Source: a virus (taxonomy: Duplodnaviria > Heunggongvirae > Uroviricota > Caudoviricetes). Taken from it: a stretch of 64,000 nt of DNA. Below are positions 1 to 64,000 of this stretch, in pieces. The position numbers and the translations under genes were made by a program. The DNA is taken from positions 185,360-249,359 of IMG/VR virus record IMGVR_UViG_3300032007_000006, one strand, 5' to 3'. Within the stretch, counting starts at the first letter, position 1, and each line of letters starts with the position of its first letter. The notes beneath the pieces are model-generated. The model made no database searches, was not told where the DNA came from, and saw nothing but the letters and a program-made list of their open reading frames with translations.

Positions 1-63
1 TCCAGAAACGTATACTTCAAAGGCCTTGAAGGCCAGATTTATTTCAGTTCCAGCAATTCTCAT
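1..63 (-). CDS. Partial CDS running off the left edge (N-terminal 21 aa). Possibly the anaerobic RNR activase NrdG: MRIAGTEINLAFKAFEVYVSG resembles the NrdG N-terminus ...F.VSGC.
   Basis: ATG at 63 preceded by GGAGG; sits immediately downstream of nrdD on the same strand; only 21 aa visible. Confidence 0.3.
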   Translation of the reverse strand, partial: MRIAGTEINLAFKAFEVYVSG

Positions 64-88
64 GCCTGCCTCCATATGAAACTCAAAA

Positions 89-111
89 GGGGAGAAGAAA
101 TGCTTCTCCCC
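89..111 (-). terminator. Stem-loop ggggagaag/cttctcccc followed by a T-run on the minus strand, downstream of nrdD
   Basis: Perfect 9-bp stem, 5-nt loop, TTTTGAGT after it on the minus strand. Confidence 0.5.
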
Positions 112-134
112 TTTCATTCATTTTATTCTAGATT

Positions 135-3134
135 CTAGGCTACATCCTTTTCCTTTGCAGATTCAATGGCTTCATGCTCCACTTCATCAGTATAGAACTG
201 CCTCTGTGGGAAGTCAAATGTCCTTCTTACAGGATGCCAGTTGGCAACCGTGGTCAAAAATCCAACCACCCTTGTCATATGATTGACGCAAGGCCTTCCG
301 CAGGTAGGACAGGTTTCTCCACCAACCCAGAGGTGCTTTTCTTCACAGCAATTGAGCAGATAGTTGATGGCCCAGTAGACAACGCCACATTTGGCCGCAT
401 ACTCCATCAGGGAGACCATCACCTTAGGATCCTTTATCTTCTCGCCAACATTGATGTGGGCAATGGCTCCACCAGAGAGGTGACGATCAAAGAGTCCCTG
501 CAGCTTCAGTCTGTCAAGCATGTCGGCCTTGACAATGAGTGGAATGAACTGATTGCTGTATAATGGAACGCCAATGTCATAGCCAAGCATCTTGTCCTTG
601 CTGGCCAGCTTGATTGCGGAAGTCTCTGCAGGAACCTGCTCTACATTGTGGGGAGCCTTGTACTGAGCTTCGGCGCGGTCGATCCATTTGTTGATGTTTT
701 TGAGAATCCTTAGAACAAGATTCTGTCCTTCTTCCGTGAGAATGTCCTTGCCAAGCAATTGAACGGCTTCATTGATTCCAACAACTCCAAATGTGCTGTA
801 CTGCTTACTGAGATCCATGTAGCCTTGGGTGTAGAGAGGAGCGGCACCAAGTTCAATGCGTTTTCGTACCAGCCGACGCTTGCAGGCATTGATCTTTGCG
901 GCAACAGCATAGATTTCCTCAAGACCTTCCATGAACTTGTCTACATCTCCCTTGGCCTTGTATGCAATGCGAGGAAGATTTGCAGTCACCACGCCAAGAG
1001 AGCCAATCTTGGTTGAACCTGCGCCAAAGGAGTTAAAGTATGGATTGTCCTTGTTTGAGCGCAGACGACAGCAGGAAGACAATGTGGACGTGTCTCCGTT
1101 GTATATGTTGATCCAGCCGTATTCAAGATTTGCATTGGCAATAAAGTTGAGGAACTCCTTGTCCTTGATAGAGCCGTCTTCCTCCTTGCAGAAACAGGCT
1201 GTAGTTACAGGGAACGTGATTGGACTTCTGGCCAGCTCCTCATTCATCACTTCAACATATATCTTCTGAAGAAGCTTCACAGTCTCTTTCTTGGCATTGT
1301 AGTCTGGGCAGAGGGAGTCAAGGAAGGTGTCATCATAGAGGGATATATTTGTGAATGCGGACTGATTTCCTCTAAACTCCCAGTTGACCGTGTAGACAAA
1401 TGCAGTCAATCTCTCCTTGATGTACTGCTCTGGGTTGCCAATCACTGTATGGCCATCCATTCCATTTTCAAGCAGAAGGTCTACATAGCGGGAAGCAACC
1501 AACAGAAGATCAGCGAAGCCAGTGGCTCCAAGAGTGGAATTTGCGGCTACTACAACAAACTGCTCAACCTGTCGTAGGAAAGTATCGAGTGATTTTGGTG
1601 GAAATACTCTAATTCGTTTAGAAATGCTGTCCAATCCATTGAATGCAATGTCATTTGTGCTGTAGTTAAAGCAGTTGTGGCCAATTATTCCATTGGTATA
1701 GAATCTGCCACTGGAAGTGGTGATGTCATAGACATACTTGTCGTTGAAATCAACTTCTTCCTTCTTTAAAACATGCATTGTTTCAAAACGACCATCAACT
1801 GCACGTTTCTTGAACAGCACGTCAACATGATCCTTTAGCTTGTAGGACATGTCAACAATGGAGTCATTTTCATCTGGAATAGAAAATGAAACTCTGTACA
1901 TTGGCTGCAGCTGGTCAATACGAGTATTTCCTCTTGCTGGAGCAACGCATGAAGTGCGAACACGATTCATTCCGATTCTAGTTGCAATTTCTGCAATTTG
2001 CTGCACCATCCCAAGACTAATCACGCGAATGTCCACAACGCCAGTATGCTTGTTTACCGTTCCATCAGTATCAATCAAACCAGCAACAAGAGCCTTTAAG
2101 GCATCAGTTTTCCAAATCAGACAGTCGCTTGGAAGTCTTTTGTTGAATGCACGAGTGCCAATGTTGACGGCATGCCAGAGTGCATCTTCCCTATGACCAA
2201 AATCTACAGAACGAACTGAATCTACATCATCAACCTTTCCAGTTGTAATGTTGTCATAAAGTTTTTCTATATGCTCCATGTAGGAACTTTCAAGAATGTT
2301 CTTTTGATGGAGAGTAAGCGTTGTTGGATTAAGGGAACCATCGCCAATCAAGGCTCCAGTAAGATAGGCTCTATTGAAGTCAACATCCATTGCATTTTGC
2401 ACAACATCAGCTGATGCAACGTCACATCCAAGGATTTCATCACCAATTTCAACATCGGAAGCAAACTTTTCGCTTCCATCAGCAAGAATGCAGGGATGAT
2501 CCTCGGTTACGCTAAAAACAGTACCTTTCTTCGTTTCAAAGCGGTACATCTTCTTTTTGTTCTTGTGACGAACTACTCGTTCAAGAGCAACCCATTTTCT
2601 GTCTTCATAGACTTCCAGTTCCAATGGCTTCAAGTCGGCTTCTTCCCAGTCCTCCTTTTTTACAACATAAGCCATGTTTTCAAAGAATAACTGTTCCAAA
2701 GTCATCATTCTAACTTTTTTGCCATCTTTGACAAGAATAGTTGTTCCAGGATGGTATGAATACGGACTGGCAATATCCGTAAAGTCGTTGATATAGATGT
2801 CGCCAGTCAACTGAGCTTCAATGATGTCATTTGCCGTTTCAAGACCATAGGCCTTCTTCAGCTCCTTCCACAGCAGAAAGTAGCTGTTGTAGCGTTTCAG
2901 TGGCTTTGGAAGTTCAAAGTTGTACTCAATGCCAGTCTTTGCCACGACATTGGCATTTGCATCAACAGACACGTCGGCTGATGGACCATTGGAGTTGAAG
3001 AAGTTCTTGCTGAACTTGTTCAAGTCCATCTGCTCTCCTATTCCATCAAGCGTGAACAGCTCCTTTCCATATTTCGACCAGAGATGCATCATCAAAGTGT
3101 CGAAGTCTGTGTCCCAAGAAATGCGAAAGTACAT
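135..3134 (-). CDS. nrdD: Anaerobic ribonucleoside-triphosphate reductase NrdD (class III RNR) interrupted by an intein; 999 aa
   Basis: C-terminal glycyl-radical motif TRVVGFL and the Zn-ribbon CPTCG..C; the length excess over ~600-aa NrdD is explained by the intein; GGAGGA SD before the ATG at 3134. Confidence 0.85.
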   Translation of the reverse strand: MYFRISWDTDFDTLMMHLWSKYGKELFTLDGIGEQMDLNKFSKNFFNSNGPSADVSVDANANVVAKTGIEYNFELPKPLKRYNSYFLLWKELKKAYGLETANDIIEAQLTGDIYINDFTDIASPYSYHPGTTILVKDGKKVRMMTLEQLFFENMAYVVKKEDWEEADLKPLELEVYEDRKWVALERVVRHKNKKKMYRFETKKGTVFSVTEDHPCILADGSEKFASDVEIGDEILGCDVASADVVQNAMDVDFNRAYLTGALIGDGSLNPTTLTLHQKNILESSYMEHIEKLYDNITTGKVDDVDSVRSVDFGHREDALWHAVNIGTRAFNKRLPSDCLIWKTDALKALVAGLIDTDGTVNKHTGVVDIRVISLGMVQQIAEIATRIGMNRVRTSCVAPARGNTRIDQLQPMYRVSFSIPDENDSIVDMSYKLKDHVDVLFKKRAVDGRFETMHVLKKEEVDFNDKYVYDITTSSGRFYTNGIIGHNCFNYSTNDIAFNGLDSISKRIRVFPPKSLDTFLRQVEQFVVVAANSTLGATGFADLLLVASRYVDLLLENGMDGHTVIGNPEQYIKERLTAFVYTVNWEFRGNQSAFTNISLYDDTFLDSLCPDYNAKKETVKLLQKIYVEVMNEELARSPITFPVTTACFCKEEDGSIKDKEFLNFIANANLEYGWINIYNGDTSTLSSCCRLRSNKDNPYFNSFGAGSTKIGSLGVVTANLPRIAYKAKGDVDKFMEGLEEIYAVAAKINACKRRLVRKRIELGAAPLYTQGYMDLSKQYSTFGVVGINEAVQLLGKDILTEEGQNLVLRILKNINKWIDRAEAQYKAPHNVEQVPAETSAIKLASKDKMLGYDIGVPLYSNQFIPLIVKADMLDRLKLQGLFDRHLSGGAIAHINVGEKIKDPKVMVSLMEYAAKCGVVYWAINYLLNCCEEKHLWVGGETCPTCGRPCVNHMTRVVGFLTTVANWHPVRRTFDFPQRQFYTDEVEHEAIESAKEKDVA
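1674..2759 (-). mobile_element. Intein inside nrdD carrying a LAGLIDADG homing endonuclease; the N-terminal boundary is approximate
   Basis: Block A-like SYHPGTTILVKDGKK, Block B TEDH, two LAGLIDADG motifs (LTGALIGDGSL and LVAGLIDTDGTV), C-terminal IIGHN followed by +1 Cys (CFNYS). Confidence 0.65.
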
Positions 3135-3171
3135 TATCAGTCCTCCGAGAAACTGGAAGTTAGTAACGGCC

Positions 3172-3180
3172 TATTTACAA
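3172..3180 (-). promoter_or_regulatory. TTGTAAATA late-promoter-like motif about 40 nt upstream of the nrdD ATG
   Basis: Same 9-mer recurs upstream of other genes in this window (see findings). Confidence 0.35.
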
Positions 3181-3237
3181 ATTAGAGTGTAATTTTTAGA
3201 GACTATAAAAATAAGCCGTGTCAATGAAATCAATATG

Positions 3238-3552
3238 TTACTGTATAATCTTGGATTTCTCTTCAGACTTTTTTTCTAGCTTGTCTTTTGTACGATTCGC
3301 TATGTTGAAGGTCATTTCATAGGCTTTAAGTGCGCTTTCCTTGGCTTTCTCATACTCCGGAAAGAATTCCAGACCAAGATTGAAAAGATAGGCCAGGAAG
3401 TATCCCTGCAGGATGCTGTTCTTCCATTCAATCTCTGGAATGGCCACAACCCTGCTGTCTTTTCTTTGCAGGTCTGCTTCAGTTTCATAGTCTGAATTAG
3501 CCGCATATTCCTTTGTCAAGTTTTTTGACAGCATTTCAAGTTCATTTTCCAT
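3238..3552 (-). CDS. Hypothetical protein (104 aa)
   Basis: ORF with an internal ATG preceded by AGGAGGATACAT. Confidence 0.5.
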   Translation of the reverse strand: MENELEMLSKNLTKEYAANSDYETEADLQRKDSRVVAIPEIEWKNSILQGYFLAYLFNLGLEFFPEYEKAKESALKAYEMTFNIANRTKDKLEKKSEEKSKIIQ

Positions 3553-3569
3553 ATGTATCCTCCTAATGC

Positions 3570-3601
3570 AAAAAGGAGGAGGGTCAATGCGGCCCTCCTC
3601 C
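3570..3601 (-). terminator. Rho-independent terminator (stem ggaggaggg/ccctcctcc plus T-run)
   Basis: 9-bp GC-rich stem followed by TTTTT on the minus strand, downstream of the 3630-4427 gene. Confidence 0.55.
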
Positions 3602-3629
3602 AGCATTTAATACGCGATGCTAGCGAAGT

Positions 3630-4427
3630 CTATGCAAGACGATCTGCCCATTCGGCAGCAAGATCCCAGAGACCGCGGTTGAAGCTAATGCTCTGTCCAA
3701 TGGAAGAGATTCCTCTTGTGTGAAAGCGGCGCTTGGGAGAACGGCCAGCCACGCCACCCTTGAAGATGTTCTCCTGCACCTTGTTAAAGGTGCTCCAGAG
3801 AGAGTCGTTGTTGTGATCCTCGTTGTTTCTCGCTTCCAGAAAGTCGGAAGGCTTGAGATAGGAGCGGGAGCTTTCAATGAAGTGAAGCTTGAGAGCCGCT
3901 TCTGCAAAATTGACCTGGCTGAGATAGTCCATGTGAATGCCGCGCCACTGGTCAATCTGATCATTCACTTGGGTGCCATGCGCCACAAAGTTTTTGGTTG
4001 CTTCGGCAATGTTTTCAAAGAGGGAGTCGCGTCCCATGTGACGGATTCTGGCCTGGGCAAACTCATCGCCAACCATGAGGCCATTGGCGCACACAAAGCG
4101 ATAGAGACCATAGTAGAGCTTGTAGGACGACTTGGCATCATGGGAATTGACAAGCACTACCTGCCCAGTCACGCCATTTTCATTCTCTTTAGCATTTTCG
4201 GCCTGAAAGACAACCACATGGCGAACAACGTCCGGATTATTCTTGCGAGGCTTCACCTGATTGGCCGAAACGGGATTCCAGCCTAAGTCCTGCATCAGAT
4301 GCACGACTTCGTGAGTGGGAACGGTGTTGTACTTCTTGGATACGGTTCCCTCTTCAGGAGCGCCAAAAATGGCCGGAATGCGAGAGGGGTCAAAGGCCTT
4401 GGGATCGAGGTGGTTGTATCCGAACAT
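3630..4427 (-). CDS. Hypothetical protein (265 aa); possibly a DUF932-like phage/plasmid protein
   Basis: Start MFGYNHL preceded by AGGAGGAAAGGAG; no catalytic motif recognised. Confidence 0.5.
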   Translation of the reverse strand: MFGYNHLDPKAFDPSRIPAIFGAPEEGTVSKKYNTVPTHEVVHLMQDLGWNPVSANQVKPRKNNPDVVRHVVVFQAENAKENENGVTGQVVLVNSHDAKSSYKLYYGLYRFVCANGLMVGDEFAQARIRHMGRDSLFENIAEATKNFVAHGTQVNDQIDQWRGIHMDYLSQVNFAEAALKLHFIESSRSYLKPSDFLEARNNEDHNNDSLWSTFNKVQENIFKGGVAGRSPKRRFHTRGISSIGQSISFNRGLWDLAAEWADRLA

Positions 4428-4520
4428 ATTGGCTCCTTTCCTCCTCATGGAGGGGATGGGGTTCTCTCAACTGACGAATACAGACTATCAAAGGCCTGGC
4501 CAGATGTCAAGCGATTTCGA

Positions 4521-5063
4521 TCATTTTTTTCGCGACTGCCGGACGCGCCGGCCAGCCTGGCCGTGCCGCTTCAATGTTGAAGAGGACGCTGGCATGGAAT
4601 TAAGTCTTGCAAGCGCCTCTTCATCAACCATGTCTGACTTTTCTATGTCTATATGCGTATACAAATCTCTGGAATGCTCTGTGACATATCTCTTGAGAAT
4701 CTTGTCAAAATATTCTCTGGCGTCAACAACAGCGTTTTCAAACTTTTTGTCCTTGTCTATCAGAACCATTGCTGAACGTTCAAGATGCCTCTGAACTGCT
4801 GGAGAAGCCTCAACAGCATACCATTGCGCCACTTTTGGATAGTTGAACTTGATCCATCTTGTGGCGCAGAGCTTCAGAAACTTGGCCTCTTCTTCGGAAA
4901 TGCTTCCTTTTTGCAGATAGACGTTTATTTCCCTGACGAGTTCCAGATAGTGTCCTGCATCTATGCAGTCATCCATCTCAACGCTTTCATCGGTTGGTTC
5001 ATATTTCGGAATTTTTGCCTCCCTTTTCAAAGGGGCTTCCTTCATTTCAATATCCATTTCCAT
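4521..5063 (-). CDS. Hypothetical protein (180 aa), partner-protein paralog A of the duplicated module
   Basis: Shares a conserved core FLKLCA[TS]RWIKF.Y.K.AQWYA..AS.A...HLE.SAMVLID with the 6136-6546 product. Confidence 0.6.
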   Translation of the reverse strand: MEMDIEMKEAPLKREAKIPKYEPTDESVEMDDCIDAGHYLELVREINVYLQKGSISEEEAKFLKLCATRWIKFNYPKVAQWYAVEASPAVQRHLERSAMVLIDKDKKFENAVVDAREYFDKILKRYVTEHSRDLYTHIDIEKSDMVDEEALARLNSMPASSSTLKRHGQAGRRVRQSRKK

Positions 5064-5072
5064 CTCATTCTC

Positions 5073-6155
5073 CTAGAAAAAGTTGTCTATAGAAGAGGAA
5101 CTGAATGTGGCGTCTTCAACTATTTCACATTTTTCATCTAAAAAACTGAATTTTCTATCTTCCACTTCAAGAAATGAAGTGTCATTCATGCATTCAGTTT
5201 CGTAGACTAAAGGAACCTTCCTGCAGAAGGAATCATCAACCACAAGAGGACAGGTATAGGTCCAGTTGACGCAATGATGAACCCTTCTAAAGGTTACGCC
5301 CATGCACGATACGGACACGGAAGACGGACATAGAACAGCAGAAGGAATGCTTTTGACATATGTACCAAAAGTCCGATACATGTCTGTAATTCCACCACTG
5401 GCCTGTTGAGTTGGAGTCTGGTCTATTGATGGCATGTCAAGAGTCAACGAAAGCTGACCACGCTTTCCATTCAGAATGTAGGCATTCACGTCATCATTGA
5501 ACCGTCCATAATATCTGTATTCCTTTCTGGTGTCTCCAAAAAAGACGTTCATGGCCTTCCATCGGTAGGAATATCTGGCCATGACTGAACCAACGCCGCC
5601 GATGAAGTCTCCAATCTGTGAAAAGGCCGTAATGTACAGCCATGGAGCAGAATTGAGAAGATGGAAATACTTGAGACAGCAATGATCAAAAACAGACAGT
5701 CCTTCGCTTTCTTCACGAGCAAAAAGGGCGGCCCTGATTCTTGGAAAGAATGCTTCTCCAGTGCTCTTCTTTATCATGGCCCTACGCATGACCACGTCAA
5801 CGTAGTCGTCATCCAGAACAATGAACCATCGGTATCCAAGTTCTCTTGCAATGCGGAACTGTTCATTTCTGGCCCATACTGTAGCCTTTCTTGAAAGGCT
5901 TTTTCCCCAGTAGCAGTCCACAAGATCCATGTCATATCGCTTTTCCGCTTCTTCCTTGCTGAAGACATAGATGGAGTCATCTCCAAACGTCTTTCTGTAT
6001 TCGCGAATGGTTGGATCATCATCTGAAAGGACAACTACACGCTTTGCATGAGAATTGACCTCATCCAGAAGCGCCCAAGTATGAGTCTTTAGAAATTCAG
6101 GACGAGTATAGGACAGAATCAATATAACATAGTCTTTAGGACTTTGTGGTCTCAT
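5073..6155 (-). CDS. GT-A-like (DxD) putative glycosyltransferase with a Cys-rich C-terminal region, paralog 1
   Basis: N-terminal VILILSYTRPEF (GT2-like), VVVLSDDD, and YWGKS..TVWARN.F.IA..GYRWFIVLDDDY; start taken at MRPQSPKDYV with a GAGGAG SD. Confidence 0.5.
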   Translation of the reverse strand: MRPQSPKDYVILILSYTRPEFLKTHTWALLDEVNSHAKRVVVLSDDDPTIREYRKTFGDDSIYVFSKEEAEKRYDMDLVDCYWGKSLSRKATVWARNEQFRIARELGYRWFIVLDDDYVDVVMRRAMIKKSTGEAFFPRIRAALFAREESEGLSVFDHCCLKYFHLLNSAPWLYITAFSQIGDFIGGVGSVMARYSYRWKAMNVFFGDTRKEYRYYGRFNDDVNAYILNGKRGQLSLTLDMPSIDQTPTQQASGGITDMYRTFGTYVKSIPSAVLCPSSVSVSCMGVTFRRVHHCVNWTYTCPLVVDDSFCRKVPLVYETECMNDTSFLEVEDRKFSFLDEKCEIVEDATFSSSSIDNFF

Positions 6156-6546
6156 CTTTGCTGTACTCCTCAATGCTTCTGTCCGAAATGTCACGCTTTA
6201 GCACCTTGTCTATATGTCCAGCACCTTTGACTACTCCATATTCAACGGCCTTGTCCAAATCAATGAGAACCATTGCCGACTTTTCCAGCAAATGCTTCAT
6301 TGCTGAACTGGCTTTTGTTGCATACCATTGAGCAGTCTTTCCATAATGAAACTTGATCCATCTGGACGCACACAGCTTCAAAAACGTTGCTTCCGACTTT
6401 GAAATTTCTCCTTTTTTCAAGGAACTGTTGATATAGTTTAAAAGTTCAACATAATTGTCCACGTCAACGCAATCGTTTAGAGAATAGTCGGCGTCAGATG
6501 GTTCAAAAGGAGGAATTGCAAATTTTGTAGTATACTTTTCTTCCAT
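6136..6546 (-). CDS. Hypothetical protein (136 aa), partner-protein paralog B
   Basis: Paralog of the 4521-5063 product; its 3' end overlaps the start of the GT-like gene. Confidence 0.6.
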   Translation of the reverse strand: MEEKYTTKFAIPPFEPSDADYSLNDCVDVDNYVELLNYINSSLKKGEISKSEATFLKLCASRWIKFHYGKTAQWYATKASSAMKHLLEKSAMVLIDLDKAVEYGVVKGAGHIDKVLKRDISDRSIEEYSKDETTKS

Positions 6547-6558
6547 TTACCCTCTTCC

Positions 6559-7626
6559 TCAGCAGAAGTCATTGATTGACGCTTCTTCAAGAGACATGCT
6601 TTCAACAACCTCACACTGTCTGTCCATAATCCTGTATTTTTTCTTCCCGCTGGGAACAGTTTTATTATGCATGCATTCCGACTGAAAGTCAAGAGGTTTT
6701 TCTCTGCACAGAGATTCGTCCACAACCATTGGACAGGTAGTGGACCATTTAATAAGATGATGCACCCTAGGAACAACTGAACCCATGCATGAAACTGATA
6801 CCGATGATGGACATGCAACTACAGAAGTCAAGCTCTTGATATAAGTTCCAAATGTCTTGTAGATATCAGTTATTCCACCAGCAGATTTCTGCGTTGGCTC
6901 CTGATTTATTACCACCTGCATCATGGTCAAGGACATTTGGCCAAGTTTTCCATTCAGAATGTATCCATTAACGTCATCATTCAATTTTCCGTAGTATCGG
7001 TACTCCTTTTCCGTATCACAGAAAAAGACGTTCATTGCCTTCCATCGGTACGGTATCCTGGTAAAAATTGAATTTATTCCACCAACAAAGTCTCCACACT
7101 GGGCCGTGGCCGTCACATGCATCCATGGCGCTGAATTGAGAACATTGAAATACTTGACACAGCACTTGTCAAATATTGACCCATGTTCATCGGAAGGAGC
7201 GAAAATAAGTTCCTTGAACGTAGGGAAAAACTCGGTCTTGTCATCATTGCGGATCATCTTCTTCCGCATGACAATTTCTCTGTAGTCATCATCCAGTACA
7301 ATGAACCATCTGTATCCAAGACTTCTCGCAATCTCAAATTGAGCATTTCTGGCCCATACTGTGGCCTTTCTTGTAAGACTTTTTCCCCAGTAGCAGTCTA
7401 TCGTGTCTATGTCATACTTTCTTTCAATTTCTACTTTGCTGAAAACTGCTATATTCTCCTTTCCATACATTGTTTCATATTCAGGAATGGTTTTGTCGTC
7501 ATCAGACAGAACAACAACTCTTCTGGCCTTGGACTTGACCTTGTCCAGAATATGCCATGTATGACTCTTTAAAAATTCTGGACGTTCATGAGAAAGTATC
7601 AAAATGACGAAGTCCTTGCAGTCCAT
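6559..7626 (-). CDS. GT-A-like (DxD) putative glycosyltransferase with a Cys-rich C-terminal region, paralog 2
   Basis: Roughly 50% identical to the 5073-6155 product across its length, including the LDDDY and C-terminal CPSSVSVSCMG..HH...W..TCP motifs. Confidence 0.5.
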   Translation of the reverse strand: MDCKDFVILILSHERPEFLKSHTWHILDKVKSKARRVVVLSDDDKTIPEYETMYGKENIAVFSKVEIERKYDIDTIDCYWGKSLTRKATVWARNAQFEIARSLGYRWFIVLDDDYREIVMRKKMIRNDDKTEFFPTFKELIFAPSDEHGSIFDKCCVKYFNVLNSAPWMHVTATAQCGDFVGGINSIFTRIPYRWKAMNVFFCDTEKEYRYYGKLNDDVNGYILNGKLGQMSLTMMQVVINQEPTQKSAGGITDIYKTFGTYIKSLTSVVACPSSVSVSCMGSVVPRVHHLIKWSTTCPMVVDESLCREKPLDFQSECMHNKTVPSGKKKYRIMDRQCEVVESMSLEEASINDFC

Positions 7627-7651
7627 TGATTGTCATATCTCCATCGCTTAC

Positions 7652-8056
7652 TTATGTGTACACCTTGCGCTTTTTAAGCCACCACCAGAAATCCCATGAC
7701 AGTTTTCTGCTGGGCATCTGTCGTTTTGCTACTGTTATCCAAGGAACGTCATCAAAGTTTGCATGAGTGAGAATGCCCCAGTCCATATATGCAATCTCGC
7801 TCAACCATCCATTGGGATAGTTGCCACCCCATATCCTCCAATAGCGTTCCCATTTCCAGTGAACGCCAAAATGCTCCTTGCAGAGTATCCATCCTCTGTA
7901 TCCACTCCAGTCAATCTGATTTGTGGTGTCCATTATCTCCTTGAGATATATGTCTGCTATTTCGGAATATTCATGCTTTCTGGGAGAAATGAATATTTCA
8001 AGGCCTAGCATGCTTCTGGCTCCATAGGCTTTTCTATGCGATCTCCAATCTGCCAT
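7652..8056 (-). CDS. Hypothetical Trp-rich protein (134 aa)
   Basis: ORF only. Confidence 0.4.
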   Translation of the reverse strand: MADWRSHRKAYGARSMLGLEIFISPRKHEYSEIADIYLKEIMDTTNQIDWSGYRGWILCKEHFGVHWKWERYWRIWGGNYPNGWLSEIAYMDWGILTHANFDDVPWITVAKRQMPSRKLSWDFWWWLKKRKVYT

Positions 8057-8226
8057 CCATTGAACAGCCTGTTGTTGAAGACTGGTGCCTTGACGCCGCT
8101 GCAGGATGTCAGCGTCTTTACTGGACCTTCTGGATGAACTTCAAGACATCCAATTTCAAGATGCTTTCCTGTCCATATCCAGTAGTATCCATTTTCATCA
8201 GGAAGATGTTCTGTCCAGCTCGTCAT
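8005..8226 (-). CDS. Hypothetical small protein (73 aa)
   Basis: Internal ATG preceded by AAGGAGG. Confidence 0.35.
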   Translation of the reverse strand: MTSWTEHLPDENGYYWIWTGKHLEIGCLEVHPEGPVKTLTSCSGVKAPVFNNRLFNGWQIGDRIEKPMEPEAC

Positions 8227-8290
8227 TTTCTCTACCTCCTTAAACTGCATGTCAAGCATGCTTCATGCTAGAGTTTTTGTCAAGCAAAAT

Positions 8291-9220
8291 CTAGATTTTC
8301 AGGTTTGAAACTTGTGGCTTCAAGTCGGAAGTCATTTTGCAGCATGTACATCCAATCTTCTTCCATTGATCACTAATCTTGTCTAAATTTGCGGGAAGAT
8401 GAATGTCTGCTATGCAGACCTGCTTCATCTTCATCTTCTTGGCATACTGAAGAAGCGATGCAGCTAGTCCATCAAGAATGTCCTTGTTCAAGTCATCTGG
8501 ATTCATGTTGAACGCTGGAATGTACAGTTCCGAATCCCTGCAATGAGCAAAGACAACGCATTCAAACTTTTCAAAGGAGCAGATTGAAAATGGCCTGAAC
8601 ATTTTTCTGTTGTCATACCATTCGCGGACCATTTCAATCTCTTCTGGAAGATTGACGCTTTTGTCCAGATAGAGAGTCATTTCATTCCAGATGCGATTCC
8701 AGCTGGCTTCATCAAACTCCCTGCATCGAATGGGCAGACGCTTCGCATTCTTTTCATTGCCTGCAAGAATGTAAGTTGCATCTGAAATCTTGTAGCCTTC
8801 GCTGGCATAGAAGGCCATTCCTTCGCTGTTTGCAGCCACGCATCCAAGATTGATTTTCAATGCATTCCTTTCGCGGCAGATTTTATAGAACTCCTTCATT
8901 AAACTGTATCCAATGCATTTGCGCCTGAAATTTTTGTCAACATACAGTTCCTCAATGCGAAATACGCTTTCTGAAGGAATATACTTCAAGTATCCAATCA
9001 CTCTGCCTGTGTCTAAATCTCTTGCATAAACTACGCCAAAATGCTTTCCTGGTTCAGTAGATTCCTCTTTCTCTTCTTTGTCTTCAACATCTGCTGAAAT
9101 GGAATCAAGCAGTCGATCAGTTTCTTCATTCAGTTTTTGACTTAATTCCTGCAACTGATCAAGCAATGCATCATCTGTAGTGTGGCTTCCAGGATGCAGA
9201 CTTCCAATAGTCAATTTCAT
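8291..9220 (-). CDS. GNAT-family N-acetyltransferase domain protein with an about 150-aa C-terminal extension (309 aa)
   Basis: GNAT core VIGYLKY...ELYVDKNFRRKCIGYSLMKEFYKICRERNALKINLGC. Confidence 0.55.
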   Translation of the reverse strand: MKLTIGSLHPGSHTTDDALLDQLQELSQKLNEETDRLLDSISADVEDKEEKEESTEPGKHFGVVYARDLDTGRVIGYLKYIPSESVFRIEELYVDKNFRRKCIGYSLMKEFYKICRERNALKINLGCVAANSEGMAFYASEGYKISDATYILAGNEKNAKRLPIRCREFDEASWNRIWNEMTLYLDKSVNLPEEIEMVREWYDNRKMFRPFSICSFEKFECVVFAHCRDSELYIPAFNMNPDDLNKDILDGLAASLLQYAKKMKMKQVCIADIHLPANLDKISDQWKKIGCTCCKMTSDLKPQVSNLKI

Positions 9221-9231
9221 TCGCTCTCCTT

Positions 9232-9269
9232 GAATAAAAAGAAAGGCTCCCTTCCCGTTGGGAGCCTTT
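9232..9269 (-). terminator. Rho-independent terminator after the OMP gene
   Basis: Stem aaaggctccc/gggagccttt plus T-run on the minus strand. Confidence 0.55.
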
Positions 9270-9300
9270 CAGTGCATCTTTCTATCTGCTGACGTTCAGA

Positions 9301-9945
9301 CTAGAAAGTAAAGCGGAAGGCAAGCTGAGTGTCAATGCCGCGAATCTCGGCCTTGGTGTGGCGCTTTTCAATGCGGCCAAGGTCAACATAGCGGGCAGAC
9401 AGGTCAATGCCGAAGTTTTCAGTAACGGGAACATAGAAGCCGCCACCAGCATTCCAAGCGAAGGTCGTGGCGCTGTGAGTGCCAGAGAACCAGTTGGCGC
9501 CAAGGCCAGCGGTGATGTAGGGCTTCACATAGGGAACAGTGTCAAAGTCATATGCGGCGTTGAAGAAGACAGTGTGGCTGTCAAAGTCAACGGAAGTGCG
9601 ATCAAGATTGATCTTGGTGTTGCCAGTGTAGAGATATTCAACTTCCAGACGGAAGGGAAGGTCATACTTCGGACGGAAATTGTAGCCTACGGAGAGACCA
9701 GTGTTCCACTGGTTGGTGTAGCCGTGACGCCAGGACTGCGTGAGTGCGCCACGCACGTCATCCTGCATCTGGAAAGTCACGCCGACTTTTGGTGCAATGT
9801 AGAAGCCCCATACGTTGGAAGCAGGTTCAGCAGAAACTGCGGCAGGCTGAGCATTCTTTTCCCAGCAGTAGTTCTCGGCCTGAGCGGCCACGGAAGTGAA
9901 AACAAGAGTGGCCACGATGGCCAGAACACTAAAAATGCGTTTCAT
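9301..9945 (-). CDS. Phage-encoded outer-membrane beta-barrel protein (OmpW/OmpX/Ail-Lom-like), 214 aa
   Basis: Signal peptide MKRIFSVLAIVATLVFTSVAAQA; alternating amphipathic beta-strands; C-terminal ...LAFRFTF with a terminal aromatic. Confidence 0.7.
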   Translation of the reverse strand: MKRIFSVLAIVATLVFTSVAAQAENYCWEKNAQPAAVSAEPASNVWGFYIAPKVGVTFQMQDDVRGALTQSWRHGYTNQWNTGLSVGYNFRPKYDLPFRLEVEYLYTGNTKINLDRTSVDFDSHTVFFNAAYDFDTVPYVKPYITAGLGANWFSGTHSATTFAWNAGGGFYVPVTENFGIDLSARYVDLGRIEKRHTKAEIRGIDTQLAFRFTF

Positions 9946-10045
9946 TATGCAAATCTCCTATAATGATATGTTGTTCATTGTCCTGCTCGGTTAAAGATAT
10001 TGCACTTCAATCAAGCAAAGGTATTTATGAGTGAAAAATCTTGTA

Positions 10046-10288
10046 CTAGGTAGGTTTCATCCTGACCTCCTTTTGCGAAGCAAGATACTGCCTTAGAGCA
10101 ACTACGGCCAGATGAATGCATTGCCGCTGGACCTCCTTTTGATTTCCTTCTTCCATTGCCTTCACAACGTCAGCAAATTCGGCGGCAATGCATTCAAGGC
10201 CTTTGAAGCGTGGATGAACTTCAATGGCCTTGGCAAGATGTTTTTTCATCTCGCCAAGAAATCCATCAACATCCTCTTGACTAGACAT
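10046..10288 (-). CDS. Small all-alpha protein (80 aa), possibly a MazG/HisE-like NTP pyrophosphohydrolase
   Basis: E..AAEFADV.KAMEE pattern; its start overlaps the stop of the upstream gene (ATGTCTAG). Confidence 0.3.
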   Translation of the reverse strand: MSSQEDVDGFLGEMKKHLAKAIEVHPRFKGLECIAAEFADVVKAMEEGNQKEVQRQCIHLAVVALRQYLASQKEVRMKPT

Positions 10289-11846
10289 TCCCAATTCCAG
10301 CACGTTCAAGAATGCAGTTATAGTTGGAAAGCGTCTTGAGCATGAACTTCATCGGATTGATGTCGCCACCAACGATGTACTGGAAGAGAGTCGGACTAAA
10401 TCCAGACACAAGAATGGTGCCATATTCATCTCTGGACACAGGAACGTTGGCCTGTCTGGAGTTGACATTCCAGAACACCAGCGTAGGACGCTCAACCTTG
10501 GTCTTCTTGAAGAGAAGGTCAATCTTGTGGAAGAGAGTCTTCTTCCTTGCATCCAGCTTCTTCTTGGCCTCTTCCCGAGTATTGGAATACCACCACTCCT
10601 CTGGATTCTCTATCTCATCAAACTCCATGTCGGAGATGATGACCAGATTCTTCGGACAGTCCTCTGGATTGGAGTCCTGTGCCAGAGAAATGTAGAGCTT
10701 GAACATCTTCTCGATGTTGGTGTTAAGACCACCATGCCTTTCCATCTTCAAGAAACGGCTGTAGAGCGAATCTTCAGGATCCAGCTTGAGACATTCTGGA
10801 TGCTGAGAGAATGTAATCACGCAGTTCTTGAAAGGTCCCTTGGCCTTCTCAGCAAAGTACATTGCAAGAGACGTGGAAACAAAGATGGGTACAGGCTTGG
10901 AAGAGTTGTTAGCCATGCTTGTGCAATAGGTGCCATACATGGAGCCAGACACGTCTGCAACCACGAGAGAGGAAGTACCATTTGTCCAGTCGGGAAGAGC
11001 CTTCCACATCTCTTCAACGACAGAATCCCTTGCATTTACATTGCATTCCTTGCGTACAAGATCGTATGGCATCAGAGTGCCAGAGTTGATCTTCTCCTTT
11101 CCCTTGGAAACATTCTCAATGAATGCCCCATACCTCTCGCCGTCATGCTTCCAGAAGGCCTGACGATACTTGAGACCAGCACCAGAGGGAAGCTTGGAGT
11201 ATTCCACTTCATCCCACTTGCCTTCGGAGATCTTCTGCTCCACAACATTGATATACTTGCGGAGAGGAACGATCAACTTGCGAGCATTCCTATCGGAGCC
11301 ACAGCAGGCTTCAGAAATGCGTCTGGCATGACGGATGGCCTCTGGATTGTGCCTGTTGTTGGCCAGAGGAAACCACTTTGCAAGCAGGGAAATGCTCTTT
11401 TCCTCTTCCATGAGATCCCAGTCTTCCTTGATCTGATTCTTGACCACCCTGCAGGCCACGTCAAACCATTCAGGCTTTGCATCGTGCATGATGGAAAAGA
11501 GGTCGGACCAGCGGCCATACTCTCCAATCTCCTTGAAGAGGGACTCAACCACTTCTTCATCATCAATCTTATTCAGAAGAAACTTGAAGCACCTCACGAA
11601 GGAAGAGCGTTCGCCCATGCCGTTTCGCACGTCACGCAGAAAAAAGAGATTCTTGACTGCAAGAGGAAGGTCCTCATTGAGAGCCTTGGCATACAGCTCC
11701 TCAATGCGCGGATCTCCTCGCATGCCACCAGCCATGGAGAAAAAGTCGAGATTTGCGTCCGTGGTTGTATTAAGACAAACTGCACCATTTTCGGTGAAGG
11801 TCTTGGTGGCCTCTTCGGCAAAGTTCTGGGCGAAGGTATTCATCAT
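10281..11846 (-). CDS. vWA-domain protein (MIDAS DVSGSM) with an N-terminal TROVE/Ro60-like region (DUF2828-like), 521 aa
   Basis: LVVADVSGSMYG matches the vWA MIDAS D-x-S-G-S motif; a 444-aa antisense ORF was rejected. Confidence 0.55.
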   Translation of the reverse strand: MMNTFAQNFAEEATKTFTENGAVCLNTTTDANLDFFSMAGGMRGDPRIEELYAKALNEDLPLAVKNLFFLRDVRNGMGERSSFVRCFKFLLNKIDDEEVVESLFKEIGEYGRWSDLFSIMHDAKPEWFDVACRVVKNQIKEDWDLMEEEKSISLLAKWFPLANNRHNPEAIRHARRISEACCGSDRNARKLIVPLRKYINVVEQKISEGKWDEVEYSKLPSGAGLKYRQAFWKHDGERYGAFIENVSKGKEKINSGTLMPYDLVRKECNVNARDSVVEEMWKALPDWTNGTSSLVVADVSGSMYGTYCTSMANNSSKPVPIFVSTSLAMYFAEKAKGPFKNCVITFSQHPECLKLDPEDSLYSRFLKMERHGGLNTNIEKMFKLYISLAQDSNPEDCPKNLVIISDMEFDEIENPEEWWYSNTREEAKKKLDARKKTLFHKIDLLFKKTKVERPTLVFWNVNSRQANVPVSRDEYGTILVSGFSPTLFQYIVGGDINPMKFMLKTLSNYNCILERAGIGNV

Positions 11847-11913
11847 GCTGTTCCTCCTTGAACGAGAATTGATAAGAGCACTTTAGCCTATTCCGAAAGG
11901 GCTGTCAACCCCG

Positions 11914-12345
11914 CTAGGCATATTTTTTGTAGGTGTCAAGAAATGGCTTTCCGAGAACGTTTTCAATCGGCTGGCATTCGCTCCAGATTTCCGTTTCGTA
12001 GGAATTAAGACTTTCTGGCTCTGAAGCAATCTTCTCGGCTGAAACAAGCCTTTTTGTGGTGCAGTGCCTAATTCCTTCGGTACTGTGAAGCCAGTATCGA
12101 ATCTTCCACTCTTCATTTTCTGAATTTCTCACAAATACAGGCTGTCCAGGCTTGAATTTAGCCTCAATGCCTCTAGTGCCAAGAAGAGCTTCATTTCCAT
12201 TGTACGGAATGCAGTATTTCCAGCTGATGCCGTTAATGCACTTGAACGGACTTGTGGGTTCATTGTCATCTTCATACCCGAAAATGGTAAGATCCCAAGT
12301 AGAATTGCTGTGGTCTCTAACGAGAACAAGATCTCCAGTCTGCAT
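11914..12345 (-). CDS. Hypothetical protein (143 aa) with a repeated L/V-VR(D/N)S.N..W motif
   Basis: Start MQTGDLVLV with a GGAGGA SD, overlapping the upstream stop (TAATG); paralogous to the next gene. Confidence 0.45.
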   Translation of the reverse strand: MQTGDLVLVRDHSNSTWDLTIFGYEDDNEPTSPFKCINGISWKYCIPYNGNEALLGTRGIEAKFKPGQPVFVRNSENEEWKIRYWLHSTEGIRHCTTKRLVSAEKIASEPESLNSYETEIWSECQPIENVLGKPFLDTYKKYA

Positions 12346-12860
12346 TATGCCATATCCTCCTTCATTGAACAGGAAAATCCAGTTGCGGCGCACGGAACAA
12401 CCCTTGAATTGTATGGATTGGGATTTTCTGGTTCTGTATAGAATTTTGGAGTCCACCAGGACCATTCGCTTTCTGGTCTGGAAATATCGGCTTCCGGAAT
12501 AAGAAAGACATGCTTTTTCTCTTCCTCACGCTCTATGAAACTTGGAGGAATTGTGCATATCTCTACGCTTCCATCATCTGTCGTACCATAGTAGAATCCA
12601 ATCTTCTTCAAGCCATCAAGATCTCTGTAGCAGCACATGTCGCCTTTCTTCCAGCCATCGGCTGGAAGCGAAGTGTCCTGAAGATTTTCATGCCACTTGA
12701 GAGAAACCCATTCATTCCACTCGTTTCCCATGCTGTCTACGCATTTAATTTGATTTACCCAGGAAGTGTCAAACGTTTTAAAGACAGTCGTCTTCCATTG
12801 TTCATTTCTGGAATCCCTCACAAGAATGACTTCATTCGTTTTAATGTCGATTGAACTCAT
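12345..12860 (-). CDS. Hypothetical protein (171 aa), paralog of the 11914-12345 product
   Basis: ILVRDSRNEQWK versus LVLVRDHSNSTW and PVFVRNSENEEWK. Confidence 0.5.
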   Translation of the reverse strand: MSSIDIKTNEVILVRDSRNEQWKTTVFKTFDTSWVNQIKCVDSMGNEWNEWVSLKWHENLQDTSLPADGWKKGDMCCYRDLDGLKKIGFYYGTTDDGSVEICTIPPSFIEREEEKKHVFLIPEADISRPESEWSWWTPKFYTEPENPNPYNSRVVPCAATGFSCSMKEDMA

Positions 12861-12916
12861 TTAAACCTCCTTCCCTCAAGACGATATGGTAGTTATGCCA
12901 TACCCAGCGGAAAATG

Positions 12917-13315
12917 TCAACCCCTCTGCTCCTCCTGCTCCTCCTGCTCCTCCTGCTCCTCGCAGAGTTTTGGCAGACTGACCTGAAGCCTATGCTCAAG
13001 CTCAAGGACACGAGCTCCCTGTGCGTCCAGACGCTCTGTAGTTGCCGTCCATCTTATTCTGTTTAGAACATTTTCCTCTTTCAGAGCATCAATCTCCTCA
13101 TCCAGTTTTAAAAATTTAGATCTCTTCTGGATGGCAGATTCTCTTAATTTTTCTTCAATATCATGAATGAAATTATTGGCGTTTGCATACAGACTTTTTG
13201 CTTCCAGTTCAGCATGATCTATGTCTTTTCGGAGAGTTTTTACGCCAGCGGCAAAAAAGACTGCGGCGGTACAGGCTCCTACAGCCGCAGATATTGAACA
13301 AAGCAGTATTTCCAT
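12917..13315 (-). CDS. Membrane-anchored coiled-coil protein (132 aa) with a C-terminal EEQ repeat
   Basis: N-terminal TM segment (LCSISAAVGACTAAVFFAAG), heptad-like region, (EEQ)x4 encoded by a ctcctgctc repeat at 12926-12960. Confidence 0.5.
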   Translation of the reverse strand: MEILLCSISAAVGACTAAVFFAAGVKTLRKDIDHAELEAKSLYANANNFIHDIEEKLRESAIQKRSKFLKLDEEIDALKEENVLNRIRWTATTERLDAQGARVLELEHRLQVSLPKLCEEQEEQEEQEEQRG

Positions 13316-13469
13316 TTCTTCTCCTACTGTTCGGAAAATATTACCTTAGTCAGTTCATTGCATGTGTTAAAGGCCAAATTCAACGGAAGACGGTATTTCC
13401 ACTCTTCAGTCCTATAGTAGGTGTATGGATCCATCATAATCTGGTATCTCACATCTCACAAGATGAAAA

Positions 13470-13499
13470 AGCCTAGCATTTTCTGCTAGGCCTGTCAAG
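13470..13499 (-). promoter_or_regulatory. Sigma70-like promoter TTGACAGG-N16-TAGGCT overlapping a hairpin
   Basis: -35 TTGACA, 17-bp spacer, -10 TAGGCT on the minus strand, upstream of the 12917-13315 gene. Confidence 0.45.
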
Positions 13500-13517
13500 C
13501 GAAAAAATATTAAAGTT

Positions 13518-14336
13518 TTATGACTTGAACTTCTTTAGTTTAGTCACTGGAAATATCTTTGTAGCATCTCTCAAAATCTTAGTCAAATCGGCACGTCTGT
13601 ACTTCACTGTGCGGCTGATGACCTTCTTCTGAGCGACCTTGCCAATGTAGGCATTGACTGCTATTGCCCATTCAAAGTCAAAAGTCTTCGAGTTGTTGAA
13701 TCCATTTGGATGATGACGCATCAACCATGCCATATGATCGCTGTCGCCAGTCAAGGCTACTTCAAAAACAATGGTTCGAGACTTGTTTACAAACAAATGG
13801 GAAACCCAGGTCTCCTTCCAGTAAGATTTCATGTTGATCACGTCAACCACAGTAGAGGCCTTTTCAATATGAGTGAATGGCTCTCCAAAAAAGTTTGTCA
13901 AATGAGAAACGCATCCAAAAAAGTCTATTTTCTTGAGACATTTCAGAATGGCCTCATAAATTGGACCACGAGTCTTGAGAATGTCCTGTCTAAATGTCTC
14001 TCTATTGGCATCTCTTGCAGCCCTTGAAGTTTTAAACGTCTGACCAGCCTGTCTATAGGCCTGTGCATTTCCACGCATGCTTCCAGTTCCTGCTGAAGCG
14101 CCAGCAACAGTCTTGACAGACTTGCCAATATATTGCTTGAGAACGTCATTCGCGGCATTAATGTCCTGCATCTTTTCAAGGCTGCCACCTCTGTCTGGAT
14201 GGTTTGTCAATGCAAGCTTCTTGTGAAGCTGACGCAGTTCAATGGCCGTTTTTGGAAACTCCGAGAGTCCAAAGATTTTCAGTGCGGTCATTGGATCCAT
14301 TATGGCTTCTTCAAGCCACTCTTTAAAGCTTTTCAT
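13518..14336 (-). CDS. J-domain (DnaJ-like, HPD) protein with an N-terminal capsid-targeting-sequence-like peptide MKSFKEWLEE (272 aa)
   Basis: LHKKLALTNHPDRGGS is a canonical J-domain helix II plus HPD; the N-terminus matches the T4 CTS consensus MKTYQEFIAE; paralog of the 14392-15213 product. Confidence 0.7.
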   Translation of the reverse strand: MKSFKEWLEEAIMDPMTALKIFGLSEFPKTAIELRQLHKKLALTNHPDRGGSLEKMQDINAANDVLKQYIGKSVKTVAGASAGTGSMRGNAQAYRQAGQTFKTSRAARDANRETFRQDILKTRGPIYEAILKCLKKIDFFGCVSHLTNFFGEPFTHIEKASTVVDVINMKSYWKETWVSHLFVNKSRTIVFEVALTGDSDHMAWLMRHHPNGFNNSKTFDFEWAIAVNAYIGKVAQKKVISRTVKYRRADLTKILRDATKIFPVTKLKKFKS

Positions 14337-14391
14337 ATTCCTACCTTTGCCTCATTCATCCACTGTCTAGAATCTTTCATATGCAATCCAA

Positions 14392-15213
14392 CTACTTCAT
14401 TGGAATTCCGTAATATGCTGTCTTTATCTTTGATGGAGAAAGCAGCTTTTTTGGATCCTTTAAAATGGAAAGGTCTACACTTTTATATTTTTTCTTTCTT
14501 AAAACAACTTTCTTGTTTGAAGCCCTGCCTTTATAGAAATCAACGGCGATTGCCCATTCAAAGTCAAAATTCTTTGAATTTTCAAATCCATTGGAAGTAT
14601 TACGCATGCGCCAGGCCATGTGATCCGTATCGCCAGTTAATTCAATGCCAAAAACTTCCATTCCAGACTTGTCTGTAAAGACATAGCGAATCCAAGGCTC
14701 CTTGGCATGATCCTTCATTTTAACAATTTCTTCAACAGTGGATATTTTTGTAAGCGTATGTTCAAATTTTATACCCAATACCTCTGAAAAGTGCTTTGCG
14801 AATACAAAAGTAGGAAGTTTTTCAAGAAAAGCCGCAATCGCTCTATATATTGGTCCATGCGTCTTGAGAATGTCCTTCTCAAATTCGTCACGATTTGCAT
14901 TGGCTCTGGCTCTTGAGGTTTTAAACGTTTCTCCAGCCTGCCTATATGTTTGAGATGCGCTGGTCCTTGTTCCACTTCTAGCAATGCTCTTGACGGACTT
15001 GCCAATCCACTGCTTCAATACGTCGTTAGCCGCATTGATGTCCTTCATCTTTTCAAGACTTCCACCACGATCAGGATGGTTTGTCAAGGCAAGCTTCTTA
15101 TGCAAGTTTCTTAATTCAGTTGCAGTCTTTGGAAATTCGGAAAGACCAAAAATTTTCAACGCTGTTTTTGGATCCATAATGGCTTCAATAAGCCAATCTT
15201 TGAATGATTTCAT
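14392..15213 (-). CDS. J-domain (HPD) protein with N-terminal CTS-like MKSFKDWLIE (273 aa), paralog
   Basis: LHKKLALTNHPDRGGS; preceded by an AGTAAATAA motif 20 nt upstream. Confidence 0.7.
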   Translation of the reverse strand: MKSFKDWLIEAIMDPKTALKIFGLSEFPKTATELRNLHKKLALTNHPDRGGSLEKMKDINAANDVLKQWIGKSVKSIARSGTRTSASQTYRQAGETFKTSRARANANRDEFEKDILKTHGPIYRAIAAFLEKLPTFVFAKHFSEVLGIKFEHTLTKISTVEEIVKMKDHAKEPWIRYVFTDKSGMEVFGIELTGDTDHMAWRMRNTSNGFENSKNFDFEWAIAVDFYKGRASNKKVVLRKKKYKSVDLSILKDPKKLLSPSKIKTAYYGIPMK

Positions 15214-15222
15214 TTTCAGCCT

Positions 15223-15798
15223 TTAGATCAAATTATTTACTTTAAAATGATGATAGAGCATTGCATGGGAATCAACAACGTCGGAAACTGGACTGGATGA
15301 ATTTTTTCTATGCAGAAGACCAGCCATGTCCATGTCATACTTCTGCCTATAGGCCTCAACCATTGCATCCTTATCTGCATTGCCTTTTCCAGCGAAAGTC
15401 TTCTTTACAGTCGTTGGAGGATACTTGTGAAACTCTATTCCTATGGAATGCATCAAAGTTTTTAACGTTCCAGTGCATTCTGCTATGTTGAAAACCAGAC
15501 CAGACGCTCCAAGGGCATAGTCCTCCATGGCAACAACCTTAACGTCCTCAAGCACCATAATGGAAATGAACCAGTCGGCCAGAACAAAATAGCGTTCTTC
15601 TGGACATTCAATATTAAACTGCGTTTGAGGAAATACATTGGGAACGTCCCATTCCTTTCTCAGCAGTTCTTCCTTCTTTGAAACGTTGTTCTGGTTGAAC
15701 CAGTATCTGCATGTCTTGTGTTCAAATGGACCATCATCGTCATCATAAATGCACAAGGCTGGACAGTTGATTGAATAGTCTATTCCTCCATACACCAT
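15223..15798 (-). CDS. RuvC-like Holliday junction resolvase (191 aa)
   Basis: GIDYS (catalytic Asp region), VAMEDYA (Glu region), KKTFAGKGNADKDAMVEA (the KQ.V.G.G.A.K.QV equivalent), DVVDSHAML (DxxD); the ATG MVYGG was chosen because the ORF-track start is a TTG. Confidence 0.55.
   Translation of the reverse strand: MVYGGIDYSINCPALCIYDDDDGPFEHKTCRYWFNQNNVSKKEELLRKEWDVPNVFPQTQFNIECPEERYFVLADWFISIMVLEDVKVVAMEDYALGASGLVFNIAECTGTLKTLMHSIGIEFHKYPPTTVKKTFAGKGNADKDAMVEAYRQKYDMDMAGLLHRKNSSSPVSDVVDSHAMLYHHFKVNNLI
15233..15241 (-). promoter_or_regulatory. AGTAAATAA late-promoter-like motif upstream of the CTS J-domain gene
   Basis: Variant of the recurring TGTAAATA motif. Confidence 0.3.
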
Positions 15799-15856
15799 AT
15801 GGCCTCCATAAAAGAAGAGGAGGAGCAATAGCTCCTCCTTCAACCTCTAGACTAAT

Positions 15857-17404
15857 TTAGTCCTTGTTCATCCATATGTCAATGACCGTCTTGACCTTTT
15901 CCCATATCCGCTTTTCGCTAATTCGCCCTTCGTATTCCATCATGTACCATTCCTCAATTCTTTTCATGATGTTCTTCACGTCAAAGTTCTTGTTCATGAA
16001 CATCATGCGGACATTGGCATCAACAATGTCCCTATACTGCTTTTCAAGAAAGGCCATTATCATGCTGGGAGTGGACGAAGCGAACCAGTTCCTTACAAAT
16101 GTCTTGGCTTCATCTTCATCTTCATCGTTTATTCCCTTTCCAATGACTTTGAAGAACTCCCTTACAAGATCATCCAGTTCTTCTACACTGTCTTTTTCGG
16201 CAGATTCACTAGTCTTTTCAGTGTTCCAGTTGATTTTCCTGCTGGTTGGAGAAAGATCGAACCCAAACACTTCAGTCTGACAAACGTCTCCATCTTCATC
16301 GAGATACTTCACGACATAGACATTGGAACCGTAGTCAAAAGCCATCACCTGAACAACGTTTCCGTTGTAGAGTTCCGCATACTCTCCAGATTCAAATTTC
16401 CTTTCAGGCTCATTTCCATCGGAAATACGCTCAAGCAGATGATCCTTCTTGATCCACCATTCAACAGGTTCATACCCATCAAAGAAGCGGATCTTGTATG
16501 GATATCCAATTTCATCATTGGAATCAACTACAATCACGCGACCAATGACATTCTCTTCATCGGAATTTTCAAAGTCATATTCCTCAAGATTGGCTTTAAT
16601 CAAGTCTCCAACGCCAATTTCAGGAGTAAATTCTTCATCCTTCCAGACGGTTCTTTCCAGAGGAGCATTGATTTCCGAAACGACCTTGTAGCGGCAGCAT
16701 CTGGCCTTCGCATTGCCATAGTCATTCGGAATGGAAACAACGTCAGCCGGATTAATCTTGACCAGAACAAGCCTGTCGCCTAGACCAGAAAAAGACTTGA
16801 CATAGGAATAGGCGCAGAAGTGAAGTCCAGAAGAGCAGGTGTTGTTGGGATCATCATCAACTTCATTGCGTGGCATTTCCACTATAGCTCCAATGGAATT
16901 GTCAAACTTGCCAGTATGCTTATCCTTGAAATTGCCAGAAACTACCTTGTAGGCCATGATATCGCCATCTTCGGCGATTGTGAATCCACCTTCCTCCTGA
17001 CATGCTTCAATGAAAGCCCAAAGCTGATTTCTAATGCGATAGGAAGGATTTTCCCTCATCTTCCGCACGAAATTCACCATTGGATCAAGAGGCAGTCCTT
17101 CATCATGCATGGACTGTATCTGCCTGCAGAGAGAGCCATATATCGGTTCCCCGTCAATGTAGATGGTGTCGCTTCCGAAGCTGATGCCAGAACCTTCAAT
17201 ATTGGCCTTTTCGCACCACTCGCGAATTTCTTCATTATTCTTCACGTTAAGGACTTCCTTCAAGTCCTTCCAAGGAGCCTTTTTCTTGATAAGTTCAAGA
17301 ATTTTTTCACGCTTTTCGGAATCAGAATCGCCAATAAGCCAGGTTCTTCCTTCTCCACACACAAACAGCATGCTGCCAGTAGACATGTAGGTATATTCTT
17401 CCAT
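15857..17404 (-). CDS. rIIB: rIIB-like protein (about 280-aa rIIB core plus an about 230-aa C-terminal extension), 515 aa
   Basis: Core GLHFCAYSYVKSF...LVKINPADVVSIPNDYGNAKARCCRYKVV resembles the conserved rIIB C-terminal block as I recall it; AAGGAGG SD before MEEYTYM. Confidence 0.45.
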   Translation of the reverse strand: MEEYTYMSTGSMLFVCGEGRTWLIGDSDSEKREKILELIKKKAPWKDLKEVLNVKNNEEIREWCEKANIEGSGISFGSDTIYIDGEPIYGSLCRQIQSMHDEGLPLDPMVNFVRKMRENPSYRIRNQLWAFIEACQEEGGFTIAEDGDIMAYKVVSGNFKDKHTGKFDNSIGAIVEMPRNEVDDDPNNTCSSGLHFCAYSYVKSFSGLGDRLVLVKINPADVVSIPNDYGNAKARCCRYKVVSEINAPLERTVWKDEEFTPEIGVGDLIKANLEEYDFENSDEENVIGRVIVVDSNDEIGYPYKIRFFDGYEPVEWWIKKDHLLERISDGNEPERKFESGEYAELYNGNVVQVMAFDYGSNVYVVKYLDEDGDVCQTEVFGFDLSPTSRKINWNTEKTSESAEKDSVEELDDLVREFFKVIGKGINDEDEDEAKTFVRNWFASSTPSMIMAFLEKQYRDIVDANVRMMFMNKNFDVKNIMKRIEEWYMMEYEGRISEKRIWEKVKTVIDIWMNKD

Positions 17405-17598
17405 TACTTGCCCGCCTCCTTTATTTTCTTGTAGAGTGCCCGCAGAATTGCTTCGTCTTCTTCCGATACGTCGTTGCACATGGCCTGCATGAAGTCAACG
17501 AGATCATCGGCAGAATCAAAATTAGCAAGATCAACAGGCCTCTGGCTTTTTGCAGGCGTTATCACAGTTCCATCAACCTGATACTTGTCTTTGTCCAT
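17404..17598 (-). CDS. Hypothetical small protein (64 aa)
   Basis: ORF only. Confidence 0.35.
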   Translation of the reverse strand: MDKDKYQVDGTVITPAKSQRPVDLANFDSADDLVDFMQAMCNDVSEEDEAILRALYKKIKEAGK

Positions 17599-17720
17599 TG
17601 CCTTCTCCTAAAAAATGTCTGGCAGGGATGGGCTGATTTGAACAGCCGAGTGACGGAGTCAAAGTCCGTTGCCTTAACCAGCTTGGCTACATCCCCACAT
17701 TCTGCATTTAATGCAGTTCC

Positions 17721-18011
17721 CTAGCCATCAAAGACGCATGCTTCAATGGTATGTACGTTGTCAATGCGAAAGGCGCGCCAGTCATCCTTTTCAAGGTCAT
17801 ACACATTCAGAACCTCATCATTGGCACGACGGCCAGAATTTTTGAGCTCGACATCCTTTTCTTCTAGAACACGACGTTCAAGAGTGCAAATCATTTCACG
17901 AATGGTGCCATCCTTCTTAGTAAAGACAACCTTTGCCGGACCATTGTGAAGAATGTCGCGGATAAAAGCCTTGTTTTGGGAACAAGTGTGGTTCTTGTGA
18001 TCAATCTTCAT
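17721..18011 (-). CDS. Hypothetical protein (96 aa)
   Basis: ORF only. Confidence 0.4.
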   Translation of the reverse strand: MKIDHKNHTCSQNKAFIRDILHNGPAKVVFTKKDGTIREMICTLERRVLEEKDVELKNSGRRANDEVLNVYDLEKDDWRAFRIDNVHTIEACVFDG

Positions 18012-18087
18012 GGAATTGCTCCTTGGTTTAATGTTGGATGCCGTTTTCTCTTGACAGGTTCATTTCTAGCATAGGACGCCAAAGGTG

Positions 18088-18417
18088 TCAAGAGAAATCT
18101 TCAATGCTTTTCGCAAGCCGGCAAGACGCACCCAAAGCATCAGCCAACCCTTTGAAATCATTGATGAAAAGACTGCTCCCATTTAGCCGGATTGATGCAG
18201 AAAATAAACCATCCATTTTGGCTTCAAGCAGAACTTCTCCATCTCGGTCTAAAACGTGTCGAACTGTTCCCTTTCTTCCTTCAATGTCAATCTCTTCATC
18301 TATGGAAAAAGGCTTTTCTTCATCAAAGGCCCGCTTCAGAAGAAATGGATTGAAAACGCCAGTTGCGGCAATCTGTTTCATCAATGCATCTCTGTTGACT
18401 ACAATATAGACTGGCAT
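18088..18417 (-). CDS. Hypothetical protein (109 aa)
   Basis: ORF only. Confidence 0.4.
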   Translation of the reverse strand: MPVYIVVNRDALMKQIAATGVFNPFLLKRAFDEEKPFSIDEEIDIEGRKGTVRHVLDRDGEVLLEAKMDGLFSASIRLNGSSLFINDFKGLADALGASCRLAKSIEDFS

Positions 18418-18465
18418 GTTTCATTCCTGCTTCAGTTTTCCAGCCAGTCTATTGAAAAAGGTCCT

Positions 18466-18723
18466 TCAAGTTGAAGGTTCTTCCTTAACTTCTTCCTTGT
18501 CAAAAAAGAACTGATTCCATTCTTCAACAGTCACTTCTGCACATTTCTTTTCCTCGCCAAAGGGGCATGAAAAGCATCCAACAGGACAGTGCGCCTTAGG
18601 ATCAGTGCATAGACTGGCCAGTTCAGCAGGTTCCACAAGCATGTCAAAAACTCTGGCCTTTGCTCCAATAATTCCAGATGGCCAAAATGACAGTCTCATT
18701 TCAATGCCTTCGCTCATTGTCAA
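18466..18723 (-). CDS. Small Cys-rich protein (85 aa), CPVG...CPF family
   Basis: C-x6-C-x3-C-x2-C pattern (CTDPKAHCPVGCFSCPF); paralog of the next gene. Confidence 0.4.
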   Translation of the reverse strand: MTMSEGIEMRLSFWPSGIIGAKARVFDMLVEPAELASLCTDPKAHCPVGCFSCPFGEEKKCAEVTVEEWNQFFFDKEEVKEEPST

Positions 18724-19028
18724 TGCACCTCGCTAGTTTCTCTATCAAGAATTTCAAAAAGTTCCATCCAGTCTTCAACACGAACGTCCTCACACCATAT
18801 AGGACGTTCGCCTTTATGCTTGTCTGTGTAGGATTTCCATTTAAATGGACACTGTACTATATTTCCAACAGGACATCCACCACCTTTCTTTACATCCTCT
18901 CGACAAGTTTTAGCCAAAAAGACCATATTCAATTTGGCATCAAGATACAAGCAATTTTCACTGTTATCAAGACCAATGCAGACCTTGATTTTTACATCAG
19001 ACTTTTTATCCATTTGCGTCAACTCCAA
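18720..19028 (-). CDS. Small Cys-rich protein (102 aa), CPVG...CPF family paralog
   Basis: GGCPVGNIVQCPF...EDW..F motif shared with the 18466-18723 product. Confidence 0.4.
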   Translation of the reverse strand: MELTQMDKKSDVKIKVCIGLDNSENCLYLDAKLNMVFLAKTCREDVKKGGGCPVGNIVQCPFKWKSYTDKHKGERPIWCEDVRVEDWMELFEILDRETSEVH

Positions 19029-19219
19029 ATAAAATTAAGCATTGCCGCACAGAAGGCCACAACGATTCCAGTTCTGAATAGACCTCTTGAAAGTGCAATG
19101 TGACTTGAACTTTTTTCATCATCTCTAGCGGCATAAGCCAAAATTCTATGAATGACCGAAGCGGTTAGAGCAGATCCAGAAAAAAGCATCATCAAGAATA
19201 ATATGATTGAAGTCATCAT
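19019..19219 (-). CDS. Small hydrophobic membrane protein (66 aa)
   Basis: Two predicted TM helices. Confidence 0.35.
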   Translation of the reverse strand: MMTSIILFLMMLFSGSALTASVIHRILAYAARDDEKSSSHIALSRGLFRTGIVVAFCAAMLNFIWS

Positions 19220-19428
19220 TCCTTAAACCCGCATTTTTCCATCATTAATGAAAAAAGAAAATCAAGCAGAGAAAATACAGAAAAAAACAGTATAGCAAGA
19301 GGACTTAAAATTGCTCCTGCAAGAAACATGACAAGAAAAATAATGATTGTCGCTAAAGTCATAAAGACAAGCCTCAACCTATTATTTGAGAAATCTGCCT
19401 CTTTTCGCAACCGAATAATTTTTAGCAT
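19216..19428 (-). CDS. Small hydrophobic membrane protein (70 aa)
   Basis: TM helices; 4-nt overlap with the downstream gene. Confidence 0.35.
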   Translation of the reverse strand: MLKIIRLRKEADFSNNRLRLVFMTLATIIIFLVMFLAGAILSPLAILFFSVFSLLDFLFSLMMEKCGFKE

Positions 19429-19469
19429 GCCTTCATGGAAGAGTCAAGCAAAAAATTGGACAAGAAGAA

Positions 19470-19502
19470 GGCGGCTTGGTTGAATCCAGACCGCCTTCTG
19501 CT
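19470..19502 (-). terminator. Hairpin gaaggcggc...gccgccttc downstream of the 19522-19941 gene
   Basis: 9-bp stem; weak T-run. Confidence 0.3.
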
Positions 19503-19521
19503 CTCCTAGACTTGCATTGTC

Positions 19522-19941
19522 TTAAATGAGCTGTGCAACAATGGTGAACTTGAGATCCGAATCTTTCACGTCTACAGGCTTGATAACAATTCTAAGGGAA
19601 TCAAGCACCTCCTTAGTGAAATGGTATCCCTCAATGTATTCGCTGTTGTAGACGCCCACAATGTGGCGACCAATTGCCGTTTCAAAGCCAGAACAGAAAA
19701 CGTAGATAAAGCTTTTTTGATCATCAGTCAGCGTAGACATAAACTCATCAATATGCTCCTTCGCAAAAGCATTTCTCATATAGTCAAGAAATGGATTCTT
19801 TTCTTCAGGAGTTTCTATGCCGGCCTGGGTTTCAACGGCTTCCTGGGCTTCTTTGGCTTCAGAGGTCGTTTCGGTTTCCTGGGGTTCTTTAACGACATTT
19901 TCTTGAATCTCTTCAACAGCAGAATCTTTAACTTCTTCCAT
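19522..19941 (-). CDS. Hypothetical protein with an acidic N-terminus (139 aa)
   Basis: ORF only. Confidence 0.45.
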   Translation of the reverse strand: MEEVKDSAVEEIQENVVKEPQETETTSEAKEAQEAVETQAGIETPEEKNPFLDYMRNAFAKEHIDEFMSTLTDDQKSFIYVFCSGFETAIGRHIVGVYNSEYIEGYHFTKEVLDSLRIVIKPVDVKDSDLKFTIVAQLI

Positions 19942-19964
19942 AATGCTCCTCCTATTAGTTTGAT

Positions 19965-20666
19965 TTATACGCTTTTGTAGAACTTCTTCGTGCAGTGGAA
20001 ATGACTGCTTCCATCAGCAGAAGTGTGATCAATTTTAAATTCGTAGTCGTTGGGGTCATTCTTGACAATATCCACTTTAGTTGTTTTGTCATTTACCTGA
20101 TCCTTAGGGAAGAAATCTAAAACCTTTTTAATCTCATCATTAACGATGTCACATCCAGTGCATTTTCTTGCTGGAGTTTTTTCTTTCTCTTCCTTCTTCT
20201 TTGTTTCACATCCGCACTGACATTTTTCACTGCTGGACTTTTTGGAAGAATTGCGCCAGTCAATCCAGCAAGGCATGCCAAAATCCTTGAACAAAGAATC
20301 TTCAAAAAATCTATTGAATGGACGCAACATGTCCTTCCAGTCTCTCACTGGAGATACCCAATCATCAAAAAACGAATTAACAGCAGGAATATTGTCCTTT
20401 TTGTCTTCCTTTTTTGATTCTACAGACTTTTCCACATTCTTTCTGGAAGCAAGAATGTAGGCATCTTCTGGACTGAGACCATATTTGAAAATGTAGTCAT
20501 CATACATCTTTCTGCATTCATCGCTCATTTTTCTGGATGGGCAGAAGGCTTCTCTAGTAAGATTAAGCGCCTTGGTAGAATCAAGACCTTTGCTAAGGTA
20601 GTCATTATACATCTTGTTGAACTTTTCATACTCGGCTACGTTTTCAAAAACTCTTTTCTCAATCAT
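19965..20666 (-). CDS. Hypothetical protein (233 aa) with a CQCGC...CTGC cluster
   Basis: ORF only. Confidence 0.45.
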   Translation of the reverse strand: MIEKRVFENVAEYEKFNKMYNDYLSKGLDSTKALNLTREAFCPSRKMSDECRKMYDDYIFKYGLSPEDAYILASRKNVEKSVESKKEDKKDNIPAVNSFFDDWVSPVRDWKDMLRPFNRFFEDSLFKDFGMPCWIDWRNSSKKSSSEKCQCGCETKKKEEKEKTPARKCTGCDIVNDEIKKVLDFFPKDQVNDKTTKVDIVKNDPNDYEFKIDHTSADGSSHFHCTKKFYKSV

Positions 20667-20683
20667 GACTGTTCTCCTTCAAT

Positions 20684-21802
20684 CTATTGATTTTGGAAGA
20701 CATAGTATGTATCGTTGAATTCCGCCAGCTTGACTTCCGTATCTGGAGCAATGACTGCATCAGTAGGAGCAAGAGCCGTTACTTCCTTTCCCTTTGCATC
20801 TTCCAGAATGACAACGTTTACGCTCATTCCAAGAATGAGCAGAGGCATCTTGACATGCTTTACCTTTGTGGCCTTGAATTTGTGAAACTTCAGAAAGCCA
20901 TTTTCCTCGCATATGTATGATACCACTCTTGAACCTTGGACGCATAGGAAATTCTTGTAGCCAGCATTGAAAAGACTTATGAATCTCTTGTCATCAAACA
21001 GTTCAGGACGCTTGAGAATAAAGGCCTTTTCAATTGTGACTACCATCACTGGGAGTTCATCTTCAACCCAAATCTCGCAAATCTGAGGATAGTCGATGCC
21101 AGCAAAATTCAGCGATGGTTGGCTAGTCTTCTTTATAAAATCTAATATAACACTGGCCTTCTTTTTGTCAAGCATTTTTTTCTTGTCAAAAATAATATTT
21201 CCTATCTTCCAGTACATTTTAAGCTTCTTCACTGGAAGACAGGTCTTGGTGAACTTGAGCACCTTGTCATGCTTGTGATTCATTGCGAAGGAAAACAGAG
21301 AATGAACTTCCCTGGCCAGATGTCCATTCTCGTACATCTTCTTCAGGCATGGAAGAATTTCCTTAGCATACTTCTTGAATACGCAGTTGACAGCAAATTC
21401 ATATTCATCCTGGGAAAGCGTTTCGGCCATGTATCTTACAAAATATTCACGATGCTTTTTCTCGGAGAAAAGACCACGGTCAAAATAGGACATGAACATA
21501 TTGAGAATGGTCAATTCATTGATTGAACCGTGACGATACTTGAGATCCTTGAGATTGTTTCTTTCCTCCGCAAGCAGTTCATCCGATGGAATAATGTCGG
21601 AAGCCATGATGCATATGCCATAGTAGGCCCACCAGGCATTTCTAAGCAGAACGCGCATGAAGGCCTCAAATCTGTCCTGCTCTTGAGACGCTTCAAGCAG
21701 ATAGTCAAACACCAGCGTATGCGAAATGCTGTTGATGCGTTTTGGACCTTCCATAATTTCCAGAAGGCTGTACTTTATTTCATCCTTTTCCATATTCCTC
21801 AT
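20684..21802 (-). CDS. Hypothetical protein (372 aa)
   Basis: ORF only. Confidence 0.45.
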   Translation of the reverse strand: MRNMEKDEIKYSLLEIMEGPKRINSISHTLVFDYLLEASQEQDRFEAFMRVLLRNAWWAYYGICIMASDIIPSDELLAEERNNLKDLKYRHGSINELTILNMFMSYFDRGLFSEKKHREYFVRYMAETLSQDEYEFAVNCVFKKYAKEILPCLKKMYENGHLAREVHSLFSFAMNHKHDKVLKFTKTCLPVKKLKMYWKIGNIIFDKKKMLDKKKASVILDFIKKTSQPSLNFAGIDYPQICEIWVEDELPVMVVTIEKAFILKRPELFDDKRFISLFNAGYKNFLCVQGSRVVSYICEENGFLKFHKFKATKVKHVKMPLLILGMSVNVVILEDAKGKEVTALAPTDAVIAPDTEVKLAEFNDTYYVFQNQ

Positions 21803-21829
21803 CTCCTAACTAGCCAATTAAGGCTTGCA

Positions 21830-22711
21830 CTACAATTTAAAGTCATCAATTCTTGCAAGCTGCTCCTTCAGCCCATTTTTGGCCAGATATGTGAACAGCT
21901 TCATTCCGCCACCCTTTGGCCTGCTTTCCTTCCATACATCTAGAACTTTCTCAACATATTCTTCTGGAATGCAGTCAAAAGAAATAAGCGTTTCGTTCTC
22001 CTTATATCTAGTCTTCTGACTTTCTGTAAGAAATGCAGTTCCAGAAGAAAATATGCCACTCATAAGGTCTCTAGACACTGGCTTCTGTCTGGCTCCATCA
22101 ACAAAGGAGTTTATATTTGAATTGATGTTTGGAATTCCATCAGCCTTGTCTCCATGCACTATCAAGTCTATCAAGGCATGTTCAGGATCCATTTCCTTCG
22201 ATGTTGTTCCCTTGCGTGGAAGATACTGTGAAATCCACGGAAGCTTCTGAAGCTGGGCATAGTCCTTGTCATTAGACACAATAATTGTCTTTTCAACGTC
22301 TTCAAAAAGATTTACATGGCCAATCTTTTCCATGTTTCTGGCCAGAATGGCAATAACGTCATCAGCCTCAAGTCCTCTAATCTGCATGAACTTCCATGGA
22401 GTAACTTCCCTAAGTTCATCTGTAATCTGATTCATGTTTTTGAAGACTTCTTCCCAGTCTATTCCAGAATCAATTCTAGCCTTGGCTCTTCCAGCCTTGT
22501 AGTTTGGAAATATTTCCTTTCTCCAGCATGAACCACCTTCAAGACATATGACCATTTCTCCATAGTCTTCCTTGAACTTTTTGTAATAGGAACGAAGCTG
22601 ATTCAAAAGACAATGCCGAAGAAACTTTATGTCGCATTTTGCGCCTGGATTTCTGGCCAGTTCAACATGCAATGCACTGAACATTGAACCAGAATAGTCA
22701 ACCAGTATCAT
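21830..22711 (-). CDS. rnh: 5'-3' exonuclease / flap endonuclease (T4 RNase H-like), 293 aa
   Basis: FPNYKAGRAKAR (the YKA.R motif), GLEADDVIAIL (EADD), VSNDKDYAQL (DKD..QL): the 5' nuclease family signature. Confidence 0.8.
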   Translation of the reverse strand: MILVDYSGSMFSALHVELARNPGAKCDIKFLRHCLLNQLRSYYKKFKEDYGEMVICLEGGSCWRKEIFPNYKAGRAKARIDSGIDWEEVFKNMNQITDELREVTPWKFMQIRGLEADDVIAILARNMEKIGHVNLFEDVEKTIIVSNDKDYAQLQKLPWISQYLPRKGTTSKEMDPEHALIDLIVHGDKADGIPNINSNINSFVDGARQKPVSRDLMSGIFSSGTAFLTESQKTRYKENETLISFDCIPEEYVEKVLDVWKESRPKGGGMKLFTYLAKNGLKEQLARIDDFKL

Positions 22712-22734
22712 TCATCCTCCCGATGTCCAAAGAA

Positions 22735-22986
22735 CTACATCATTCTATGGCCATTCCCAGTCATGTTTTTGCAGATTGCAATAAGAGAATTCAAGGCCAT
22801 TCCCAAAGATTCAATTCTCTGCTCCATTTTGTCCATTCTCTGCTCAATCTCATTCAGTCTGGAAAATATTACATCCTTTTCTTCCTTTCTCTTGTTTTTG
22901 AGAAGCAGTCTCTTCTTTGCATTTCCATATCCAACTTCATCATCATTGATCAATGATCCATCACTCGCTCTTTTCCATTGATCCAT
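22735..22986 (-). CDS. Hypothetical small coiled-coil protein (83 aa)
   Basis: ORF with a GAAGGAG SD. Confidence 0.35.
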   Translation of the reverse strand: MDQWKRASDGSLINDDEVGYGNAKKRLLLKNKRKEEKDVIFSRLNEIEQRMDKMEQRIESLGMALNSLIAICKNMTGNGHRMM

Positions 22987-23563
22987 CGGCATTATCTCCT
23001 TCATTTAGGAAGTCTTCAATAGTTTTAGGCCTGTTCTTCTTGGCTTCTTCCAGCTTCTCTCTTTGAGCCTTTGAATATCCCTTTCTATAGAAAGGAGCCT
23101 TCTTTGGTCCCTTTGCTATCGTGTCCATATAGGACTTGTTTCTGGCATTGATGGCATTGTATTTTGAATTTTCTTCATCATCCGTTTCAATTGGAATGTC
23201 ATAGAGAACTTCAAGCTGCCTTCGATATTCCAGATGGGTATTCAGTTTTTCCTTTTCAGTTTTGATTCTGGCCACAAAGGCATTGTATGCAATCTGCGTA
23301 TAGAACGCAAATGGATTCTGTGACTTTTCTGGATTAAAATTGCGACAGAATTGTATGCAGGCCAGAATTGCATCCGAAATCATTTCCTGCTTCCAGGTAT
23401 ATCCAGCAAATCTGCCAGATCTGGCCAGATTTTCGCATATTCTCATGATAGCCAGTGCTATCTTGTCTGGTATCTTTTCCTGACCAGATTCGCGCCACTT
23501 TACAATCTCTTCATAAAATTCCTTATTATTAACATAATTATGTGATACTCGCTTTCCTGCCAT
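22961..23563 (-). CDS. 55: Late-transcription sigma factor, T4 gp55 homolog (200 aa)
   Basis: HNYVNNKEF, ALAIMRI, AGYTWKQEMISDAILA, NPFAFYTQIAYNAFVARIKTEKEK align block-by-block with T4 gp55 (YNYVNNKEL ... GLAIM ... SGYT.SWKQEMI ... [21 protein letters not shown]). Confidence 0.85.
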   Translation of the reverse strand: MAGKRVSHNYVNNKEFYEEIVKWRESGQEKIPDKIALAIMRICENLARSGRFAGYTWKQEMISDAILACIQFCRNFNPEKSQNPFAFYTQIAYNAFVARIKTEKEKLNTHLEYRRQLEVLYDIPIETDDEENSKYNAINARNKSYMDTIAKGPKKAPFYRKGYSKAQREKLEEAKKNRPKTIEDFLNEGDNADGSMEKSE

Positions 23564-23622
23564 CTGTTTCCTCCATTAATGAAAATATAATCCATTTGAC
23601 AGAAAAAGGCAAGCAGAAATTT

Positions 23623-24117
23623 TTAGTCTGTTGGAATTTTCACTCTGTCCATTTCATAGGTCTTTTGAAGAAACTTGGATACAAGTTCTGGAAATTTTTG
23701 ATAGACAAACTTCTTTCCCTTTATCATTCTACCTATCATGCCAAACGTTGAAGTTGGACGAGTTGGAAGAGTCCATATGGTATCATGTTCATCTACGAAA
23801 ATAATGCAGTTCTGCTTGTATTTTCTTCCATAATAGTAGAAAAAGCGTTTCAACATTTCCAAATCTATGTCATCTGAAGGAAAGGACACCATGCATTCAA
23901 TCTCTTCAAGATTTTCAGCGTACTTTCCCGTAATTTTCAGTATGTCTAGATCTAATTCATCCTTCATGGCCCTTCTAAGAAACTTTGTATTTGTCAAATT
24001 TTGACTGTATGGAAGTCCACCTTGCCAGGCTGAATTGATAATAAATCTTGTTCCATGATTCCATCTGGCCTTAAACTCATAGTCATAAACTTCATTAAGC
24101 AGAATATCATTCATCAT
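23623..24117 (-). CDS. Hypothetical protein (about 164 aa)
   Basis: ORF only. Confidence 0.4.
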   Translation of the reverse strand: MMNDILLNEVYDYEFKARWNHGTRFIINSAWQGGLPYSQNLTNTKFLRRAMKDELDLDILKITGKYAENLEEIECMVSFPSDDIDLEMLKRFFYYYGRKYKQNCIIFVDEHDTIWTLPTRPTSTFGMIGRMIKGKKFVYQKFPELVSKFLQKTYEMDRVKIPTD

Positions 24118-25234
24118 AGACACGTCCACTCTTCATTGATATTGTGCTTGCACCAAGAATGGATATGAGATTTGCCGACTTGTTCAAGGCATAGTCAATT
24201 TTAGAAACCATTGTTCTGTCATTTGACCATATCTGAACAACATGGCGTCCATCCTGCAGCTGTGTGGATGCGGCTTCAAGCAGTCCAGATGCTCCCATGG
24301 CCTGACATGACAGCACAACAGAAGACCACTCTGCATTGGAAGCAATTTCGGCCTTGACCTTCAAGGCCGCGGCGCATCTGTTTTCATCATACTCAATTCC
24401 AACAACACCATCTTGATTAAGATACAAGATTCTTTCCGTATCCGGCTCTTCATTAATCATTTGCGTAAGCAGAGACAGAGTGGCTGGAGAAGCGTCATAA
24501 ACAAGATCGCCATTGAGGCTTGAATCAACGGCTTTTGCCGAGGCCGCCTTGTAGTTGTCAATAATCTGCGTATTCTCTACGATTTCAAGCAGTATTCTGG
24601 AATGAATGAATGTTGCACGATAGACAATGAAAGTGCCAGGAAGAAGAAGGGTGCTTTTTGGACTGCCAATGTCAGACCATTCCACATTTGGATAAATGGA
24701 ATTGTTCACAAAGCTAAAATCATTTCCAGCATAGGAAACATGCATTTCCTGCAAGGCCTTAATTGATATCAGCTTTTCAGAAAACCATGATGGATCTGGA
24801 CTGGCGGCAAGAGTAATAAGAACGTCACTTCTAGCATCAACGCACTGCACATCTGGAGAGTTCTTTGTTACCTTGACTTCTCCAGTGCTGGTTGAAATAG
24901 ATGCATCCGATGTTGTAAAGACTGCCTTTTTGACTACGCTGTCGGCTGAAATCTCGCGAACGTTCATGTCCACTTCTTCAGCATCATAGTCCGGAAGAAC
25001 TCCCCATTTGACTCCATCAAGATATTTCTTGTCGGTGGACTCCATAAATCCAAACACGTTTGAATATGTTGGATCATTTGGAGCAACCGCAGGATGGTCA
25101 ACAATGTTGCATACGTCAATAATTCTGTTCAACATGTTGAGCCAAGAGTGAACAGTGTCGCTTATCTTGATAGGCTCCAGCATTCTGGCTGCAGTCAACT
25201 TGTCTTCAATCAACGCTCTTGTTTGTTCATTCAT
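24107..25234 (-). CDS. Hypothetical protein (375 aa)
   Basis: ORF only. Confidence 0.45.
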   Translation of the reverse strand: MNEQTRALIEDKLTAARMLEPIKISDTVHSWLNMLNRIIDVCNIVDHPAVAPNDPTYSNVFGFMESTDKKYLDGVKWGVLPDYDAEEVDMNVREISADSVVKKAVFTTSDASISTSTGEVKVTKNSPDVQCVDARSDVLITLAASPDPSWFSEKLISIKALQEMHVSYAGNDFSFVNNSIYPNVEWSDIGSPKSTLLLPGTFIVYRATFIHSRILLEIVENTQIIDNYKAASAKAVDSSLNGDLVYDASPATLSLLTQMINEEPDTERILYLNQDGVVGIEYDENRCAAALKVKAEIASNAEWSSVVLSCQAMGASGLLEAASTQLQDGRHVVQIWSNDRTMVSKIDYALNKSANLISILGASTISMKSGRVYDE

Positions 25235-25300
25235 TCCTTTTGCTCTTCTTCGTCTATGCAGTCAAAATATTTATTTTATATGCTGGAGCCTATCTAAATG

Positions 25301-25642
25301 CTATTCTTCTACCGTTTCATCTTCTGCCACTTCCTTGAACATGGGAATGTCGTGCTCAAGGAAGACAACGCCAGTAAACACCCTGGAAATTATTCTTCCA
25401 TCAGCGCCACGAAGCTTTATTGAAAATGATGTATGATTGTTCTTTGCAATGTTGTACATGATTTCTGCCATTCTATTGTATGCGGCACATGCTTCCTGAT
25501 CGTTCAGAAGAGTAGTTATCTTGAATTGATATGGCGTTCCGCCAAACCAGCACATTACGTCTATGTGATATACCTTGCAGTCTTCAAGTCCTGGAGGAAT
25601 TTCCTTAACTTCTTCATATGGAAGTTCATCCTTTGTCCACAT
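25301..25642 (-). CDS. Hypothetical protein (114 aa)
   Basis: Start MWTKDEL with a GGAGAAAAG SD immediately after the dUTPase stop. Confidence 0.4.
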   Translation of the reverse strand: MWTKDELPYEEVKEIPPGLEDCKVYHIDVMCWFGGTPYQFKITTLLNDQEACAAYNRMAEIMYNIAKNNHTSFSIKLRGADGRIISRVFTGVVFLEHDIPMFKEVAEDETVEE

Positions 25643-25646
25643 TGAT

Positions 25647-26129
25647 CTACTTTTCTCCAGTAGATCCAAAGCCGTTGCTGCCTCTTTCTCTGTCATTGTT
25701 TCTCCTCCAGTATTCTTCTTCCGTCATCTCTTCAATTTCTGTCATTCCGATTGGAATAAGCATAAACTGAGCGATTTTGTCGCCAGGACATATTTTCGCT
25801 GGCGCATCTCCAATGTTGACAAGATGAATGCCAAGTTCGCCAGTGTATCCAGAATCAACAAGCTTTGCACCAAGAGTGAGTTTCTTTTTAGTTGCAACTC
25901 CAGACTTGTTCACGCCCAGAAGAGCCCATCCCTTTGGCACTCCAACTCTTACTCCAGTTTGAACGAGATAGTCCTTTCCTGGAAGAAGTGTCACTTCATC
26001 CATGTCCTCTGGTGCAAAAAAATCAAAACCGGCATCATCGACATGCGCCTTCACTGGAATTTTTCCCTTCCTTCCTTCAATAAGGCAGACTTGAAGTCTT
26101 TCCTTGACATCTTTTGCCGTAAATTCCAT
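25647..26129 (-). CDS. dut: dUTP diphosphatase (dUTPase), 160 aa
   Basis: All five dUTPase motifs: DAGFDFFA, GVNKSGVATKK, KLVDSGYTGELG, DKIAQFML, RERGSNGFGSTG. Confidence 0.88.
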   Translation of the reverse strand: MEFTAKDVKERLQVCLIEGRKGKIPVKAHVDDAGFDFFAPEDMDEVTLLPGKDYLVQTGVRVGVPKGWALLGVNKSGVATKKKLTLGAKLVDSGYTGELGIHLVNIGDAPAKICPGDKIAQFMLIPIGMTEIEEMTEEEYWRRNNDRERGSNGFGSTGEK

Positions 26130-26137
26130 TGTTCCTC

Positions 26138-28339
26138 CTATTCGCAGCAGTATTTTAAATTCCAGCCAACATTGCTGGAAACGTATCTTTCTACAAAATG
26201 CACCGCATCTTTCGTGGCAATGTCTTTATGCAGACCAAATCCGTCATGCATAGGAACGCCAAATCCATATTTTGTTTCCCTAACAGGCATGCCTTCCATT
26301 TCAAGACCATTCATTATGTTCCATAAAAGCATGGATTCAGCCCCTTGATATATATGGGCCAGCTTCTGTCCAAAGGTAACTCTTCTGGACTTTATGTCCA
26401 TCTCCTCTCCCCACGAATTGACAAGTACAGGACGTCCTCCTGCATATTTCTTCATTTTTCCAAACAGAAAATTTCCACCATTCTGCATTTCATTCCAGAG
26501 CGCCGTCACTCTTTCATTTGAAGCCCAGGACGCAATCTGCATCAATCTTATTGGATCGCTTATTCCAGCCACAAGAGCCGAACCAGGAGAATAATGATAG
26601 GTGTCATACAGAGTTGGCATTATTCCATAAGTCTCAACAAGCCAATTCCATTCAGCGGCATTGACAATCCGATCAATGTTCATTGTGCATCCATATCCAA
26701 TCATTGTCAAGAAGTCCTTGACATTTTCCAATGAAATGTCATGGCTTTCATCAACAAGAGACTTTCTGTAGGAATCCTTGTCCTTGACCATTGCATCTAT
26801 TTCTGGAGTATTCTCTGAATAGCCGTACGAATCCAGCAGGCTCTTCATTATTGAAAATACCGCACAGTTGAGATCTATTGAAGAATAGGATGGGAAAACC
26901 TTTTTTCTAAGCCATTTTGGAAACATTTGAACGCAGTTTCCATAGCCATAGAATCTTCCATGCGTTCTTCTTCTAAAATGAAGTCGCATCCATCTTCTGC
27001 CTTCATCCTTCAGTCCATTAGCCAGCATTCCCTCAAGCTGACCAGCAATTTGAGAATTCAATGGTCTTTCTAAATCATTCAATGCATTTTCAATGCCATC
27101 TGGATCAAACTCAACGTTGATCTGCATTTCCGACGTTCCAATGAACTGTGGCTTTGGCTTTTCCTCAATGAGAATGAGAGGCAAATCTACCCTTTGATGT
27201 CCATTAAATTCGCTTTCGTGCATTTCTTGAAGAGTCATTCCTCTTTTAGATCCAATGAAGAGACCTCTTGCTATTTTTTCTATATGCGTAGTCCAGAAAA
27301 GCCTTTCTTCGGCAATGTCTTGTCCATGAATTTTGAAAGCTTCGGAAAATGATGAATATTTTTCAACTGGAGCAGTGGAATCATTCAATGGCCTAAGACC
27401 AGTCCATTCCTTCCATACTTCAGGAAAATCCTTTCTTGCATTGATTTTTAGTCCCTTCTTTAATTTTCCATTGGAATGATTGACATAGCATTGAATGAAC
27501 CATTCCTTTAAAACTCTTGCATCAAGTTCAATAAAACGAATCTGCCCAAGTCTAGCCCTATGAACCAGCCATTTCATTGCAGATGTGGCCGTATAAAGAT
27601 TCTTTCTTCCTATCCAGTGCTTTTCCTGCTTCCAGACATTTGAAATGCCGTCAAATCTCAAAACCGTCTTTGTAATGTTGTTTACTTTTTCATGCACTCT
27701 AACATATGAACCAGATATGTTTCCATTAGACCATCTTTCCTTTGGAGTCATTTCCTGTGATTTTTCAATAAACGCCAAAGTGTTGTAGCTGCTGGCATTA
27801 TATTCGGATAAAAGTCTTGAATCCTTTATGAGATGCCTGCATCCCTTTCCCTCAAGTCCACTGAATGGAAACAGTATGCTTCTAGGAAGACAGTTTCCAA
27901 GAGAAAATGGAGCATCTATAAATGATGGTTCCCTGCAGGCCAAGGCCAAGGCAATGGTTGAAACCATGGCCATGGATACAATTGCATTTTTTATCTTCCA
28001 CTGCTGCCACGTTTTTGTATATCCATGAGAATCCAGAACCCGCTTCAAATCTTCATAAAGACATTCCTTTTCCATGAATATTTCAGGGCAGATGAATATT
28101 CTTGTACATCCACTTTCACCAACGTCTCCCTCCATTAATGGATCAAAAAATGACTGTGGACGCCATCCCTCTGGAATATCGTTTTTCCATTTTTCTACCG
28201 ACATAAGCCAGTCTTTCTCGGAAGGAAGAAAGGCCTTACTCGGAGATTCTTCCAATGCGGAAAGCTTCTTCCGAAGACTTTCAATTGTCCAAAGTTCAGC
28301 ATCATGATGCTGAACTAACGATGCAACGACACTAGACAT
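26138..28339 (-). CDS. Large hypothetical protein (733 aa), function unassigned
   Basis: Long uninterrupted ORF in the gene block; only weak, unconvincing polymerase-like fragments (see the rejected list). Confidence 0.5.
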   Translation of the reverse strand: MSSVVASLVQHHDAELWTIESLRKKLSALEESPSKAFLPSEKDWLMSVEKWKNDIPEGWRPQSFFDPLMEGDVGESGCTRIFICPEIFMEKECLYEDLKRVLDSHGYTKTWQQWKIKNAIVSMAMVSTIALALACREPSFIDAPFSLGNCLPRSILFPFSGLEGKGCRHLIKDSRLLSEYNASSYNTLAFIEKSQEMTPKERWSNGNISGSYVRVHEKVNNITKTVLRFDGISNVWKQEKHWIGRKNLYTATSAMKWLVHRARLGQIRFIELDARVLKEWFIQCYVNHSNGKLKKGLKINARKDFPEVWKEWTGLRPLNDSTAPVEKYSSFSEAFKIHGQDIAEERLFWTTHIEKIARGLFIGSKRGMTLQEMHESEFNGHQRVDLPLILIEEKPKPQFIGTSEMQINVEFDPDGIENALNDLERPLNSQIAGQLEGMLANGLKDEGRRWMRLHFRRRTHGRFYGYGNCVQMFPKWLRKKVFPSYSSIDLNCAVFSIMKSLLDSYGYSENTPEIDAMVKDKDSYRKSLVDESHDISLENVKDFLTMIGYGCTMNIDRIVNAAEWNWLVETYGIMPTLYDTYHYSPGSALVAGISDPIRLMQIASWASNERVTALWNEMQNGGNFLFGKMKKYAGGRPVLVNSWGEEMDIKSRRVTFGQKLAHIYQGAESMLLWNIMNGLEMEGMPVRETKYGFGVPMHDGFGLHKDIATKDAVHFVERYVSSNVGWNLKYCCE

Positions 28340-28353
28340 TAATATGTCCCCTG

Positions 28354-28590
28354 CTACATATGGGCGTCAAGTAGTCTCTTGGCTACTGCGTTCATTAAAA
28401 CAATCTTGAATCGGTTTGATGGACGATTTGGTTCCCTGTCTAGAGAACTGGCCAGTGAAGTTGGCCATCTGCTTGAAGGAGCGTCTTCCCACCCAAGCGA
28501 ATCTCCATCATATATGCTTTCCATTTCCATGTCCATTGGAGACGACTTGTATGGAAGTCTCTCCATCAATGGTCTCTTTTCCTTCGGCAT
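28354..28590 (-). CDS. Hypothetical small protein (78 aa)
   Basis: Start MPKEKRPL with an AAGGAGGG SD. Confidence 0.3.
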   Translation of the reverse strand: MPKEKRPLMERLPYKSSPMDMEMESIYDGDSLGWEDAPSSRWPTSLASSLDREPNRPSNRFKIVLMNAVAKRLLDAHM

Positions 28591-28766
28591 GAATGCCCTC
28601 CTTAGCAACTTTCTCATACGTCTAGGATTTTGTCAAGCATTCGTGGACTGGTCCACAACCTCAGTCAAGTTTGCATTTCATCGCTGCTGTCTGTCAATAG
28701 TTTTATTTGTTCCGGACAGAAAGTTGCACAGAGAGCGGAAAAGGTGCAACCTCTTGAAATAATGGA

Positions 28767-28877
28767 AGAAGCACCTCTAATTGATCTTAATAGAGAGAAA
28801 AGAGAAAAAATATTCTCTCTAAAAGGCAAGATGCTAGAATCATTGTAGAAGCACCTCTAATTGATCTTAATAGAGAG
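28767..28877. repeat. Two perfect 31-bp direct repeats (agaagcacctctaattgatcttaatagagag) 80 bp apart
   Basis: Repeat copies at 28767-28797 and 28847-28877, inside the divergent intergenic region. Confidence 0.7.
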
Positions 28878-28914
28878 GAAGAGAGAAATTTTTATGGAAA
28901 GCTGTAAAGAAGAT

Positions 28915-29058
28915 GTGGTGGCTGAACGCAGTGAAGCCACCACATGGCCACGAAGTGGCCATGATGCAGAACATTGAAGAAATTTCATAGATGGATTTGA
29001 TCACAGAATGCTGACGCATTCTGTGATGGATATGGCCTCACTCCGTTCGGCCATATCC
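28915..29058 (+). other. Four consecutive stem-loops (9, 7, 11 and 10 bp stems) in 144 nt; candidate structured ncRNA, terminator/processing cluster or origin-related region
   Basis: gtggtggct..agccaccac; atggcca..tggccat; atcacagaatg..cattctgtgat; ggatatggcc..ggccatatcc followed by gcgttttc. Confidence 0.4.
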
Positions 29059-29103
29059 GCGTTTTCTTCAGGGAAATAAATATTTTGATGCTGCTTATAA
29101 AAA

Positions 29104-29451
29104 ATGAGCCTGCCTAGTTTTGCTGACTACATGAATCTCTTGACCACCTTGGAATCTATTGTTGAAGAATCTACATACATAGAAGATGTGCTGGAAGCAA
29201 TGACTTCCAGCGGAATAGGAGTAGCGTCTGTCACTACATCGGACATAGGTGGCGTGGTGCTTCCATTAGGCACTTTGGCTCGAAGAAGTCCTATTGATGA
29301 AGAGGGATTAAAGAACAGCAAGGAAGCACAGGACTTTCTGTCTAAACATATTAGACAGTACAAGTCTATCTGGAAAAGTGCTGGAGAAATGGTGGCAAAA
29401 AGCGTTGCCGAACATTTATTTCTGAAAAAGCCAATATTGTCGGCAGTCTAG
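29104..29451 (+). CDS. Hypothetical protein (115 aa)
   Basis: ORF at the start of a plus-strand block; N-terminus MSLPSFADYMN is weakly CTS-like. Confidence 0.4.
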   Translation: MSLPSFADYMNLLTTLESIVEESTYIEDVLEAMTSSGIGVASVTTSDIGGVVLPLGTLARRSPIDEEGLKNSKEAQDFLSKHIRQYKSIWKSAGEMVAKSVAEHLFLKKPILSAV

Positions 29452-29457
29452 GAGTTA

Positions 29458-29994
29458 TTGATGAAAAAACTAACTACAAGAGTTAAGAATAGGTATGATT
29501 CTTCCTACAACTGGAAAACAATCAATCCAGTGCTTCTGGAGGGAGAATTCGGCGTAGATGAATATGGACGTGTAAAAGCTGGAGATGGCACAACAGCATG
29601 GAACAGTCTGCCATATGTAATGGATTCATTTCGTCTGGAGCCACTTTACAGCGTTGACTACGATGATGGAATAGTTCCAGTTTCTCCGCTGTCTGATCAG
29701 GTTCTCTATATTCTTGCGGAAGAAAATCTAGAACTTGACTTTGAGAAGGTATGGATTGATGGCGAAGTTGACAAGCTGTACTTCACGCAAAAGAAGATAT
29801 ACATTGAAAATATTGGAGAGACTAGGATTACGCTTGGCATTAGAAATGCTGAATGGGCCAACGACATTAATTCTCCAGAATGGGGAGATCCACAGATGCA
29901 TCTCTACATTCTAGCCACATGGATTGGTGGAAGAATCATTCTTGACATAGTGGACAATGATCAATTGGCCGACAATGTAGCAAACATGCCGTAA
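29458..29994 (+). CDS. Tail-fibre-associated protein with a conserved N-terminal module of the prophage hyaluronidase (HylP) / tail-fibre type, 178 aa
   Basis: RYDSSYNWKTINPVLLEGEFGVDEYGRVKAGDGTTAWNSLPY matches the R.D....W...N.VL..GE.G.E.....K.GDG.T.W..L.Y module. Confidence 0.45.
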   Translation: MMKKLTTRVKNRYDSSYNWKTINPVLLEGEFGVDEYGRVKAGDGTTAWNSLPYVMDSFRLEPLYSVDYDDGIVPVSPLSDQVLYILAEENLELDFEKVWIDGEVDKLYFTQKKIYIENIGETRITLGIRNAEWANDINSPEWGDPQMHLYILATWIGGRIILDIVDNDQLADNVANMP

Positions 29995-30004
29995 TTCAAG
30001 ATAA

Positions 30005-30036
30005 GAAAAAAGGCGGGAATTTCCCGCCTTTTTTGT
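30005..30036. terminator. Bidirectional rho-independent terminator (aaaaaaggcgggaatttcccgcctttttt) between convergent genes
   Basis: 9-bp GC stem flanked by an A-run and a T-run. Confidence 0.7.
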
Positions 30037-30049
30037 GCATATTAGTTGA

Positions 30050-31096
30050 CTAGAATGGATTGTTGGTTGAAAAGGCGTTTGGCTCGTAAGTGTCATTGCA
30101 GTAGATGCCAAGAAGATTCTGAGGCGTTCCTGCATTGCCAGAATTGTTGTAGTATGTGATGTTGAATGTGCCCTGCTTTGGAAGATCGGCAAGGGTATAT
30201 TCTGATATATTGGACTTGTTTGACCATAATGGCGTAAGATGGTGTCTTGGACTGTCTTCAAGAGTATCATCTGCTGATTCCAGATGGCCATAGAGGTGAA
30301 TGTAGTTTCCTGCTGGCTTTATTCCAGTGATTTGGCCTATGACTGCCGTAGTGAAGAAGTCAAATCTATTGATGGCCTGAATAAGCCATGGACATTCCTG
30401 CACTACAAGGGCAATGGCCTTCATTGCCGTATTGCGAGCATTGAACAGCCATCTGGAGCAGTCTTCACCACGAACAGTAGTATATGGAACGCCATAGGAA
30501 TTGAATATAGTTTTGGCGCTTTCAACCATCAAACTGATGTCCTGGACAATGTTTTCTGCACTGACTGATCCATGCGAACCAGAAGCTACAGAACCATTTG
30601 CATTCTGCATAATGAATGGATCAGCAGACTGCACTCTAAGGGCGTCTTGGGCTGAAAGAGTTAGTCCGCTCTTTATTTTGGTTGATGCGTTGTTGATAGG
30701 AGTCTGAAGTCCCTTCTCCGATGAAAGGAGATGATTGTATACTGGATGTTTTGTGGTTGATCCTTGTACAGTAGGAACATTTTCAGATGGCCAGTATGGC
30801 GTTTTTCCAAGAGTAAACAATGGAGAATTGGAAGCTTTGAAGAGAGTTCCATCAAGCGTTGAAGCCGATTCATAGAATGCAGTTAATTCTCTAATGGCTT
30901 TTGTCGTGTTGCGCTTAATGTTCTCGTCTTCCTGAGCATTTGTTGTGGATGGCTTGAATGAATCTACCAGAAGATGCCAGGAACTTCTATTGCGTCTAAA
31001 ATATTCAATTCTCCAGAGAAGTTCCTTGAAGGCAAGGGGAAGTTCCATCTTTACCTGATATTTTCCATTCAGCTGCTTTTCGTAGTATGTTGCCAT
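30050..31096 (-). CDS. Hypothetical protein (348 aa), probably structural (tail-fibre module)
   Basis: ORF convergent with the tail-fibre-like gene; TTGTAAATA motif 35 nt upstream. Confidence 0.45.
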   Translation of the reverse strand: MATYYEKQLNGKYQVKMELPLAFKELLWRIEYFRRNRSSWHLLVDSFKPSTTNAQEDENIKRNTTKAIRELTAFYESASTLDGTLFKASNSPLFTLGKTPYWPSENVPTVQGSTTKHPVYNHLLSSEKGLQTPINNASTKIKSGLTLSAQDALRVQSADPFIMQNANGSVASGSHGSVSAENIVQDISLMVESAKTIFNSYGVPYTTVRGEDCSRWLFNARNTAMKAIALVVQECPWLIQAINRFDFFTTAVIGQITGIKPAGNYIHLYGHLESADDTLEDSPRHHLTPLWSNKSNISEYTLADLPKQGTFNITYYNNSGNAGTPQNLLGIYCNDTYEPNAFSTNNPF

Positions 31097-31130
31097 ATTT
31101 CTTGTCCTAGCTAGGGAAAGTGTACTGAAA

Positions 31131-31139
31131 TATTTACAA
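31131..31139 (-). promoter_or_regulatory. TTGTAAATA late-promoter-like motif upstream of the 30050-31096 gene
   Basis: CATTGTAAATATTTCAG context identical to the copy at 53692-53700. Confidence 0.4.
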
Positions 31140-31390
31140 TGCTAGCCAAGAAAGCGGTCGTTGCTGAAGAATGACCGATGAATTGGCTTCATCGCATATA
31201 AGTAACTGTGCATCGTCAATAGATGTCTATGTACGGAACGCACAAAAGTGACGCCTGCTAGACATGATGCAGTCAGACCTGAAGGATATATGGTTGGAAT
31301 AGAACTTCCGTAAAATCCTCTGGGCGACATCAGAGCAGGAAGTTTCCATTCTTTAGCGACGGAAATAGTTCATATCTATAAGTTTAAGAC

Positions 31391-31480
31391 CATAGAAAAC
31401 GGGAGGGACACAAGTCCCTCCCGTCTAGGAGAGGAGGTACGCCTCCCGAGGCAGGAGGTGGGACCTCGGGAGGCTCTCAA
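31391..31480. other. GC-rich double hairpin (gggaggg..ccctccc; cctcccgagg..cctcgggagg) in an AT-rich intergenic region
   Basis: Two adjacent perfect stems; local GC far above the window average. Confidence 0.35.
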
Positions 31481-31520
31481 CCCTAGGGCAGCATATATTT
31501 AATGTTGCGAAAAATTTTTC

Positions 31521-31549
31521 TTGACAGATTTCTCCGCATAGACTAGACT
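31521..31549 (+). promoter_or_regulatory. Sigma70-like promoter TTGACAGA-N16-TAGACT
   Basis: -35 TTGACA, 17-bp spacer, -10 TAGACT, 52 nt upstream of the SPFH gene. Confidence 0.5.
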
Positions 31550-31600
31550 TGCTGGCAGGAGCGGGAAGTCTGTTCGCTCATTTTTAAAGGAGGAGATGCA

Positions 31601-32458
31601 ATGAAGGAAATTAGACTGAATCCATTGAAGGCTGGACTGAAACTCTGTGGAGGCCTGCTGGCCATTGGCTTGATTTCTGGTTCATTCTACACTATCGAGC
31701 AGGGAGAGAGGGGCGTTCTTCTGCGTTTTGGAAAAGTTGTTGACGTTGAGGATTCTGGTCTGCATTTCAAAATTCCATTTGTGGACACAGTCAAGAAAAT
31801 GGCTGTTCGCACCATCAAGTGGACATTGAAGACGGCCGTCTATTCCAAAGACATACAGGGAGCGGAAGTCAAGATTTCCCTCAATTTCCACTTGAGTCCA
31901 GCAAGCGTTGGAAATATCTATGCCAATGCTGGCATGGAGTATGACGAGAAGCTGATTCTTCCTCAGCTTCTTTCCGTTTCAAAGGACGTTTTTGGCAAGT
32001 ACAACGCCGTTTCAATTGTTCAAGCTAGAGAGGAGCTTTCAAAGGAAATATGCAAGGCCCTTGAAACCAAGTTTGCTCCAATCGGCATTATTATAGAGTC
32101 TGTGCAGCTTGAAAACATTGACTTCTCGGATTCTTATGAAAAATCCGTTGAAGAGAGAATGAAGGCCGAGGTTGAAGTTCAGAAGGTCAAGCAGAATCTT
32201 GAGCGGGAAAAGATCAATGCCGACATGCTTCGTGCAAAGGCGCAGGGCGAGGCCGATGCAAAGATTGCACAGGCTGAAGCCAATGCAAAGTCAATTGAAC
32301 TGGTAGGCAAGGCAGAGGCAGAGGCCATCCGTGCAAAGTCTGACGCAATGAAGGCCAATCCAGACTATATTAGAATGCTTCAGGCCGAAAAGTGGGATGG
32401 GCGTCTTCCGCAGAGCATCGTTCCCTCTTCTTCCGTTCCAATTTTAAAGTTGCAGTAA
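31601..32458 (+). CDS. SPFH/band-7 (prohibitin/HflC-like) membrane protein, 285 aa
   Basis: N-terminal TM then IEQGERGVLLRFGKVV...FKIPFVDTV, a typical PHB-domain start, followed by a long Ala/Glu/Lys-rich coiled coil; AAGGAGGAG SD. Confidence 0.82.
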   Translation: MKEIRLNPLKAGLKLCGGLLAIGLISGSFYTIEQGERGVLLRFGKVVDVEDSGLHFKIPFVDTVKKMAVRTIKWTLKTAVYSKDIQGAEVKISLNFHLSPASVGNIYANAGMEYDEKLILPQLLSVSKDVFGKYNAVSIVQAREELSKEICKALETKFAPIGIIIESVQLENIDFSDSYEKSVEERMKAEVEVQKVKQNLEREKINADMLRAKAQGEADAKIAQAEANAKSIELVGKAEAEAIRAKSDAMKANPDYIRMLQAEKWDGRLPQSIVPSSSVPILKLQ

Positions 32459-32468
32459 GGTAGGTCAT

Positions 32469-32729
32469 ATGCTGAAAATAGTTGTTCCGATACATGCTTC
32501 GGGATGCAAGGAAGATGATGATGAACATGAAATTCTTGCCAAGATGTGCAGAAACTATGGAAATTCGCATAAGCTTAAGGACTTCTGCGCCTGTCCAGTT
32601 AGAGGAATAGATGACAAGAATTCTCTGCTCTACTGCCCGTTTTCTGGACGAATGTACATGAACTGCACAGAAGTTACAGTCATGGACTGGCATGGCGTAA
32701 TTTGTCTGGAGAAGGCGAATGGCAGTTGA
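32469..32729 (+). CDS. Small Cys-rich protein (86 aa)
   Basis: 7 Cys in 86 aa; immediately downstream of the SPFH gene. Confidence 0.4.
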   Translation: MLKIVVPIHASGCKEDDDEHEILAKMCRNYGNSHKLKDFCACPVRGIDDKNSLLYCPFSGRMYMNCTEVTVMDWHGVICLEKANGS

Positions 32730-32887
32730 CATGCACCAGGAAATTTGCTATTCTGCAAAGACTTCGGCAAGGGGGCTTTCGTTTAATGAGGCCTTTGCCG
32801 AAGTCTTGAATCAGTCTCCTGAGGAGATTGAAAAGGAAGAAATCGACTCCTTCATTTCTGAAGCATTTGAAACGTTCATGAAAATGG

Positions 32888-35371
32888 ATGCAGTCGCTAG
32901 AAACGCAAACCATAAAGCAAAGGGATTTTGCAATGCAGGTTTTTTCAAACAACGCTAGTTTTGAATCCAACATTAATGATGTCAAGGAATATACACTAGG
33001 TGATCCTAGAGTAATCTGCCGCATACTGTCCGACAATCTCTATTCAAACAAGATTGGAAGCATTGTGCGTGAACTGTCGGCCAATGCTCTGGACGCCCAT
33101 AGAATGGTTGGAAAGGAGAATGTTCCCTTTCAGGTATGTCTTCCTGGACTTGATGGACTTTTCAGAAAGGATGAAAGCGTCTTCTCCATTAGGGACTATG
33201 GTCCTGGTCTATGTGAAGAGGACATATACGCTCTTTACACTTCCTACGGTTCTTCATCCAAGCGTTCAGACAATAGTCAGATTGGTGGATTTGGCATCGG
33301 CTCCAAGTCTCCATTTGCCTATGCCGATATTTTCACGGTAACTTCGTGGAACTCTAGATTGATGTCGAAATACATCTGCTTTCTAAGTGGAGACGGTTCT
33401 CCCTGCATAAAGAAGATTGAAAGTGGAGTGTCGGACGAACCTTCTGGAATGTTGATTGAAATCGGCGTAAAGAACGCTGAAGATGCCGAGATTTTCAGGA
33501 ATGAGTGCAATATTCAGTATCCTTTCTATGACGTTGTTCCGAATGGAGGACCATGGAAGAAGAATATTCCAGTATATGAAAATGAATACGGAAAGATATA
33601 TTCTACGGATAATCGTGGATATTCCAGGAGTGGATGGAGTGGATGGCACAACTGGTCCGTGCTTTATGGCCATGTGAATAATTCCATCTATAGATTGGCC
33701 TGGGAATCTTCAGATAATTCCGACTACATGGGAATGAATTGTGGACGTATTGGATACATTACGCTTCCCTTTTTAAATTCCATCTGCATATTGAATATTT
33801 CTGGAACGGACATAGATCTTTCTGCTTCCCGAGAAGATCTGGCCTTTACAGAAAAAACTAAAACAACCATCATAGAGACCTGGAAGAAGTTTATTTCAAA
33901 AGTCTGGAATGAAATATTTTCCGACATCAATGAAGAATGCAAGGTTTCGAGATTTGAAACCTTCTATAAATGGAAGGAAAAGAAATTCAATTTCTCGGCT
34001 TTCAAGGAATGGATAGCCTCTGGAAGGGGAACTGTTGAAGCTATTGAAAAGTATGACGTAAAGACGAATTGTGGCGGAAAATATCTTCCGATATTCATTG
34101 TTGAAAGAGACGCTGTATGGCCAATGCTTGAAAATGGTCTTCGTGGATATGAAGCCACAATGTCATCTTCAAGATATGGAATTATATCCATCAACAAGAT
34201 AGTCAAGTCAATTCTAGCGTGTGGAAGAAGTGAAAACACCCTTGTATCTACTCTAAAAACAAATGCCAAGTCATTGATTGACGTATCCGGAAACAACGAA
34301 GCCTGTCTTTGGGAACTGCTGATAGAAGACAATATTGATTTTAAGCTGATTTTCTTCAACAAGGATGCCACCTTTGCCGCAATGAAGGAAAAGGCAAAGG
34401 AAATCATTGAAAAATCAACTACTCGTCTCTTAATCCACATGTATGCCATTGATGATGCGGAAATGAGAAAGAAGATAGTTGAAGCGTATGGCTGTCCAAA
34501 GGATGAAAGATGCATTGACATCCACATTGCAAAAAAGAAGAAGAATGTTGATGCCATTGCATATTCTGCTCGTAAAGAGCAGGTAAAGGCTAGAGTGAAC
34601 ATGGATGCCTTTGGCTATCAAAGAGGTGCATGTGGAATAGATGGAACTGAAGTGCTTCAGCAGATTCGTTCAAATCTAAAAGAAGAATGGATGACAAGAG
34701 ATGAAATTGAATCTCTAATGTCTTGTGGAGCGATTGTTGTCGTTACAAATGGAATATCGGTTTCCGAAAAGTACAACAACTGGCAGATTCCATTTCTTTC
34801 ATTCATTGGATGTATCTGTCCTTCAAAACTAAAGCGTCCCAGCAAATGGATTCTGCTGAATGAGGTCTCCTACCAGAAGCTACTGAATAGTGGATTCAAG
34901 CCTCTGGAAAAACTACAGGCTGTAAAGACAATCATGAACATACTAAAGGAGTGTGGTGTTGAATATATTGACTTTCTGAAATGGATGGTAATTGAGTCAT
35001 TGGGAGACAGTTTTGGATTTTCAAGACTTGAAGACGCTTGCGACTTTTCCATTACAATTGCTCCAAAGCATCCAGAAAGTGCCATTTCAAAGGCCATAAT
35101 GACATGGAGTCACGTCAAGAATACGCTGTCCTCGAAAATGAGTGGACTTAGCAGACTTCCATATAAAATGATTGAAGGAGAGCATTCATTCTATGTGGAT
35201 GAAGAGCGGAAGGATCTGATTCAGACACTCAAGAACGATTTGGCCTGGAACGAAATCAATGAATGGATAAAGAAGAATCCAATTGTTGAATTTGCCAGGC
35301 GCGTTTATGCTGATGATTCAAGAAAGAATCGAAACGTTGAAATACTGAATCACTATCTGAAATGGGACTAG
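32888..35371 (+). CDS. rIIA: rIIA-like protein with an N-terminal GHKL ATPase domain (827 aa; alternative start at 32933)
   Basis: PRVICRILSDNLYSNKIGSIVRELSANALDAH (N-box), IRDYGPGL (G1), IGGFGIGSKSPFAYADIFTVTSW (G2) match the T4 rIIA N-terminus ([42 protein letters not shown]). Confidence 0.78.
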   Translation: MQSLETQTIKQRDFAMQVFSNNASFESNINDVKEYTLGDPRVICRILSDNLYSNKIGSIVRELSANALDAHRMVGKENVPFQVCLPGLDGLFRKDESVFSIRDYGPGLCEEDIYALYTSYGSSSKRSDNSQIGGFGIGSKSPFAYADIFTVTSWNSRLMSKYICFLSGDGSPCIKKIESGVSDEPSGMLIEIGVKNAEDAEIFRNECNIQYPFYDVVPNGGPWKKNIPVYENEYGKIYSTDNRGYSRSGWSGWHNWSVLYGHVNNSIYRLAWESSDNSDYMGMNCGRIGYITLPFLNSICILNISGTDIDLSASREDLAFTEKTKTTIIETWKKFISKVWNEIFSDINEECKVSRFETFYKWKEKKFNFSAFKEWIASGRGTVEAIEKYDVKTNCGGKYLPIFIVERDAVWPMLENGLRGYEATMSSSRYGIISINKIVKSILACGRSENTLVSTLKTNAKSLIDVSGNNEACLWELLIEDNIDFKLIFFNKDATFAAMKEKAKEIIEKSTTRLLIHMYAIDDAEMRKKIVEAYGCPKDERCIDIHIAKKKKNVDAIAYSARKEQVKARVNMDAFGYQRGACGIDGTEVLQQIRSNLKEEWMTRDEIESLMSCGAIVVVTNGISVSEKYNNWQIPFLSFIGCICPSKLKRPSKWILLNEVSYQKLLNSGFKPLEKLQAVKTIMNILKECGVEYIDFLKWMVIESLGDSFGFSRLEDACDFSITIAPKHPESAISKAIMTWSHVKNTLSSKMSGLSRLPYKMIEGEHSFYVDEERKDLIQTLKNDLAWNEINEWIKKNPIVEFARRVYADDSRKNRNVEILNHYLKWD

Positions 35372-35381
35372 GAGGCAAGTC

Positions 35382-35717
35382 ATGAGCGTTGAGTTTTCTG
35401 TGGAAGCACAGGCCTATGTCAAGGTTGACTTGAAGAAGGTTCTTGAAGGATGGATTGAAGAATTTGTTTCAAAACTTCCTATGCCTGATGGAATAGATGA
35501 CATATTCATTGATCCAAAGACCAGGAAAGCCAGCGCCTCATGGAATTTTGGAACGGAGGAGAATCCATTTGTTGAAATTGGAAGCATATCTGCTTCATGC
35601 AAGGATGTTGTTGTGTATGAAATGGTGAAGAATCTTCTCTATGTTCTTTCAATGTCGGACTCAGACAGTAAATTTCTTGTAGAGTCTGGCATAATAGATG
35701 AAGAGTCTGAAAATTGA
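35382..35717 (+). CDS. Hypothetical protein (111 aa)
   Basis: AGGAGG SD. Confidence 0.45.
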   Translation: MSVEFSVEAQAYVKVDLKKVLEGWIEEFVSKLPMPDGIDDIFIDPKTRKASASWNFGTEENPFVEIGSISASCKDVVVYEMVKNLLYVLSMSDSDSKFLVESGIIDEESEN

Positions 35718-35751
35718 TCTTGACGGCACTAGTCCGTCTATGATAGCATCA

Positions 35752-35803
35752 ATCATAAAGTGTTGATTTTGCGTATATTTCAACACTTTATGATTGATTT
35801 TTT
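35752..35803 (+). terminator. Perfect 15-bp inverted repeat (atcataaagtgttga / tcaacactttatgat) plus T6 run in the 5' leader of the clamp-loader gene; terminator/attenuator or operator
   Basis: 15-bp stem, 14-nt loop, TTTTTT 2 nt downstream; the SD AAGGAGAG follows. Confidence 0.45.
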
Positions 35804-35815
35804 AAGGAGAGTAAT

Positions 35816-36760
35816 ATGAGTGAAGACATTTCCCTCTGGTTTGAAAAGTACCGTCCATCATGTCTTGAGGAATGCATTCTTCCAAAGGCCATGATGAAGA
35901 TATTCAAAGGCTATGTTGAAAAGAAGGAGATGCCAAACCTGATGCTAACTGGCTTTCAGGGCACTGGCAAAACAACTCTCGCGAAGGTGATGGTCAAGGA
36001 ATTGAATGCAGATTCCATGTTTGTTGACTGTTCAACAGACAATGGCAAGGCCATGATTGAAACGCAGGTTGTACCATTTGCAAGCACAATGTCGTTGGGA
36101 AATCAGGAATCCGTCAAGATAATCATATGCGATGAAGCTGATGGACTGTCTGCCGCGGCTCAGAAATCTTTCAGGCCGATTATAGAAAAATATGCTCTTA
36201 CCACTAGGTTTATCTTCACGGCCAACTATCCAGAAAAGATTATTCCAGCCTTGAAGTCCAGATGCGCCTGCTTCGACTTTTCCCAGAAGAAGACGGAGAA
36301 GCCGCAGATGATGGCGGCAACAATGAAGCGTTGCAAGCATATTCTGGATGACAACAAGATCAAGTATGATGCCAAGGTGCTTGGCATGTTTATTGCAAAA
36401 TGGCATCCAGACTTCAGACGCATATTGAATGAACTTCAGTCCTATGCCACTGGAAATGGGGCAATAGATGAAGGTATTTTGACTGCAGGAACAAAGAATG
36501 ACATTGCGGATCAGCTTTATCCTCTCATTCTGGCCAGCGAGTTCACAAAATGCAAGCAGTGGGTTGCAGATTCCATAGACAGTCCAGAAGACATATTTGC
36601 GGCTCTCTATAACAGAATGAACGACTATGTCAAGCCAGAGCATCAGTCCGAATGCATTATCCAGCTGGCCGCATATCAGGAATATTCCAGCCATGTAATG
36701 AATCAGCAGATAAACACCATGGCCTTGCTTGTGGAGCTGATGAACACAATTGGAGGCTAG
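35816..36760 (+). CDS. 44: Clamp-loader AAA+ subunit (T4 gp44 / RFC-like), 314 aa
   Basis: Walker A GFQGTGKTT, Walker B IIICDEAD, sensor SRC (KSRCACFDF). Confidence 0.82.
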   Translation: MSEDISLWFEKYRPSCLEECILPKAMMKIFKGYVEKKEMPNLMLTGFQGTGKTTLAKVMVKELNADSMFVDCSTDNGKAMIETQVVPFASTMSLGNQESVKIIICDEADGLSAAAQKSFRPIIEKYALTTRFIFTANYPEKIIPALKSRCACFDFSQKKTEKPQMMAATMKRCKHILDDNKIKYDAKVLGMFIAKWHPDFRRILNELQSYATGNGAIDEGILTAGTKNDIADQLYPLILASEFTKCKQWVADSIDSPEDIFAALYNRMNDYVKPEHQSECIIQLAAYQEYSSHVMNQQINTMALLVELMNTIGG

Positions 36761-37277
36761 AATGGATGACGACAAATATGAAGACCTCTGTGAAATAGAT
36801 CCAAATGCACAGGAAGAACTGGAGGAAAACGTAGAGCCGCAGTTGTCTATCTTTGATATGGCCAATGACATCTTCAGCCATGGGACATTGATTGAGAAAT
36901 GGGTTGAGCAGAAGGGAGAGATGCCTCCTCAATGGTCAAATTTCATGATATTGAGAATCATGTCCGAGCATCCAGACTGCATATTCTTTGCCAATGAACT
37001 TAACAAGCACTGGCAGCTTCCAGATGAAATGCAGTGGAGATTTCTCAAAAATCTGGTTATAAAGAAGAAGAGATATGGATGGACAAAGAAGACTAGAGTT
37101 GAAGAGGAGAAGGAGCCCATTGTTCTGCTGGCTGAATACTTTCACTGCACAGAAAAGGAGATGCGAAAGAACATCCATGCCATTCCAAGGGAGAAATTGA
37201 TGCATCTGCTGGAAACTCTGGATCCTGAAAGATACAAGCCAAAGAAGACAAAAGGAAGAAAGAAAAAGGAGAAATAG
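36750..37277 (+). CDS. 62: Clamp-loader small subunit, gp62-like (175 aa)
   Basis: Position immediately after the gp44 homolog; FFANELNKHWQLPDEMQWRFLKNLVIKKKRYGWTKK resembles the T4 gp62 ...HFNYLMAAVPRGKRYGKW block. Confidence 0.5.
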   Translation: MEARMDDDKYEDLCEIDPNAQEELEENVEPQLSIFDMANDIFSHGTLIEKWVEQKGEMPPQWSNFMILRIMSEHPDCIFFANELNKHWQLPDEMQWRFLKNLVIKKKRYGWTKKTRVEEEKEPIVLLAEYFHCTEKEMRKNIHAIPREKLMHLLETLDPERYKPKKTKGRKKKEK

Positions 37278-37751
37278 ATGGAAGCGCAGCTTGTTGCAGT
37301 GGATTCTGAAGGAAACATCCAGGATGCCTATGTGCTTGACGTTTCATGGAGAAGCATCAAGGAATCATTTCTTAGTCCAAGAGGAAGGGAAATGATGGCA
37401 AATGAATTGATTGATGAAAGAATAGACAGAACTCCCATGCCTCTGAATGCAGAAATGAAGATTGCATTGGCGGCTTACAAGGCCTCAATGCTCACAAACG
37501 AGACGAAATGGAGTCGAACGCAGAAAGTTGAAGCAATGAAATGGATGGCCAGAGAATGGAATCCTTCCCTAAAATGGAAGGATTTCTGTGATGAAGCTAA
37601 AATGAAGTTCAAAATCATCCCTTGTGGAGCATTGGATGAATACAACTGGTTCTCATGCTGTCTTTTTTTGAAGCAGCTGCTTGACTTTGCATTAAGAAAT
37701 CAAGATTTGAAATGTGTAGTTGCTCCAGTTGCTCCATTGGAAAATGAATAA
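37278..37751 (+). CDS. Hypothetical protein (157 aa)
   Basis: ORF only. Confidence 0.45.
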   Translation: MEAQLVAVDSEGNIQDAYVLDVSWRSIKESFLSPRGREMMANELIDERIDRTPMPLNAEMKIALAAYKASMLTNETKWSRTQKVEAMKWMAREWNPSLKWKDFCDEAKMKFKIIPCGALDEYNWFSCCLFLKQLLDFALRNQDLKCVVAPVAPLENE

Positions 37752-37781
37752 AAACGGGGAGGGCTTTTGCCCTCCCTTTTA
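37751..37781. terminator. Bidirectional rho-independent terminator (aaaaacggggagggcttttgccctccctttt)
   Basis: 9-bp GC stem flanked by A- and T-runs, between convergent genes. Confidence 0.7.
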
Positions 37782-37782
37782 T

Positions 37783-38514
37783 CTATTTCCAGCAGTGTGC
37801 AAATGGATGATGTGGATATTCCACCGTCTTTCTGTCTTCTCTGGCCTGAAGTCTTTGGTTTTTTGAAAACATGAATGATGGATATTCAAAGGGAATGTGA
37901 AGATCCTGTGATAGATAGTCCACTTTATAGGAGTAGTATGTCAATGTAGAGGTCCAAATGATTGGTTCGGCTGATTGGCTTTCAAATGGAACAGTGTCTA
38001 TGGATGTTGGAAGAACCGAATGAAACATCATTCTGATGATTGGAACTTTGGCATTGTTGAGAATGACCAGCATCATTCTGGTGTAGCAGTCTTCATTGTA
38101 GAATCTGTATTGATTCTCAAACATCCATTTGTATAAGGTGAAGTATGAGGTGAAATTTTCATCCATTATGAATGAAAGCATCAAGTCTTCATAGGTCATT
38201 GAATGGGCAAAGACTGGAAGCTTGTCTGCTCCCTGTGGACGTTCAATGTTGATGTTCTTGGCCGTGACACCAGGAAGATTGAACTTCTGGAGAAAGTAGA
38301 CTATGTTGGGAATGTTCTCAAAGACGCAGTAGAAGTTGGAAATTGAAGCGGCCGAGATGTCCATAATGTCATTCTCGCTCAACCATGAAGTGTCTTCTTC
38401 TGTTGCGGCGCATTCCACATTTCCTTCACACATTTTTGGCTCCACATATGAAGGAGCCATCAGTCGTCCCTTTCCTTTCTTCTTTCCGAACTGTATTTGA
38501 TTTTTTGGAGCCAT
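37783..38514 (-). CDS. Hypothetical protein (243 aa), probably structural
   Basis: ORF only; alternative start MAPSYVEPKM. Confidence 0.4.
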   Translation of the reverse strand: MAPKNQIQFGKKKGKGRLMAPSYVEPKMCEGNVECAATEEDTSWLSENDIMDISAASISNFYCVFENIPNIVYFLQKFNLPGVTAKNINIERPQGADKLPVFAHSMTYEDLMLSFIMDENFTSYFTLYKWMFENQYRFYNEDCYTRMMLVILNNAKVPIIRMMFHSVLPTSIDTVPFESQSAEPIIWTSTLTYYSYKVDYLSQDLHIPFEYPSFMFSKNQRLQAREDRKTVEYPHHPFAHCWK

Positions 38515-38525
38515 GGCTTTATATT

Positions 38526-38554
38526 GAAAAGGGAGGGCAGTTTCTGCCCTCCCA
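38526..38554 (-). terminator. Rho-independent terminator (gggagggcag..ctgccctccc)
   Basis: 10-bp stem, T-run on the minus strand. Confidence 0.6.
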
Positions 38555-38585
38555 ATGTCATTTCTATGCTATTTACGCCGCAATA

Positions 38586-39800
38586 CTATTCAGCAGGAAT
38601 GGATGCTTTTTGAACGGTAGGAGCTGCAGCGTATTCAACATTGAGAGTTGGATATTTGGCGGCATCATATGCTACAAGGCCACCCTTGTCGCGGTAGACA
38701 TAGCAGAGCTGAGTGCCGATGCCAGTCTGGCAGTAGTCTGCGGCAGTCTCGCCTTCAGCAAACTGAATTGGTCCCTTTGGTCCACGGCAATTCTTGATGT
38801 TGATCTTGATTTTTGCAGGAGCAAAGAGATTGTTGGTGTCGGCTTCGGCTGCACTCTTTGAAGTGTAGTCCTGGCAGATGCAGAGGCCAGCCCAGTCATT
38901 CTTGGACTCGGCAGTGGCAGTCTCGCCTTCCCAATGCTCAATCACGCAGTTCTCGAAGTTAATGGTGACGTTGGTGGCATTGGTGATGTTGGAAAGACGA
39001 AGTACATTTGACACAGTGTCGAACCAGCAGTTCTTCACGGTGATGACGGAATTGTTGGCGCATCCATAAACATTGATGGCATTGTTGGTGAACTTGCCAA
39101 GAAGCTGGCAGTTTTCAAACACAATGTTCTTGGTGTCGGTTCCGCCCCAAACTTCAAGGCCATTGTAGAGATAGTTGACGCCAACCAGATTGTTAGCATC
39201 GGCTCTATTGGCATACACTTTGACGTCCTTCATGGCAACAGACTTTGGATTGCATCCATAAACCTTCAGTGCACTGTTGCTGCTGTTGTTGACTTTTGCA
39301 ATGCTTCCATCGCGGTTGTCAAGAACGACGCCTTCGGCAACGATTGGACCATCTGACTTGAGAGTGACAGCGACCTTGTCTGAAATATTGGCATCATAAA
39401 GGGAAATGCTCTTGCCGGTGACAGTCTGAGCGGAAGCGGCAGGAATCTGCACTTCCTGGCCATCTACAATCTGCGTTGTGGTGGCTTTGGATTCAAATGT
39501 GCCACCAATGACGACAGTTGGCTTCTCAACGTCCGTATTGATATCAAGAGCGGCGCCATTGTAGGATGGCTCAAGGCCTTTGCCTTCATCAAGAGTCTGA
39601 AGCATGGCGCAGGCGCCTGCTCCAGTAAGCACATACTCATTGCCATCAATGGTTGCTGAGGTGGATTTTACGTTGCCAAGCATTTTGGCGAACTTTTTGG
39701 AAATGGTTTTGGAGAGACCAAGATCGTCAACAGGAAGAACGTTGTTTTCCTGGCCAATATTGGCAACGAAGTTTTCAACTAAAGTGGTATTAAGTGCCAT
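38586..39800 (-). CDS. Right-handed parallel beta-helix (pectate-lyase-like) protein (404 aa); putative tail spike, depolymerase or fibre component
   Basis: Periodic N..NV.G/NC repeats (VYGCNPKSV..., NAINVYGCANNSVITVKNCWFDTVSNV, NVTINFENCVIEH). Confidence 0.5.
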   Translation of the reverse strand: MALNTTLVENFVANIGQENNVLPVDDLGLSKTISKKFAKMLGNVKSTSATIDGNEYVLTGAGACAMLQTLDEGKGLEPSYNGAALDINTDVEKPTVVIGGTFESKATTTQIVDGQEVQIPAASAQTVTGKSISLYDANISDKVAVTLKSDGPIVAEGVVLDNRDGSIAKVNNSSNSALKVYGCNPKSVAMKDVKVYANRADANNLVGVNYLYNGLEVWGGTDTKNIVFENCQLLGKFTNNAINVYGCANNSVITVKNCWFDTVSNVLRLSNITNATNVTINFENCVIEHWEGETATAESKNDWAGLCICQDYTSKSAAEADTNNLFAPAKIKINIKNCRGPKGPIQFAEGETAADYCQTGIGTQLCYVYRDKGGLVAYDAAKYPTLNVEYAAAPTVQKASIPAE

Positions 39801-39846
39801 TTTGCAAAATAGATGATTTGTTATATTTAGTTTTTGTCTGTTTGTT

Positions 39847-39855
39847 TTGTAAATA
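39847..39855 (+). promoter_or_regulatory. TTGTAAATA late-promoter-like motif 21 nt upstream of the 39877 ATG
   Basis: Recurring motif. Confidence 0.35.
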
Positions 39856-39876
39856 ATTTCATTCTTCTGCTGTTCA

Positions 39877-40734
39877 ATGAGTGACGTTTATGTATCCAAG
39901 TATCTAAGAACAGATATACCAGCTTCCAGAAGAAAACCAAAAACGCCTGAAGTGTATGATCCGCATGCGTCAAGGTGTCTTCGTGGACTTAATCCATATC
40001 TTTCCTTTAATAATGAGAATTATGACACTTCAAATGAACAGGAAATAGTCAAGCGGCTCCAGGAAGAGCAAATTCAGATGTTTGGCTACAAAGGCCTTTA
40101 CATTCTTAAAGGACATAATACAGTAGACAAATTGTTTGGAGAAGACATTGGTGCATCATATGACTACTGCTTTCCTATTGAGTTCTTTCCTGAGGATGGT
40201 GATGGTCCAGAAAATTCCTGGGCTGTTGAGATGTATGGATTCTCACAGCTTGATACAATTGCAATACATATTGCCTACGACAGACTGAATGAAGAGATTG
40301 CAAGACTTGGCGACAAGGACAGAAAATTTCCTCTTCCAGGAGATCTGTTTAGATATAATTTGACAAAGCAGCTTTTTGAAATTAAATGGGTTTCTGGAAG
40401 ACTTCACAAGTTTATGAAGGGATGTCCAACAATGTACAAGATTGAAATGCAGCTCTTCAATGTAGGTCAGGAAACGTTCAATACTGGAAATGAAGATATT
40501 GACTTTCTCAATACATTCAATCAAACATATCAATATCCCAATGGAGACAATGAAGAAATTAGAAAGGAATCCGCTGAACTGGCACAACCAGAACCAAATA
40601 TATGGAATCTCAATCTTCAAAATCCTGTTTCATATGAACCAGAACTTGAACCAAGACATTCAAAAAAGATTGAACGTCTTGAACCACAAAAAAGACGCAT
40701 AGGAAATAAAATTCGTTTTGAAAAAGTAAAATAA
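39877..40734 (+). CDS. Hypothetical protein (285 aa), probably virion-associated
   Basis: ORF in a late-type context. Confidence 0.45.
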   Translation: MSDVYVSKYLRTDIPASRRKPKTPEVYDPHASRCLRGLNPYLSFNNENYDTSNEQEIVKRLQEEQIQMFGYKGLYILKGHNTVDKLFGEDIGASYDYCFPIEFFPEDGDGPENSWAVEMYGFSQLDTIAIHIAYDRLNEEIARLGDKDRKFPLPGDLFRYNLTKQLFEIKWVSGRLHKFMKGCPTMYKIEMQLFNVGQETFNTGNEDIDFLNTFNQTYQYPNGDNEEIRKESAELAQPEPNIWNLNLQNPVSYEPELEPRHSKKIERLEPQKRRIGNKIRFEKVK

Positions 40735-40756
40735 ATATTTCTAGAGGCTAAGTGCA

Positions 40757-41143
40757 ATGAAATCATTTTTAGAATACTGCTACGACAAAAAGATGGAGTC
40801 AAATGTTGGATCAATTAAGGAAGAGGCCGACTTTGGCGAAATCAATATAGGTGGATTCATTGAACCAGTAATGAGGAAGATGGCTTCTCTCATTGGCGAT
40901 GAAGGACTGCAGGCTGTCATAGACGTTGTGAGTGGATATGGAAATGAATCGCCTGCCGACTATAAAACGGCTAAGAAAGATCTTATGAAGGCTCTCTGGA
41001 GTTCTGACATTCCAGATGACTGCAGCTGGGCCGAAAAGCAGTTTCCTTTCTGGGCTGGATGTCTTGGCAGAGCCTGCAAGGAGAATGATCCTTCAATTCT
41101 GGCCAAGGTACTTACAGATTTGCAGAAAGAGGTGAAAAAATAA
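40757..41143 (+). CDS. Putative internal (capsid-targeted) protein with N-terminal CTS-like MKSFLEY (128 aa)
   Basis: N-terminal CTS-like peptide; AATAAATAT motif upstream. Confidence 0.45.
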   Translation: MKSFLEYCYDKKMESNVGSIKEEADFGEINIGGFIEPVMRKMASLIGDEGLQAVIDVVSGYGNESPADYKTAKKDLMKALWSSDIPDDCSWAEKQFPFWAGCLGRACKENDPSILAKVLTDLQKEVKK

Positions 41144-41634
41144 TGAAAACATTCAAGGAATATCTTCAAGAGCATGATGAATCATGTCGTATTGATGAGG
41201 GAATGTTTGACAAGCTTTTCCAGAAAGCCATGGAAAAACTGGCCATTCTCATCGGTCCAAACAGAATGGCCACTCTTGAAAAGATTCTTTCCAGATGGAA
41301 AGGAAAGGACATAGACAAGAGAACATTGAAAAATGAACTTGAGGCTTCCTTTAAGACTTTTAAGCTTGATCCTGCGGCTTCAAAGGAAATTCAATCTGAA
41401 TGCGTAGATGAAGATGAAGAGCCAGTTGATGAAAGCATTGTTGATCTGCTCATTTGCGCCAATTATGGTTTTTGGACTGCAATCATGGTAAAGGCCGCTC
41501 TTGGTCTTGGAATTCCGATTGTTCTTGGCATTATTCGTGCCGCTATTCAAGCTTCTGCTTCTGCAAAACGCAAGAAAAATGCTTTTGCTAAAGCCAAACA
41601 GGATTTGGATCAACTAAACAAGCAGCTGCGGTAA
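41143..41634 (+). CDS. Putative internal protein with N-terminal CTS MKTFKEYLQE (163 aa); C-terminal hydrophobic segment
   Basis: Near-perfect match to the T4 CTS MKTYQEFIAE. Confidence 0.5.
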   Translation: MKTFKEYLQEHDESCRIDEGMFDKLFQKAMEKLAILIGPNRMATLEKILSRWKGKDIDKRTLKNELEASFKTFKLDPAASKEIQSECVDEDEEPVDESIVDLLICANYGFWTAIMVKAALGLGIPIVLGIIRAAIQASASAKRKKNAFAKAKQDLDQLNKQLR

Positions 41635-41655
41635 AGTCTAGAAATTTTTTTGAGA

Positions 41656-41681
41656 CAGCCTCCCTTTGGGGAGGCTTTTTT
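41656..41681 (+). terminator. Rho-independent terminator (gcctccctttggggaggc plus T6)
   Basis: Stem plus TTTTTT. Confidence 0.65.
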
Positions 41682-41683
41682 AT

Positions 41684-41712
41684 TGACAGGTTTTAAATGA
41701 TGATGTAGACTC
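41684..41712 (+). promoter_or_regulatory. Sigma70-like promoter TTGACAGG-N16-TAGACT
   Basis: -35, 17-bp spacer, -10 TAGACT; upstream of the HD-hydrolase gene. Confidence 0.5.
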
Positions 41713-41735
41713 TAAAAAAATAAGAGGAGGAACTT

Positions 41736-42476
41736 ATGGCTAGAAGAAAGAAAAAGACTGAAGAATCTATAGAGGAAAATCTTGAGCAGAGTCAAGATGC
41801 TGTTCTTTCTGTAGAAAAGGAAGAACCCAAGGAAGAACCCAAGGAAGAACCCAAGGAAGAACCCAAGGAAGAATCCAAGGAAGAATCCAAGGAAGAACCC
41901 AAGGAAGAACCCAAGGAAGAACAAAAAAAGTCTGCAAGAAAAAATCCAGAGACCATAAAGAATGAGCTTATGGAAGAATATGCCGATGCCATTGAGTGGA
42001 TGACAACTTTGCATGAAGGAGATGTAGACAAGATTGGCGTTCCATACTGGACGCATCCGATGGCCGTTGCCATTCGTGTCAAGTCACTAGCCAAGCAGGC
42101 AGGCGTGAATGTCAAGCTGGCCGTTGTTTCAGCCCTTCTGCATGATGTTGTTGAAGATGGCCATGCTTCTATCAAAGAAGTTGAAGCTAGATACGGAAAG
42201 GACGTGGCCAAGGTTGTCGGCATCTTGACAAGAGACCCAAAGTTGAGCTATATGGAGTATATCAAGGAGATTGTGGCTTCGGCAAGCAAGTCGGCCATGA
42301 TAGTCAAGTATGCAGATTTGCTTCATAATACTAGTCCTAGGCGTTTAGCCAATCTTTCTACACAAGATCGTGCCCGCTTGACAAAAAAGTATGAACCAGC
42401 AAAGAGAATACTTGAAAATGCATTTCCATTGCTGAAGTCTCTTGTTTTAAAGCCTTTAAAGAGAAAACAGTCTTAA
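41736..42476 (+). CDS. SpoT/RelA-type HD-domain (p)ppGpp hydrolase (small alarmone hydrolase-like) with an N-terminal KEEP tandem repeat, 246 aa
   Basis: VPYWTHPMAVAIRV ... ALLHDVVEDG matches the SpoT hydrolase HD signature (H...HD.VED); AAGAGGAGG SD. Confidence 0.7.
   Translation: MARRKKKTEESIEENLEQSQDAVLSVEKEEPKEEPKEEPKEEPKEESKEESKEEPKEEPKEEQKKSARKNPETIKNELMEEYADAIEWMTTLHEGDVDKIGVPYWTHPMAVAIRVKSLAKQAGVNVKLAVVSALLHDVVEDGHASIKEVEARYGKDVAKVVGILTRDPKLSYMEYIKEIVASASKSAMIVKYADLLHNTSPRRLANLSTQDRARLTKKYEPAKRILENAFPLLKSLVLKPLKRKQS
41817..41924 (+). repeat. 12-bp tandem repeat x9 (aaggaagaaccc) encoding (KEEP)9
   Basis: Nine near-perfect copies, two with c->t (KEES). Confidence 0.8.
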
Positions 42477-42501
42477 ACCCACAAGTAAAAGGATGCATTC
42501 T

Positions 42502-43551
42502 ATGTTCAGAATGGTTGAGACAGACAAGGCAAAGGCCGTATTTTCTGATGAATTCAACTCCATTTTTGACAAAAAAAGTGGAGAGACGGCCTACTGGGGA
42601 TGCAATTTAGAGAATGATCCTGAGTGCGCCCCATTTCCCATGATTCTTGACATGGAAATAACGACTTCATGCTATGGAATTGGAACTGTCCATGGCAGGA
42701 AGAAGGATGCCGCTCTGAAGTCCAATCCGTGTCCATTTTGCTACAAGGCCAATCATCCAGAAGGGAAGTCCATGTCTCTGGACATGGCTAGAAACATTCT
42801 GGACAAGCTTCCCAAAGGACTAACGCAGATTGCCTATGGTGCAGACGCTTCCCTTGTTGGCAATCCAGAATGGTACAGCATATTCAGTCTCTCCAGAAAG
42901 ATGGGATTCATTCCTAATGTCACTGTTGCCGACATTTCTGATGAAACTGCGGAGAAGCTGGCTTCAGTCTGTGGTGCTGTGGCTGTTTCCTGGTATGGAG
43001 ACAAGGAATGCTGCTTTGGCTCTGTTGAGGCACTTCACAGATATGGACTAAAGCATGTCAATATTCACTGCATGCTGTCCAAGGAGACGCTTGCAAGGAC
43101 GTTTGAAGTCATTGACTGCATTGCAACGGATCCACGTCTCAAGGATCTTTATGCCATTGTCTTTCTTTCCTTGAAAAGAAAAGGAAGGGGAGAGCGTTTT
43201 CACAGGCTTTCCAGCGAAGAGTTCAATCAGGTTGTAGAGAAGTGCAGGAAACTTGGCATTTCCTTCGGATTTGACTCCTGCTCTGCATCCAAGTATCTGT
43301 CCTATGCCAAGGACAATGGTCTTGAATGGACTGAGTCCTACTGCGACATGTGCGAATCTGGCAGGATGTCCTACTACATCAACGTAGACGGAATGGGCTA
43401 TCCCTGCTCTTTCTCCGAAGGAATCATAAAGCCGATTGACGTGTGCAAGGCCAGATTTTTCATTGATGACGTATGGAATCATCCAATCACCCAGTGCTTC
43501 AGGGAACTGTCGTTGATGAATGGATGCAGATGCACCCTCTACAATGTTTAG
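42502..43551 (+). CDS. Cys-rich protein (349 aa), possible Fe-S / radical-SAM-like enzyme; unassigned
   Basis: More than 20 Cys including TSCYGIG...NPCPFCY and YCDMCESG; no canonical CxxxCxxC. Confidence 0.45.
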   Translation: MFRMVETDKAKAVFSDEFNSIFDKKSGETAYWGCNLENDPECAPFPMILDMEITTSCYGIGTVHGRKKDAALKSNPCPFCYKANHPEGKSMSLDMARNILDKLPKGLTQIAYGADASLVGNPEWYSIFSLSRKMGFIPNVTVADISDETAEKLASVCGAVAVSWYGDKECCFGSVEALHRYGLKHVNIHCMLSKETLARTFEVIDCIATDPRLKDLYAIVFLSLKRKGRGERFHRLSSEEFNQVVEKCRKLGISFGFDSCSASKYLSYAKDNGLEWTESYCDMCESGRMSYYINVDGMGYPCSFSEGIIKPIDVCKARFFIDDVWNHPITQCFRELSLMNGCRCTLYNV

Positions 43552-43591
43552 AAGGTCATTTTCGTGTAAATACCTATAGGAGAAATGCACC

Positions 43592-43939
43592 ATGAGCAAA
43601 ACTATTGATGCTTTGAAAACAGCCATTGACTCTATGGCCAAAATCATTGATGACTTGAAGTCTGAAAATGAAAGGCTGAAAAATGAGAACATGTGGCTGA
43701 AAGGCAAGGTGGAGATGTATGAATTGAAGGAGAAGGGGCGTCAGACTCCATACAGTCCTACATTTCCAACACTGCCGTCAGTGCCTACATGGCCCTCCAT
43801 TCCTCCGTGGAACAAAGAGCCAATCATAACATGGACCGACAACCATGTCGAGCCATCTTCCACTTTCAGAAAGAGTTCCTCCAGCATTGAATTGGGCCAG
43901 GCACAAGAGAACATCAAAGTCTCGTGCTGCATTCAATAA
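43592..43939 (+). CDS. Coiled-coil / Pro-rich protein (115 aa)
   Basis: AGGAG SD; heptad repeats then a PTFPTLPSVPTWPSIPPW segment. Confidence 0.45.
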   Translation: MSKTIDALKTAIDSMAKIIDDLKSENERLKNENMWLKGKVEMYELKEKGRQTPYSPTFPTLPSVPTWPSIPPWNKEPIITWTDNHVEPSSTFRKSSSSIELGQAQENIKVSCCIQ

Positions 43940-43949
43940 TGGAGTATAG

Positions 43950-44582
43950 ATGGATAATCTTTCAACCGATAATTTTGAAGCAGGAAAGACTGTTGAGAAG
44001 CCTAAACGCTGCATAAAGTGTCTTTCCTGGATTCTATTGATTGTGATAGGATCATTTCTGCTCTTCTTTATTGGAGATTTCATATGCCGGAATTTCTGCG
44101 ACAGAGGAGTGGCTTTTGCGGCTTCGACAAACGATGTTGCTGGAGTTCACAATGTCATGGATCATGCCTATCCAAAGCTGTCTGATGCAAAGCGTCAAAA
44201 GTATCTGGACAGCATTCTCAAATGGTCCAGGGAATATGATCTCTGTCCAGTAACTGTAGCGTCAATTATCTGGAAGGAAAGCAAATTCAATGAAAAATGC
44301 CGATATCAGGGAGCAATTGGTCCAATGCAGACTATTCCTAGATATCATAGACAGAGAATGGCCAGTGCAGGAATCAGGCACTCGGATCTTGATACCATAG
44401 ACAAGGGAGTGCAGATCGGCTGCATTGTGTTCAGGCACTATATGGACAAGTCCAGAGGAAATGTCTCAAAAGCCTTGAAATACTACAATGGATGCGTAAA
44501 TGCCAAGAATCCAAAGTATGTTCGAGACATTATTGGAATGCGAGACAAGTCCAAATCTAAAAGGACAAAAAGGAAGTCCTAA
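43950..44582 (+). CDS. Membrane-anchored lytic transglycosylase (SLT domain), 210 aa
   Basis: N-terminal TM (LSWILLIVIGSFLLFFIG); catalytic E-S plus AIGPMQT (WKESKFNEKCRYQGAIGPMQ). Confidence 0.75.
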   Translation: MDNLSTDNFEAGKTVEKPKRCIKCLSWILLIVIGSFLLFFIGDFICRNFCDRGVAFAASTNDVAGVHNVMDHAYPKLSDAKRQKYLDSILKWSREYDLCPVTVASIIWKESKFNEKCRYQGAIGPMQTIPRYHRQRMASAGIRHSDLDTIDKGVQIGCIVFRHYMDKSRGNVSKALKYYNGCVNAKNPKYVRDIIGMRDKSKSKRTKRKS

Positions 44583-44607
44583 TTTTTCATAGTCAAGGAG
44601 GTGCTTT

Positions 44608-44913
44608 ATGGCTAACGTAAAAATAATGAAGCTGGTGTCATCCGAGGAGATCATTTGTGATTTGGTTGAGGAGAAGGAAGACTGCTATGTAGTTAAAAAT
44701 CCTTTCTGCATTGCTCCAACTCTTTCTACAAATGCTGGAAAGGTTTCCGTTTTTCCCTGGAGTCTTGCAACCATGCAGTTTAGTGAAACTGAATATCCAA
44801 TAGGAAAACGATTTGTAATGCTTTTTGCTGACGCCCCAGAAAGTCTGGCCGCATCATACATTGGACAGGCCACTGGACTTTCTGTTCCGACTGGCGGACT
44901 GATTACCGGCTAA
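44608..44913 (+). CDS. Hypothetical protein (101 aa)
   Basis: AAGGAGG SD. Confidence 0.45.
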   Translation: MANVKIMKLVSSEEIICDLVEEKEDCYVVKNPFCIAPTLSTNAGKVSVFPWSLATMQFSETEYPIGKRFVMLFADAPESLAASYIGQATGLSVPTGGLITG

Positions 44914-44921
44914 AACGTGAA

Positions 44922-44946
44922 TGGGGAGCATATGCTCCCCATTTTC
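44922..44946 (+). terminator. Rho-independent terminator (tggggagcatatgctcccca plus ttttc)
   Basis: 10-bp palindromic stem. Confidence 0.65.
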
Positions 44947-45154
44947 ATGTCATTCAACTAGATTGGCTTTAGGTCCTTCTGTCCAGTCAAAATTTGGCTT
45001 TGGACTTTCTTCCTTCAGTATTGGCCGATCTGGAGTTCCAATGACCATAGTTGGAGGACATCTTCTCATGAGACAGTTTTCCTTGAGACATGTCCTGCAG
45101 TCCTTTTCACAAATGAGTTCCATAATGGCTTCTTTCCTGGTGATATTTTAATGC

Positions 45155-45183
45155 TTGACAGACATTTAAAAAATAGATAGTAT
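45155..45183 (+). promoter_or_regulatory. Sigma70-like promoter TTGACAGA-N16-TAGTAT
   Basis: -35, 17-bp spacer, -10 TAGTAT upstream of 45215. Confidence 0.5.
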
Positions 45184-45214
45184 GCATTTCTGCACAGAGT
45201 TGAGGGAGCATTGA

Positions 45215-45619
45215 ATGACTGTTGAAGAATATGAAGCCGAAGCCTTGAATGATCTTCAAATTGACGTAACAAAACTGGAAGACTGTGCCAGAATTTTAGG
45301 CCTGAAAAAGGCTAAATGGGCCAGATATCTTTATGATGAGGAATGCATCTTAGCGGAAACGGAAGAACGTCTGAATGAGATGTACCGCGACAAGTTTCAT
45401 TTTTATATGTATGAATTTGATCAGAAAATAGAGAAAAAATCCATAGAGATATACGTCAAGGGAGATCCTACATACAAGGAAGCCGAAAAAATGTACAAAA
45501 AGCAGAAGGCCAAGCTGAAGCTTGTGGAACAGGTCATTGCGGCGCTTGACAAGCAGAGTTTTTCAATGAACATTATCTTGAAGCATATGGCCTGGGAATC
45601 TGGCGCTTCTGCAACATAG
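45215..45619 (+). CDS. Hypothetical protein (134 aa)
   Basis: ORF only. Confidence 0.45.
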   Translation: MTVEEYEAEALNDLQIDVTKLEDCARILGLKKAKWARYLYDEECILAETEERLNEMYRDKFHFYMYEFDQKIEKKSIEIYVKGDPTYKEAEKMYKKQKAKLKLVEQVIAALDKQSFSMNIILKHMAWESGASAT

Positions 45620-45646
45620 GCAAATATTTTTAATATGGAATAAAAA

Positions 45647-45913
45647 ATGAATTTAATATACAGGGAATATCGCAAATGGCTTGATGGCATTGAGGCCAAC
45701 ATCAGAATGAACTTTCCTGGATGGAATGTGGAACTGCGAGAGCATCGCAAGGGAATATTTGCTCTCTACTTCGGAAATCCATTGGCTAGTCAATGTGACA
45801 GAACCTTCTATCTCAACATGGAGCAGGTAGAATTTCTTGAAACGGCCAGAGAACTTGATCTAGCCAAATTTTTTGAGGATGGCACGTTCTGTCGTCATCC
45901 ATTGGGAGCGTAG
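45647..45913 (+). CDS. Hypothetical protein (88 aa)
   Basis: ORF only. Confidence 0.4.
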   Translation: MNLIYREYRKWLDGIEANIRMNFPGWNVELREHRKGIFALYFGNPLASQCDRTFYLNMEQVEFLETARELDLAKFFEDGTFCRHPLGA

Positions 45914-45932
45914 AGTGATTGGAATCCATAAG

Positions 45933-46958
45933 ATGAATGAGTCCTATGCCAGGATGGAATATGATGAGGACAAGGAATTAAGTCTCATATACAATGCTCT
46001 GAGCTACTATCCAGAAAACTACAGGTTTATGCCAGCATTCAAGAATGGCATGTGGGATGGACAGATTCATCTTATGGATGCCTCTACTGGAGCATTTCCC
46101 CTTGGCTTGACAAGACATGTTCTCAAGACGGCCAAGGAGCTTGGCATCGAGTTCAAAGTGGACTCTGAAGTGGCCAGATGCTTTGTAGACATGGGATTCA
46201 ATGAGGCGCACTTTCAGTCATTTCTGGACGCCACAAGGTTTTTCTCTGGAGGAAAGGAGATATTCCCAAGAGACGATCAAATTGAAGCAACCAGACGCGC
46301 ACTGGAAAGCAGACGATGCATCAATCTCTGTCCCACTTCATTCGGCAAGTCGCTGTCCATTACAATGGAATGCCTCTATCTTGTTCAGCAGGGAAAGACT
46401 TGCATCATTGTCGTGCCAACAAAGGGACTTGTGGAGCAGTTTGCGAATGATATCAAGGACTATGCCACCAATGAAAAGGGAGAACTTGAGTCATGGATGC
46501 CGAAGCTTCAGTTGATATATGGTGGAAAAGACAAGGATCTCAAGGATGACACTCAAATCTGCATATCAACCTGGCAGTCTCTGTACAGCATCTGGAAAAG
46601 CGACAAGAAGTACATGAACCAGTTTGACTGCATATGCTTGGATGAGTGTTTTGATGGAGAATCGTTAGTAGCAATGGCTGATGGTTCTTGTAAAAAAATA
46701 AAAGATATTGTCGTTGGAGATAAAATCTTAAACTATTCTGAAGATAAAAAGATTTTTAAAGAAGATATTGTTGAATCTGTACATAAAAATCTGTATGTTT
46801 CAATGAAAGAAAAAATGCTTGAATTGTTGTTTGATAATGGAACTATCATTCAATGCACAGCAAATCACAAGTTTTTAACAAAAAGAGGATGGAAGCGAGC
46901 AGATGAATTAAATGGAGATGATGAAATTGTAGAGCATGTCGCACCATCGACCATATAG
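45933..46958 (+). CDS. SF2 (DExH, UvsW-like) helicase N-terminal extein fused to a split-intein N-fragment (IntN about 103 aa)
   Basis: Helicase motif I CPTSFGKS, Ia, motif II LDE then the intein CFDGESLVAMADGS (Block A) ... TANHKF (Block B), then a stop. Confidence 0.7.
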   Translation: MNESYARMEYDEDKELSLIYNALSYYPENYRFMPAFKNGMWDGQIHLMDASTGAFPLGLTRHVLKTAKELGIEFKVDSEVARCFVDMGFNEAHFQSFLDATRFFSGGKEIFPRDDQIEATRRALESRRCINLCPTSFGKSLSITMECLYLVQQGKTCIIVVPTKGLVEQFANDIKDYATNEKGELESWMPKLQLIYGGKDKDLKDDTQICISTWQSLYSIWKSDKKYMNQFDCICLDECFDGESLVAMADGSCKKIKDIVVGDKILNYSEDKKIFKEDIVESVHKNLYVSMKEKMLELLFDNGTIIQCTANHKFLTKRGWKRADELNGDDEIVEHVAPSTI

Positions 46959-47962
46959 CAAAATTAAAGAATCTTCTAATGCAATTTTAGAAAGTAACAA
47001 TCAATACACAAGAATCGAATTTATCAATCGCGAAAGAATCGAATTAAACAATGGATTAAAACTGACTGGAACAGAAAAACAAAAGTTTTTAAAGATAATT
47101 ACACATTTAAAAACTGAAATGTGGAGAGAAAGTGTTGACTATATTGTAAATGGAGATTTTAATGAACGATATGAAGAAATTAGAAAGAAAGTCAACTATA
47201 AGAATAATTCTGAATTATTAAAACATCGAATAGCAACAGGACAATTAGATCCGAGAACATGCTTAGGAAAAGATCCTTGGAATAAAGGAAAGCATTATAA
47301 AAGAAAAGTGCCGTTTAGTGATATTGAACGACAGCGTCATAGAGAATGCAAGCTTGGAACAAAAAATCCAATGTATGGTGTGTTACATTCTCAAGAATAT
47401 AAGAAAATCGTATCGGATAGAATGAAAGAAAAGATTTTAAAAGGAGAGTTTACACCCAATACAAACAATAGATATACACATTTTGATGTAACATACAGAG
47501 GAAAGGTATTTCGTTCTTCATGGGAAGCAGTGTTTTATTGCAAATATCATGAAACTTATCAGTATGAAAAATTAAGGATTCCGTATACCTTTGATAATGA
47601 AAATCACATTTATATTGTTGATTTCATTAATGAGCAAGATAAAATCGCTGTAGAAATAAAGCCATCTAGCATTCTAGAGCGTAATAGCAAAGAACAAGCC
47701 AAATTAAACGCTTTAAAGACATGGTGCATCAACAATGAATATAAATTATGGGTTGTCGATGAAAATGACATTAGAAATATTGTATATGAATTGAATAGTT
47801 TAGAGGAATTTGACTACTCCACACAGCAAAAACTAATAAAGCAATTTGGAGTTAAAAATGAGACTTCTAGCTGTTAAAGAGATTGAAAAACCCAATACGG
47901 TATATAATCTTTCTGTAAAAAATGATCACAACTATATTGTTAATGGTGCAGTAGTTTCAAAC
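46647..47962 (+). mobile_element. Split intein plus free-standing HE cassette fracturing the helicase gene
   Basis: IntN 46647-46955, HE 46936-47877, IntC 47846-47962; strongly AT-rich relative to the exteins. Confidence 0.65.
46936..47877 (+). CDS. Free-standing homing endonuclease (PD-(D/E)xK C-terminal domain) located between the split-intein halves, 313 aa
   Basis: HIYIVDF...IAVEIKP (D...E.K), GTKNPMYG motif shared with the second free-standing HE; different frame from both helicase fragments; AT-rich. Confidence 0.55.
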   Translation: MSHHRPYSKIKESSNAILESNNQYTRIEFINRERIELNNGLKLTGTEKQKFLKIITHLKTEMWRESVDYIVNGDFNERYEEIRKKVNYKNNSELLKHRIATGQLDPRTCLGKDPWNKGKHYKRKVPFSDIERQRHRECKLGTKNPMYGVLHSQEYKKIVSDRMKEKILKGEFTPNTNNRYTHFDVTYRGKVFRSSWEAVFYCKYHETYQYEKLRIPYTFDNENHIYIVDFINEQDKIAVEIKPSSILERNSKEQAKLNALKTWCINNEYKLWVVDENDIRNIVYELNSLEEFDYSTQQKLIKQFGVKNETSSC

Positions 47963-48790
47963 TGCCATCGAGGCAGTGGTCGTGCGATTCAGGCTGTAAT
48001 GACTTCAGCAAAGGACGTTGGAATTCGTACAGGATGGACTGGAACTCTGGCCAATGAGCAGATAAATGAAATGCTCATTCGTGGACTTTTTGGAGAGCCG
48101 AGACAGATTGTCACCACGATTGAATTGATGGACAAGAAAATAGTGGCTCAGCTGAAGATAAGCATAATGAAACTGATTTATCCTGATGGATGGGGAAGGT
48201 CATTCAAGCTGCTGGACTATGCAAATCAATGCAAGTATTTTGAGGAGCTGCAGGAGAGAACGGATGCCATAGCAGGAATGGCTTTGAACAGAAACGAAAC
48301 TGGCTTGATGCTCTACAGAAAGATTGCCCATGGAGAAGCAATCTTTGAAGCATTAAAACGTATGGCTCCCGAAAGAAACATATATCTTGTCCATTCTGGC
48401 CATTTTCAGAGAAATGAAGAGAAGTTCAAGTCTTTTGAAGACTTAAAGCCGTTGCTTGAGCAGGAAAAGGATGCAGTGCTTGTCGCAAACTATCAGCTGG
48501 TCGGCACTGGCGTATCAATCAAGAACCTTCATTTCGTGATGTTTGCCGCTCCAATCAAGTCCTACATCACCACAATTCAGAGTATTGGACGTGGTCTTAG
48601 AGTGTCAGCCACGAAAAAGAGCGTTGAACTGATAGACATAGTGGATGACATGTCCTATAGGGCCAGAGTGAACATAGTTCAGAACTATGCCTTGAAGCAT
48701 TATGCCGAACGATACAAGATATACGCGGCAAATGGATTTGACTGCTCCATGGATTCCATGCACATAGAGCCAAAGGAAAAGACATTCTAG
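47846..48790 (+). CDS. Split-intein C-fragment (IntC 39 aa) fused to the helicase C-terminal extein
   Basis: VYNLSVKNDHNYIVNGAVVSN (Blocks F/G) then +1 Cys; CH completes motif II LDE|CH; motif VI QSIGRGLR. Confidence 0.7.
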   Translation: MELKMRLLAVKEIEKPNTVYNLSVKNDHNYIVNGAVVSNCHRGSGRAIQAVMTSAKDVGIRTGWTGTLANEQINEMLIRGLFGEPRQIVTTIELMDKKIVAQLKISIMKLIYPDGWGRSFKLLDYANQCKYFEELQERTDAIAGMALNRNETGLMLYRKIAHGEAIFEALKRMAPERNIYLVHSGHFQRNEEKFKSFEDLKPLLEQEKDAVLVANYQLVGTGVSIKNLHFVMFAAPIKSYITTIQSIGRGLRVSATKKSVELIDIVDDMSYRARVNIVQNYALKHYAERYKIYAANGFDCSMDSMHIEPKEKTF

Positions 48791-48798
48791 AAATAAGA

Positions 48799-48828
48799 AG
48801 GGAGCCTTTTGGCTCCCTATATTTTTAC
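48799..48828. terminator. Bidirectional terminator (agggagccttttggctccct plus atattttta)
   Basis: 8-bp stem, T-rich tail. Confidence 0.6.
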
Positions 48829-49379
48829 TTTATCTTGAATGAAACCAATTTTCCATCCTTGAACTTGGCTCGAAGTTTTCCCGCCATGGAGCAGGAGATA
48901 TTAATTCTTGAAGTGCCATCATCCTTCTTTTTCTTGAGATAGATGTCCATTAGCATGGACTTGTCCATCTGCGTCTTAAAGATGCTTTCCTTGGGAGCGT
49001 TTTCATCCTCCCTCCATTCGATAAAGTCTTCAGACTGAAGCATCTTGGCCAGATCATTGACAGCGGTGTCAATAGTTTCTCCAATTTCAAGGACTTCCCT
49101 CAGATTCTGAAGGATTCCAAACCAGTGAAGAGCAAAGGATTTCTTTCGCTCATAGTCATTAAGGATTTCAAGGATTTTTTCGTTTGGATTGTTGACATTT
49201 GTCTGCATTTCGGAGGCCAGCTTGTCTCCAGCGGCAAACAGTTCAATCAAGTCATTTTCAGACTTTTCCTTCCAGAATGTTTCTGGATGGTTGCTCTTCA
49301 TCCAGGCCTTCAAGGCTCTGGCAGAGGCTGTTGGATCATGTACTAGGGCTTCTGTGAGCCATTTCTGGAATGAAGTCAT
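48825..49379 (-). CDS. Putative internal protein with N-terminal CTS MTSFQKWLTE (184 aa)
   Basis: CTS-like N-terminus; AGGAG SD. Confidence 0.5.
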   Translation of the reverse strand: MTSFQKWLTEALVHDPTASARALKAWMKSNHPETFWKEKSENDLIELFAAGDKLASEMQTNVNNPNEKILEILNDYERKKSFALHWFGILQNLREVLEIGETIDTAVNDLAKMLQSEDFIEWREDENAPKESIFKTQMDKSMLMDIYLKKKKDDGTSRINISCSMAGKLRAKFKDGKLVSFKIK

Positions 49380-49387
49380 GGATTCTC

Positions 49388-49951
49388 CTAAAAGTAGAAG
49401 TTCTTTACTTTGCCATTGGCAAAGATGATATTGAAGTTGACGCCTCCATTAAGTTTCACCATTCCCTTGTAGGTGTCAATTTGACGGAGAATGTCTTTTT
49501 CGTTGACGTCGTCAAAGAATGGAACGGTAAATTTTCCCTGTTCCATGTTGTAATACTTGTGCTTCTTTGCAAAGGCCACAAGTTTCTTGATCGCCTCTTC
49601 CTGACTGTCACCTTTTGAAATGCAGGAAAGAACATCCATTAGATTTTTGGAATATATCATGTATCTTCCCTTGATCATTTCATATCTGTCGGCCATTTTC
49701 AAGGCCTGCCTGCATTCAATCTGCCAGCGTCCAGCGTGGTCTTTCTTGGCAAAGGCCACCATATTGGCGACATGCTTGTCCATTTTGGTGAAGAACTTGC
49801 CAATGGGCTTGCCTGCATAGATGAGGTCATCAACTTCATCAATATAGAGCGAAGTTCTGTCAGTGACATACTGAACGGCCGACATGTCGGAAAGAAACTT
49901 GGTATATTCTCTGTCTGCGGATTCAGCAAGATATGTAGAAAATGATTTCAT
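49388..49951 (-). CDS. Putative internal protein with N-terminal CTS MKSFSTYLAE (187 aa)
   Basis: Internal ATG of the ORF-track ORF; CTGTAAATA motif 24 nt upstream. Confidence 0.5.
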   Translation of the reverse strand: MKSFSTYLAESADREYTKFLSDMSAVQYVTDRTSLYIDEVDDLIYAGKPIGKFFTKMDKHVANMVAFAKKDHAGRWQIECRQALKMADRYEMIKGRYMIYSKNLMDVLSCISKGDSQEEAIKKLVAFAKKHKYYNMEQGKFTVPFFDDVNEKDILRQIDTYKGMVKLNGGVNFNIIFANGKVKNFYF

Positions 49952-49974
49952 TTTATAATTTGACATAGTAGAGA

Positions 49975-49983
49975 TATTTACAG
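49975..49983 (-). promoter_or_regulatory. CTGTAAATA late-promoter-like motif
   Basis: Upstream of the CTS gene at 49951. Confidence 0.35.
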
Positions 49984-50040
49984 TAGTAGATAGTCTATGT
50001 GTGCAGTTTTTTTGTGTTTGAATAATTTGTTGGAAGTATC

Positions 50041-50128
50041 TTTTCCATGCTCCATCAACTTTGATGTAGCAATCGCTAGCGGAATTTATAGTTTTCTGGG
50101 AATATGAGACTTTAATATGCGTAGCCAT
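50041..50128 (-). pseudogene. Truncated duplicate of the 5' end of the 50200-50757 gene
   Basis: MATHIKVSYSQKTINSASDCYIKVDGAWKRYF versus MPAYVKVSNAYKTVNSEYDCYIKVNGAWKICDQ; the reading frame then runs into the unrelated CTS gene. Confidence 0.4.
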
Positions 50129-50199
50129 AAAAGCTTCCGAAATTTAGAGTTAGTCTATTGGTTCGGCTCACCCTCTCTTTATAACATTATCCTTCTATA

Positions 50200-50757
50200 T
50201 TAGGTTCTTTCTGTATATTCAATTCTGTCATCTTGAATGTTAAATCCCCATTGACTAAGACCACTATATGAACTACCTTGTCTTGGCCAGGTAATTTCAA
50301 ATGAAGGATTTGATGATGTGGCAGTATACTGCAATGATACCCATTTTTGATATCGTCTATCTATGTCAACATAATAGAGATCACCATAATTATTTTGATT
50401 ATAAAGCCAGACATTATTTCCAGATGCATATGCTCCATATGCTTTCACAAACATCGAATTTCTTAGAACTGTTCCTTGTACTCCACTATCGCCAGCTGCT
50501 ATCCAAACTTTTGCATTGAAGCAAATCGTTATAACGCTTCCAACCGGTACACTTGAAAGATAATTTGTTCCATCATCTCTATGAATTATTCCCCATTTAG
50601 TTGCAGGACGAGTTTTTGTATAGCATATTTTCCATGCTCCATCAACCTTTACATAAATTTGATCACAAATTTTCCATGCTCCATTGACTTTTATATAGCA
50701 GTCGTATTCAGAGTTGACAGTTTTATATGCATTTGAAACCTTTACATATGCTGGCAT
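50200..50757 (-). CDS. Hypothetical protein (185 aa) adjacent to the tail fibre; putative distal fibre or assembly component
   Basis: Internal repeat YIKVNGAWKIC / YVKVDGAWKIC. Confidence 0.45.
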   Translation of the reverse strand: MPAYVKVSNAYKTVNSEYDCYIKVNGAWKICDQIYVKVDGAWKICYTKTRPATKWGIIHRDDGTNYLSSVPVGSVITICFNAKVWIAAGDSGVQGTVLRNSMFVKAYGAYASGNNVWLYNQNNYGDLYYVDIDRRYQKWVSLQYTATSSNPSFEITWPRQGSSYSGLSQWGFNIQDDRIEYTERT

Positions 50758-50766
50758 AATATTCTC

Positions 50767-53670
50767 CTAGTTGATGTACTTGAAGTATATGTCGCCATCA
50801 TTGCCACCAGACGGATCACCTGTTCCATAGCGTATTGTCGCTCCAGCAGTAATTGCTCCAGAATTTAGATATGTCAACTGATGTGCTCCGCCAACATTTG
50901 CATTTGAAGCAGTCAATGTTCCACCATTCATGTACATTAACTGCGTTGTAGAACCAACTGTATCTCCAGATGCAGTTAATGTTCCTGCATTGAGATATAT
51001 CGGTTTCTTTGCACTTCCAACTGTATCTCCAGATGCTGTTATCTTTCCACCACTTAGATATACTGGATTTTTGGCATTGCCAACATTGGACGTTGATTTT
51101 GTAAGTTTTCCTGAACTTAGGAATATAGGCTCTGTTCCGGAACCAACTGTTGTTGTGGTCTTTGTCAGTGTTCCTCCAGTCAGATATATGGGTTCGGTTT
51201 CTGAACCGACTGTGGATGTAGATGCAGTTATTGTTCCACCTGTCAGATATACTGGCTTTATTCCTGAACCAACTGTTGAATTTGAAACACTAATTGCTCC
51301 ATTGTTGAGATATACTGGCTTTATTCCGGAACCAACTGTTGATGTTGATGCCGTTGCAACGCCTTTATTGAGATAAATCGGAACAATTCCAGAACCGATT
51401 GTGGAGAGACCAAGTTTTGATGCAGTAGTTGCTATATGATTAAGCTGCTTTTTGTCGCCGCGAATATAGTATATTTTTCCAGTGAATTCATTGGAAGCAA
51501 TGCGTCCGTGACCAATTGTTTCGTATATTTCGTTGATGCAATGTGCATTGCTTGTAGATACATACTGTCCGCTTGCATTTGCTTCCCAGCGAATGTCATT
51601 TTTGATGTCATAGACAATGGCATCCTTGATGTTTTTAGAATTCAGAGCGGCAATGGTAACTTCAGCATCTTCAGTTGATTCGCAGACGTATACGCCTTTT
51701 ACCATATAGTCGGCCTGCCAGGCCTGATCTGCTGGATTTCGCTTGCTTTTTGCTCCAAACAGCATCATTCCTTCATCCATCATGTGGATGACGTTCATTG
51801 GATTTGTTGCTGGATCAATTGGAATAAGTGGAGTCGGTTCTGGAACTGGATCATTCTGACGTTCTATGTATTGAACATAGGATTCTCCAAGAAAGTCCGT
51901 TATATTTTTTATTTCTTCAAATATGGAATTTCCTACGAGACTTTTCAGTCCTCTGCAAAGTTCCTCTGGTGCCATGGAACCAAATAAAAGTTCCTTTAGA
52001 TTGTGTGGACCAGATTTTGGTTCATCTTCATCAACGCATACTGGAGCTGAATTAAACAAGTCAATAAGATCTTCTCCAATGGCATCTTTAAGAAGAATTG
52101 TTTCCTTTAGCAAGGAGCCTGTAGACATTCTTTTCCAGATGCTGCACATTGTTTCGTTGACTGCCAGATCTCCAAATAGAAGATCTCCAATGTCTACTGG
52201 ACTTGGATCAGATGAAGATATTTTCCAGCTGTCATTCTTGCTTTCTTCAAGAAGACACGTTTTTGTTTTAGATGCAGATTCGCTGGAAGAAACTGAATAT
52301 GTTACGTCCTGATAAATTCCTGGAACAATTGTATCGTATGTTGCTTCAATAAGACTCCAGGAATTTCCAGAATATGCAAAAAGGCCGGTCTTGCTGCATT
52401 CAAATTCCGAATCAAAGAATCCAGAGTTGACATTCAGTTTTACAGCAATGCATGCGGCATCTCCTTCCTTTGGTGAAGGAACCATTGTTCTTATTGGAGA
52501 TGGATTTCCTCCTCCGCCATTTAAGGCATACTTGATGAATTCCTGCTTGATAAGCGATTCCATTGTTGTAACGCTGGAATTGCCAGAAACAGTCTTTATT
52601 GCTGCAGTAGATGAAGGATTTTCAGCCTGCTGTGCAGTAGTTGACGTTAGTGTTGATGGATAGAGATACTGCTTGGAATTGTATGTAGGAACTGGAAGAT
52701 TATACTCATTTTGAGAATGGCCTTTATAGTCATATCTCGTTTGATTTAATCTGGCCCAGTTTCCATTTAAGCGTCTCCAAAGCTGCTGTCGTTTAGTTGT
52801 AGATTCAACCATGCATCTTTTATTAGTGTCTGTTAGCCACTCATAAAATGGAAGACCAATGCGGTCGATTATTTTGACTGTTTCTGTAGCCAGTCCACCA
52901 GTTGTAAATCTATCCCATACTTCTGAAAAATTTGCATTGCCATTAAAGAAAAACTGCCGCAGTCCTCCAATTGGACGACTTCCTTGAACAGGAGACAATT
53001 TGTCCAGCCAGTCATAGAAGGCTGAACTAAAAATGTCTTCTATGACATGCATCAATGAATTAGCCAGTCCTTGTGAATCTCCATGCAGATTGCGACAGGC
53101 TCGTCCAAATATGTCATCTGTATCTGCATCGGTTCTATCTCTTGCACCGAATAGCATTTCGGCCAGATCGGCTGGTTCTCCAATGCTTGTACCAGTTTTT
53201 AGCGTATTATCTGGATTATGAGTCTTGTTGTAAAAGTAGGAATAAAGACTTCCCCAGGTATTGATATTTCTTTGAAGCAGCTTGTCTATGCTCTGTACAA
53301 GACCAAACTTGTGGGCCTTTATTCTTTTCGTTTCTGTGCCATCAAACGTTGTGCCAGTTCCACCAACCTTTGAAACTCTTGAGTTTTCTGGAACATCTGT
53401 TCCATCTGGCTTTTTCGTGGCGATCTCCTCTTCAAAGAATGGAGATCTCTTTCGCCCAGGAATTGGAGTAGTCCATGCAATAGTAACTGGAGTATCATGC
53501 GTTTCGGTTAATCCGAGCGTGTATATAAGATCATTAATTCTCTGCCACCATTCCCCCATAATGTTTGTATAGTCAAGTGGAGTGACGGCATATATTTCCT
53601 TCAATTGAGTGCATCCTTTAATGAATTCGCTCAATCTAGATTTGGTTGAATTATTTCCTGCGTCAGGCAT
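50767..53670 (-). CDS. Tail fibre protein (967 aa) with nine C-terminal 19-aa repeats
   Basis: Repeats VGSG.KP.YL..G..T.S.ST x9 at about 50800-51400; TTGTAAATA 22 nt upstream. Confidence 0.6.
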   Translation of the reverse strand: MPDAGNNSTKSRLSEFIKGCTQLKEIYAVTPLDYTNIMGEWWQRINDLIYTLGLTETHDTPVTIAWTTPIPGRKRSPFFEEEIATKKPDGTDVPENSRVSKVGGTGTTFDGTETKRIKAHKFGLVQSIDKLLQRNINTWGSLYSYFYNKTHNPDNTLKTGTSIGEPADLAEMLFGARDRTDADTDDIFGRACRNLHGDSQGLANSLMHVIEDIFSSAFYDWLDKLSPVQGSRPIGGLRQFFFNGNANFSEVWDRFTTGGLATETVKIIDRIGLPFYEWLTDTNKRCMVESTTKRQQLWRRLNGNWARLNQTRYDYKGHSQNEYNLPVPTYNSKQYLYPSTLTSTTAQQAENPSSTAAIKTVSGNSSVTTMESLIKQEFIKYALNGGGGNPSPIRTMVPSPKEGDAACIAVKLNVNSGFFDSEFECSKTGLFAYSGNSWSLIEATYDTIVPGIYQDVTYSVSSSESASKTKTCLLEESKNDSWKISSSDPSPVDIGDLLFGDLAVNETMCSIWKRMSTGSLLKETILLKDAIGEDLIDLFNSAPVCVDEDEPKSGPHNLKELLFGSMAPEELCRGLKSLVGNSIFEEIKNITDFLGESYVQYIERQNDPVPEPTPLIPIDPATNPMNVIHMMDEGMMLFGAKSKRNPADQAWQADYMVKGVYVCESTEDAEVTIAALNSKNIKDAIVYDIKNDIRWEANASGQYVSTSNAHCINEIYETIGHGRIASNEFTGKIYYIRGDKKQLNHIATTASKLGLSTIGSGIVPIYLNKGVATASTSTVGSGIKPVYLNNGAISVSNSTVGSGIKPVYLTGGTITASTSTVGSETEPIYLTGGTLTKTTTTVGSGTEPIFLSSGKLTKSTSNVGNAKNPVYLSGGKITASGDTVGSAKKPIYLNAGTLTASGDTVGSTTQLMYMNGGTLTASNANVGGAHQLTYLNSGAITAGATIRYGTGDPSGGNDGDIYFKYIN

Positions 53671-53691
53671 GGCTTCTGCAAAATGTCTTGA

Positions 53692-53700
53692 TATTTACAA
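53692..53700 (-). promoter_or_regulatory. TTGTAAATA late-promoter-like motif upstream of the tail-fibre gene
   Basis: CATTGTAAATATCAAG context. Confidence 0.4.
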
Positions 53701-53759
53701 TGATTGAAGATAGACGACTGTTTTATAAAATGTAAATAATCGAACATAAAACATCTCAT

Positions 53760-54062
53760 ATGCCTTCAAATCCAGCAGTTCCAGGTGCAACGGCAACGCA
53801 TGTGCATGGAATTCCAAAAACAGTTACAGCCACTAATCTTCCAGGAACAGTAATGTTTGGAAAACTGTATCCTCTTCATATGGGAGATCCATGGTTTGTG
53901 CATTATGTTCCTGAATGGGAATCGGCCCATCCAACAGTTGTATCGAATGGAGCACCAAACGTTCTCTGCGATAAGAGACCGCTAGCCATTACGGAATTGT
54001 CAAATGTTCAGTGTGGACAAATAACGCTGTCGCCGATGCAGATAGTTATCATAAAACCCTAG
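53760..54062 (+). CDS. Hypothetical protein (100 aa)
   Basis: ATGTAAATAAT motif 21 nt upstream. Confidence 0.35.
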   Translation: MPSNPAVPGATATHVHGIPKTVTATNLPGTVMFGKLYPLHMGDPWFVHYVPEWESAHPTVVSNGAPNVLCDKRPLAITELSNVQCGQITLSPMQIVIIKP

Positions 54063-54083
54063 ATTGGCAGATATAGGGATGGG

Positions 54084-54112
54084 TTGACAGGACCACAGAA
54101 ATCTGCTATTTT
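54084..54112 (+). promoter_or_regulatory. Sigma70-like promoter TTGACAGG-N16-TATTTT
   Basis: Upstream of the endolysin gene and CTS gene cluster. Confidence 0.45.
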
Positions 54113-54255
54113 CTTCATGTTTGAGGAGAAAAGGACATTTTCTGACAAGGAGTCCTGACGTGGCGAAGTTAAATATTTTGCAGTGCATCCTGAAGACGCC
54201 GATGGGTGGAGCATTCTCCGTCGTTGTTCTGTCGGTGCTTCTGGGTGGAGATTAT

Positions 54256-54774
54256 ATGGCAAAGCAAATTACCGAGAATTTCACTCTCGAAGAAATGTAT
54301 CGTTCCGCTACGGCAGAATCTAGAAGAATTGACAATCGTCCTTCAAAGGAAATTGAAGAAAATCTAACGCATCTGGTAAAGAACGTTCTTCAGCCTCTTA
54401 GAGATCATTTTGGAGTTGCCATCAGAGTAACTTCAGGATATCGTTCTCCCGCATTAAATCGCGCAATTGGTGGTTCTCCGTCATCCTGGCATTCTCATGG
54501 ATGCGCCGCCGACATTCAAATTCCATCTGGAAAGGTGTCCCTCAAGACTATTTTTGAGTACATCTACAACAATCTTCCATACACGGAACTCATTGCAGAA
54601 GGCATTGACAGAAATGGAAGAGTTTCATGGGTTCATGTGGCTCTTGTAAAGGGACGCGAAGCCAAGAACAATCTTGATCCCGCTGGTCGTCTCTGCACGA
54701 AATACATGAAATCATCTGAAGGGGCAGTCTACAGGGCTTCCTTTGACAAAATCAGGGGAATGATGAAAATCTAG
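54256..54774 (+). CDS. Peptidase M15 (VanY / L-Ala-D-Glu peptidase-like) endolysin, 172 aa
   Basis: SGYRSPALNRAIGGSPSSWHSHGCAADI, the M15 Zn-binding H...D...H signature. Confidence 0.7.
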   Translation: MAKQITENFTLEEMYRSATAESRRIDNRPSKEIEENLTHLVKNVLQPLRDHFGVAIRVTSGYRSPALNRAIGGSPSSWHSHGCAADIQIPSGKVSLKTIFEYIYNNLPYTELIAEGIDRNGRVSWVHVALVKGREAKNNLDPAGRLCTKYMKSSEGAVYRASFDKIRGMMKI

Positions 54775-54788
54775 TAGGAGATTGTTTG

Positions 54789-55124
54789 ATGAAATCGTTT
54801 GCAGACTATGTAAATGAAGCAGGAATCACTGATGGACCACAAAAGGCCAAGTGGATCATTGACAAGAAGCGTCGTGGAGAGATTATTCTGAAGGCTGGAA
54901 CCAAGATGCTTTTCAGAATGTGCAAGTATCAAAACATGATTGAACCATACTCCGTCAAAATGATTTACTCTACCACGCGGAAAAATCCTGGTAAGCTCTT
55001 CCCAACATTGAAGGATGCTATGGCCCATATTGACAAGATGTTCGCCTATGCAATCCTTGAAAAGTACATTGTAGAGCCTATGTCTAAGGATGTTCAAGAC
55101 TGGCTTGAAAAATGCGTATTCTAG
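54789..55124 (+). CDS. Putative internal protein with CTS MKSFADYVNE (111 aa)
   Basis: First gene of a 5-gene tandem CTS cluster. Confidence 0.5.
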   Translation: MKSFADYVNEAGITDGPQKAKWIIDKKRRGEIILKAGTKMLFRMCKYQNMIEPYSVKMIYSTTRKNPGKLFPTLKDAMAHIDKMFAYAILEKYIVEPMSKDVQDWLEKCVF

Positions 55125-55138
55125 TCAAGGATGCTTAA

Positions 55139-55465
55139 ATGAACACATTCAACGACTATATTCTTGGTAAACCAGTTAAATCTTCCAAAAGAAAGGCCAA
55201 GTGGAGCATAGACAGGAAAAATCCAAACTATGTCAAGCTGAAATGCGGTCAAAAAGTCTTGTATGTGCTGAACAAGATTGTAGGTCGCAAAACTGACAGA
55301 CCTTATATGGTTTCACTTTCATCTGGAGGCGCAAATGCCTGCAGAACGTTCAATGATGCAATGACTTTTATAGAGCATATGCTGACTACAGCAAACTTTG
55401 ATCTATATGAAGTGGAACCAATGAAGATGGAAGTGAAGAATTGGCTTGAAAGAGTTGAAAATTAG
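55139..55465 (+). CDS. Putative internal protein with CTS-like MNTFNDYILG (108 aa)
   Basis: Paralogous architecture to its neighbours (C-terminal ...W.E(K/R)...). Confidence 0.5.
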   Translation: MNTFNDYILGKPVKSSKRKAKWSIDRKNPNYVKLKCGQKVLYVLNKIVGRKTDRPYMVSLSSGGANACRTFNDAMTFIEHMLTTANFDLYEVEPMKMEVKNWLERVEN

Positions 55466-55474
55466 GAAAAGTGT

Positions 55475-55963
55475 ATGAATACGTTCAAGGAATACATTAA
55501 AAATCATCTAACTGAAGATAGTATAGACAATCCGTGGTCTAAAATAAGAACTTTGGGCATTTCTTCGGAAAATCGTCAAATTTCTCCATCTCAGTTTGAA
55601 GAATGGATTAGAGCATGGAAGAAGCTGGCCAGTGAAGGCAATTACAGCGACATGCAGTGGAAAAAGGGAAATCGAGTCGGTGCTGTTGTTGTTAGGCGTG
55701 GAAACAAGTCTTATTTCACGTTGAAAAAGTTTCCTGCCTCATCTATCGGAGATGCCTTCTATCGCTTGGAACTTAGTTATGGACTAAAGGTTTCTGCATC
55801 CTTCAAAAGGCCGCATTGGGATTTCAAGACGCTGGAAGATGCTTTGATGGTAGCGCAAAGATGCAAAGAACAGGATCGCAGCGCCGATGGTCTTGCATTT
55901 CCTGCTTCAATGCCTGGCACTATCAAGGACTGGCTGGAAAAAGACATTACAGGGGAAAAGTAG
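55475..55963 (+). CDS. Putative internal protein with CTS MNTFKEYIKN (162 aa)
   Basis: CTS-like N-terminus. Confidence 0.5.
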   Translation: MNTFKEYIKNHLTEDSIDNPWSKIRTLGISSENRQISPSQFEEWIRAWKKLASEGNYSDMQWKKGNRVGAVVVRRGNKSYFTLKKFPASSIGDAFYRLELSYGLKVSASFKRPHWDFKTLEDALMVAQRCKEQDRSADGLAFPASMPGTIKDWLEKDITGEK

Positions 55964-55965
55964 AT

Positions 55966-56553
55966 ATGAATACGTTTAAGGAATATATTCTAGGGGAAGA
56001 GGTTGAGAAGAATGACCTTTTCATTGGAATGCCTGTTCTGAAATGGGAAAAAAGCGATCCTTTCACTATTCTTCTTAAAGGAGAGTTTCTTAACTGCCAG
56101 TCTAAAGAGACTAGGCAGAAACTGAAAGCAGACATGGAGTCTGGACGTCTAAGCAAGACGCAAATAGCCAGAGCAAAGAAGCAGGCTATTGAATTTATTG
56201 GTTCTGTTGTCAATGCATCCATGATGGCCAATCAGTACAGTCTCTCCATTTCAGAATATGCCAAGCAGATTTCAAGAAACGGAGTTCTTCTTGCTCCAGC
56301 AACGGATGAAACTTCCTATTTTGTCTGCGCCCATAGAAGCGTTTCTGGAATGGATGCAAAGGCTGTTCTTCCAGTCAAGGATTTAAAGAATATTCAGTCT
56401 GACATGACAAAGGTTCTTGTCTCTGAACTGAAAACAGGCAAAAATCCATTTCTGTGTCTTGACAGGGCGGCAAAGCCGAAAGACATTGTCGTTCCCAAGC
56501 CATCAAAAACCATGATTGACTGGATTGGCGAACCATACGTTAAAAACATATAA
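55966..56553 (+). CDS. Putative internal protein with CTS MNTFKEYILGEE (195 aa)
   Basis: Internal ATG 3 nt after the upstream stop. Confidence 0.5.
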   Translation: MNTFKEYILGEEVEKNDLFIGMPVLKWEKSDPFTILLKGEFLNCQSKETRQKLKADMESGRLSKTQIARAKKQAIEFIGSVVNASMMANQYSLSISEYAKQISRNGVLLAPATDETSYFVCAHRSVSGMDAKAVLPVKDLKNIQSDMTKVLVSELKTGKNPFLCLDRAAKPKDIVVPKPSKTMIDWIGEPYVKNI

Positions 56554-56556
56554 CGA

Positions 56557-56565
56557 TTGTAAATA
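56557..56565 (+). promoter_or_regulatory. TTGTAAATA late-promoter-like motif 21 nt upstream of the 56586 ATG
   Basis: GATTGTAAATATCAAAAC context. Confidence 0.4.
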
Positions 56566-56585
56566 TCAAAACAATATCTTGCAAG

Positions 56586-57710
56586 ATGAATACATTCAAC
56601 GAATATATTTTTGAAGCTGGAGCCACTACGGCAGAACCTCTTCACTGGGCCATTGATCCACATGTGGACAGATGCATTCTTCTGAAGCGTGGCAGAAAGT
56701 CCATTCTTGGAATTGACTTTGATGGAAAGAACTACACCGTAATGACAGATCCAAAGGACAAGTCTTCCATGGGATGTCAGAAGAGCAAGTTTGTGGACGC
56801 CTTTGCCATGGCGCAGGAACTGCTCAATGACAAGCTGGAAGGTGCCTTGATTCCAGCATGTCCTTCCAATATCCGTCGCTGGCTCAAGCGTGGACCAGAA
56901 AAGTCCGAAGATGATGGAATTGAAATGTCTAATGAAAGCGTTTCGGAATCTTCAGATGAATGGGAAACTGCAACGTCTTCCATTCCCAAGGACTATTTTG
57001 AATGGATCAAGGGAAAGAACGAAGGCGAAGTTGTTTTAAGACGCCGCAGGAAAAACTACATTAAAGTGTGCAAAAGAATTCCTGATCCAGCAAATTCCAA
57101 GTTTTTTAAGGAATGGATTAAGGAAAAGCCATACTGCATGAAGATGTATGCCTATTCCATGGAGAATAAGTCACATCTTAAACTGGAATACGCCACCCTT
57201 GAAGAACTGTTGAAGAGTGCCGAATCCTACAAAAAAATGGACTACAGTGCCAACGCATTGAACTTTCCTGCCATGCCAGACGATGTCAAGGAATGGCTGG
57301 AAAAAGGATACAAGAATCCAAGCTCGGAAGTTGTTTCTGAGGCTGCAGAACATGTATTCAGATGGGAAATATTCAAGAAGTATGCCAACAAAGTGTCTCT
57401 CATTCTTGATGGCCGCTATGAAGTGGCCTCTATCTATAGAAACTTTGGAAAGAGTGCAGACGTTCTTCCTTATGCTATTGAAATCTATTCCTTCAATCAT
57501 GCCTGCGAATTTGCTGGTCTTGAAAAGACCATCGCGGATGCAGTGGCCAGAGTTGCAAAGGAGCTTATCCATCCAATCAAGCTGAAAGGCGATCCTCAAA
57601 TGGCTGGCGTATCTGCCGCCGATGTCAAGATTCCTCCAATGCCTACTTCTGCAAGGCTGTGGCTTGACAAGTCATTTGACGAAGCAACCATTCTATCCGA
57701 GAAAAAGTAG
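56586..57710 (+). CDS. Putative internal protein with CTS MNTFNEYIFE (374 aa)
   Basis: Largest member of the cluster. Confidence 0.55.
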   Translation: MNTFNEYIFEAGATTAEPLHWAIDPHVDRCILLKRGRKSILGIDFDGKNYTVMTDPKDKSSMGCQKSKFVDAFAMAQELLNDKLEGALIPACPSNIRRWLKRGPEKSEDDGIEMSNESVSESSDEWETATSSIPKDYFEWIKGKNEGEVVLRRRRKNYIKVCKRIPDPANSKFFKEWIKEKPYCMKMYAYSMENKSHLKLEYATLEELLKSAESYKKMDYSANALNFPAMPDDVKEWLEKGYKNPSSEVVSEAAEHVFRWEIFKKYANKVSLILDGRYEVASIYRNFGKSADVLPYAIEIYSFNHACEFAGLEKTIADAVARVAKELIHPIKLKGDPQMAGVSAADVKIPPMPTSARLWLDKSFDEATILSEKK

Positions 57711-57820
57711 CATTTCTTTAAATATTAAGCTTTATAGCATATAAGGGGGTGGGACTGTTGTGTCCTGCTCCCTTTCTTTCTTGTCGCTTCCTTTTGGACT
57801 TTTCCACGGAGGAAACTGAA

Positions 57821-59266
57821 ATGCAAATGGTCAAGGAAATGCTTGAGTTCATTGTAGACACAAGGCTTGCTGGAGAAGACAACGTCAAGACTGGAATTCC
57901 ATTCCACCTCCAAAAGCAGGAAGCCACATTGATTGTAATGTGGGGAGACAAGACGCATTCCATCCTGTCGGCCGACAAGTATTCCGATTCTGATGCCCTT
58001 GCTTCCGTCCATGAATATCCTGCTCCTGGAGAATATAAAATCTCCATCTATGTCGAATCTCCATACTCCTGGTCGGATGTATACATCTCTACGCTTGACT
58101 GCCAGGATGCCATATTCAACTGCATTCCTTCCCTGTTCAACGAGAAAACAGAATGCATGCGATACTTCAAGCAGACTTTGGTGGAGCTTCCAACTCCGCT
58201 GCCGCGAATGAAGGGATCCATTCAGTTCACTCTGTCCAATCCCGCAACTGGATGCAATGGAATAAAATTGAATGAAAACTTCTCGTTCCTCTTCATTCAC
58301 TGCAGCTCCTTAAGAAAGATTCATCCAAAGCTGTTCTCCAGCAACAAGCATTCCATCAGCTTCTCCTACTGCTTCTATGGATGCAGCAAGCTTGAAGAGC
58401 TTCATAATGAGATGTTCAAGGGATGCTCCACTGTTCTGTCCTATGCCTTCTGCTTCTTTGGATGCTATGAATTGAAGACTATCCCAAGCGATCTGTTCAA
58501 GGACTCGTTCAAGGCGCAGGGATTTAGAGGCGTGTTCAAGGACTGCCTTGGCCTGCGGTCCATTCCAGAAAACCTTTTCAGTGGATCTTGCTCGGCCGAA
58601 CTGTTTTCCGAAGCATTTCAGAACTGCATTTCCCTTCAAAGCATTCCAGAGAGACTGTTCTCCAGATGTCCAAACGTAGTTGGATTCTCCTCCACCTTCG
58701 AAAATTGCATATGCGTGACAAGCGTTCCAGAAAACCTCTTCAAGTGGTGTCCGAGAGTGCTGCACTTTAGATCCACCTTTTCCAAGAGCGGATTGAAGCA
58801 TGTTCCAGAAGACCTGTTTGCCGACAAGAAGTATGTCTCTTCCTATTCCTACGTATTCAGCTGGTGTGACATCGAGGACGTGCCTGGAAAGCTGTTCAAG
58901 GACTCCATCTATGCTGTGGACTTTTCTGGATGCTTTTATGGATGCAACCATCTCAGAAGCGTTGGAAGGGAGCTGTTTGCCAATGCCATATATGCAAGAC
59001 GATTCAGCCACTGTTTTTATGGCTGCAAGAATTTAAAAAAGGCTACCATCGAAATTTCTTCAAGAACGGTAGACACGGCCTATCTTTTTATTGAAAAGAA
59101 GGAAGATGCTGAAATTACAGTTGTAGCGCAGCGATTGTCTTCTACTGCAAAAATGCTTACACTAAAAAGCGAAAAGCTTGGAATTACTGTTGAAGAAAAG
59201 TCATTTGTCAAGGCTACGCTCAGAGCACTCTGGGAGTCAATTCTAAAAATTATGAGACACGACTAG
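57821..59266 (+). CDS. BspA-type leucine-rich-repeat (LRR_5-like) protein, 481 aa
   Basis: About 12 repeats of the F..C..L..IP..LF pattern (SIPENLFSGSCSAELFSEAFQNCISLQSIPERLF...); GGAGGA SD. Confidence 0.6.
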   Translation: MQMVKEMLEFIVDTRLAGEDNVKTGIPFHLQKQEATLIVMWGDKTHSILSADKYSDSDALASVHEYPAPGEYKISIYVESPYSWSDVYISTLDCQDAIFNCIPSLFNEKTECMRYFKQTLVELPTPLPRMKGSIQFTLSNPATGCNGIKLNENFSFLFIHCSSLRKIHPKLFSSNKHSISFSYCFYGCSKLEELHNEMFKGCSTVLSYAFCFFGCYELKTIPSDLFKDSFKAQGFRGVFKDCLGLRSIPENLFSGSCSAELFSEAFQNCISLQSIPERLFSRCPNVVGFSSTFENCICVTSVPENLFKWCPRVLHFRSTFSKSGLKHVPEDLFADKKYVSSYSYVFSWCDIEDVPGKLFKDSIYAVDFSGCFYGCNHLRSVGRELFANAIYARRFSHCFYGCKNLKKATIEISSRTVDTAYLFIEKKEDAEITVVAQRLSSTAKMLTLKSEKLGITVEEKSFVKATLRALWESILKIMRHD

Positions 59267-59282
59267 CAGAGATAAATCCTCT

Positions 59283-59311
59283 TGACAGGTCCTCTAAATG
59301 TTGGTATGCTC
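59283..59311 (+). promoter_or_regulatory. Sigma70-like promoter TTGACAGG-N16-TATGCT
   Basis: -35, 17-bp spacer, -10 TATGCT upstream of the second LRR gene. Confidence 0.5.
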
Positions 59312-59343
59312 TTTCTGAAATGCCAGCATAGGAGGACCTTTTT

Positions 59344-60972
59344 ATGTCTGAAGAATTTGCCAGCAATGAATTTGCTATAGACGTTCTATGTGATGAAAAT
59401 GGCTTTGTCGCCCTTCCGTTCCGATGCCTTGAAGAGGAAGGCCTTGAAGTAGACTGGGGTGGAGAAGCAGAAACTCTTTCAAAAGGAAGACTGTTTCTTG
59501 CAGAGCACAGATATCCAGAATCAAAAACCTGGCACAGGATTGTGATTAGGTGTGATGACTGGTCGAAAGTATGGATGGTCGCGATTGATTCATCTGTAGA
59601 AATTTTAAGCCGACTTGCTCCACAGAATGCCGTCAGCAAGGCTAGACACTGTACATGGAGATTTTTAACTCCACTTCCTAAAGTGGCTGGAATGCTGGTG
59701 TATGACTGGACAGAACTTCCATGCGATGCAGATGACAATTTTATTGTACGCGACTTTGAAACAACCGAAGCTCCCAACTCGCTTGAGCATTCCATGTGCT
59801 TCTTTGGAAAGATAGAAGAAATTCCACACGACTTCTTCTCAAACATTGAGGCTTCGTCCTTCAAAGGAGCATTTCAAGGATGCATTATCAAGTGTTCTAT
59901 TCCATATTCTCTCTTTTCTAAACAAGGCTCTGCAAAGTCTTTTGCATCATGCTTTGAAGAAGTGGAGTTTAAAGTTCAATTTCCTCTATATGAAGAAATG
60001 TTTGGAGACTGCACATCGGCAGAAAATTTTACTGGACTGTTTAGAGGTTCCAATCTGAACTACATTCCTGAAGGACTGTTCAAGGGATGCAAAGCGGCCA
60101 AGTCCTATAAGTCCTGCTTTAGTAGAACCAGAATAAAAGAGATTCCCAATGTAAAACTCTTTGGAGATTCTCCAGAAGCAGAAAACTTTAGCTTCTGCTT
60201 CAATGGATGCCATGAAATTGAAGTCGCTCCATCAAGAATCTTTTCTGGAACAAATGGAAAGGATTTTTCCTACTGCTTTGCCAACTGCACTCAACTTGAA
60301 ACGGTCGAAGCTCCATTTGTAGACTGCAGCAATGCCGAAAACTTTTTCGGATGCTTTAAAAACTGCTCTTCTCTGCTGGCATTGAGTGGTGTCGTGTTTC
60401 TATCTGCAGGCAAGGCCACAGATTTTGGCGAATGCTTTGAAGGATGCGAAAAGCTTGCCACAGTGTCGGATACGCTGTTTCAAAATACGCATGCGGCTGA
60501 AAACTTTGATGCAGTGTTCAAGGACTGCAAAGGAATAAAGAGCCTTCCGAAAGGACTGTTCTCGAAATGTCCAAATGCCGCATACTTCAATGCATCATTT
60601 ATGAACTGCATTTCTCTTGATGAAATTGCGGCAGATATATTCAGAGGATGCAAGGAAGCGGAAGAATTTGAATCAACATTTCAGGGATGCATTAATCTTT
60701 TTGTAGTGCCAGTTACTTTGTTTGCATGGTGCGAAAATGTCATTACGTTCAAGAAATGTTTTGATGGATGCATCAATGCCTTTGACAGCATGAAACTGTA
60801 CATTGCTTCCTCCTATGTTGCAGACGCTTCTTATTTTGTTCCATCAAACGCAACGTTCTTGAAGAATGCTGGAACTGTAGTGTTGATTAAGGAAGGAACA
60901 AAGACAGAAAGGACATTCATGCTTGAAGAAAGAAAAAATCCATATCTCAAGATTGAAACTCTGCATGCGTAG
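59344..60972 (+). CDS. BspA-type leucine-rich-repeat protein, paralog (542 aa)
   Basis: Same repeat pattern (F.GC..L..IP..LF); AGGAGG SD. Confidence 0.6.
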   Translation: MSEEFASNEFAIDVLCDENGFVALPFRCLEEEGLEVDWGGEAETLSKGRLFLAEHRYPESKTWHRIVIRCDDWSKVWMVAIDSSVEILSRLAPQNAVSKARHCTWRFLTPLPKVAGMLVYDWTELPCDADDNFIVRDFETTEAPNSLEHSMCFFGKIEEIPHDFFSNIEASSFKGAFQGCIIKCSIPYSLFSKQGSAKSFASCFEEVEFKVQFPLYEEMFGDCTSAENFTGLFRGSNLNYIPEGLFKGCKAAKSYKSCFSRTRIKEIPNVKLFGDSPEAENFSFCFNGCHEIEVAPSRIFSGTNGKDFSYCFANCTQLETVEAPFVDCSNAENFFGCFKNCSSLLALSGVVFLSAGKATDFGECFEGCEKLATVSDTLFQNTHAAENFDAVFKDCKGIKSLPKGLFSKCPNAAYFNASFMNCISLDEIAADIFRGCKEAEEFESTFQGCINLFVVPVTLFAWCENVITFKKCFDGCINAFDSMKLYIASSYVADASYFVPSNATFLKNAGTVVLIKEGTKTERTFMLEERKNPYLKIETLHA

Positions 60973-60990
60973 AAGGAAACAGGAGTGCAT

Positions 60991-61749
60991 ATGAAAGTAG
61001 GCCAGGTTGGAGAAGGAAAGGTTTATCTGCTTAACAAGGGAGGCAAGGTCTGGACAGACATTGCCGCGAGGTTTGTCCGTTCTGAGAGGCCTGTAGAGGA
61101 GATCATACAGTCGGACTATGATCCAAAGATTGTTAGAAACATTCTGGAGTCTGGACACTATGCGGCGACAGAATTTGATCTTCTTCTTTTTGGAGTTGAA
61201 GGCTATTCCAGAGTATGCGAAGTGCAGCTTGTACGCAAGCGTCTTGCATCCTATCTCATCAAGTCTGGACGAGCTGAACTGCATGGGAAGAGGACTTTTT
61301 CAATTGTTGCTCCAGACAATGTGCTGGACAGAAAGTTCACTGTAGACGTGAAGGGAGAAAAAGTGGCGCTGTCTGGACGCGACCTGGCCAGCATCTCCGA
61401 GCAATGGTATGAGAGTGGTCTTGAAGCTGGACTTCCAGAGGAGGATCTGCGGTATTTCAAGCCACAGGCTACGGAATTCAAGGCCATCATAGGGATGAAT
61501 GTTCATGCCTTAAGGGACTGGCTGAAAATACGGATGTGCCAGAATGCACAGGCCGAGATAAGAGATCTGGCGACCAAAATGTGCCATCTGGCGAAGGAAG
61601 CCTATCCTGACCTGATAGAAGGAGCAGGACCATCCTGCAAGGTGCTTGGCTACTGTCCTGAAGGCAGACTCCAGAACGCCAAGTGTAGGGGAAAGATACC
61701 GCTGAAGGAAGACCTGCTTGAAGCATGGAAAGCATACAAGTCAAAGTAG
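60991..61749 (+). CDS. thyX: Flavin-dependent thymidylate synthase ThyX (253 aa)
   Basis: ThyX signature R-[HK]-R-x7-S (VRKRLASYLIKSGR) plus YAATEFDLLLFGVEGYSRVCEVQL; AGGAG SD before the ATG at 60991. Confidence 0.78.
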   Translation: MKVGQVGEGKVYLLNKGGKVWTDIAARFVRSERPVEEIIQSDYDPKIVRNILESGHYAATEFDLLLFGVEGYSRVCEVQLVRKRLASYLIKSGRAELHGKRTFSIVAPDNVLDRKFTVDVKGEKVALSGRDLASISEQWYESGLEAGLPEEDLRYFKPQATEFKAIIGMNVHALRDWLKIRMCQNAQAEIRDLATKMCHLAKEAYPDLIEGAGPSCKVLGYCPEGRLQNAKCRGKIPLKEDLLEAWKAYKSK

Positions 61750-61757
61750 AATGAAGA

Positions 61758-61779
61758 GGGAGAAGCATATGCTTCTCCC
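61758..61779 (+). terminator. Rho-independent terminator (gggagaagcatatgcttctccc) after thyX
   Basis: 11-bp palindromic stem followed by TTGTAAATATT. Confidence 0.55.
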
Positions 61780-61788
61780 TTGTAAATA
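61780..61788 (+). promoter_or_regulatory. TTGTAAATA late-promoter-like motif directly after the terminator, 32 nt upstream of the kinase gene
   Basis: Recurring motif. Confidence 0.4.
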
Positions 61789-61820
61789 TTGAATGATCTC
61801 CATAGCATAGAAATTAATCA

Positions 61821-62195
61821 ATGAAAGGATATATTGAGTGGCTTAATGAGAATAAGCTGTTTGAAAAGGCCTTGAATGTTGGTGCTAAAAGCGCAATGCC
61901 TAAAGAAAATCAAGCAGTTATCTTGTCTGGTGGTGCGGGATGCTTTGCCGCCACTACTATGGTCAAAACTTCTTCTGGCCACAAGGCAATAAAGGATGTT
62001 GCAGAAGGAGACATAGTTGAATCGTGGAATGAAGAAACTGGACAGCTTGAATGGAATCCAGTTCTAAAGGTCAATGTATTTCCACCTGTAAAAAGAATGA
62101 TGCGATTGACTTTTGACAATGGCGAGGAAGTCATTTGCACGGAAGATCACGAATTTCTGGTTGATGGAAAATGGGTGCAAGCTAAGGATTTATAG
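61821..62195 (+). CDS. P-loop NMP-kinase-like protein N-terminal extein (with CTS-like MKGYIEWLNE) fused to a split-intein N-fragment
   Basis: ...AVILSGGAG then the intein CFAATTMVKTSSG (Block A) ... TEDHEF (Block B), then a stop. Confidence 0.6.
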   Translation: MKGYIEWLNENKLFEKALNVGAKSAMPKENQAVILSGGAGCFAATTMVKTSSGHKAIKDVAEGDIVESWNEETGQLEWNPVLKVNVFPPVKRMMRLTFDNGEEVICTEDHEFLVDGKWVQAKDL

Positions 62196-63465
62196 CAATG
62201 ATAATTTATAGACATCGCAATAAACCAGAAAATATTATATTTGATAGTATTGATGTAAAAGATATTATTAAAGAAATAACACATTTATATGCGTTGTCTA
62301 ATCCAATGTTTATTCAATTTGGAGATTTATCTTTAACTGCTTTGAATATTTTTATTATTAATAATATAAACAAATCGTTTAACGATAATAAACTTATTAA
62401 AGAATGCACTAAAGCACTTAATGAAGTGTTGAAAGTTAATTATCAATGTAAACCATCAAGTAAATTTTTAAACTATGGATATTATATTGAATGTGGTCAT
62501 TCTGAAGAAGAAGCAAAAATAATAGTTTCTAATATTCAAAAAAGTCGTTCTAATAGATGTGTTGAATATTGGATCAATAAAGGATTTACTAATGAAGAAG
62601 CATTGATTAAAGTAAATCAAGTACAAAAGCAATATGCAGAAAAATCAGCAGAAAAATTATCTTTAGATTATTGGTTAAAATATGGATTATCTTATGATGA
62701 AGCAATTATTAAGCAAAAGGAATATAATTTAAAAATTGCATCTTCGTCAAAAGAGCATTTAAAACAAATTAATCATAAATCTGATGAAGAAATTGAACAG
62801 ATTAGAAAAGTACGATACAATACTAGAGATCCACAAATATGCGCTCTTCGTCATAATATTAGTATAGATGATGCAAAAGCAATTGTTAAAGATCGTATAG
62901 CACGTTCTACCTGTTGTGGAACAAAAAATGGAATGTACGGTCATAAATCTCCATTAAGATCTGGTGCAGCATATAGTGGTTATTATAAAGACTTTTATTT
63001 TAGAAGCTTTTCTGAATATTGTTTTATTAAACTTCATGAAAGTGAAGACATACATTCAGCCGAAGATAAATTTAAAGTTGTTTGGAAAGAGGGAAAAACT
63101 TATCGACCAGATTTTATTATTGGTGATACAATCTATGAGATAAAATGTGACTATATGTTGGATAATGATGAAACAAAACTTAAATTGAAAGCTTTAAAAG
63201 AAATGTATCCAGAATATAAAATTATTCTTGTTCCTGCAAAATCTATTCCTAAACCTCCAAAAGAAATTGTTTTGAATGATATTGAAAATGGAAATTTGCG
63301 TATAGTTGAGTCAAAAATGAAAAAGTTTAAACAGTTTATGGAGAAATATAAATGAAAGTTATAAAAAAGGAATACATAGACTGGAATGAAGATGTCTATG
63401 ACTTGGTCGTTGAAAGGGCTCACAGCTATGTCATTGGAACTAAATCTGACATCATTGTTCATAAC
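61941..63465 (+). mobile_element. Split intein plus free-standing HE cassette inserted in the P-loop of the kinase gene
   Basis: IntN 61941-62192, HE 62198-63355, IntC 63352-63465. Confidence 0.6.
62198..63355 (+). CDS. Free-standing homing endonuclease (PD-(D/E)xK) between the split-intein halves, 385 aa
   Basis: RPDFIIGDTIYEIKCDY (PD...E.K), GTKNGMYG motif shared with the HE at 46936-47877; extremely AT-rich. Confidence 0.5.
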   Translation: MIIYRHRNKPENIIFDSIDVKDIIKEITHLYALSNPMFIQFGDLSLTALNIFIINNINKSFNDNKLIKECTKALNEVLKVNYQCKPSSKFLNYGYYIECGHSEEEAKIIVSNIQKSRSNRCVEYWINKGFTNEEALIKVNQVQKQYAEKSAEKLSLDYWLKYGLSYDEAIIKQKEYNLKIASSSKEHLKQINHKSDEEIEQIRKVRYNTRDPQICALRHNISIDDAKAIVKDRIARSTCCGTKNGMYGHKSPLRSGAAYSGYYKDFYFRSFSEYCFIKLHESEDIHSAEDKFKVVWKEGKTYRPDFIIGDTIYEIKCDYMLDNDETKLKLKALKEMYPEYKIILVPAKSIPKPPKEIVLNDIENGNLRIVESKMKKFKQFMEKYK

Positions 63466-64000
63466 TCTGGAAAAGGAATGGTGTTGAACAACATCCTCAA
63501 CATTCCCAACGCCAGAGTGTTTGACGTAGACAAGTTAAAGAATGACATCATCAAGATGCGTCCAAAGTCCATGGCCGATGCATTTCTCAAGCAGACTGGA
63601 AAAAACCTGAAGCAGATCAATCTTGGCAATCCAGATGACGTGGCCTTGATACACAAGTTTGTCTCGGACAACAAGTACGACAAGAAAGTCATCAATCAGT
63701 TCTTTCTCAGCAATGGAGATGTCTGGCCTGATGGCACTCCAAAGCCAGAAAAGAACCTTCACAAGCCTAATGTAGTGTTCGACGTCACTCTCAAGGATGA
63801 AAAGAAGATGTTTGAACTTTGCAGGCTTCTTCAGTTCTATGGATGGGAGAAGAAGAACATTCATCTGGTATGGATTCTGAATGACTTCGAGATTGCTTCC
63901 ATGCAGAACCAGGAAAGGGACAGAAAGGTTCCGCAGGACATTCTGAAGCAGACTCATGTTGGCGCTTCGGACACCATGAGGGAGATCGTCACAAACTTCG
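63352..64000 (+). CDS. Split-intein C-fragment (38 aa) fused to the kinase C-terminal extein; partial, runs off the window
   Basis: VYDLVVERAHSYVIGTKSDIIVHN then +1 Ser; SGKGMV completes the Walker A GGAG|SGKG; no stop up to 64000. Confidence 0.6.
   Translation, partial: MKVIKKEYIDWNEDVYDLVVERAHSYVIGTKSDIIVHNSGKGMVLNNILNIPNARVFDVDKLKNDIIKMRPKSMADAFLKQTGKNLKQINLGNPDDVALIHKFVSDNKYDKKVINQFFLSNGDVWPDGTPKPEKNLHKPNVVFDVTLKDEKKMFELCRLLQFYGWEKKNIHLVWILNDFEIASMQNQERDRKVPQDILKQTHVGASDTMREIVTNF

Follow-up and report, generated by a model that had tools for sequence, protein, structure and literature searches.

The analyzed window is a 64-kb stretch of viral DNA. It encodes a sheath-like protein, a tail tube protein (phrog_45), a neck protein (phrog_679, Pfam T4_neck-protein), an endolysin, a tail-fibre-like operon, an outer-membrane beta-barrel protein and NrdD. 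All of these genes, as well as several ORFs without database matches, are preceded by the hexamer TAAATA. Promoters of the type TTGACA-N16-18-TAnnnT were found in front of early-type genes, i.e., rIIA, gp44, UvsY and the genes for an HD hydrolase, an RNA-binding protein, a RuvC-like protein and a Band-7 protein, and TAAATA is absent before these genes. Likewise, rIIA, gp44/62, UvsY, gp47 and gp55 are without the motif and have sigma-70-type promoters. The clamp-loader genes gp44 and gp62 are present both in the window and in its relatives. In addition, the window contains a homolog of the late sigma factor gp55 and a small structured RNA (Table 1).

Table 1. Probable late promoters, gp55 homolog and small structured RNA of the 64-kb window (distances from the 3' end of the motif to the start codon; L001 and similar labels denote relatives).
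Feature	Sequence	Position	Strand	Remarks
gp55 homolog, late sigma factor, 200 aa		22961-23563	-	Presumed reader of the motif; no TAAATA upstream
Small structured RNA		31395-31490	-	Outer helix, 11-bp hairpin with invariant loop UCC(C)ACCUCCUG, terminator hairpin; ends approximate
Probable late promoter	TTGTAAATA	3172-3180	-	37 nt before ATG of nrdD (135-3134)
Probable late promoter	TCATAAATA	10022-10030	-	76 nt before outer-membrane beta-barrel gene 9301-9945
Probable late promoter	AAGTAAATA	15234-15242	-	20 nt before CTS-like gene 14392-15213 (MKSFKDWLIE), then paralog 13518-14336
Probable late promoter	AAATAAATA	25268-25276	-	33 nt before unknown 375-aa gene 24107-25234
Probable late promoter	AAATAAATA	29074-29082	+	21 nt before 29104-29451, then tail-fibre-like gene 29458-29994; conserved in L001, L003
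Probable late promoter	TTGTAAATA	31131-31139	-	34 nt before 348-aa gene 30050-31096; GTAAATA conserved in L001, L002, L003, L010, L012
Probable late promoter	CATTAAATA	31496-31504	-	No ORF; conserved structured RNA of ~95 nt ending in intrinsic terminator
Probable late promoter	GCGTAAATA	38570-38578	-	55 nt before tail tube gene 37783-38514; conserved leader hairpin 38531-38553
Probable late promoter	AACTAAATA	39824-39832	-	23 nt before sheath-like gene 38586-39800; conserved in L001-L004
Probable late promoter	TTGTAAATA	39847-39855	+	21 nt before neck protein gene 39877-40734; divergent from sheath promoter; GTAAATA conserved in L001-L004
Probable late promoter	AAATAAATA	40729-40737	+	Overlaps neck gene stop codon; 19 nt before 40757-41143
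Probable late promoter	GTGTAAATA	43564-43572	+	19 nt before 43592-43939, then SLT transglycosylase gene 43950-44582
Probable late promoter	CTGTAAATA	49975-49983	-	23 nt before CTS-like gene 49388-49951 (MKSFSTYLAE), then CTS-like gene 48825-49379
Probable late promoter	TTGTAAATA	53692-53700	-	21 nt before 967-aa gene 50767-53670; GTAAATA conserved in L007
Probable late promoter	ATGTAAATA	53730-53738	+	21 nt before 53760-54062; divergent from 53692 promoter; conserved in L007
Probable late promoter	AGTTAAATA	54167-54175	+	26 nt before likely endolysin start 54202 (gene to 54774); T at -12 conserved in L007, L008
Probable late promoter	TTGTAAATA	56557-56565	+	20 nt before CTS-like gene 56586-57710 (MNTFNEYIFE); AAGTAAATA in L007
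Candidate late promoter	CTTTAAATA	57716-57724	+	Between stop of 56586-57710 and hairpin 57743-57774, ahead of phrog_9915-like gene ending 59266
Probable late promoter	TTGTAAATA	61780-61788	+	Directly after hairpin; 32 nt before 61821-62195 (MKGYIEWLNE)

The original prediction had proposed the 9-mer TTGTAAATA, exact or with one mismatch, as a candidate gp55-dependent late promoter at nine sites. The exact 9-mer was found six times in the window, at 3172(-), 31131(-), 39847(+), 53692(-), 56557(+) and 61780(+). Dinucleotide-preserving shuffles (n = 100) predict only 0.30 copies, and none of them reached six. The class with one mismatch is not enriched, however, with 25 copies found vs. 19.2 expected and 9 of 100 shuffles reaching 25, and most of these variants are located inside genes. 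A motif definition that allows up to one mismatch to TTGTAAATA was therefore rejected. The missing enrichment in the neighborhood of the 9-mer indicates that it is over-specified and thus the wrong description of the signal; the actual signal is the strict hexamer TAAATA, of which the 9-mer is the most frequent form. The heptamer GTAAATA occurs 11 times in the window vs. 3.9 expected. Of TAAATA itself, counting both strands, there are only 19 copies vs. 26.7 expected, but all 19 lie just upstream of a downstream feature and point at it. In 18 cases this feature is an ORF start 19-76 nt downstream, and in one case it is a conserved small structured RNA.

For an unbiased view, all hexamers were scanned for their occurrence in oriented upstream zones from -90 to -1, which comprise 5.2% of the strand-positions. 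TAAATA ranks first with 16 of its 19 copies in these zones (P = 1e-18), followed by the Shine-Dalgarno sequence TAGGAG (1e-11). A lack of intergenic enrichment had been named as a point of attack on the original prediction, and the scan shows the motif to be strongly enriched there. The three copies outside the zones are accounted for by two ORFs for which the start of the longest ORF was called too far upstream and by the site of the non-coding RNA. After refinement of the start codons, 18 of 19 TAAATA copies are in a promoter-like position. The 14 control hexamers, obtained by permuting the bases of TAAATA, reach 12-31%. Upstream enrichment was seen for none of the 18 variants that differ from TAAATA by one base. 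Consequently, all six positions are effectively obligatory.

The bases around the hexamer are far less constrained. At position -12, G predominates with 58% (11 of 19 window sites), followed by A (21%), T (16%) and C (5%); in the relatives, G was found at 18 of 30 sites. The position matrix shows a weak preference for T at -13. T is also preferred at -5 (12 of 19 window sites; 63-70% of sites), and positions -5 to -3 contain 63-84% A+T compared to a background of approximately 58%, which is a modest effect. Between -31 and -14 no -35 signal was detected, with a maximum of 0.37 bit for the window sites and of 0.28 bit for the 30 sites of the relatives. The TT prefix of the 9-mer is not kept either. 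In front of the neck protein gene, the bases preceding the hexamer are TTG, TTG, CCG, TTG and ATG across five genomes. Because this prefix is not conserved between orthologous promoters, the 9-mer is not the functional unit; the unit is (G>A,T,C)TAAATA, which is equivalent to T4 positions -12 to -6. A reading of TAAATATTTTG as a Bacteroidetes-type TAnnTTTG element was also considered and was rejected by eye, as the register does not fit and only a minority of sites is concerned.

With this definition, the nine sites proposed originally all carry the core upstream of a start codon. Six of them are exact copies of the 9-mer, and 49975-49983(-), CTGTAAATA, has one mismatch. The remaining two had been misregistered by one base. 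The site placed at 53731-53739(+) has one mismatch as claimed, but is really ATGTAAATA at 53730-53738, and the supposed one-mismatch site at 15233-15241(-) is AAGTAAATA at 15234-15242 with two mismatches. The proposed distance of 20-45 nt to the start codon holds for all nine. From the 3' end of the motif to the ATG, it is 37, 20, 34, 21, 23, 21, 21, 20 and 32 nt in the order of ascending coordinates. Ten further TAAATA sites, with other bases in front of the hexamer, were found at 10022(-), 25268(-), 29077(+), 31496(-), 38570(-), 39824(-), 40732(+), 43567(+), 54170(+) and 57719(+). Taking all 18 sites in front of ORFs together, the distance is 19-23 nt at 10 of them and 26-76 nt at the others. 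A recognizable Shine-Dalgarno sequence is present at 5 of 17 first genes behind the motif vs. 33 of 56 other genes (Fisher p = 0.05). The site at 57716-57724 is the least certain candidate of the set, since its start codon is ambiguous.

The phage has no close cultured relative, as 12 kb of the window gave no match when compared by megablast with 50,697 phage records. The best identities to proteins of cultured phages are 30-46%, namely 32-46% for gp55, approximately 41-43% for the clamp loader and approximately 30% for the neck protein. It belongs to an undescribed, deep-branching and possibly jumbo T4-like lineage without a cultured relative above approximately 46% protein identity. A search for related loci in viral_contigs with the sheath-like protein found nothing. 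Relatives were obtained from the protein database together with their contigs. These metagenomic homologs show 48-99% identity for the sheath-like protein, and 44% and 96% for the 967-aa protein. Their contigs are syntenic with the window; one has a GC content of 52% and one has a length of 384 kb. The genome of the window phage may likewise reach approximately 380 kb.

In these relatives, with flanking proteins 44-70% identical and GC contents of 41-52%, TAAATA is kept at all 13 window sites that could be checked, whereas the flanks drift. The compared sites are those of the sheath, tube and neck genes, the 128-aa gene, the 115-aa genes at 43592 and 29104, the 348-aa, 967-aa and 100-aa genes, the small RNA, the MKSFSTYL gene, the endolysin gene and the MNTF gene. 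The base at -12 tends to be conserved gene by gene: it is G in 5 of 5 tube promoters, T in 8 of 8 small RNA promoters, T in 3 of 3 endolysin promoters and C in 4 of 5 sheath promoters. Seven relatives together contain 42 copies of TAAATA, of which 34 occupy a promoter-like position, vs. 11-40% for the control hexamers. Five of the eight copies that miss this position are promoters of the small RNA.

The genes located behind the motif include several with N-termini that resemble a capsid-targeting sequence (CTS), as had been noted originally. Six such N-termini were found, MKSFKDWLIE, MKSFKEWLEE, MKSFSTYLAE, MTSFQKWLTE, MNTFNEYIFE and MKGYIEWLNE, in all of which positions 4 and 7 are aromatic, position 8 is L or I and position 10 is E. 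This is the pattern reported for the capsid-targeting sequence and cleavage site of T4 (PMC9026906). Four of the six genes are located directly behind TAAATA and two are the second gene of such an operon. The genes behind the motif encode at least five CTS-like proteins. Since TAAATA precedes virion-type genes and TTGACA-type promoters precede early-type genes, the two promoter classes appear to divide the genes by function, as in T4.

The protein encoded at 22961-23563 had been proposed to be a gp55 homolog, and this is confirmed. It matches phrog_234 "late sigma transcription factor" (E = 5e-41) and T4 gp55 in PDB 7D7C (chain F, 7D7C_F; E = 9e-22). Aligned globally, the two gp55 proteins show 43% identity. 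The C-terminal clamp-binding sequence DFLxE is kept and aligns with SLDFLYEAND of T4. Cryo-EM of the late complex of T4 showed that gp55 flips bases -12, -9 and -8 of the non-template strand into pockets (PMC7892883). A-12 stacks on Y97 in a deep pocket, A-9 is contacted by N13 and H95, and A-8 by T99 (PMC7892883). In the homolog, the residues N13, L54, F86 and T99 of the pocket are kept, and Y97, H95 and R57 are replaced by F, F and S, respectively. Overall, it retains the RNAP-binding residues and most residues of the DNA pocket. This set of residues would fit a gp55 that reads the AAA run as in T4 but -12 in a different and less strict way. As -12 is usually G and can be any base and Y97, H95 and R57 are changed, the recognition cannot be identical to that of T4. 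Homologs of gp33 and gp45 were not found by PHROGs or Pfam among the approximately 80 ORFs of the 64-kb window, which is a part of the genome; gp33 is notoriously divergent.

Late promoters of T4 are read by gp55 together with gp33 and the gp45 sliding clamp. The promoter is an 8-bp element, TATAAATA, at -13 to -6, without a -35 region and with an AT-rich segment downstream (PMC2988020). As proposed originally for the core, the six bases TAAATA are identical to T4 -11 to -6. The window sites also share with T4 the missing -35 region, the T/A-rich downstream sequence and the location just upstream of virion, lysis and internal-protein genes, together with a gp55 that has a conserved sigma-region-2-like core and a DFLxE tail, and the clamp-loader genes gp44 and gp62. 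They differ in that -12 is a nearly invariant A in T4 but mostly G here, that -13 is only weakly T and that the canonical TATAAATA has zero occurrences in the window. Further differences are the three exchanged gp55 residues, the lack of detected gp33 and gp45 homologs in the window and the many short leaders without Shine-Dalgarno sequence.

Such a deviation at -12 is known from other phages. Late promoters of Aeromonas phage Aeh1 have the sequence CTAAATA with C at -12, and those of RB49, KVP40 and S-PM2 are loose at -13 (PMC1524935). Aeh1 and the window have in common the invariant TAAATA, a lineage-specific base other than A at -12 and a loose -13 (PMC1524935; PMC2988020), but the preferred base is G instead of C here, the preference is weaker and the base at -12 tends to stay the same for a given gene. 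The jumbo phages vB_PcaM_CBB and GAP32 have a gp55-like sigma factor and ATAAATA in front of their structural genes, and gp33 and gp45 were not detected (PMC5259590). Large size, a gp55-like sigma factor, gp33 and gp45 not being detected (here in the 64-kb window) and xTAAATA followed by A/T-rich sequence are shared with both phages. In contrast to the window, CBB keeps A at -12, and the window phage is not close to any cultured phage.

Taken together, the motif sites are very probably T4-type late promoters of an uncultured, deep-branching T4-like phage, read by its own gp55. The enrichment, the class of the genes behind the motif, the conservation in relatives and the gp55 homolog all argue for the late-promoter interpretation proposed originally, with the difference that its unit is (G>A,T,C)TAAATA and not the 9-mer. 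Besides the changed gp55 pocket and the lack of detected gp33 and gp45 homologs in the window, two further observations count against it. nrdD, which is not a classical late gene, is an exception among the late-class downstream genes, and two sites, 38570(-) and 57719(+), are followed by a terminator-like hairpin, an uncommon arrangement for promoters. We infer recognition by gp55, the position of the transcription start, late timing and the involvement of the clamp and gp33. The signal would be a -10-like element, consisting of the obligatory TAAATA at T4 positions -11 to -6, preceded by a preferred G at -12 and followed by a T-rich stretch, without -35 region. With the gp55 homolog of the phage bound to it, the core of the host RNA polymerase would recognize the non-template strand of this element as the DNA opens, and transcription would start approximately 6-7 nt downstream of it. 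The leaders would then mostly be very short, roughly 12-17 nt. By analogy to T4, activation probably occurs via a sliding clamp tethered to the C-terminal DFLxE motif of gp55. The mechanism is familiar for a T4-like phage, with a slightly different spelling, namely G instead of A at the flipped -12 base.

Recognition by the host sigma factor would be a different explanation. TTGTAAATAT can be read as TG-n-AAATAT, i.e., as an extended -10 promoter of sigma-70 with a weak -10 hexamer having A at -11 and T at -7. T precedes G at 9 of the 11 GTAAATA sites and follows TAAATA at 12 of 19 sites, and a review on T4 likens the architecture of late promoters to that of extended -10 promoters (PMC2988020). 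However, the n of such a promoter should be free, yet TGAAAATA, TGCAAATA and TGGAAATA together occur once upstream vs. 20 times elsewhere, whereas TGTAAATA occurs 8 times upstream vs. once elsewhere. The sequence requirement is another one than that of sigma-70 extended -10 promoters (TG at -15/-14, any base at -13 and a TATAAT-like hexamer), and the sites do not belong to this class, as TGNAAATA with N other than T is found at just one upstream position vs. 20 others. Moreover, G is absent at 8 of 19 sites, TG is not conserved in orthologous promoters, none of the 20 TATAAT copies lies in an upstream zone, and a separate, clear class of TTGACA-N17-TAnnnT promoters fronts the early-type genes, which makes extended -10 promoters very unlikely. 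A role of the motif in the RNA, as A/U-rich translation enhancer, S1-binding site or RNA-processing site in mRNAs without Shine-Dalgarno sequence, would fit the scarcity of this sequence behind the motif and the spacing of 19-23 nt before the ATG at 10 of 18 sites. The other spacings do not fit, and the complete intolerance of single substitutions is typical of a contact between sigma factor and DNA and not of an A/U-rich enhancer. In addition, several sites are located directly 3' of terminator hairpins, the usual boundary of transcription units, and the motif equals the known gp55 element in a phage with a gp55 gene. As the site at 31496 drives a non-coding RNA and precedes no ORF, the motif should act at the level of DNA or transcription, and we see very little chance for an RNA-level function.

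Genuine late promoters might also be read by a different protein encoded outside of the window, i.e., another sigma factor, an RNA polymerase modifier or a phage RNA polymerase. The window covers just 64 kb of a genome of possibly ~380 kb, the preference at -12 differs from T4, three pocket residues are changed, and some phages of the T4 superfamily lack gp33 and carry extra sigma factors (PMC4621102). Nevertheless, this is improbable, as the TAAATA core is common to all described gp55-type late promoters (T4, Aeh1, KVP40, S-PM2, CBB), the gp55 homolog keeps its RNAP-binding residues, most of its pocket and the clamp-binding tail, and no further sigma factor or RNA polymerase was found in the window. 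Finally, a chance recurrence or local duplications without function could be imagined for a short, AT-rich motif, as intergenic DNA is richer in A+T than coding DNA. Hexamers of the same composition behave differently, though, the exact 9-mer is far more frequent than expected, no extended identity is seen between the sequences flanking the copies, and the core is conserved at orthologous positions in relatives that differ in GC content. A motif without function is therefore extremely unlikely.

The probable late promoters of T4 type themselves are biologically ordinary for a T4-like phage. Their value is that the motif may serve as a practical key to the late regulon of an uncultured T4-like lineage: any gene fronted by TAAATA becomes a candidate for a virion, lysis or packaged (CTS) protein, including the genes without matches at 24107-25234, 30050-31096 and 50767-53670. 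G at -12 would represent a third state beside A (T4) and C (Aeh1), and a natural variant for studying how DNA is read by the minimal sigma factor gp55.

Following the motif also led to a small RNA that had not been described before and is driven by one of the probable late promoters. It is approximately 95 nt long, starts from the 31496(-) promoter and is conserved in seven distinct genomes. All seven sequences fold alike, with both sides changed in 8 of 11 base pairs of the main hairpin and in 6 of 10 base pairs of the terminator stem. A scan of Rfam with gathering and relaxed thresholds revealed no credible family; the best match, RAGATH-23, reached 25 bits (threshold, 92.6). In viral_contigs, a pattern scan found nothing, and the corresponding scan of metagenomes found four loci. 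The anti-Shine-Dalgarno octamer of the 16S rRNA is part of the invariant loop UCC(C)ACCUCCUG, and the loop sequence CACCUCCU appears to be a copy of the anti-Shine-Dalgarno end of this rRNA. A search of the window for a specific long target of the loop gave only generic Shine-Dalgarno-like matches. It is conceivable, but rather unlikely, that the late program of this clade amounts to more than a T4 promoter with altered spelling. In this view, the exchanges of Y97, H95 and R57 may have relaxed the -12 pocket of gp55 or shifted it towards G, and the base at -12, which each gene tends to keep (G for the tube, C for the sheath, T for the endolysin and the small RNA), could set promoter strength or timing. 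Combined with the short leaders poor in Shine-Dalgarno sequences and the small RNA with its loop CACCUCCU, this could form a late translational switch. In this case, the small RNA would mask the Shine-Dalgarno sites of early and host mRNAs, and late mRNAs, which do not need such a site, would still be translated.

Many genes behind the probable T4-type late promoters (TAAATA sites) would have very short mRNA leaders. At 10 of 18 sites, the distance from TAAATA to the ATG is 19-23 nt, so that the leaders would be roughly 12-17 nt long. Of the 17 first genes behind TAAATA, only 5 have GGAG, GAGG or AGGA upstream; for the remaining genes the figure is 33 of 56 (Fisher p=0.05, a rough value as the start calls are imperfect). 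The leader of the sheath gene, CTATCTATTTTGCAAAATG, is near-invariant among the relatives. At two TAAATA sites a strong terminator-like hairpin is located between the motif and the next start codon, resulting in the order stop codon, promoter, hairpin, gene. The hairpin in front of the tail tube gene is kept in the metagenomic relatives L001-L004 with compensatory changes and may serve as a 5' stabiliser or attenuator.

Features identified in the window and in its relatives
Feature	Position	Strand	Remark
First genes behind TAAATA (examples)	38586-39800, 39877-40734, 50767-53670, 53760-54062, 56586-57710
Terminator-like hairpin	38531-38553	-	3' of TAAATA site, 5' of tail tube start codon
Terminator-like hairpin	57743-57774	+	3' of TAAATA site, 5' of start codon of phrog_9915-like gene
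Small RNA	31395-31490	-	~95 nt
Small RNA in relatives	L001 18663-18760; L002 19584-19680; L003 10482-10580		also in L009, L010, L011, L012
RF02269 match	31215-31319	+	43.5 bits
TTGACA-N16-18-TAnnnT sites	11880-11908, 15854-15882	-
TTGACA-N16-18-TAnnnT sites	31521-31549, 32726-32754, 35720-35749, 41683-41711, 45155-45183, 54084-54112, 59282-59310	+
CTS-like proteins	13518-14336, 14392-15213, 48825-49379, 49388-49951, 56586-57710, 61821-62195
Partial fit to CTS-like N-terminus	40757-41143
UvsW-type helicase, whole region	45873-48790	+
UvsW N-terminal part	45873-46958	+	361 aa
Endonuclease-like ORF	46936-47877	+	amid the UvsW parts
UvsW C-terminal part	47846-48790	+	314 aa
Glucosyltransferase-like genes	5073-6194, 6559-7626	-	tandem pair; phrog_842, beta-glucosyl-HMC-alpha-glucosyltransferase
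dUTPase/dCTP-deaminase-like gene	25647-26129	-
Thymidylate-synthase-like gene	60985-61749	+
Outer-membrane beta-barrel protein	9301-9945	-	Pfam OMP_b-brl, 1e-13
tRNA-Gln (anticodon TTG)	17620-17696	-	single

A small RNA is encoded behind the predicted late promoter CATTAAATA, in which the base directly upstream of the core (-12) is T in every copy. Besides an outer helix and an 11-bp hairpin, it has a CUCCUCUCCUA linker and ends in an intrinsic terminator. Across seven genomes, two-sided changes were observed for 8 of the 11 hairpin pairs and 6 of the 10 terminator pairs. The hairpin loop, UCC(C)ACCUCCUG, is invariant, and the 16S anti-Shine-Dalgarno octamer CACCUCCU lies within it; a role in masking Shine-Dalgarno sequences is speculation. 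No matching family was found in Rfam. In the window, the terminator of the small RNA is separated from the next late promoter by ~230-250 bp (31140-31385). L001, L002, L003, L010 and L012 lack this stretch, and their gap measures 20-40 nt. In the window, the stretch holds a match to RF02269 (Helicobacter pylori sRNA HPnc0580), which scores above the gathering score of 37 and is antisense to a 62-aa ORF.

The second promoter class in the window is TTGACA-N16-18-TAnnnT, with a -10 part that often reads TAGnAT or TAGACT. None of the 20 copies of the canonical TATAAT hexamer in the window lies in an upstream zone. The genes behind this class are of early type and include those for an RNA-binding protein, a RuvC-like protein, Band-7, rIIA, gp44, an HD hydrolase and UvsY, among others. 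The endolysin gene has both promoter classes upstream.

Several proteins share a T4-like capsid-targeting sequence (CTS) with the consensus M-K/N/T-S/T/G-F/Y-x-x-W/Y-L/I-x-E. These are probably internal proteins that are packaged or ejected and undergo cleavage after E10; no function is annotated for the mature parts. The small protein of the family encoded at 61821-62195 shares with the UvsW-type helicase a match to the C-terminal region of PHROG 16259. The UvsW-type helicase itself is apparently in pieces, and in the relatives it is one protein of 506-519 aa. An intein or an intron that carries a homing endonuclease may account for the split.

The glucosyltransferase-like pair, together with the dUTPase/dCTP-deaminase-like and thymidylate-synthase-like genes, suggests modified pyrimidines in the phage DNA, possibly of the glucosylated hydroxymethyl type. 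The phage-encoded outer-membrane beta-barrel protein implies a Gram-negative host. Its gene has a predicted late promoter upstream, an unusually long leader (76 nt) and a strong Shine-Dalgarno sequence. The tRNA-Gln gene is flanked by rIIB and a small ORF.

Follow-up and report, generated by a model that had tools for sequence, protein, structure and literature searches.

Tandem duplication of a TAGT-family glycosyltransferase and a small partner protein: a probable DNA glycosylation cassette in a T4-like jumbo phage

We analyzed a 64,000-nucleotide stretch (the window) of IMG/VR virus record IMGVR_UViG_3300032007_000006, which a preliminary description had attributed to a T4-like phage. This attribution held: rIIB, T4 RNase H, the gp44/62 clamp loader, UvsW, UvsY, the T4 neck protein, and the gp45 clamp were all present. 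The genome is of jumbo size, at least 326 kb (contig 326–352 kb), and the genes considered here are located in the variable island between nrdD and rIIB. A megablast search with positions 3000–9500 against 50,697 phage records returned no match, so that no close sequenced relative was available and genomic context was taken from metagenome contigs.

The module comprises four tightly packed minus-strand genes in the order GT1-P1-GT2-P2 (Table 1). All four open reading frames (ORFs) were verified at these coordinates, are intact, and have good ribosome-binding sites. Specifically, GT2 starts at the ATG at position 6155, which is preceded by a GAGGAG Shine-Dalgarno sequence; an alternative GTG at 6194 would yield a protein of 373 aa.

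Table 1. Features of the glycosyltransferase-partner module and its upstream gene string (positions are those of the window).
Feature	Position	Strand	Description
GT1	6559..7626	-	355 aa, TAGT-family glycosyltransferase, GT-A fold
P1	6136..6546	-	136 aa, stand-alone partner-domain protein, P1-type
GT2	5073..6155	-	360 aa, TAGT-family glycosyltransferase, GT1 paralog
P2	4521..5063	-	180 aa, partner-domain protein with conserved basic C-terminal tail, P2-type
Span with residual direct DNA repeats	5443..7552		Repeat pairs 5443-5697/6926-7180 and 5773-6072/7253-7552
Two small ORFs	7652..8226	-	73 aa and 119 aa, directly upstream of GT1; gene calls in identical contigs L009-L012
GNAT acetyltransferase	8291..9220	-	309 aa, PF00583 E 8e-11; heads the same gene string

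The proposal that a two-gene unit had been duplicated in tandem was borne out by the ORF coordinates, by residual DNA repeats, and by phylogenetic trees. The glycosyltransferases (GTs) shared 59% identity over 353 aa (E 1e-162) and the partners 51% over 126 aa (E 2e-45), so that the original estimate of roughly 50% was slightly low for the GTs. Two direct repeats of 300 and 255 nt, with 71–73% identity, retained a start-to-start spacing of 1,480–1,483 nt, which is the length of one GT-plus-partner unit, and the duplication is therefore still readable in the DNA, far beyond chance. The trees support a lineage-specific duplication, dating to the ancestor from which this phage lineage descends. 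The pairing of GT1 with P1 and of GT2 with P2, as originally described, is less certain, because elsewhere the partner gene is found upstream of, and overlaps, its own GT gene, an arrangement that P1 and GT2 fit here, the 3′ end of P1 overlapping the GT2 start by 20 nt. Against this usual order, P2 is not followed by a GT gene and GT1 is not preceded by a partner gene, and a degenerate third partner copy was sought upstream of GT1 without one being found.

The island varied in content among relatives. Arrays of the form GT-GT-P-GT-P (L006, L099) and P-GT-P-GT (L005) occupied the same position, as did versions with sugar-activating genes swapped in, namely NTP_transf_3 and a CofD-like gene with P-GT (L101), or P-GT followed by NTP_transf_3 (L098). 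With such variable arrays, of two to three GTs or with NTP-transferase and CofD-like swaps, the nrdD-rIIB island stands out as a modification cassette that evolves fast. GT2 was orthologous to G3 of L099 (bootstrap 100). The two small ORFs upstream of GT1 were conserved in close relatives, had neither a family match nor a partner-domain signal, and probably belong to the transcription unit of the module, as their position suggests. The GNAT gene was conserved together with the array in L006, L007, and L009–L011, its position in L101 being held by NTP_transf_3 and the CofD-like gene, and it may form part of the modification cassette. A strong terminator-like hairpin (9241–9270) just upstream of the GNAT gene was the only regulatory element that looked real; the promoter scan was uninformative, with 10 sites against 9.3 expected. 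An outer-membrane beta-barrel gene also lies just upstream, as does the GNAT gene. Elsewhere in the genome there are other tandem paralog pairs of similar divergence, for example a DnaJ-like pair with 60% identity.

Both large proteins belong to Pfam family PF20691 (TAGT, TET-associated glycosyltransferase), with scores of 50.9 bits for GT1 (E 2.4e-13) and 62.5 bits for GT2 (E 6.7e-17) against a curated gathering threshold of 27.5 bits, and both covered nearly the whole 205-position model. Precomputed Pfam labels for identical contigs agreed with this assignment. Additionally, GT1 matched PHROG 842 (E 6e-37), while NCBIfam contained no model for GT1, GT2, P1, or P2. The TAGT family was defined by Iyer et al. 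2013, as cited in Burke et al. 2021, and since its characterized members glycosylate DNA, the suggestion that these are DNA-glycosyltransferase family proteins was well founded. Their description as GT-A-like was likewise confirmed by the predicted structure, the AF2 model of GT1 being a confident GT-A fold (nucleotide-diphospho-sugar transferase; pLDDT 85.8, pTM 0.84), soluble and globular, with no signal peptide or membrane segment. The metal-binding DxD and donor motifs of this fold were found, with R...DDD...DDDY intact in both GTs (R15, D42–44, D112–114–Y115), and the SDDD and LDDDY motifs first noticed in the sequence were located at residues 41–44 and 111–115. All 38 residues that are invariant across 82 family members were retained in GT1 and GT2. 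The enzymes are indeed unlike T4 alpha- and beta-GT, having a GT-A rather than a GT-B fold and no tblastn match to them. However, the fold does not make the module undescribed, as had been supposed, because GT-A DNA glycosyltransferases have already been published from T2/T6 and in association with 5mYOX.

The reported C-terminal Cys/His cluster exists in the sequence, but it is not a conserved domain, and only R-x-H-H (R287, H289, H290) was present family-wide. We rejected a family-wide zinc-binding domain, as most tail cysteines were confined to the closest relatives and GT1 residues ~311–355 had low pLDDT. A lineage-specific metal site or disulfides may nevertheless exist around C272, C280, C298, and C306.

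What is new at this locus is the partner domain, the large enzymes being members of a known family. P1 and P2 matched the C-terminal ~110 aa of "ParB-like" proteins that are encoded just upstream of the same TAGT clade (clade HMM, E 1.5e-61 and 1.4e-60, respectively), and in fused homologs their alignment was confined to the part that follows ParB_N. Both contain the motif Y-T-x-K-x-x-x-P-x-(Y/F)-E-P, followed by the core F-L...A-x-R...F...A-x-x-Y-A...E-x-S-A-x-V-x-x-D, and the previously noted FLKLCA.RWIKF.Y.K.AQWYA core is present; the invariant residues were P12, E15, L35, F55, L56, A60, R62, F66, A72, A76, A79, E88, and D96. In P1 the helical core (residues 15–95) was modeled with pLDDT >90. 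Neither protein had a Pfam match at E<=1, P1 had no PHROG match, and the partner fold matched no PDB entry or known fold. Specifically, the ParB_N nucleotide-binding domain (PF02195) was absent from both (Pfam, E<=1), an HMM built from the N-termini of the fused proteins matched nothing in the window, and neither a canonical ParB HTH DNA-binding domain nor a ParB C-terminal dimerization domain was found in P1 or P2. The partner domain is acidic (median net charge -9, pI 4.7), as would be expected of a protein adaptor more than of a DNA-binding protein. The two partner types differed in their tails, which are mostly acidic in P1-type proteins and basic in P2-type proteins; the P2 tail has a net charge of +9 and a conserved ...RAGR+(V/I)xQx+K motif. 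Both types formed supported orthologous groups (bootstrap 98.5–99.5; P2-type, 98.5) that persist in three or more diverged phages.

A profile search for the partner domain recovered 843 database relatives. A broader search gave 59,833 matches, mostly generic ParB since the alignment (A4) had kept ParB_N columns, and the informative set comprised ~1,057 representatives at E<=1e-30. That each unit has its own dedicated small partner, as first proposed, was upheld by a near-absolute linkage across viruses. Starting from the partner, a TAGT-clade GT was found beside it in 80/80 viral loci, and starting from the GT, a partner was found in 78 of 80, or 78/78 evaluable loci, the two exceptions being GTs at contig ends. 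The two genes overlapped in 69/77 loci and were separated by no more than 20 nt in 72/77; in the window, the viral loci, and all T4-like relatives examined, the partner was in the immediate same-strand neighborhood of an extension-bearing TAGT. ParB_N-fused partner proteins were located upstream of TAGT genes in viruses of E. coli, Lactobacillus, Nocardia, and Haloarcula, while the short stand-alone form was also present in Vibrio phages. Overall, the partner was fused to ParB_N in 51/81 cases; one natural fusion (P0351) combines TAGT, ParB_N, and the partner domain in a single chain, and another joins a methyltransferase-like domain to ParB_N and the partner domain. Neither the window and its flanks nor the T4-like relatives contained a ParB_N ORF, and only 3/29 loci with a stand-alone partner had one. 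The survey shows a TAGT clade that apparently never travels without the partner domain and shows that this partnership can do without the ParB nucleotide-binding domain. The module was distributed across T4-like jumbo phages, small temperate phages, a haloarchaeal virus, and the Rac-like prophages of E. coli, in which it was present in 1,567/5,426 complete genomes (~29%). We found no published description of the function of ynaK, the partner in the E. coli ynaK-TAGT pair, and no functional link in the literature between ParB and a glycosyltransferase.

We consider it probable that the four genes form a tandemly duplicated two-component glycosylation cassette, in which a TAGT-family GT and a partner act together, most likely to place sugar on the phage's own DNA. 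Each GT-A enzyme would use an NDP-sugar and a DxD-bound metal, and the sugar would most likely be transferred to a hydroxylated pyrimidine or to a sugar already attached. The partner most likely binds its own GT directly and, by analogy with ParB-dependent thymine dioxygenases, would activate the GT or target it to duplex DNA. The partner here has lost the ParB nucleotide-binding domain, which suggests that this domain is dispensable and that the partner domain is the constant subunit. After duplication, the copies diverged into P1-type and P2-type partners and distinct GT types. Under pressure from host defenses, the two units would likely have come to attach different sugars, to form different linkages, or to build a glycan in successive steps.

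The nature of the acceptor bears on this reading. Within the window and ~20 kb of flanks, ~84 kb in total and about a quarter of the genome, we found no ThyA-type hydroxymethylase (PF00303), gp56-type dCTPase, or TET/JBP protein (PF12851), and tblastn queries with T6 ggt, gp42, gp56, and a-gt had no matches in the window, flanks, or relatives. The window does encode ThyX and a dUTPase/DCD-like protein, indicating that ordinary thymine is made. Avoidance of palindromic restriction sites (observed/expected ratio of 0.34 for CCGG; median of 0.79 for 4-mer palindromes, against 1.00) is a weak argument against blanket DNA protection. Among 80 viral module loci there was no ThyA-superfamily ORF, and 148 sampled neighbors from 72 loci included no TET/JBP or thymidylate-synthase family with even two members. 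The complete 38-kb genome of phi jlb1 and the E. coli Rac-like prophages, all of which carry the module, likewise lacked a candidate hydroxylase, and the clade's acceptor may thus not be a hydroxymethyl base. The P-G arrangement, which usually adjoins terminase genes, accounted for 66/80 and 71/80 loci, so that in most viruses the cassette consists of the partner and the TAGT enzyme alone. A self-sufficient two-component system that has no need of a hydroxymethyl-pyrimidine, glycosylating a canonical base or another native DNA group with the partner as a new class of GT-activating or DNA-access subunit devoid of the nucleotide-binding domain, is unlikely; if real, it would be widespread, and would have been duplicated in this phage to diversify the glycan. 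The same observations speak for the broader possibility, which we nevertheless judge unlikely, that the DNA is glycosylated on some acceptor other than a phage-made hydroxymethyl-pyrimidine, be it a canonical base or another group; the partner, with or without ParB_N, would then give access to the duplex. Such a system would be chemically self-sufficient, unlike all characterized TAGT pathways, and we found no literature precedent for a GT-A enzyme that attaches sugar directly to canonical DNA bases by an O- or N-linkage. Moreover, T4-like phages often encode hydroxymethylases far from their GT genes, and the search saw only that quarter of the genome; in T6, gp42 and ggt are adjacent.

The absence of a hydroxymethyl base source from the ~84 kb could also mean that the GTs act on a protein or cell-envelope polymer, with the partner an unrelated adaptor. 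TarP, for instance, is a prophage enzyme that glycosylates wall teichoic acid, and the outer-membrane beta-barrel and GNAT genes just upstream would suit such a role, as would the ~65% of GT contigs that had no neighboring base-modification enzyme (Pyle et al., bioRxiv 10.1101/2023.12.21.572611). However, Pfam places both GTs in TAGT rather than in an envelope GT family, the partner is so often fused to ParB_N, a DNA-associated fold, and in one case to a methyltransferase-like domain as well, and the module resides among replication or packaging genes in bacterial as well as archaeal viruses, whose envelopes differ greatly. Together with the soluble model of GT1, these observations make an acceptor other than DNA rather unlikely. 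It is highly improbable that the duplication is redundant or decaying, with one GT or partner an inactive relic lacking a second specificity. The unpaired positions of P2 and GT1, the varying copy number among relatives, and the similarly diverged DnaJ-like pair would agree with decay, yet every family-invariant residue was kept in both GTs, both partner types are supported orthologous groups, the P2-type tail motif is conserved, and no ORF is disrupted.

DNA glycosylation is a main route by which phages escape restriction and CRISPR, and is itself targeted by type IV defenses. If the duplicated cassette acts as we propose, the activation of DNA-modifying enzymes by ParB-derived proteins, an idea so far shown only for thymine dioxygenases (PMC13229309), would extend to glycosyltransferases. 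The module is usually found without a visible source of hydroxymethyl base and occurs in about 1,500 of the sequenced E. coli prophages, which makes the question of its acceptor very testable.

Among known systems, T4 also has two glycosyltransferases in one phage, and its alpha-/beta-GT pair diversifies the DNA glycan as a counter-defense (PMC13216743). Unlike GT1 and GT2, the T4 enzymes have GT-B folds, are mutually unrelated rather than tandem paralogs, and lack partner proteins; neither the window nor the relatives gave a tblastn match to T6 a-gt at E<=1. The beta-glucosyl-HMC-alpha-glucosyltransferase (ggt) of T2/T6 is assigned to PF20691 (PMC13216743, PMC13390438), and thus shares the Pfam family, as well as a GT-A DxD architecture and a T-even-like phage background; it is itself a second glycosyltransferase that extends a DNA glycan. 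In contrast, T6 ggt had no detectable relation to the present clade (tblastn, clade HMM, hhalign probability 0.3%), is 261 aa long without the clade's C-terminal extension (TQ..GGxT..GTYxKS..PS..RxHH), has no partner gene, and adjoins the gp42 hydroxymethylase, for which no counterpart was found in the ~84 kb. The phage GT-A enzymes associated with 5mYOX, and their resemblance to the base-J GT, have been published (Pyle et al., Cell Rep 2024; bioRxiv 10.1101/2023.12.21.572611). By published description, these 5mYOX/ThyS-associated GTs and trypanosome JGT share the GT-A fold and R...DDD...(E/D)DY motifs with GT1 and GT2, and the phage enzymes also occur in successive arrays with ParB-like genes among their neighbors. 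They differ in having been characterized with a source of 5hmC, none being visible in the ~84 kb here, and the partner domain was not singled out in that study.

The closest parallel to the partner comes from ParB-dependent 5mYOX, in which a DNA-modifying enzyme is paired with an adjacent, cognate, non-catalytic ParB-derived protein (PMC13229309). To act on dsDNA, 5mYOX176 depends on ParB176, with specificity for the cognate pair; the helper has no obvious DNA-binding domain, and the dependent enzyme has a C-terminal extension of its own. In the same study the GT-associated dioxygenases were the ParB-independent ones (PMC13229309). The enzyme there is a dioxygenase rather than a GT, and its ParBs need both the nucleotide-binding and the C-terminal domain; here PF12851 was absent from the window and flanks, the partners have no nucleotide-binding domain, and the enzyme encoded next to them is a GT. 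Although its chemistry is a transglycosylase base exchange and DpdB retains an NTPase domain, the DpdA/DpdB system for 7-deazaguanine DNA modification is a further case of a ParB-like protein acting as accessory to a DNA-modifying transferase.

The tandem duplication of a two-gene module reported in the preliminary description was upheld, as all four open reading frames were real, with the coordinates and strand listed below. The two paralogous glycosyltransferases (GT1 and GT2) shared 59% identity (E 1e-162) and the two small partner proteins (P1 and P2) shared 51% (E 2e-45), each family being present in exactly two copies in the window. The duplication is still readable at the DNA level, in two repeats, one of 300 nt and one of 255 nt, with 71-73% identity and a spacing of 1,480-1,483 nt, equal to one unit of glycosyltransferase plus partner. 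The string GT1-P1-GT2-P2 was closely packed and had good Shine-Dalgarno sequences, with a 12-nt spacer between GT1 and P1, a 20-nt overlap between P1 and GT2, and a 9-nt spacer between GT2 and P2. A second tandem pair of paralogs was located elsewhere in the window (13518-14336 and 14392-15213, minus strand), encoding two ~272-aa proteins with 60% identity (E 1e-114), a divergence close to that of the glycosyltransferase pair, and Pfam matches to the DnaJ J-domain that were weak and below threshold.

Genes of the glycosyltransferase-partner cassette in the window
Gene	Coordinates	Strand	Length
GT1	7626..6559	minus	355 aa
P1	6546..6136	minus	136 aa
GT2	6155..5073	minus	360 aa
P2	5063..4521	minus	180 aa

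Both glycosyltransferases belonged to the TAGT family (PF20691), with Pfam scores of 50.9 bits for GT1 and 62.5 bits for GT2 against a curated threshold of 27.5 bits, and both matched PHROG 842 ('beta-glucosyl-HMC-alpha-glucosyltransferase'). Each retained all 38 positions that were invariant across 82 family members, including the published GT-A DNA-glycosyltransferase motifs R...DDD...(E/D)DY and a clade-specific C-terminal extension, TQ..GGxT..Y..GTYxKS..PS..RxHH, which had a separate PHROG match (31222). The Cys-rich tail noted earlier was not a family feature: most of the Cys residues occurred only in the closest lineage, and residues 311-355 were predicted with low confidence. Nor was an undescribed combination of folds borne out: in family, fold, and motifs, GT1 and GT2 are new, divergent members of the known TAGT family. 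Comparison with the real sequence of T6 ggt by tblastn, a clade HMM, and hhalign detected no relationship, placing the window clade remote from the characterised T6 enzyme.

P1 and P2 had no match in Pfam, PHROG, or NCBIfam. Using tblastn, we found that they corresponded to the last ~110 residues of proteins bearing a 'ParB-like' annotation, the genes for which were directly upstream of, and overlapped, a glycosyltransferase homolog in E. coli siphophages, Lactobacillus phage phi jlb1, Nocardia phage NTR1, and the haloarchaeal virus HHTV-2, while 191-kb Vibrio phages had a short stand-alone partner like that of the window. In the long forms, Pfam confined ParB_N to the first ~90 residues, and P1 and P2 aligned only after it. 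A profile search recovered 843 partner relatives, which were either stand-alone (125-180 aa) or fused to ParB_N (240-256 aa). The domain was acidic family-wide (median net charge -9, pI 4.7), making a protein adaptor a better fit than a DNA binder. P2-type partners had a conserved basic tail in common (net +7 to +9); P1-type tails were strongly acidic in two close relatives, L006 (net -11) and L099 (net -8), and that of the window was close to neutral (net 0).

Counted from the partner side, a same-strand TAGT gene was present at 80/80 IMG/VR loci, the two genes overlapping in 69 of 77 cases and having a gap of at most 20 nt in 72 of the 77. Counted from the glycosyltransferase side, a partner was present at 78 of 80 loci, and the remaining two had the glycosyltransferase at the contig end. 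One database protein (P0351, 534 aa) was a single polypeptide made up of TAGT, ParB_N, and the partner domain, and another (P0385) combined a methyltransferase-like domain with ParB_N and the partner domain; based on these fusions, the ParB_N-partner module may act with DNA-modifying enzymes of more than one kind. Neither the window with its flanks nor the T4-like relatives contained a ParB_N reading frame, and only three of 29 viral loci with stand-alone partners had ParB_N nearby. Given this rarity and the near-universal linkage, the partner domain is the constant companion of this glycosyltransferase clade, and the ParB nucleotide-binding domain is optional. The earlier observation of the module stands and its reading is right in part, the partner being dedicated and the enzyme family a known one. 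The earlier assignment of P1 to GT1 and of P2 to GT2 is not secure, since the general rule, a partner upstream of and overlapping its glycosyltransferase, fits P1 with GT2.

The arrays of relatives were variable. Close, syntenic relatives (L006/L007 and L099/L100) had the order GT-GT-P-GT-P, and a more distant T4-like contig (L005) had P-GT-P-GT. At this island, another T4-like relative (L098, 9613-11778) had a partner, a glycosyltransferase, and then NTP_transf_3, while in L101, syntenic with the window, NTP_transf_3, a 582-aa CofD-like protein, and one partner followed by one glycosyltransferase (6819-10740) replaced the GNAT gene and GT-P-GT-P. CofC and CofD form a phospholactyl-transfer pair, and the resemblance of the NTP-transferase/CofD pairing to it hints, by analogy, at phosphodiester-linked decorations. 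In neighbour-joining reconstructions, P1-type and P2-type partners fell into two orthologous groups that were sisters (bootstrap 99.5 and 98.5), GT2 was orthologous to the third glycosyltransferase of L099 (bootstrap 100), and all glycosyltransferase copies of the window lineage formed one clade relative to those of L005 and L101. These topologies indicate that the two-gene unit was duplicated in the ancestor of the lineage and that a glycosyltransferase was gained or lost later. Arrays with several glycosyltransferases also occurred outside this lineage: P-G-G, G-P-G, G-G-P-G, and P-G-P-G recurred in other viral contigs.

The window comprised a T4-like replication and nucleotide-metabolism region encoding an intein-containing NrdD, T4-type RNase H, the gp44/gp62 clamp loader, UvsW, UvsY, a T4 neck protein, ThyX, a dUTPase/DCD-like protein, an HD protein, and rIIB, with the module placed between nrdD and rIIB. 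The interval from nrdD to rIIA is the DNA-modification neighbourhood compared in T-even-like phages of the Durham collection (PMC13390438). Identical proteins on contigs of 326,324 bp (ena:ERZ27256887:k141_1848205) and 352,419 bp point to a jumbo phage, for which no close sequenced relative was found. The gene string that holds the array is headed by a GNAT acetyltransferase (8291-9220, minus strand; 309 aa, with a ~160-aa C-terminal extension that lacks an assigned function), and a strong terminator-like hairpin (9241-9270) immediately precedes that gene; hypothetically, this enzyme could acetylate a sugar. Nearby was an outer-membrane beta-barrel protein (OMP_b-brl / Opacity / OmpA-like; 9301-9945, minus strand), its position being kept in L006, L009-L011, and L101. 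Either side of the cassette were a DUF2828/DUF7788 protein (10281-11846) and a DUF932 protein (3630-4448), both on the minus strand, kept in relatives and from families frequent on mobile elements.

Inteins were numerous: that of NrdD (135-3134, minus strand) had a LAGLIDADG domain, ThyX was next to a 124-aa Hint/intein fragment (61821-62195, plus strand), and an intein-bearing fragment of DNA polymerase B lay just outside the window (L094:17893-18546). A protein of the S-adenosylmethionine lyase family, a known kind of anti-restriction function, was also present (23623-24117, minus strand, E 5.6e-8). A Dam-like N6-adenine methyltransferase (MethyltransfD12, L094:13136-13933), ~2 kb past the right end of the window, gives this phage at least one further DNA-modifying enzyme. 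GC skew and gene orientation switched at ~28000-29000, with the cumulative GC-skew minimum at ~28 kb and genes running leftward before ~28 kb and rightward after, which marks a border between divergently transcribed regions or, possibly, an origin of replication.

Our favoured, and probable, reading is that the cassette encodes two TAGT-family enzymes that glycosylate phage DNA, and that each is bound by a cognate partner subunit which enables or directs its action on duplex DNA. The acceptor is where this reading is weakest: Pfam identified no ThyA-type hydroxymethylase or TET/JBP protein, and T6 gp42 and gp56 used as queries had no match, in all window reading frames plus ~20 kb flanks, about a quarter of the genome. 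None of the 80 module loci had a ThyA-superfamily reading frame, and among 148 sampled module neighbours there was no TET/JBP or thymidylate-synthase family with at least two members. Likewise, no candidate hydroxymethyl-base gene was found in the complete genome of phi jlb1, a 38-kb temperate phage in which the ParB-like gene is followed by TAGT and terminase (L093, 11350-14321) and directly preceded by a 1.4-kb stretch free of annotated genes, or in Rac-like prophages of E. coli. In the latter, the module (E. coli chromosomes, L001:5611-7285 and L102:6959-8675) is located between trkG and the gene for the terminase small subunit; 1,567 of the 5,426 complete genomes of E. coli carry it, 889 at full length. 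Its ParB_N-partner gene is named ynaK by PGAP, often flagged partial, beside a TAGT 'hypothetical protein', and neither has a published function. More broadly, ~65% of glycosyltransferase contigs are without a neighbouring base-modification enzyme (Pyle et al., bioRxiv 10.1101/2023.12.21.572611).

There is a small but real chance that the acceptor is a DNA group other than a hydroxymethyl base, a reading in line with these negative searches. That the acceptor is not DNA at all is unlikely. Palindromic restriction sites were rarer than expected in the window (4-mer palindromes, median observed/expected 0.79 versus 1.00 for non-palindromes; CCGG 0.34, TCGA 0.57). AGTACT, ATCGAT, and TGCGCA were absent from the window, where only ~5-7 copies of each were expected. 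Such avoidance speaks, if weakly, against a blanket protection of the DNA. Redundancy or decay of the duplicate copies is very improbable, both glycosyltransferases having kept a full set of invariant residues.

Under the favoured reading of paired glycosyltransferases and partners, the two enzymes would add sugar to phage DNA, each bound by its partner subunit, and may differ in specificity. The duplication and divergence of both genes, with the swaps in relatives involving NTP-transferase, CofD-like, and GNAT genes, fit a glycan diversified under selection by host defences. As far as the searchable literature shows, four elements have not been described: the dedicated partner domain itself, its ability to do without the ParB nucleotide-binding domain, the absolute linkage in both directions between it and a single TAGT clade, and the absence of any visible hydroxymethyl-base source for that clade. 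The model for the partner's putative role is the ParB-dependent thymine dioxygenase 5mYOX176, which depends on its cognate ParB when the substrate is dsDNA but not otherwise, is specific to that cognate pairing, and carries a C-terminal extension of its own (PMC13229309). However, both ParB domains are required in that system, and the dioxygenases associated with glycosyltransferases are the ParB-independent ones (PMC13229309), so the partner and TAGT make up a system other than the published 5mYOX176/ParB176 one.

Follow-up and report, generated by a model that had tools for sequence, protein, structure and literature searches.

Tandem Rki-family J-domain proteins with a capsid-targeting-like N-terminus in a T4-like phage: candidate head-packaged co-chaperones

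Two adjacent minus-strand genes in the window (the whole 64-kb stretch of DNA that was analysed) encode J-domain proteins, here called J1 and J2, that belong to the Rki family and begin with a sequence resembling the T4 capsid-targeting sequence (CTS). We consider it probable that they are Rki-like co-chaperones that are made late, packaged in the head, trimmed by a protease and injected. The observed basis for this reading consists of the J-domain, the homology to Rki, the tag match and its specificity for N-termini, a promoter-like motif and a terminator; from these sequence features we infer the late timing, packaging, cleavage, ejection, DnaK engagement and effect on sigma32 alike. The features of the locus are as follows.

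15857..17479, minus strand: rIIB-like gene
15233..15241, minus strand: late-promoter-like motif AGTAAATAA, with its GTAAATA core at 15234-15240, 20 nt before the J1 ATG at 15213
15223..15843, minus strand: RuvC-like resolvase gene, directly upstream of J1
14392..15213, minus strand: J1, Rki-family J-domain protein of 273 aa whose N-terminus is CTS-like; transcribed first of the two
15184..15213, minus strand: J1 tag, residues 1-10, MKSFKDWLIE, with a predicted prohead-protease site L-I-E↓A (by comparison with T4 IPII/IPIII)
15004..15177, minus strand: J1 J-domain, residues 13-70, with HPD at residues 46-48 (15070-15078)
14395..14916, minus strand: J1 alpha/beta domain at the C-terminus, residues ~100-273, a homolog of the C-terminal domain of Rki
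13518..14336, minus strand: J2, paralog of J1, 272 aa, second gene
14307-14336, minus strand: J2 tag, MKSFKEWLEE↓A
14127-14300, minus strand: J2 J-domain
13521-14027, minus strand: J2 C-terminal domain
13469..13493, minus strand: intrinsic-terminator-like hairpin (10-bp stem and T run), just 3' of the J2 stop codon, closing the two-gene unit

J1 and J2 align over their full length with 60% identity (E = 1e-114), as expected of the paralogous pair that the first-pass annotation had called. Identity is highest across the J-domain (92%), somewhat lower in the tag (83%) and falls to 48% for the C-terminal domain; LHKKLALTNHPDRGGS is present in both proteins. J genes occur in tandem, in 2 to 4 copies per phage, and they diverge fast.

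The J-domain is real, and its fold is matched significantly. The HPD motif does not vary among the 28 aligned members of the family, 28/28 match PF00226 (DnaJ), and the family profile matches Tim14 (PDB 2guz_A) with E = 6.2e-11. In the AF2 model, HPD sits between helices H31-45 and H53-67. In a single-sequence Pfam search, the J-domain scores under the gathering threshold, and the call rests instead on the family profile and the structure model. The canonical J-domain of the first-pass annotation is thereby confirmed; an HMM check had been named beforehand as the test on which that claim could fail, and the family profile supports the domain. The likeness to Tim14/Pam18-type J-domains is limited to the ~60-residue J-domain itself, and Tim14, unlike the phage J-proteins, is mitochondrial and membrane-anchored.

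The C-terminal ~170 residues had been described as unique, which turned out not to be the case. A profile comparison of these domains, proposed at the same time, matched the Rki C-terminal domain (hhalign with the C-terminus alone, probability 96%, E = 4.5e-9), so the domain is homologous to that of Rki and not novel. Over the full length, hhalign of the family against an alignment of RB43 Rki, KP27, EBPL, Aeromonas CC2 and 65.2, and Variovorax and Desulfovibrio phages gave a probability of 99.85% and E = 8e-31 across 221 columns. Furthermore, when a C-terminus-only model was searched against BFVD with Foldseek, the J-proteins of Aeromonas phage 65 and 65.2 were retrieved. On these profile comparisons, J1 and J2 are full-length members of the Rki family, each a type III J-domain protein joined to an Rki-type C-terminal domain. 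Both they and Rki are encoded by T4-like phages and share one full-length plan, in which a variable linker connects an N-terminal HPDRGGS-type J-domain to an alpha/beta domain at the C-terminus. The Rki domain finishes with DPxxLFPxxKLKK, and J1/J2 are likewise in plan, the J1 domain closing with the motif ...DPxxLxPxxK[IL]K. Pairwise identity to Rki is about 31-34%, in an alignment reaching only ~residue 160 of 273.

Rki (ORF057w) of the T4-related phage RB43 is a DnaK-binding protein that stabilises sigma32 (Perrody et al. 2012, PMC3486835); its toxicity is DnaK-dependent, and homologs are found in RB16, KP15/KP27 and Aeromonas phage 65 (PMC3486835). It is expressed from an early promoter, synthesised 5-8 min after infection and active in the cytoplasm, and it is not known to be injected (PMC3486835). 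By analogy, the sole characterised relative, being early-expressed and not packaged, would argue against the packaging of J1 and J2. The same behaviour favours a reading in which they act only inside the infected cell and the N-terminal helix is an ancestral element (regulatory, for oligomerisation or for the translation start) with no role in packaging. We regard this reading as unlikely, if by no means negligible. Early expression describes the regulation of Rki and does not define the protein family. J1 and J2 also differ from Rki in having a complete tag, a late-type motif upstream and tandem paralogs; no early-promoter feature such as that of Rki was found at J1.

Could the N-terminus of J1 and J2 be a capsid-targeting signal? 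The two proteins begin with MKSFK(D/E)WLxEA. In T4 (NC_000866), IPII and IPIII begin with MKTYQEFIAEA and IPI with MKTFKEF..., so that the first 10-11 residues are alike (compare J2, MKSFKEWLEEA). The CTS of IPI, IPII, IPIII and Alt goes back to Mullaney & Black 1996, as cited in PMC5694885 and PMC3012670. The likeness extends to the cleavage motif [LI]xE, which closes the tag at residues 8-11 of J1 (L-I-E↓A) and J2 (L-E-E↓A) and is followed, as in the T4 internal proteins, by Ala or Ser at the gp21 cleavage position. Expressed as the regular expression M[KT][STG][FY]..[FWY][LIV].E, the tag starts 7 ORFs in the window versus 0 in 200 codon shuffles, and it occurs only 8 times in the whole six-frame translation of the window. 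Applied to 97 kb of T4, the same expression finds ipII, ipIII and one more small ORF (gp61.1), and no others. The tagged ORFs of the window have no relation to each other outside the tag, J1/J2 apart; T4 likewise has one tag common to otherwise unrelated small proteins. The claim of a capsid-targeting N-terminus is thus supported as a specific match to the T4 sequence.

These observations bear against the purely intracellular reading at three points: the 10-residue pattern starts at least five otherwise unrelated ORFs and is nearly exclusive to N-termini; it agrees with an experimentally defined T4 CTS, protease site included; and structure prediction leaves it disordered in comparison with the J fold. 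The low AF2 pLDDT of J1 residues 1-10 (42) places the tag outside that fold.

The tag is also widespread. Among distant representatives, its consensus is M-K-[TS]-F-[KR]-[QE]-[FY]-L-x-E, and Glu10 is present in 37 of the 39 that have HPD at residue 45. Cultured phages with tagged homologs are Aeromonas CC2 and 65.2 (CC2_351, APU01510), Desulfovibrio 7757 (ORF 70011-71084) and Variovorax V45v66. By their N-termini, then, most members of a large metagenomic family are of the tagged form, which is no oddity of one phage, and RB43-type Rki is a truncated exception among mostly tagged relatives: RB43 Rki begins with MINEKM and KP27 Rki with MITESKM, and only I-x-E remains of the tag. On the other hand, a tag present in most family members might be an inherited trait of the family itself that serves some other function, which counts against packaging and for action inside the cell alone. 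An untagged isoform from an internal start at Met13 was considered and set aside: this invariant Met is kept throughout the Rki family within helix I, and, judged by eye, no clear ribosome-binding site lies ahead of Met13.

The motif upstream of J1 suggests late expression. Each of the 11 GTAAATA copies in the window precedes, by 8-55 nt, an ORF on its own strand that starts with ATG, the gap being 19-21 nt in 6 of the 11, and among the genes so headed are the endolysin unit and those for a T4 neck protein and a tail-tube-like protein. With 11 copies observed against ~16 expected from base composition, GTAAATA is not enriched, and the signal is therefore one of position and orientation. Because every copy precedes a same-strand ORF, the neck, tail-tube-like and endolysin genes among them, GTAAATA is probably the late promoter of this phage, a judgement drawn from position and downstream genes alone. 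In a related contig of 20.8 kb (L003), GTAAATA occurs only 3 times, and 2 of these are upstream of the first two J paralogs; such a late-type motif belonging to the J genes themselves, conserved in a related phage, also speaks against purely intracellular action. The first-pass annotation was right about a late-type motif 20 nt upstream of one copy (15233-15241, with the ATG at 15213) but had assigned it to the downstream gene; the motif precedes the first-transcribed, higher-coordinate copy, J1.

Several features weigh against late timing. The motif before J1 (AGTAAATA) is a variant of TGTAAATA in which A replaces the usual T preceding GTAAATA, and GTAAATA precedes nrdD too. Moreover, upstream of the RuvC-like gene, and only there, is a sigma70-like promoter (15854-15882), and no terminator separates that gene from J1, so early read-through into the J genes is possible. 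Such read-through would suit proteins acting only within the infected cell.

The genomic context is that of a T4-like phage without a close cultured relative, as megablast with 13000-16000 found nothing similar in the phage collection. Its clamp loader is ~41-43% identical to those of the best cultured relatives, and the phage is only distantly related to T4. T4-like genes in the window include those for neck and tail-tube-like proteins, rIIA/B and gp44. The order rIIB, RuvC-like gene and J-gene array is kept in related contigs, and two relatives, the 384-kb ENA scaffold WILK20-1_SAMEA7016611_METAG-scaffold_22 and GCA_016648615.1, show synteny with this phage. In tblastn, T4 gp17 to gp24, gp67 and gp68 had no match in the 64-kb window. 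The head-module genes are absent there, including homologs of gp20 to gp24, and a protease and scaffold were not seen; this counts against packaging and in favour of action confined to the infected cell. Desulfovibrio phage 7757, a cultured phage with a tagged J-protein, encodes homologs of gp20, gp21 and gp23, and in Aeromonas CC2 and 65.2 the J gene adjoins genes 3 and 1, which is the neighbourhood of T4 ipI.

If J1 and J2 are indeed packaged and injected, a plausible course of events can be outlined. The late promoter AGTAAATA would drive transcription of J1 and J2, which would stop at the terminator. The 10-residue tag, MKSFK(D/E)WLxE, would then dock the proteins in the scaffolding core of the prohead, where a gp21-type prohead protease would cleave behind the Glu of L-x-E, yielding a mature protein that starts at Ala11 with its J-domain intact. 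The J proteins would leave the head together with the DNA, and the HPD J-domain could engage host DnaK ahead of any phage gene expression. By analogy with Rki, DnaK would be diverted and sigma32 stabilised. The divergence of the C-terminal domains (48% identity) may mean that the paralogs differ in client or target specificity. The resemblance to the T4 internal proteins includes the loci, which are variable and multicopy in both cases. The cargo differs, being a J-domain co-chaperone in J1/J2 and a restriction inhibitor, a DNA-binding protein or an ADP-ribosyltransferase in T4; and whereas the T4 proteins are ejected, packaging of J1 and J2 is what their tags would predict.

Delivery with the DNA could also serve counter-defence: packaged and injected J proteins might occupy DnaK or displace DnaJ and so blind chaperone-dependent immune sensors. 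bNACHT25 is reported, in work cited in PMC12619734, to sense phage by way of DnaJ, anti-defence activity is typical of the T4 internal proteins (PMC3012670), and the diversification of the paralogs fits such a role; since the only functional data for the family favour sigma32 stabilisation (PMC3486835), we hold this purpose to be very improbable. Least probable of all is that the tag brings the J proteins to the prohead for a part in assembly or maturation, such as recruiting DnaK to the scaffolding core, and not as delivered effectors: tag and late-type promoter fit assembly equally well, and J-proteins classically bring Hsp70 to its site of action (PMC3486835), but the T4 proteins known to carry the tag (IPI to IPIII and Alt) are all ejected effectors (PMC3012670, PMC5694885), untagged Rki functions away from heads (PMC3486835), and tandem, fast-diverging paralogs at 2 to 4 per phage look like effectors in an arms race.

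Phage proteins carried in the head act ahead of any phage gene being read, and those known to be delivered by T4 heads are restriction inhibitors and an ADP-ribosyltransferase. If J1 and J2 are packaged, chaperone hijacking would be added to this first-strike repertoire, and control of DnaK and sigma32 would be needed from the first seconds of infection. Injected J-proteins had been called undescribed in T4-like phages by the first-pass annotation. J-domain proteins as such are already characterised there, in the form of Rki (PMC3486835), and no report of injected ones was found: a literature search for CTS or internal head proteins together with a J-domain or DnaJ yielded no linking report, and one for virion proteomes of the Aeromonas phages with tagged homologs yielded nothing relevant.

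We give an even chance to a broader proposition, that a large undescribed class of co-chaperones, combining CTS, J-domain and Rki-type domain, is packaged in virions across T4-like phages and injected to seize DnaK at DNA entry. In that case RB43 Rki would be derived, having lost the tag and switched to immediate-early expression, and an arms race of the kind seen at the T4 ipI locus would underlie the arrays of 2 to 4 paralogs and their swapped C-terminal domains. On this view Rki becomes the exception, an untagged protein in a widespread family of tagged ones.

The tag expression and the TGTAAATA motif also offer a practical means of listing late genes and candidate ejected proteins across this deep-branching lineage of T4-like phages. 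In the window, further ORFs begin with the tag (the first four below, unrelated to J1 and J2) or with a variant of it (the last).

49388..49951, minus strand: MKSFSTYLAE↓S, with GTAAATA 23 nt upstream of the ATG
48825..49379, minus strand: MTSFQKWLTE↓A, next gene in the unit of 49388..49951
41143..41634, plus strand: MKTFKEYLQE↓H, in a unit led by the neck-protein gene and TGTAAATA at 39849
54789..55124, plus strand: MKSFADYVNE↓A, 3' of the endolysin gene in a unit led by TGTAAATA at 53732
56586..57710, plus strand: 374-aa ORF with the tag variant MNTFNEYIFE↓A and TGTAAATA 20 nt upstream

Pfam and PHROG searches assigned no function to the tagged ORFs other than J1 and J2, with the exception of 61821-62195. 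This tag-matching ORF contains a Hint/intein domain and is perhaps not genuinely tagged.

Could J-proteins be carried in the phage head and delivered with the DNA? J1 and J2 are two neighboring J-domain genes, J1 being the first in transcription, and they lie in the following order.

Genes and signals at the J1/J2 locus
15857–17479, minus strand: rIIB-like gene, upstream of J1/J2
15223–15843, minus strand: RuvC-like resolvase gene, upstream of J1/J2
14392–15213, minus strand: J1, complete ORF, 273 aa
13518–14336, minus strand: J2, complete ORF, 272 aa
13469–13493: strong terminator-like hairpin after the pair (verified)

The two proteins are paralogous over their full length (60% identity, E=1e-114), with identities of 83% in the N-terminal tag (residues 1–12), 92% in the J-domain (13–75), 51% in the linker (76–110), and 48% in the C-terminal domain (111–273). 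Their single-sequence Pfam DnaJ scores were 19.7 and 22.4 bits, under the 27.8 threshold. A search of 5.8 billion proteins returned 28 relatives; aligning 26 of these with J1 and J2 showed an invariant HPD, and each of the 28 aligned sequences matches PF00226. The family profile matched the Tim14/Pam18 J-domain, HPD against HPD (E=6.2e-11), and next the DnaJ, Sis1, and T-antigen J-domains. The J-domain that the first-pass annotation saw in both proteins is therefore genuine, and a family-level profile confirms it although the single sequences score below threshold.

The same annotation had considered the C-terminal domains unique and proposed a profile comparison as a check; that comparison instead revealed homology to the Rki family. 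Rki (RB43 ORF057w, 237 aa) was the first phage J-protein to be characterized: it binds DnaK, its toxicity requires DnaK and HPD, it is made early under the control of an early promoter, and it stabilizes sigma32; the RB16 and KP15 versions are fusions with the downstream ORF058w (PMC3486835). In the phage collection, tblastn detected weak similarity running beyond the J-domain in ~570-aa "DnaJ-domain" proteins of Slopekvirus, Pseudotevenvirus, and Karamvirus phages, whose genes lie between gene 46 and frd, at the Rki locus. When RB43 Rki was aligned with its homologs from KP27, EBPL, Aeromonas phages CC2 and 65.2, Variovorax phage V45v66, and Desulfovibrio phage 7757, the profile–profile comparison with the window family gave a probability of 99.85% (E=8e-31) over 221 columns, covering nearly all of Rki; with the J-domains removed, it gave 96% (E=4.5e-9, 128 columns). 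In an independent check, only the C-terminal domain was modeled with AlphaFold (pLDDT 90), and this model matched the J-proteins of Aeromonas phages 65 (E=6.5e-5) and 65.2 in a viral structure library, and retrieved a 569-aa protein with the length of a KP15/KP27-type Rki fusion. J1 and J2 thus belong to the Rki family.

The order of rIIB, RuvC-like gene, and J array recurs in an NCBI contig of 224 kb, where J is present twice, and in a 384-kb ENA contig (L003) with four tandem copies, all four carrying both tag and HPD. The fourth of the latter (9289–9990; 233 aa) keeps the tag and J-domain while a different C-terminal domain of ~110 aa replaces the Rki-type domain, and proteins of ~405 aa (P0021, P0029, and P0030) combine the two C-terminal domains. 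These sequences show domain shuffling within the tagged family, and the joining of a constant tag and J-domain to fast-diverging or swapped C-termini is consistent with an effector family under diversifying selection.

J1 starts with MKSFKDWLIEA and J2 with MKSFKEWLEEA; the T4 genome itself gives MKTYQEFIAEA as the start of IPII and IPIII and MKTFKEF as that of IPI. The window proteins share Met1, Lys2, Ser/Thr3, aromatic4, Glu/Asp6, aromatic7, Leu/Ile8, Glu10, and Ala11 with IPII/IPIII, and these nine positions bear out the earlier assignment of a capsid-targeting-type N-terminus to both. In T4, the decapeptide is the capsid-targeting sequence (CTS), through which internal proteins and Alt dock into the scaffolding core and which gp21 removes by cleavage after Glu (PMC3012670; PMC5694885). 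The pattern M[KT][STG][FY]..[FWY][LIV].E occurs at seven window ORF starts (at least 100 aa) compared with none in 200 codon shuffles. Without its Met, it occurs just eight times in the whole six-frame translation of the window and is therefore almost exclusively N-terminal. In a control on 97 kb of T4, the strict pattern matched ipII, ipIII, and the small ORF 61.1 and nothing else. The match is specific, not due to chance. (Gene 61.1, NC_000866 18966–19130, minus strand, 54 aa, starts with MKTFKEFIKE.) The first ten residues have an AlphaFold pLDDT of 42, and the tag is therefore predicted to lie outside the J fold.

A slightly looser pattern added an eighth ORF (56586–57710, start MNTFNEYIFEA). 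Five further tagged ORFs beside J1 and J2 are listed here.

Further ORFs with a CTS-like decapeptide
41143–41634, plus strand: hydrophobic C-terminal segment
48825–49379, minus strand
49388–49951, minus strand
54789–55124, plus strand
56586–57710, plus strand

For these five, neither Pfam nor PHROGs yielded a homolog; they are candidates for internal head or ejected proteins. The J1/J2 pair aside, the tagged ORFs have no significant similarity outside the tag, which behaves as a portable address label.

How widespread is the tag? Searching 1.84 billion representative proteins with the profile yielded 224 matches at E<1e-10. Among the matches listed, 142 are more distant representatives whose J-domain is N-terminal, and most of these have HPD at residue 43–47 and therefore a 10–12-residue extension ahead of helix I. 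The consensus of the 39 listed representatives with HPD at residue 45 is M, K (33/39), T/S, F (30/39), K/R, Q/E, F/Y (31/39), L (25/39), x, E (37/39), as in MKTYKEFISE and MKSYKQFIAE. The extension is missing in just ~9 of 169 sequences scanned; three of these nine belong to the close family and may have been called too short. Enterobacterial Rki proteins start with MINEKM or MITESKM and retain an I-x-E remnant alone. The tag is the rule in this family, by implication with Rki as the untagged exception. Cultured tagged homologs occur in Desulfovibrio phage 7757 (MKSFKEYISEATM), which also has gp20, gp21, and gp23 homologs and a second tagged ORF; in Variovorax phage V45v66 (MNRYESYLREVRM); and in Aeromonas phages CC2 and 65.2 (MSKMFNELFES and MSKTFSELFGS), where the J gene adjoins genes 3 and 1, the neighborhood of T4 ipI.

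The T4 late promoter sequence, TATAAATA, is absent from the window. GTAAATA, mostly with a preceding T, occurs 11 times.

GTAAATA cores and two of the genes they head
3172–3178, 15234–15240, 31131–31137, 38570–38576, 49975–49981, 53692–53698, minus strand: cores
39849, 43566, 53732, 56559, 61782, plus strand: cores
39877–40734: T4-type neck protein
37783–38514: tail-tube-like protein

Base composition predicts ~16 copies, so there is no excess, yet all 11 precede an ATG ORF on the same strand by 8–55 nt, six with a gap of 19–21 nt; the signal is positional, not numerical. GTAAATA also heads an endolysin-containing unit, a 967-aa ORF, nrdD, three tagged ORFs, and J1, and the other tagged ORFs lie farther along same-strand gene strings behind such motifs. 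The 384-kb contig has the motif just three times in 20.8 kb, twice 19 nt upstream of J-paralog ATGs and once upstream of nrdD. Because of its position and the content of the genes it heads, TGTAAATA is probably the late promoter of this lineage, and the J genes would be late genes, although a sigma70-like promoter ahead of the RuvC-like gene may allow early read-through. The two copies at 53692–53738 stand back to back as a divergent promoter pair. Late-promoter-like heptamers also precede rki-type genes in cultured phages: CATAAATAC in RB43 (L008 ~2405–2412), where it overlaps the published early promoter region, and KP27 (L001 ~3935), and CTAAATAC in Aeromonas phages CC2 (L005 ~2955) and 65.2 (L009 ~2415).

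On the best-supported reading, J1 and J2 are J-proteins of the Rki family that would be synthesized late in infection, brought into the prohead by the T4-type tag, trimmed by the prohead protease after L-x-E, and injected along with the DNA, engaging host DnaK ahead of phage transcription and perhaps affecting sigma32 or chaperone-dependent defense. The main rival, that the tag has another role and that J1 and J2 act only inside the cell, like Rki, we consider rather unlikely. The first-pass statement that injected J-proteins are undescribed in T4-like phages holds as far as our literature search reached: J-proteins as such are known there (Rki), as is CTS-mediated packaging, but that search found no description of the CTS and J-domain combination, of its majority status in a large family, or of Rki as the untagged exception that this implies.

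The window comes from a deep-branching T4-like phage encoding rIIA, rIIB, the gp44 clamp loader, a T4 neck protein, and a tail-tube-like protein, together with nrdD and two HMC-glucosyltransferase-like genes. No close cultured relative was found, and the clamp loader is just 41–43% identical to those of cyanophages, Pelagibacter phage HTVC008M, and Desulfovibrio phage 7757. The glucosyltransferase-like genes (5073–6194 and 6559–7626, minus strand) are tandem paralogs matching the beta-glucosyl-HMC alpha-glucosyltransferase family (TAGT), which suggests glucosylated, hypermodified hydroxymethyl-pyrimidine DNA. The NrdD-like gene (135–3134, minus strand), preceded by TGTAAATA, is unusually long (999 aa); its L003 ortholog (20104–20810) is annotated with an intein splicing domain, and the window nrdD therefore likely contains an intein too. 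At 61821–62195 (plus strand), an ORF with a tag-like start, MKGYIEWLNE, continues as a Hint/intein N-terminal domain (PF07591, E=9e-10) and stops; directly after it comes a 385-aa ORF without a family match (62198–63355, plus strand). Together they may represent a split gene, or one interrupted by an intein, preceded by a TGTAAATA motif. Downstream of the J pair, two overlapping ORF calls (11914–12465 and 12345–12860, minus strand) give small proteins in which similar ...VLVRD..N..W... modules repeat, and L003 has their orthologs at the equivalent position (11312–11830 and 11827–12264).
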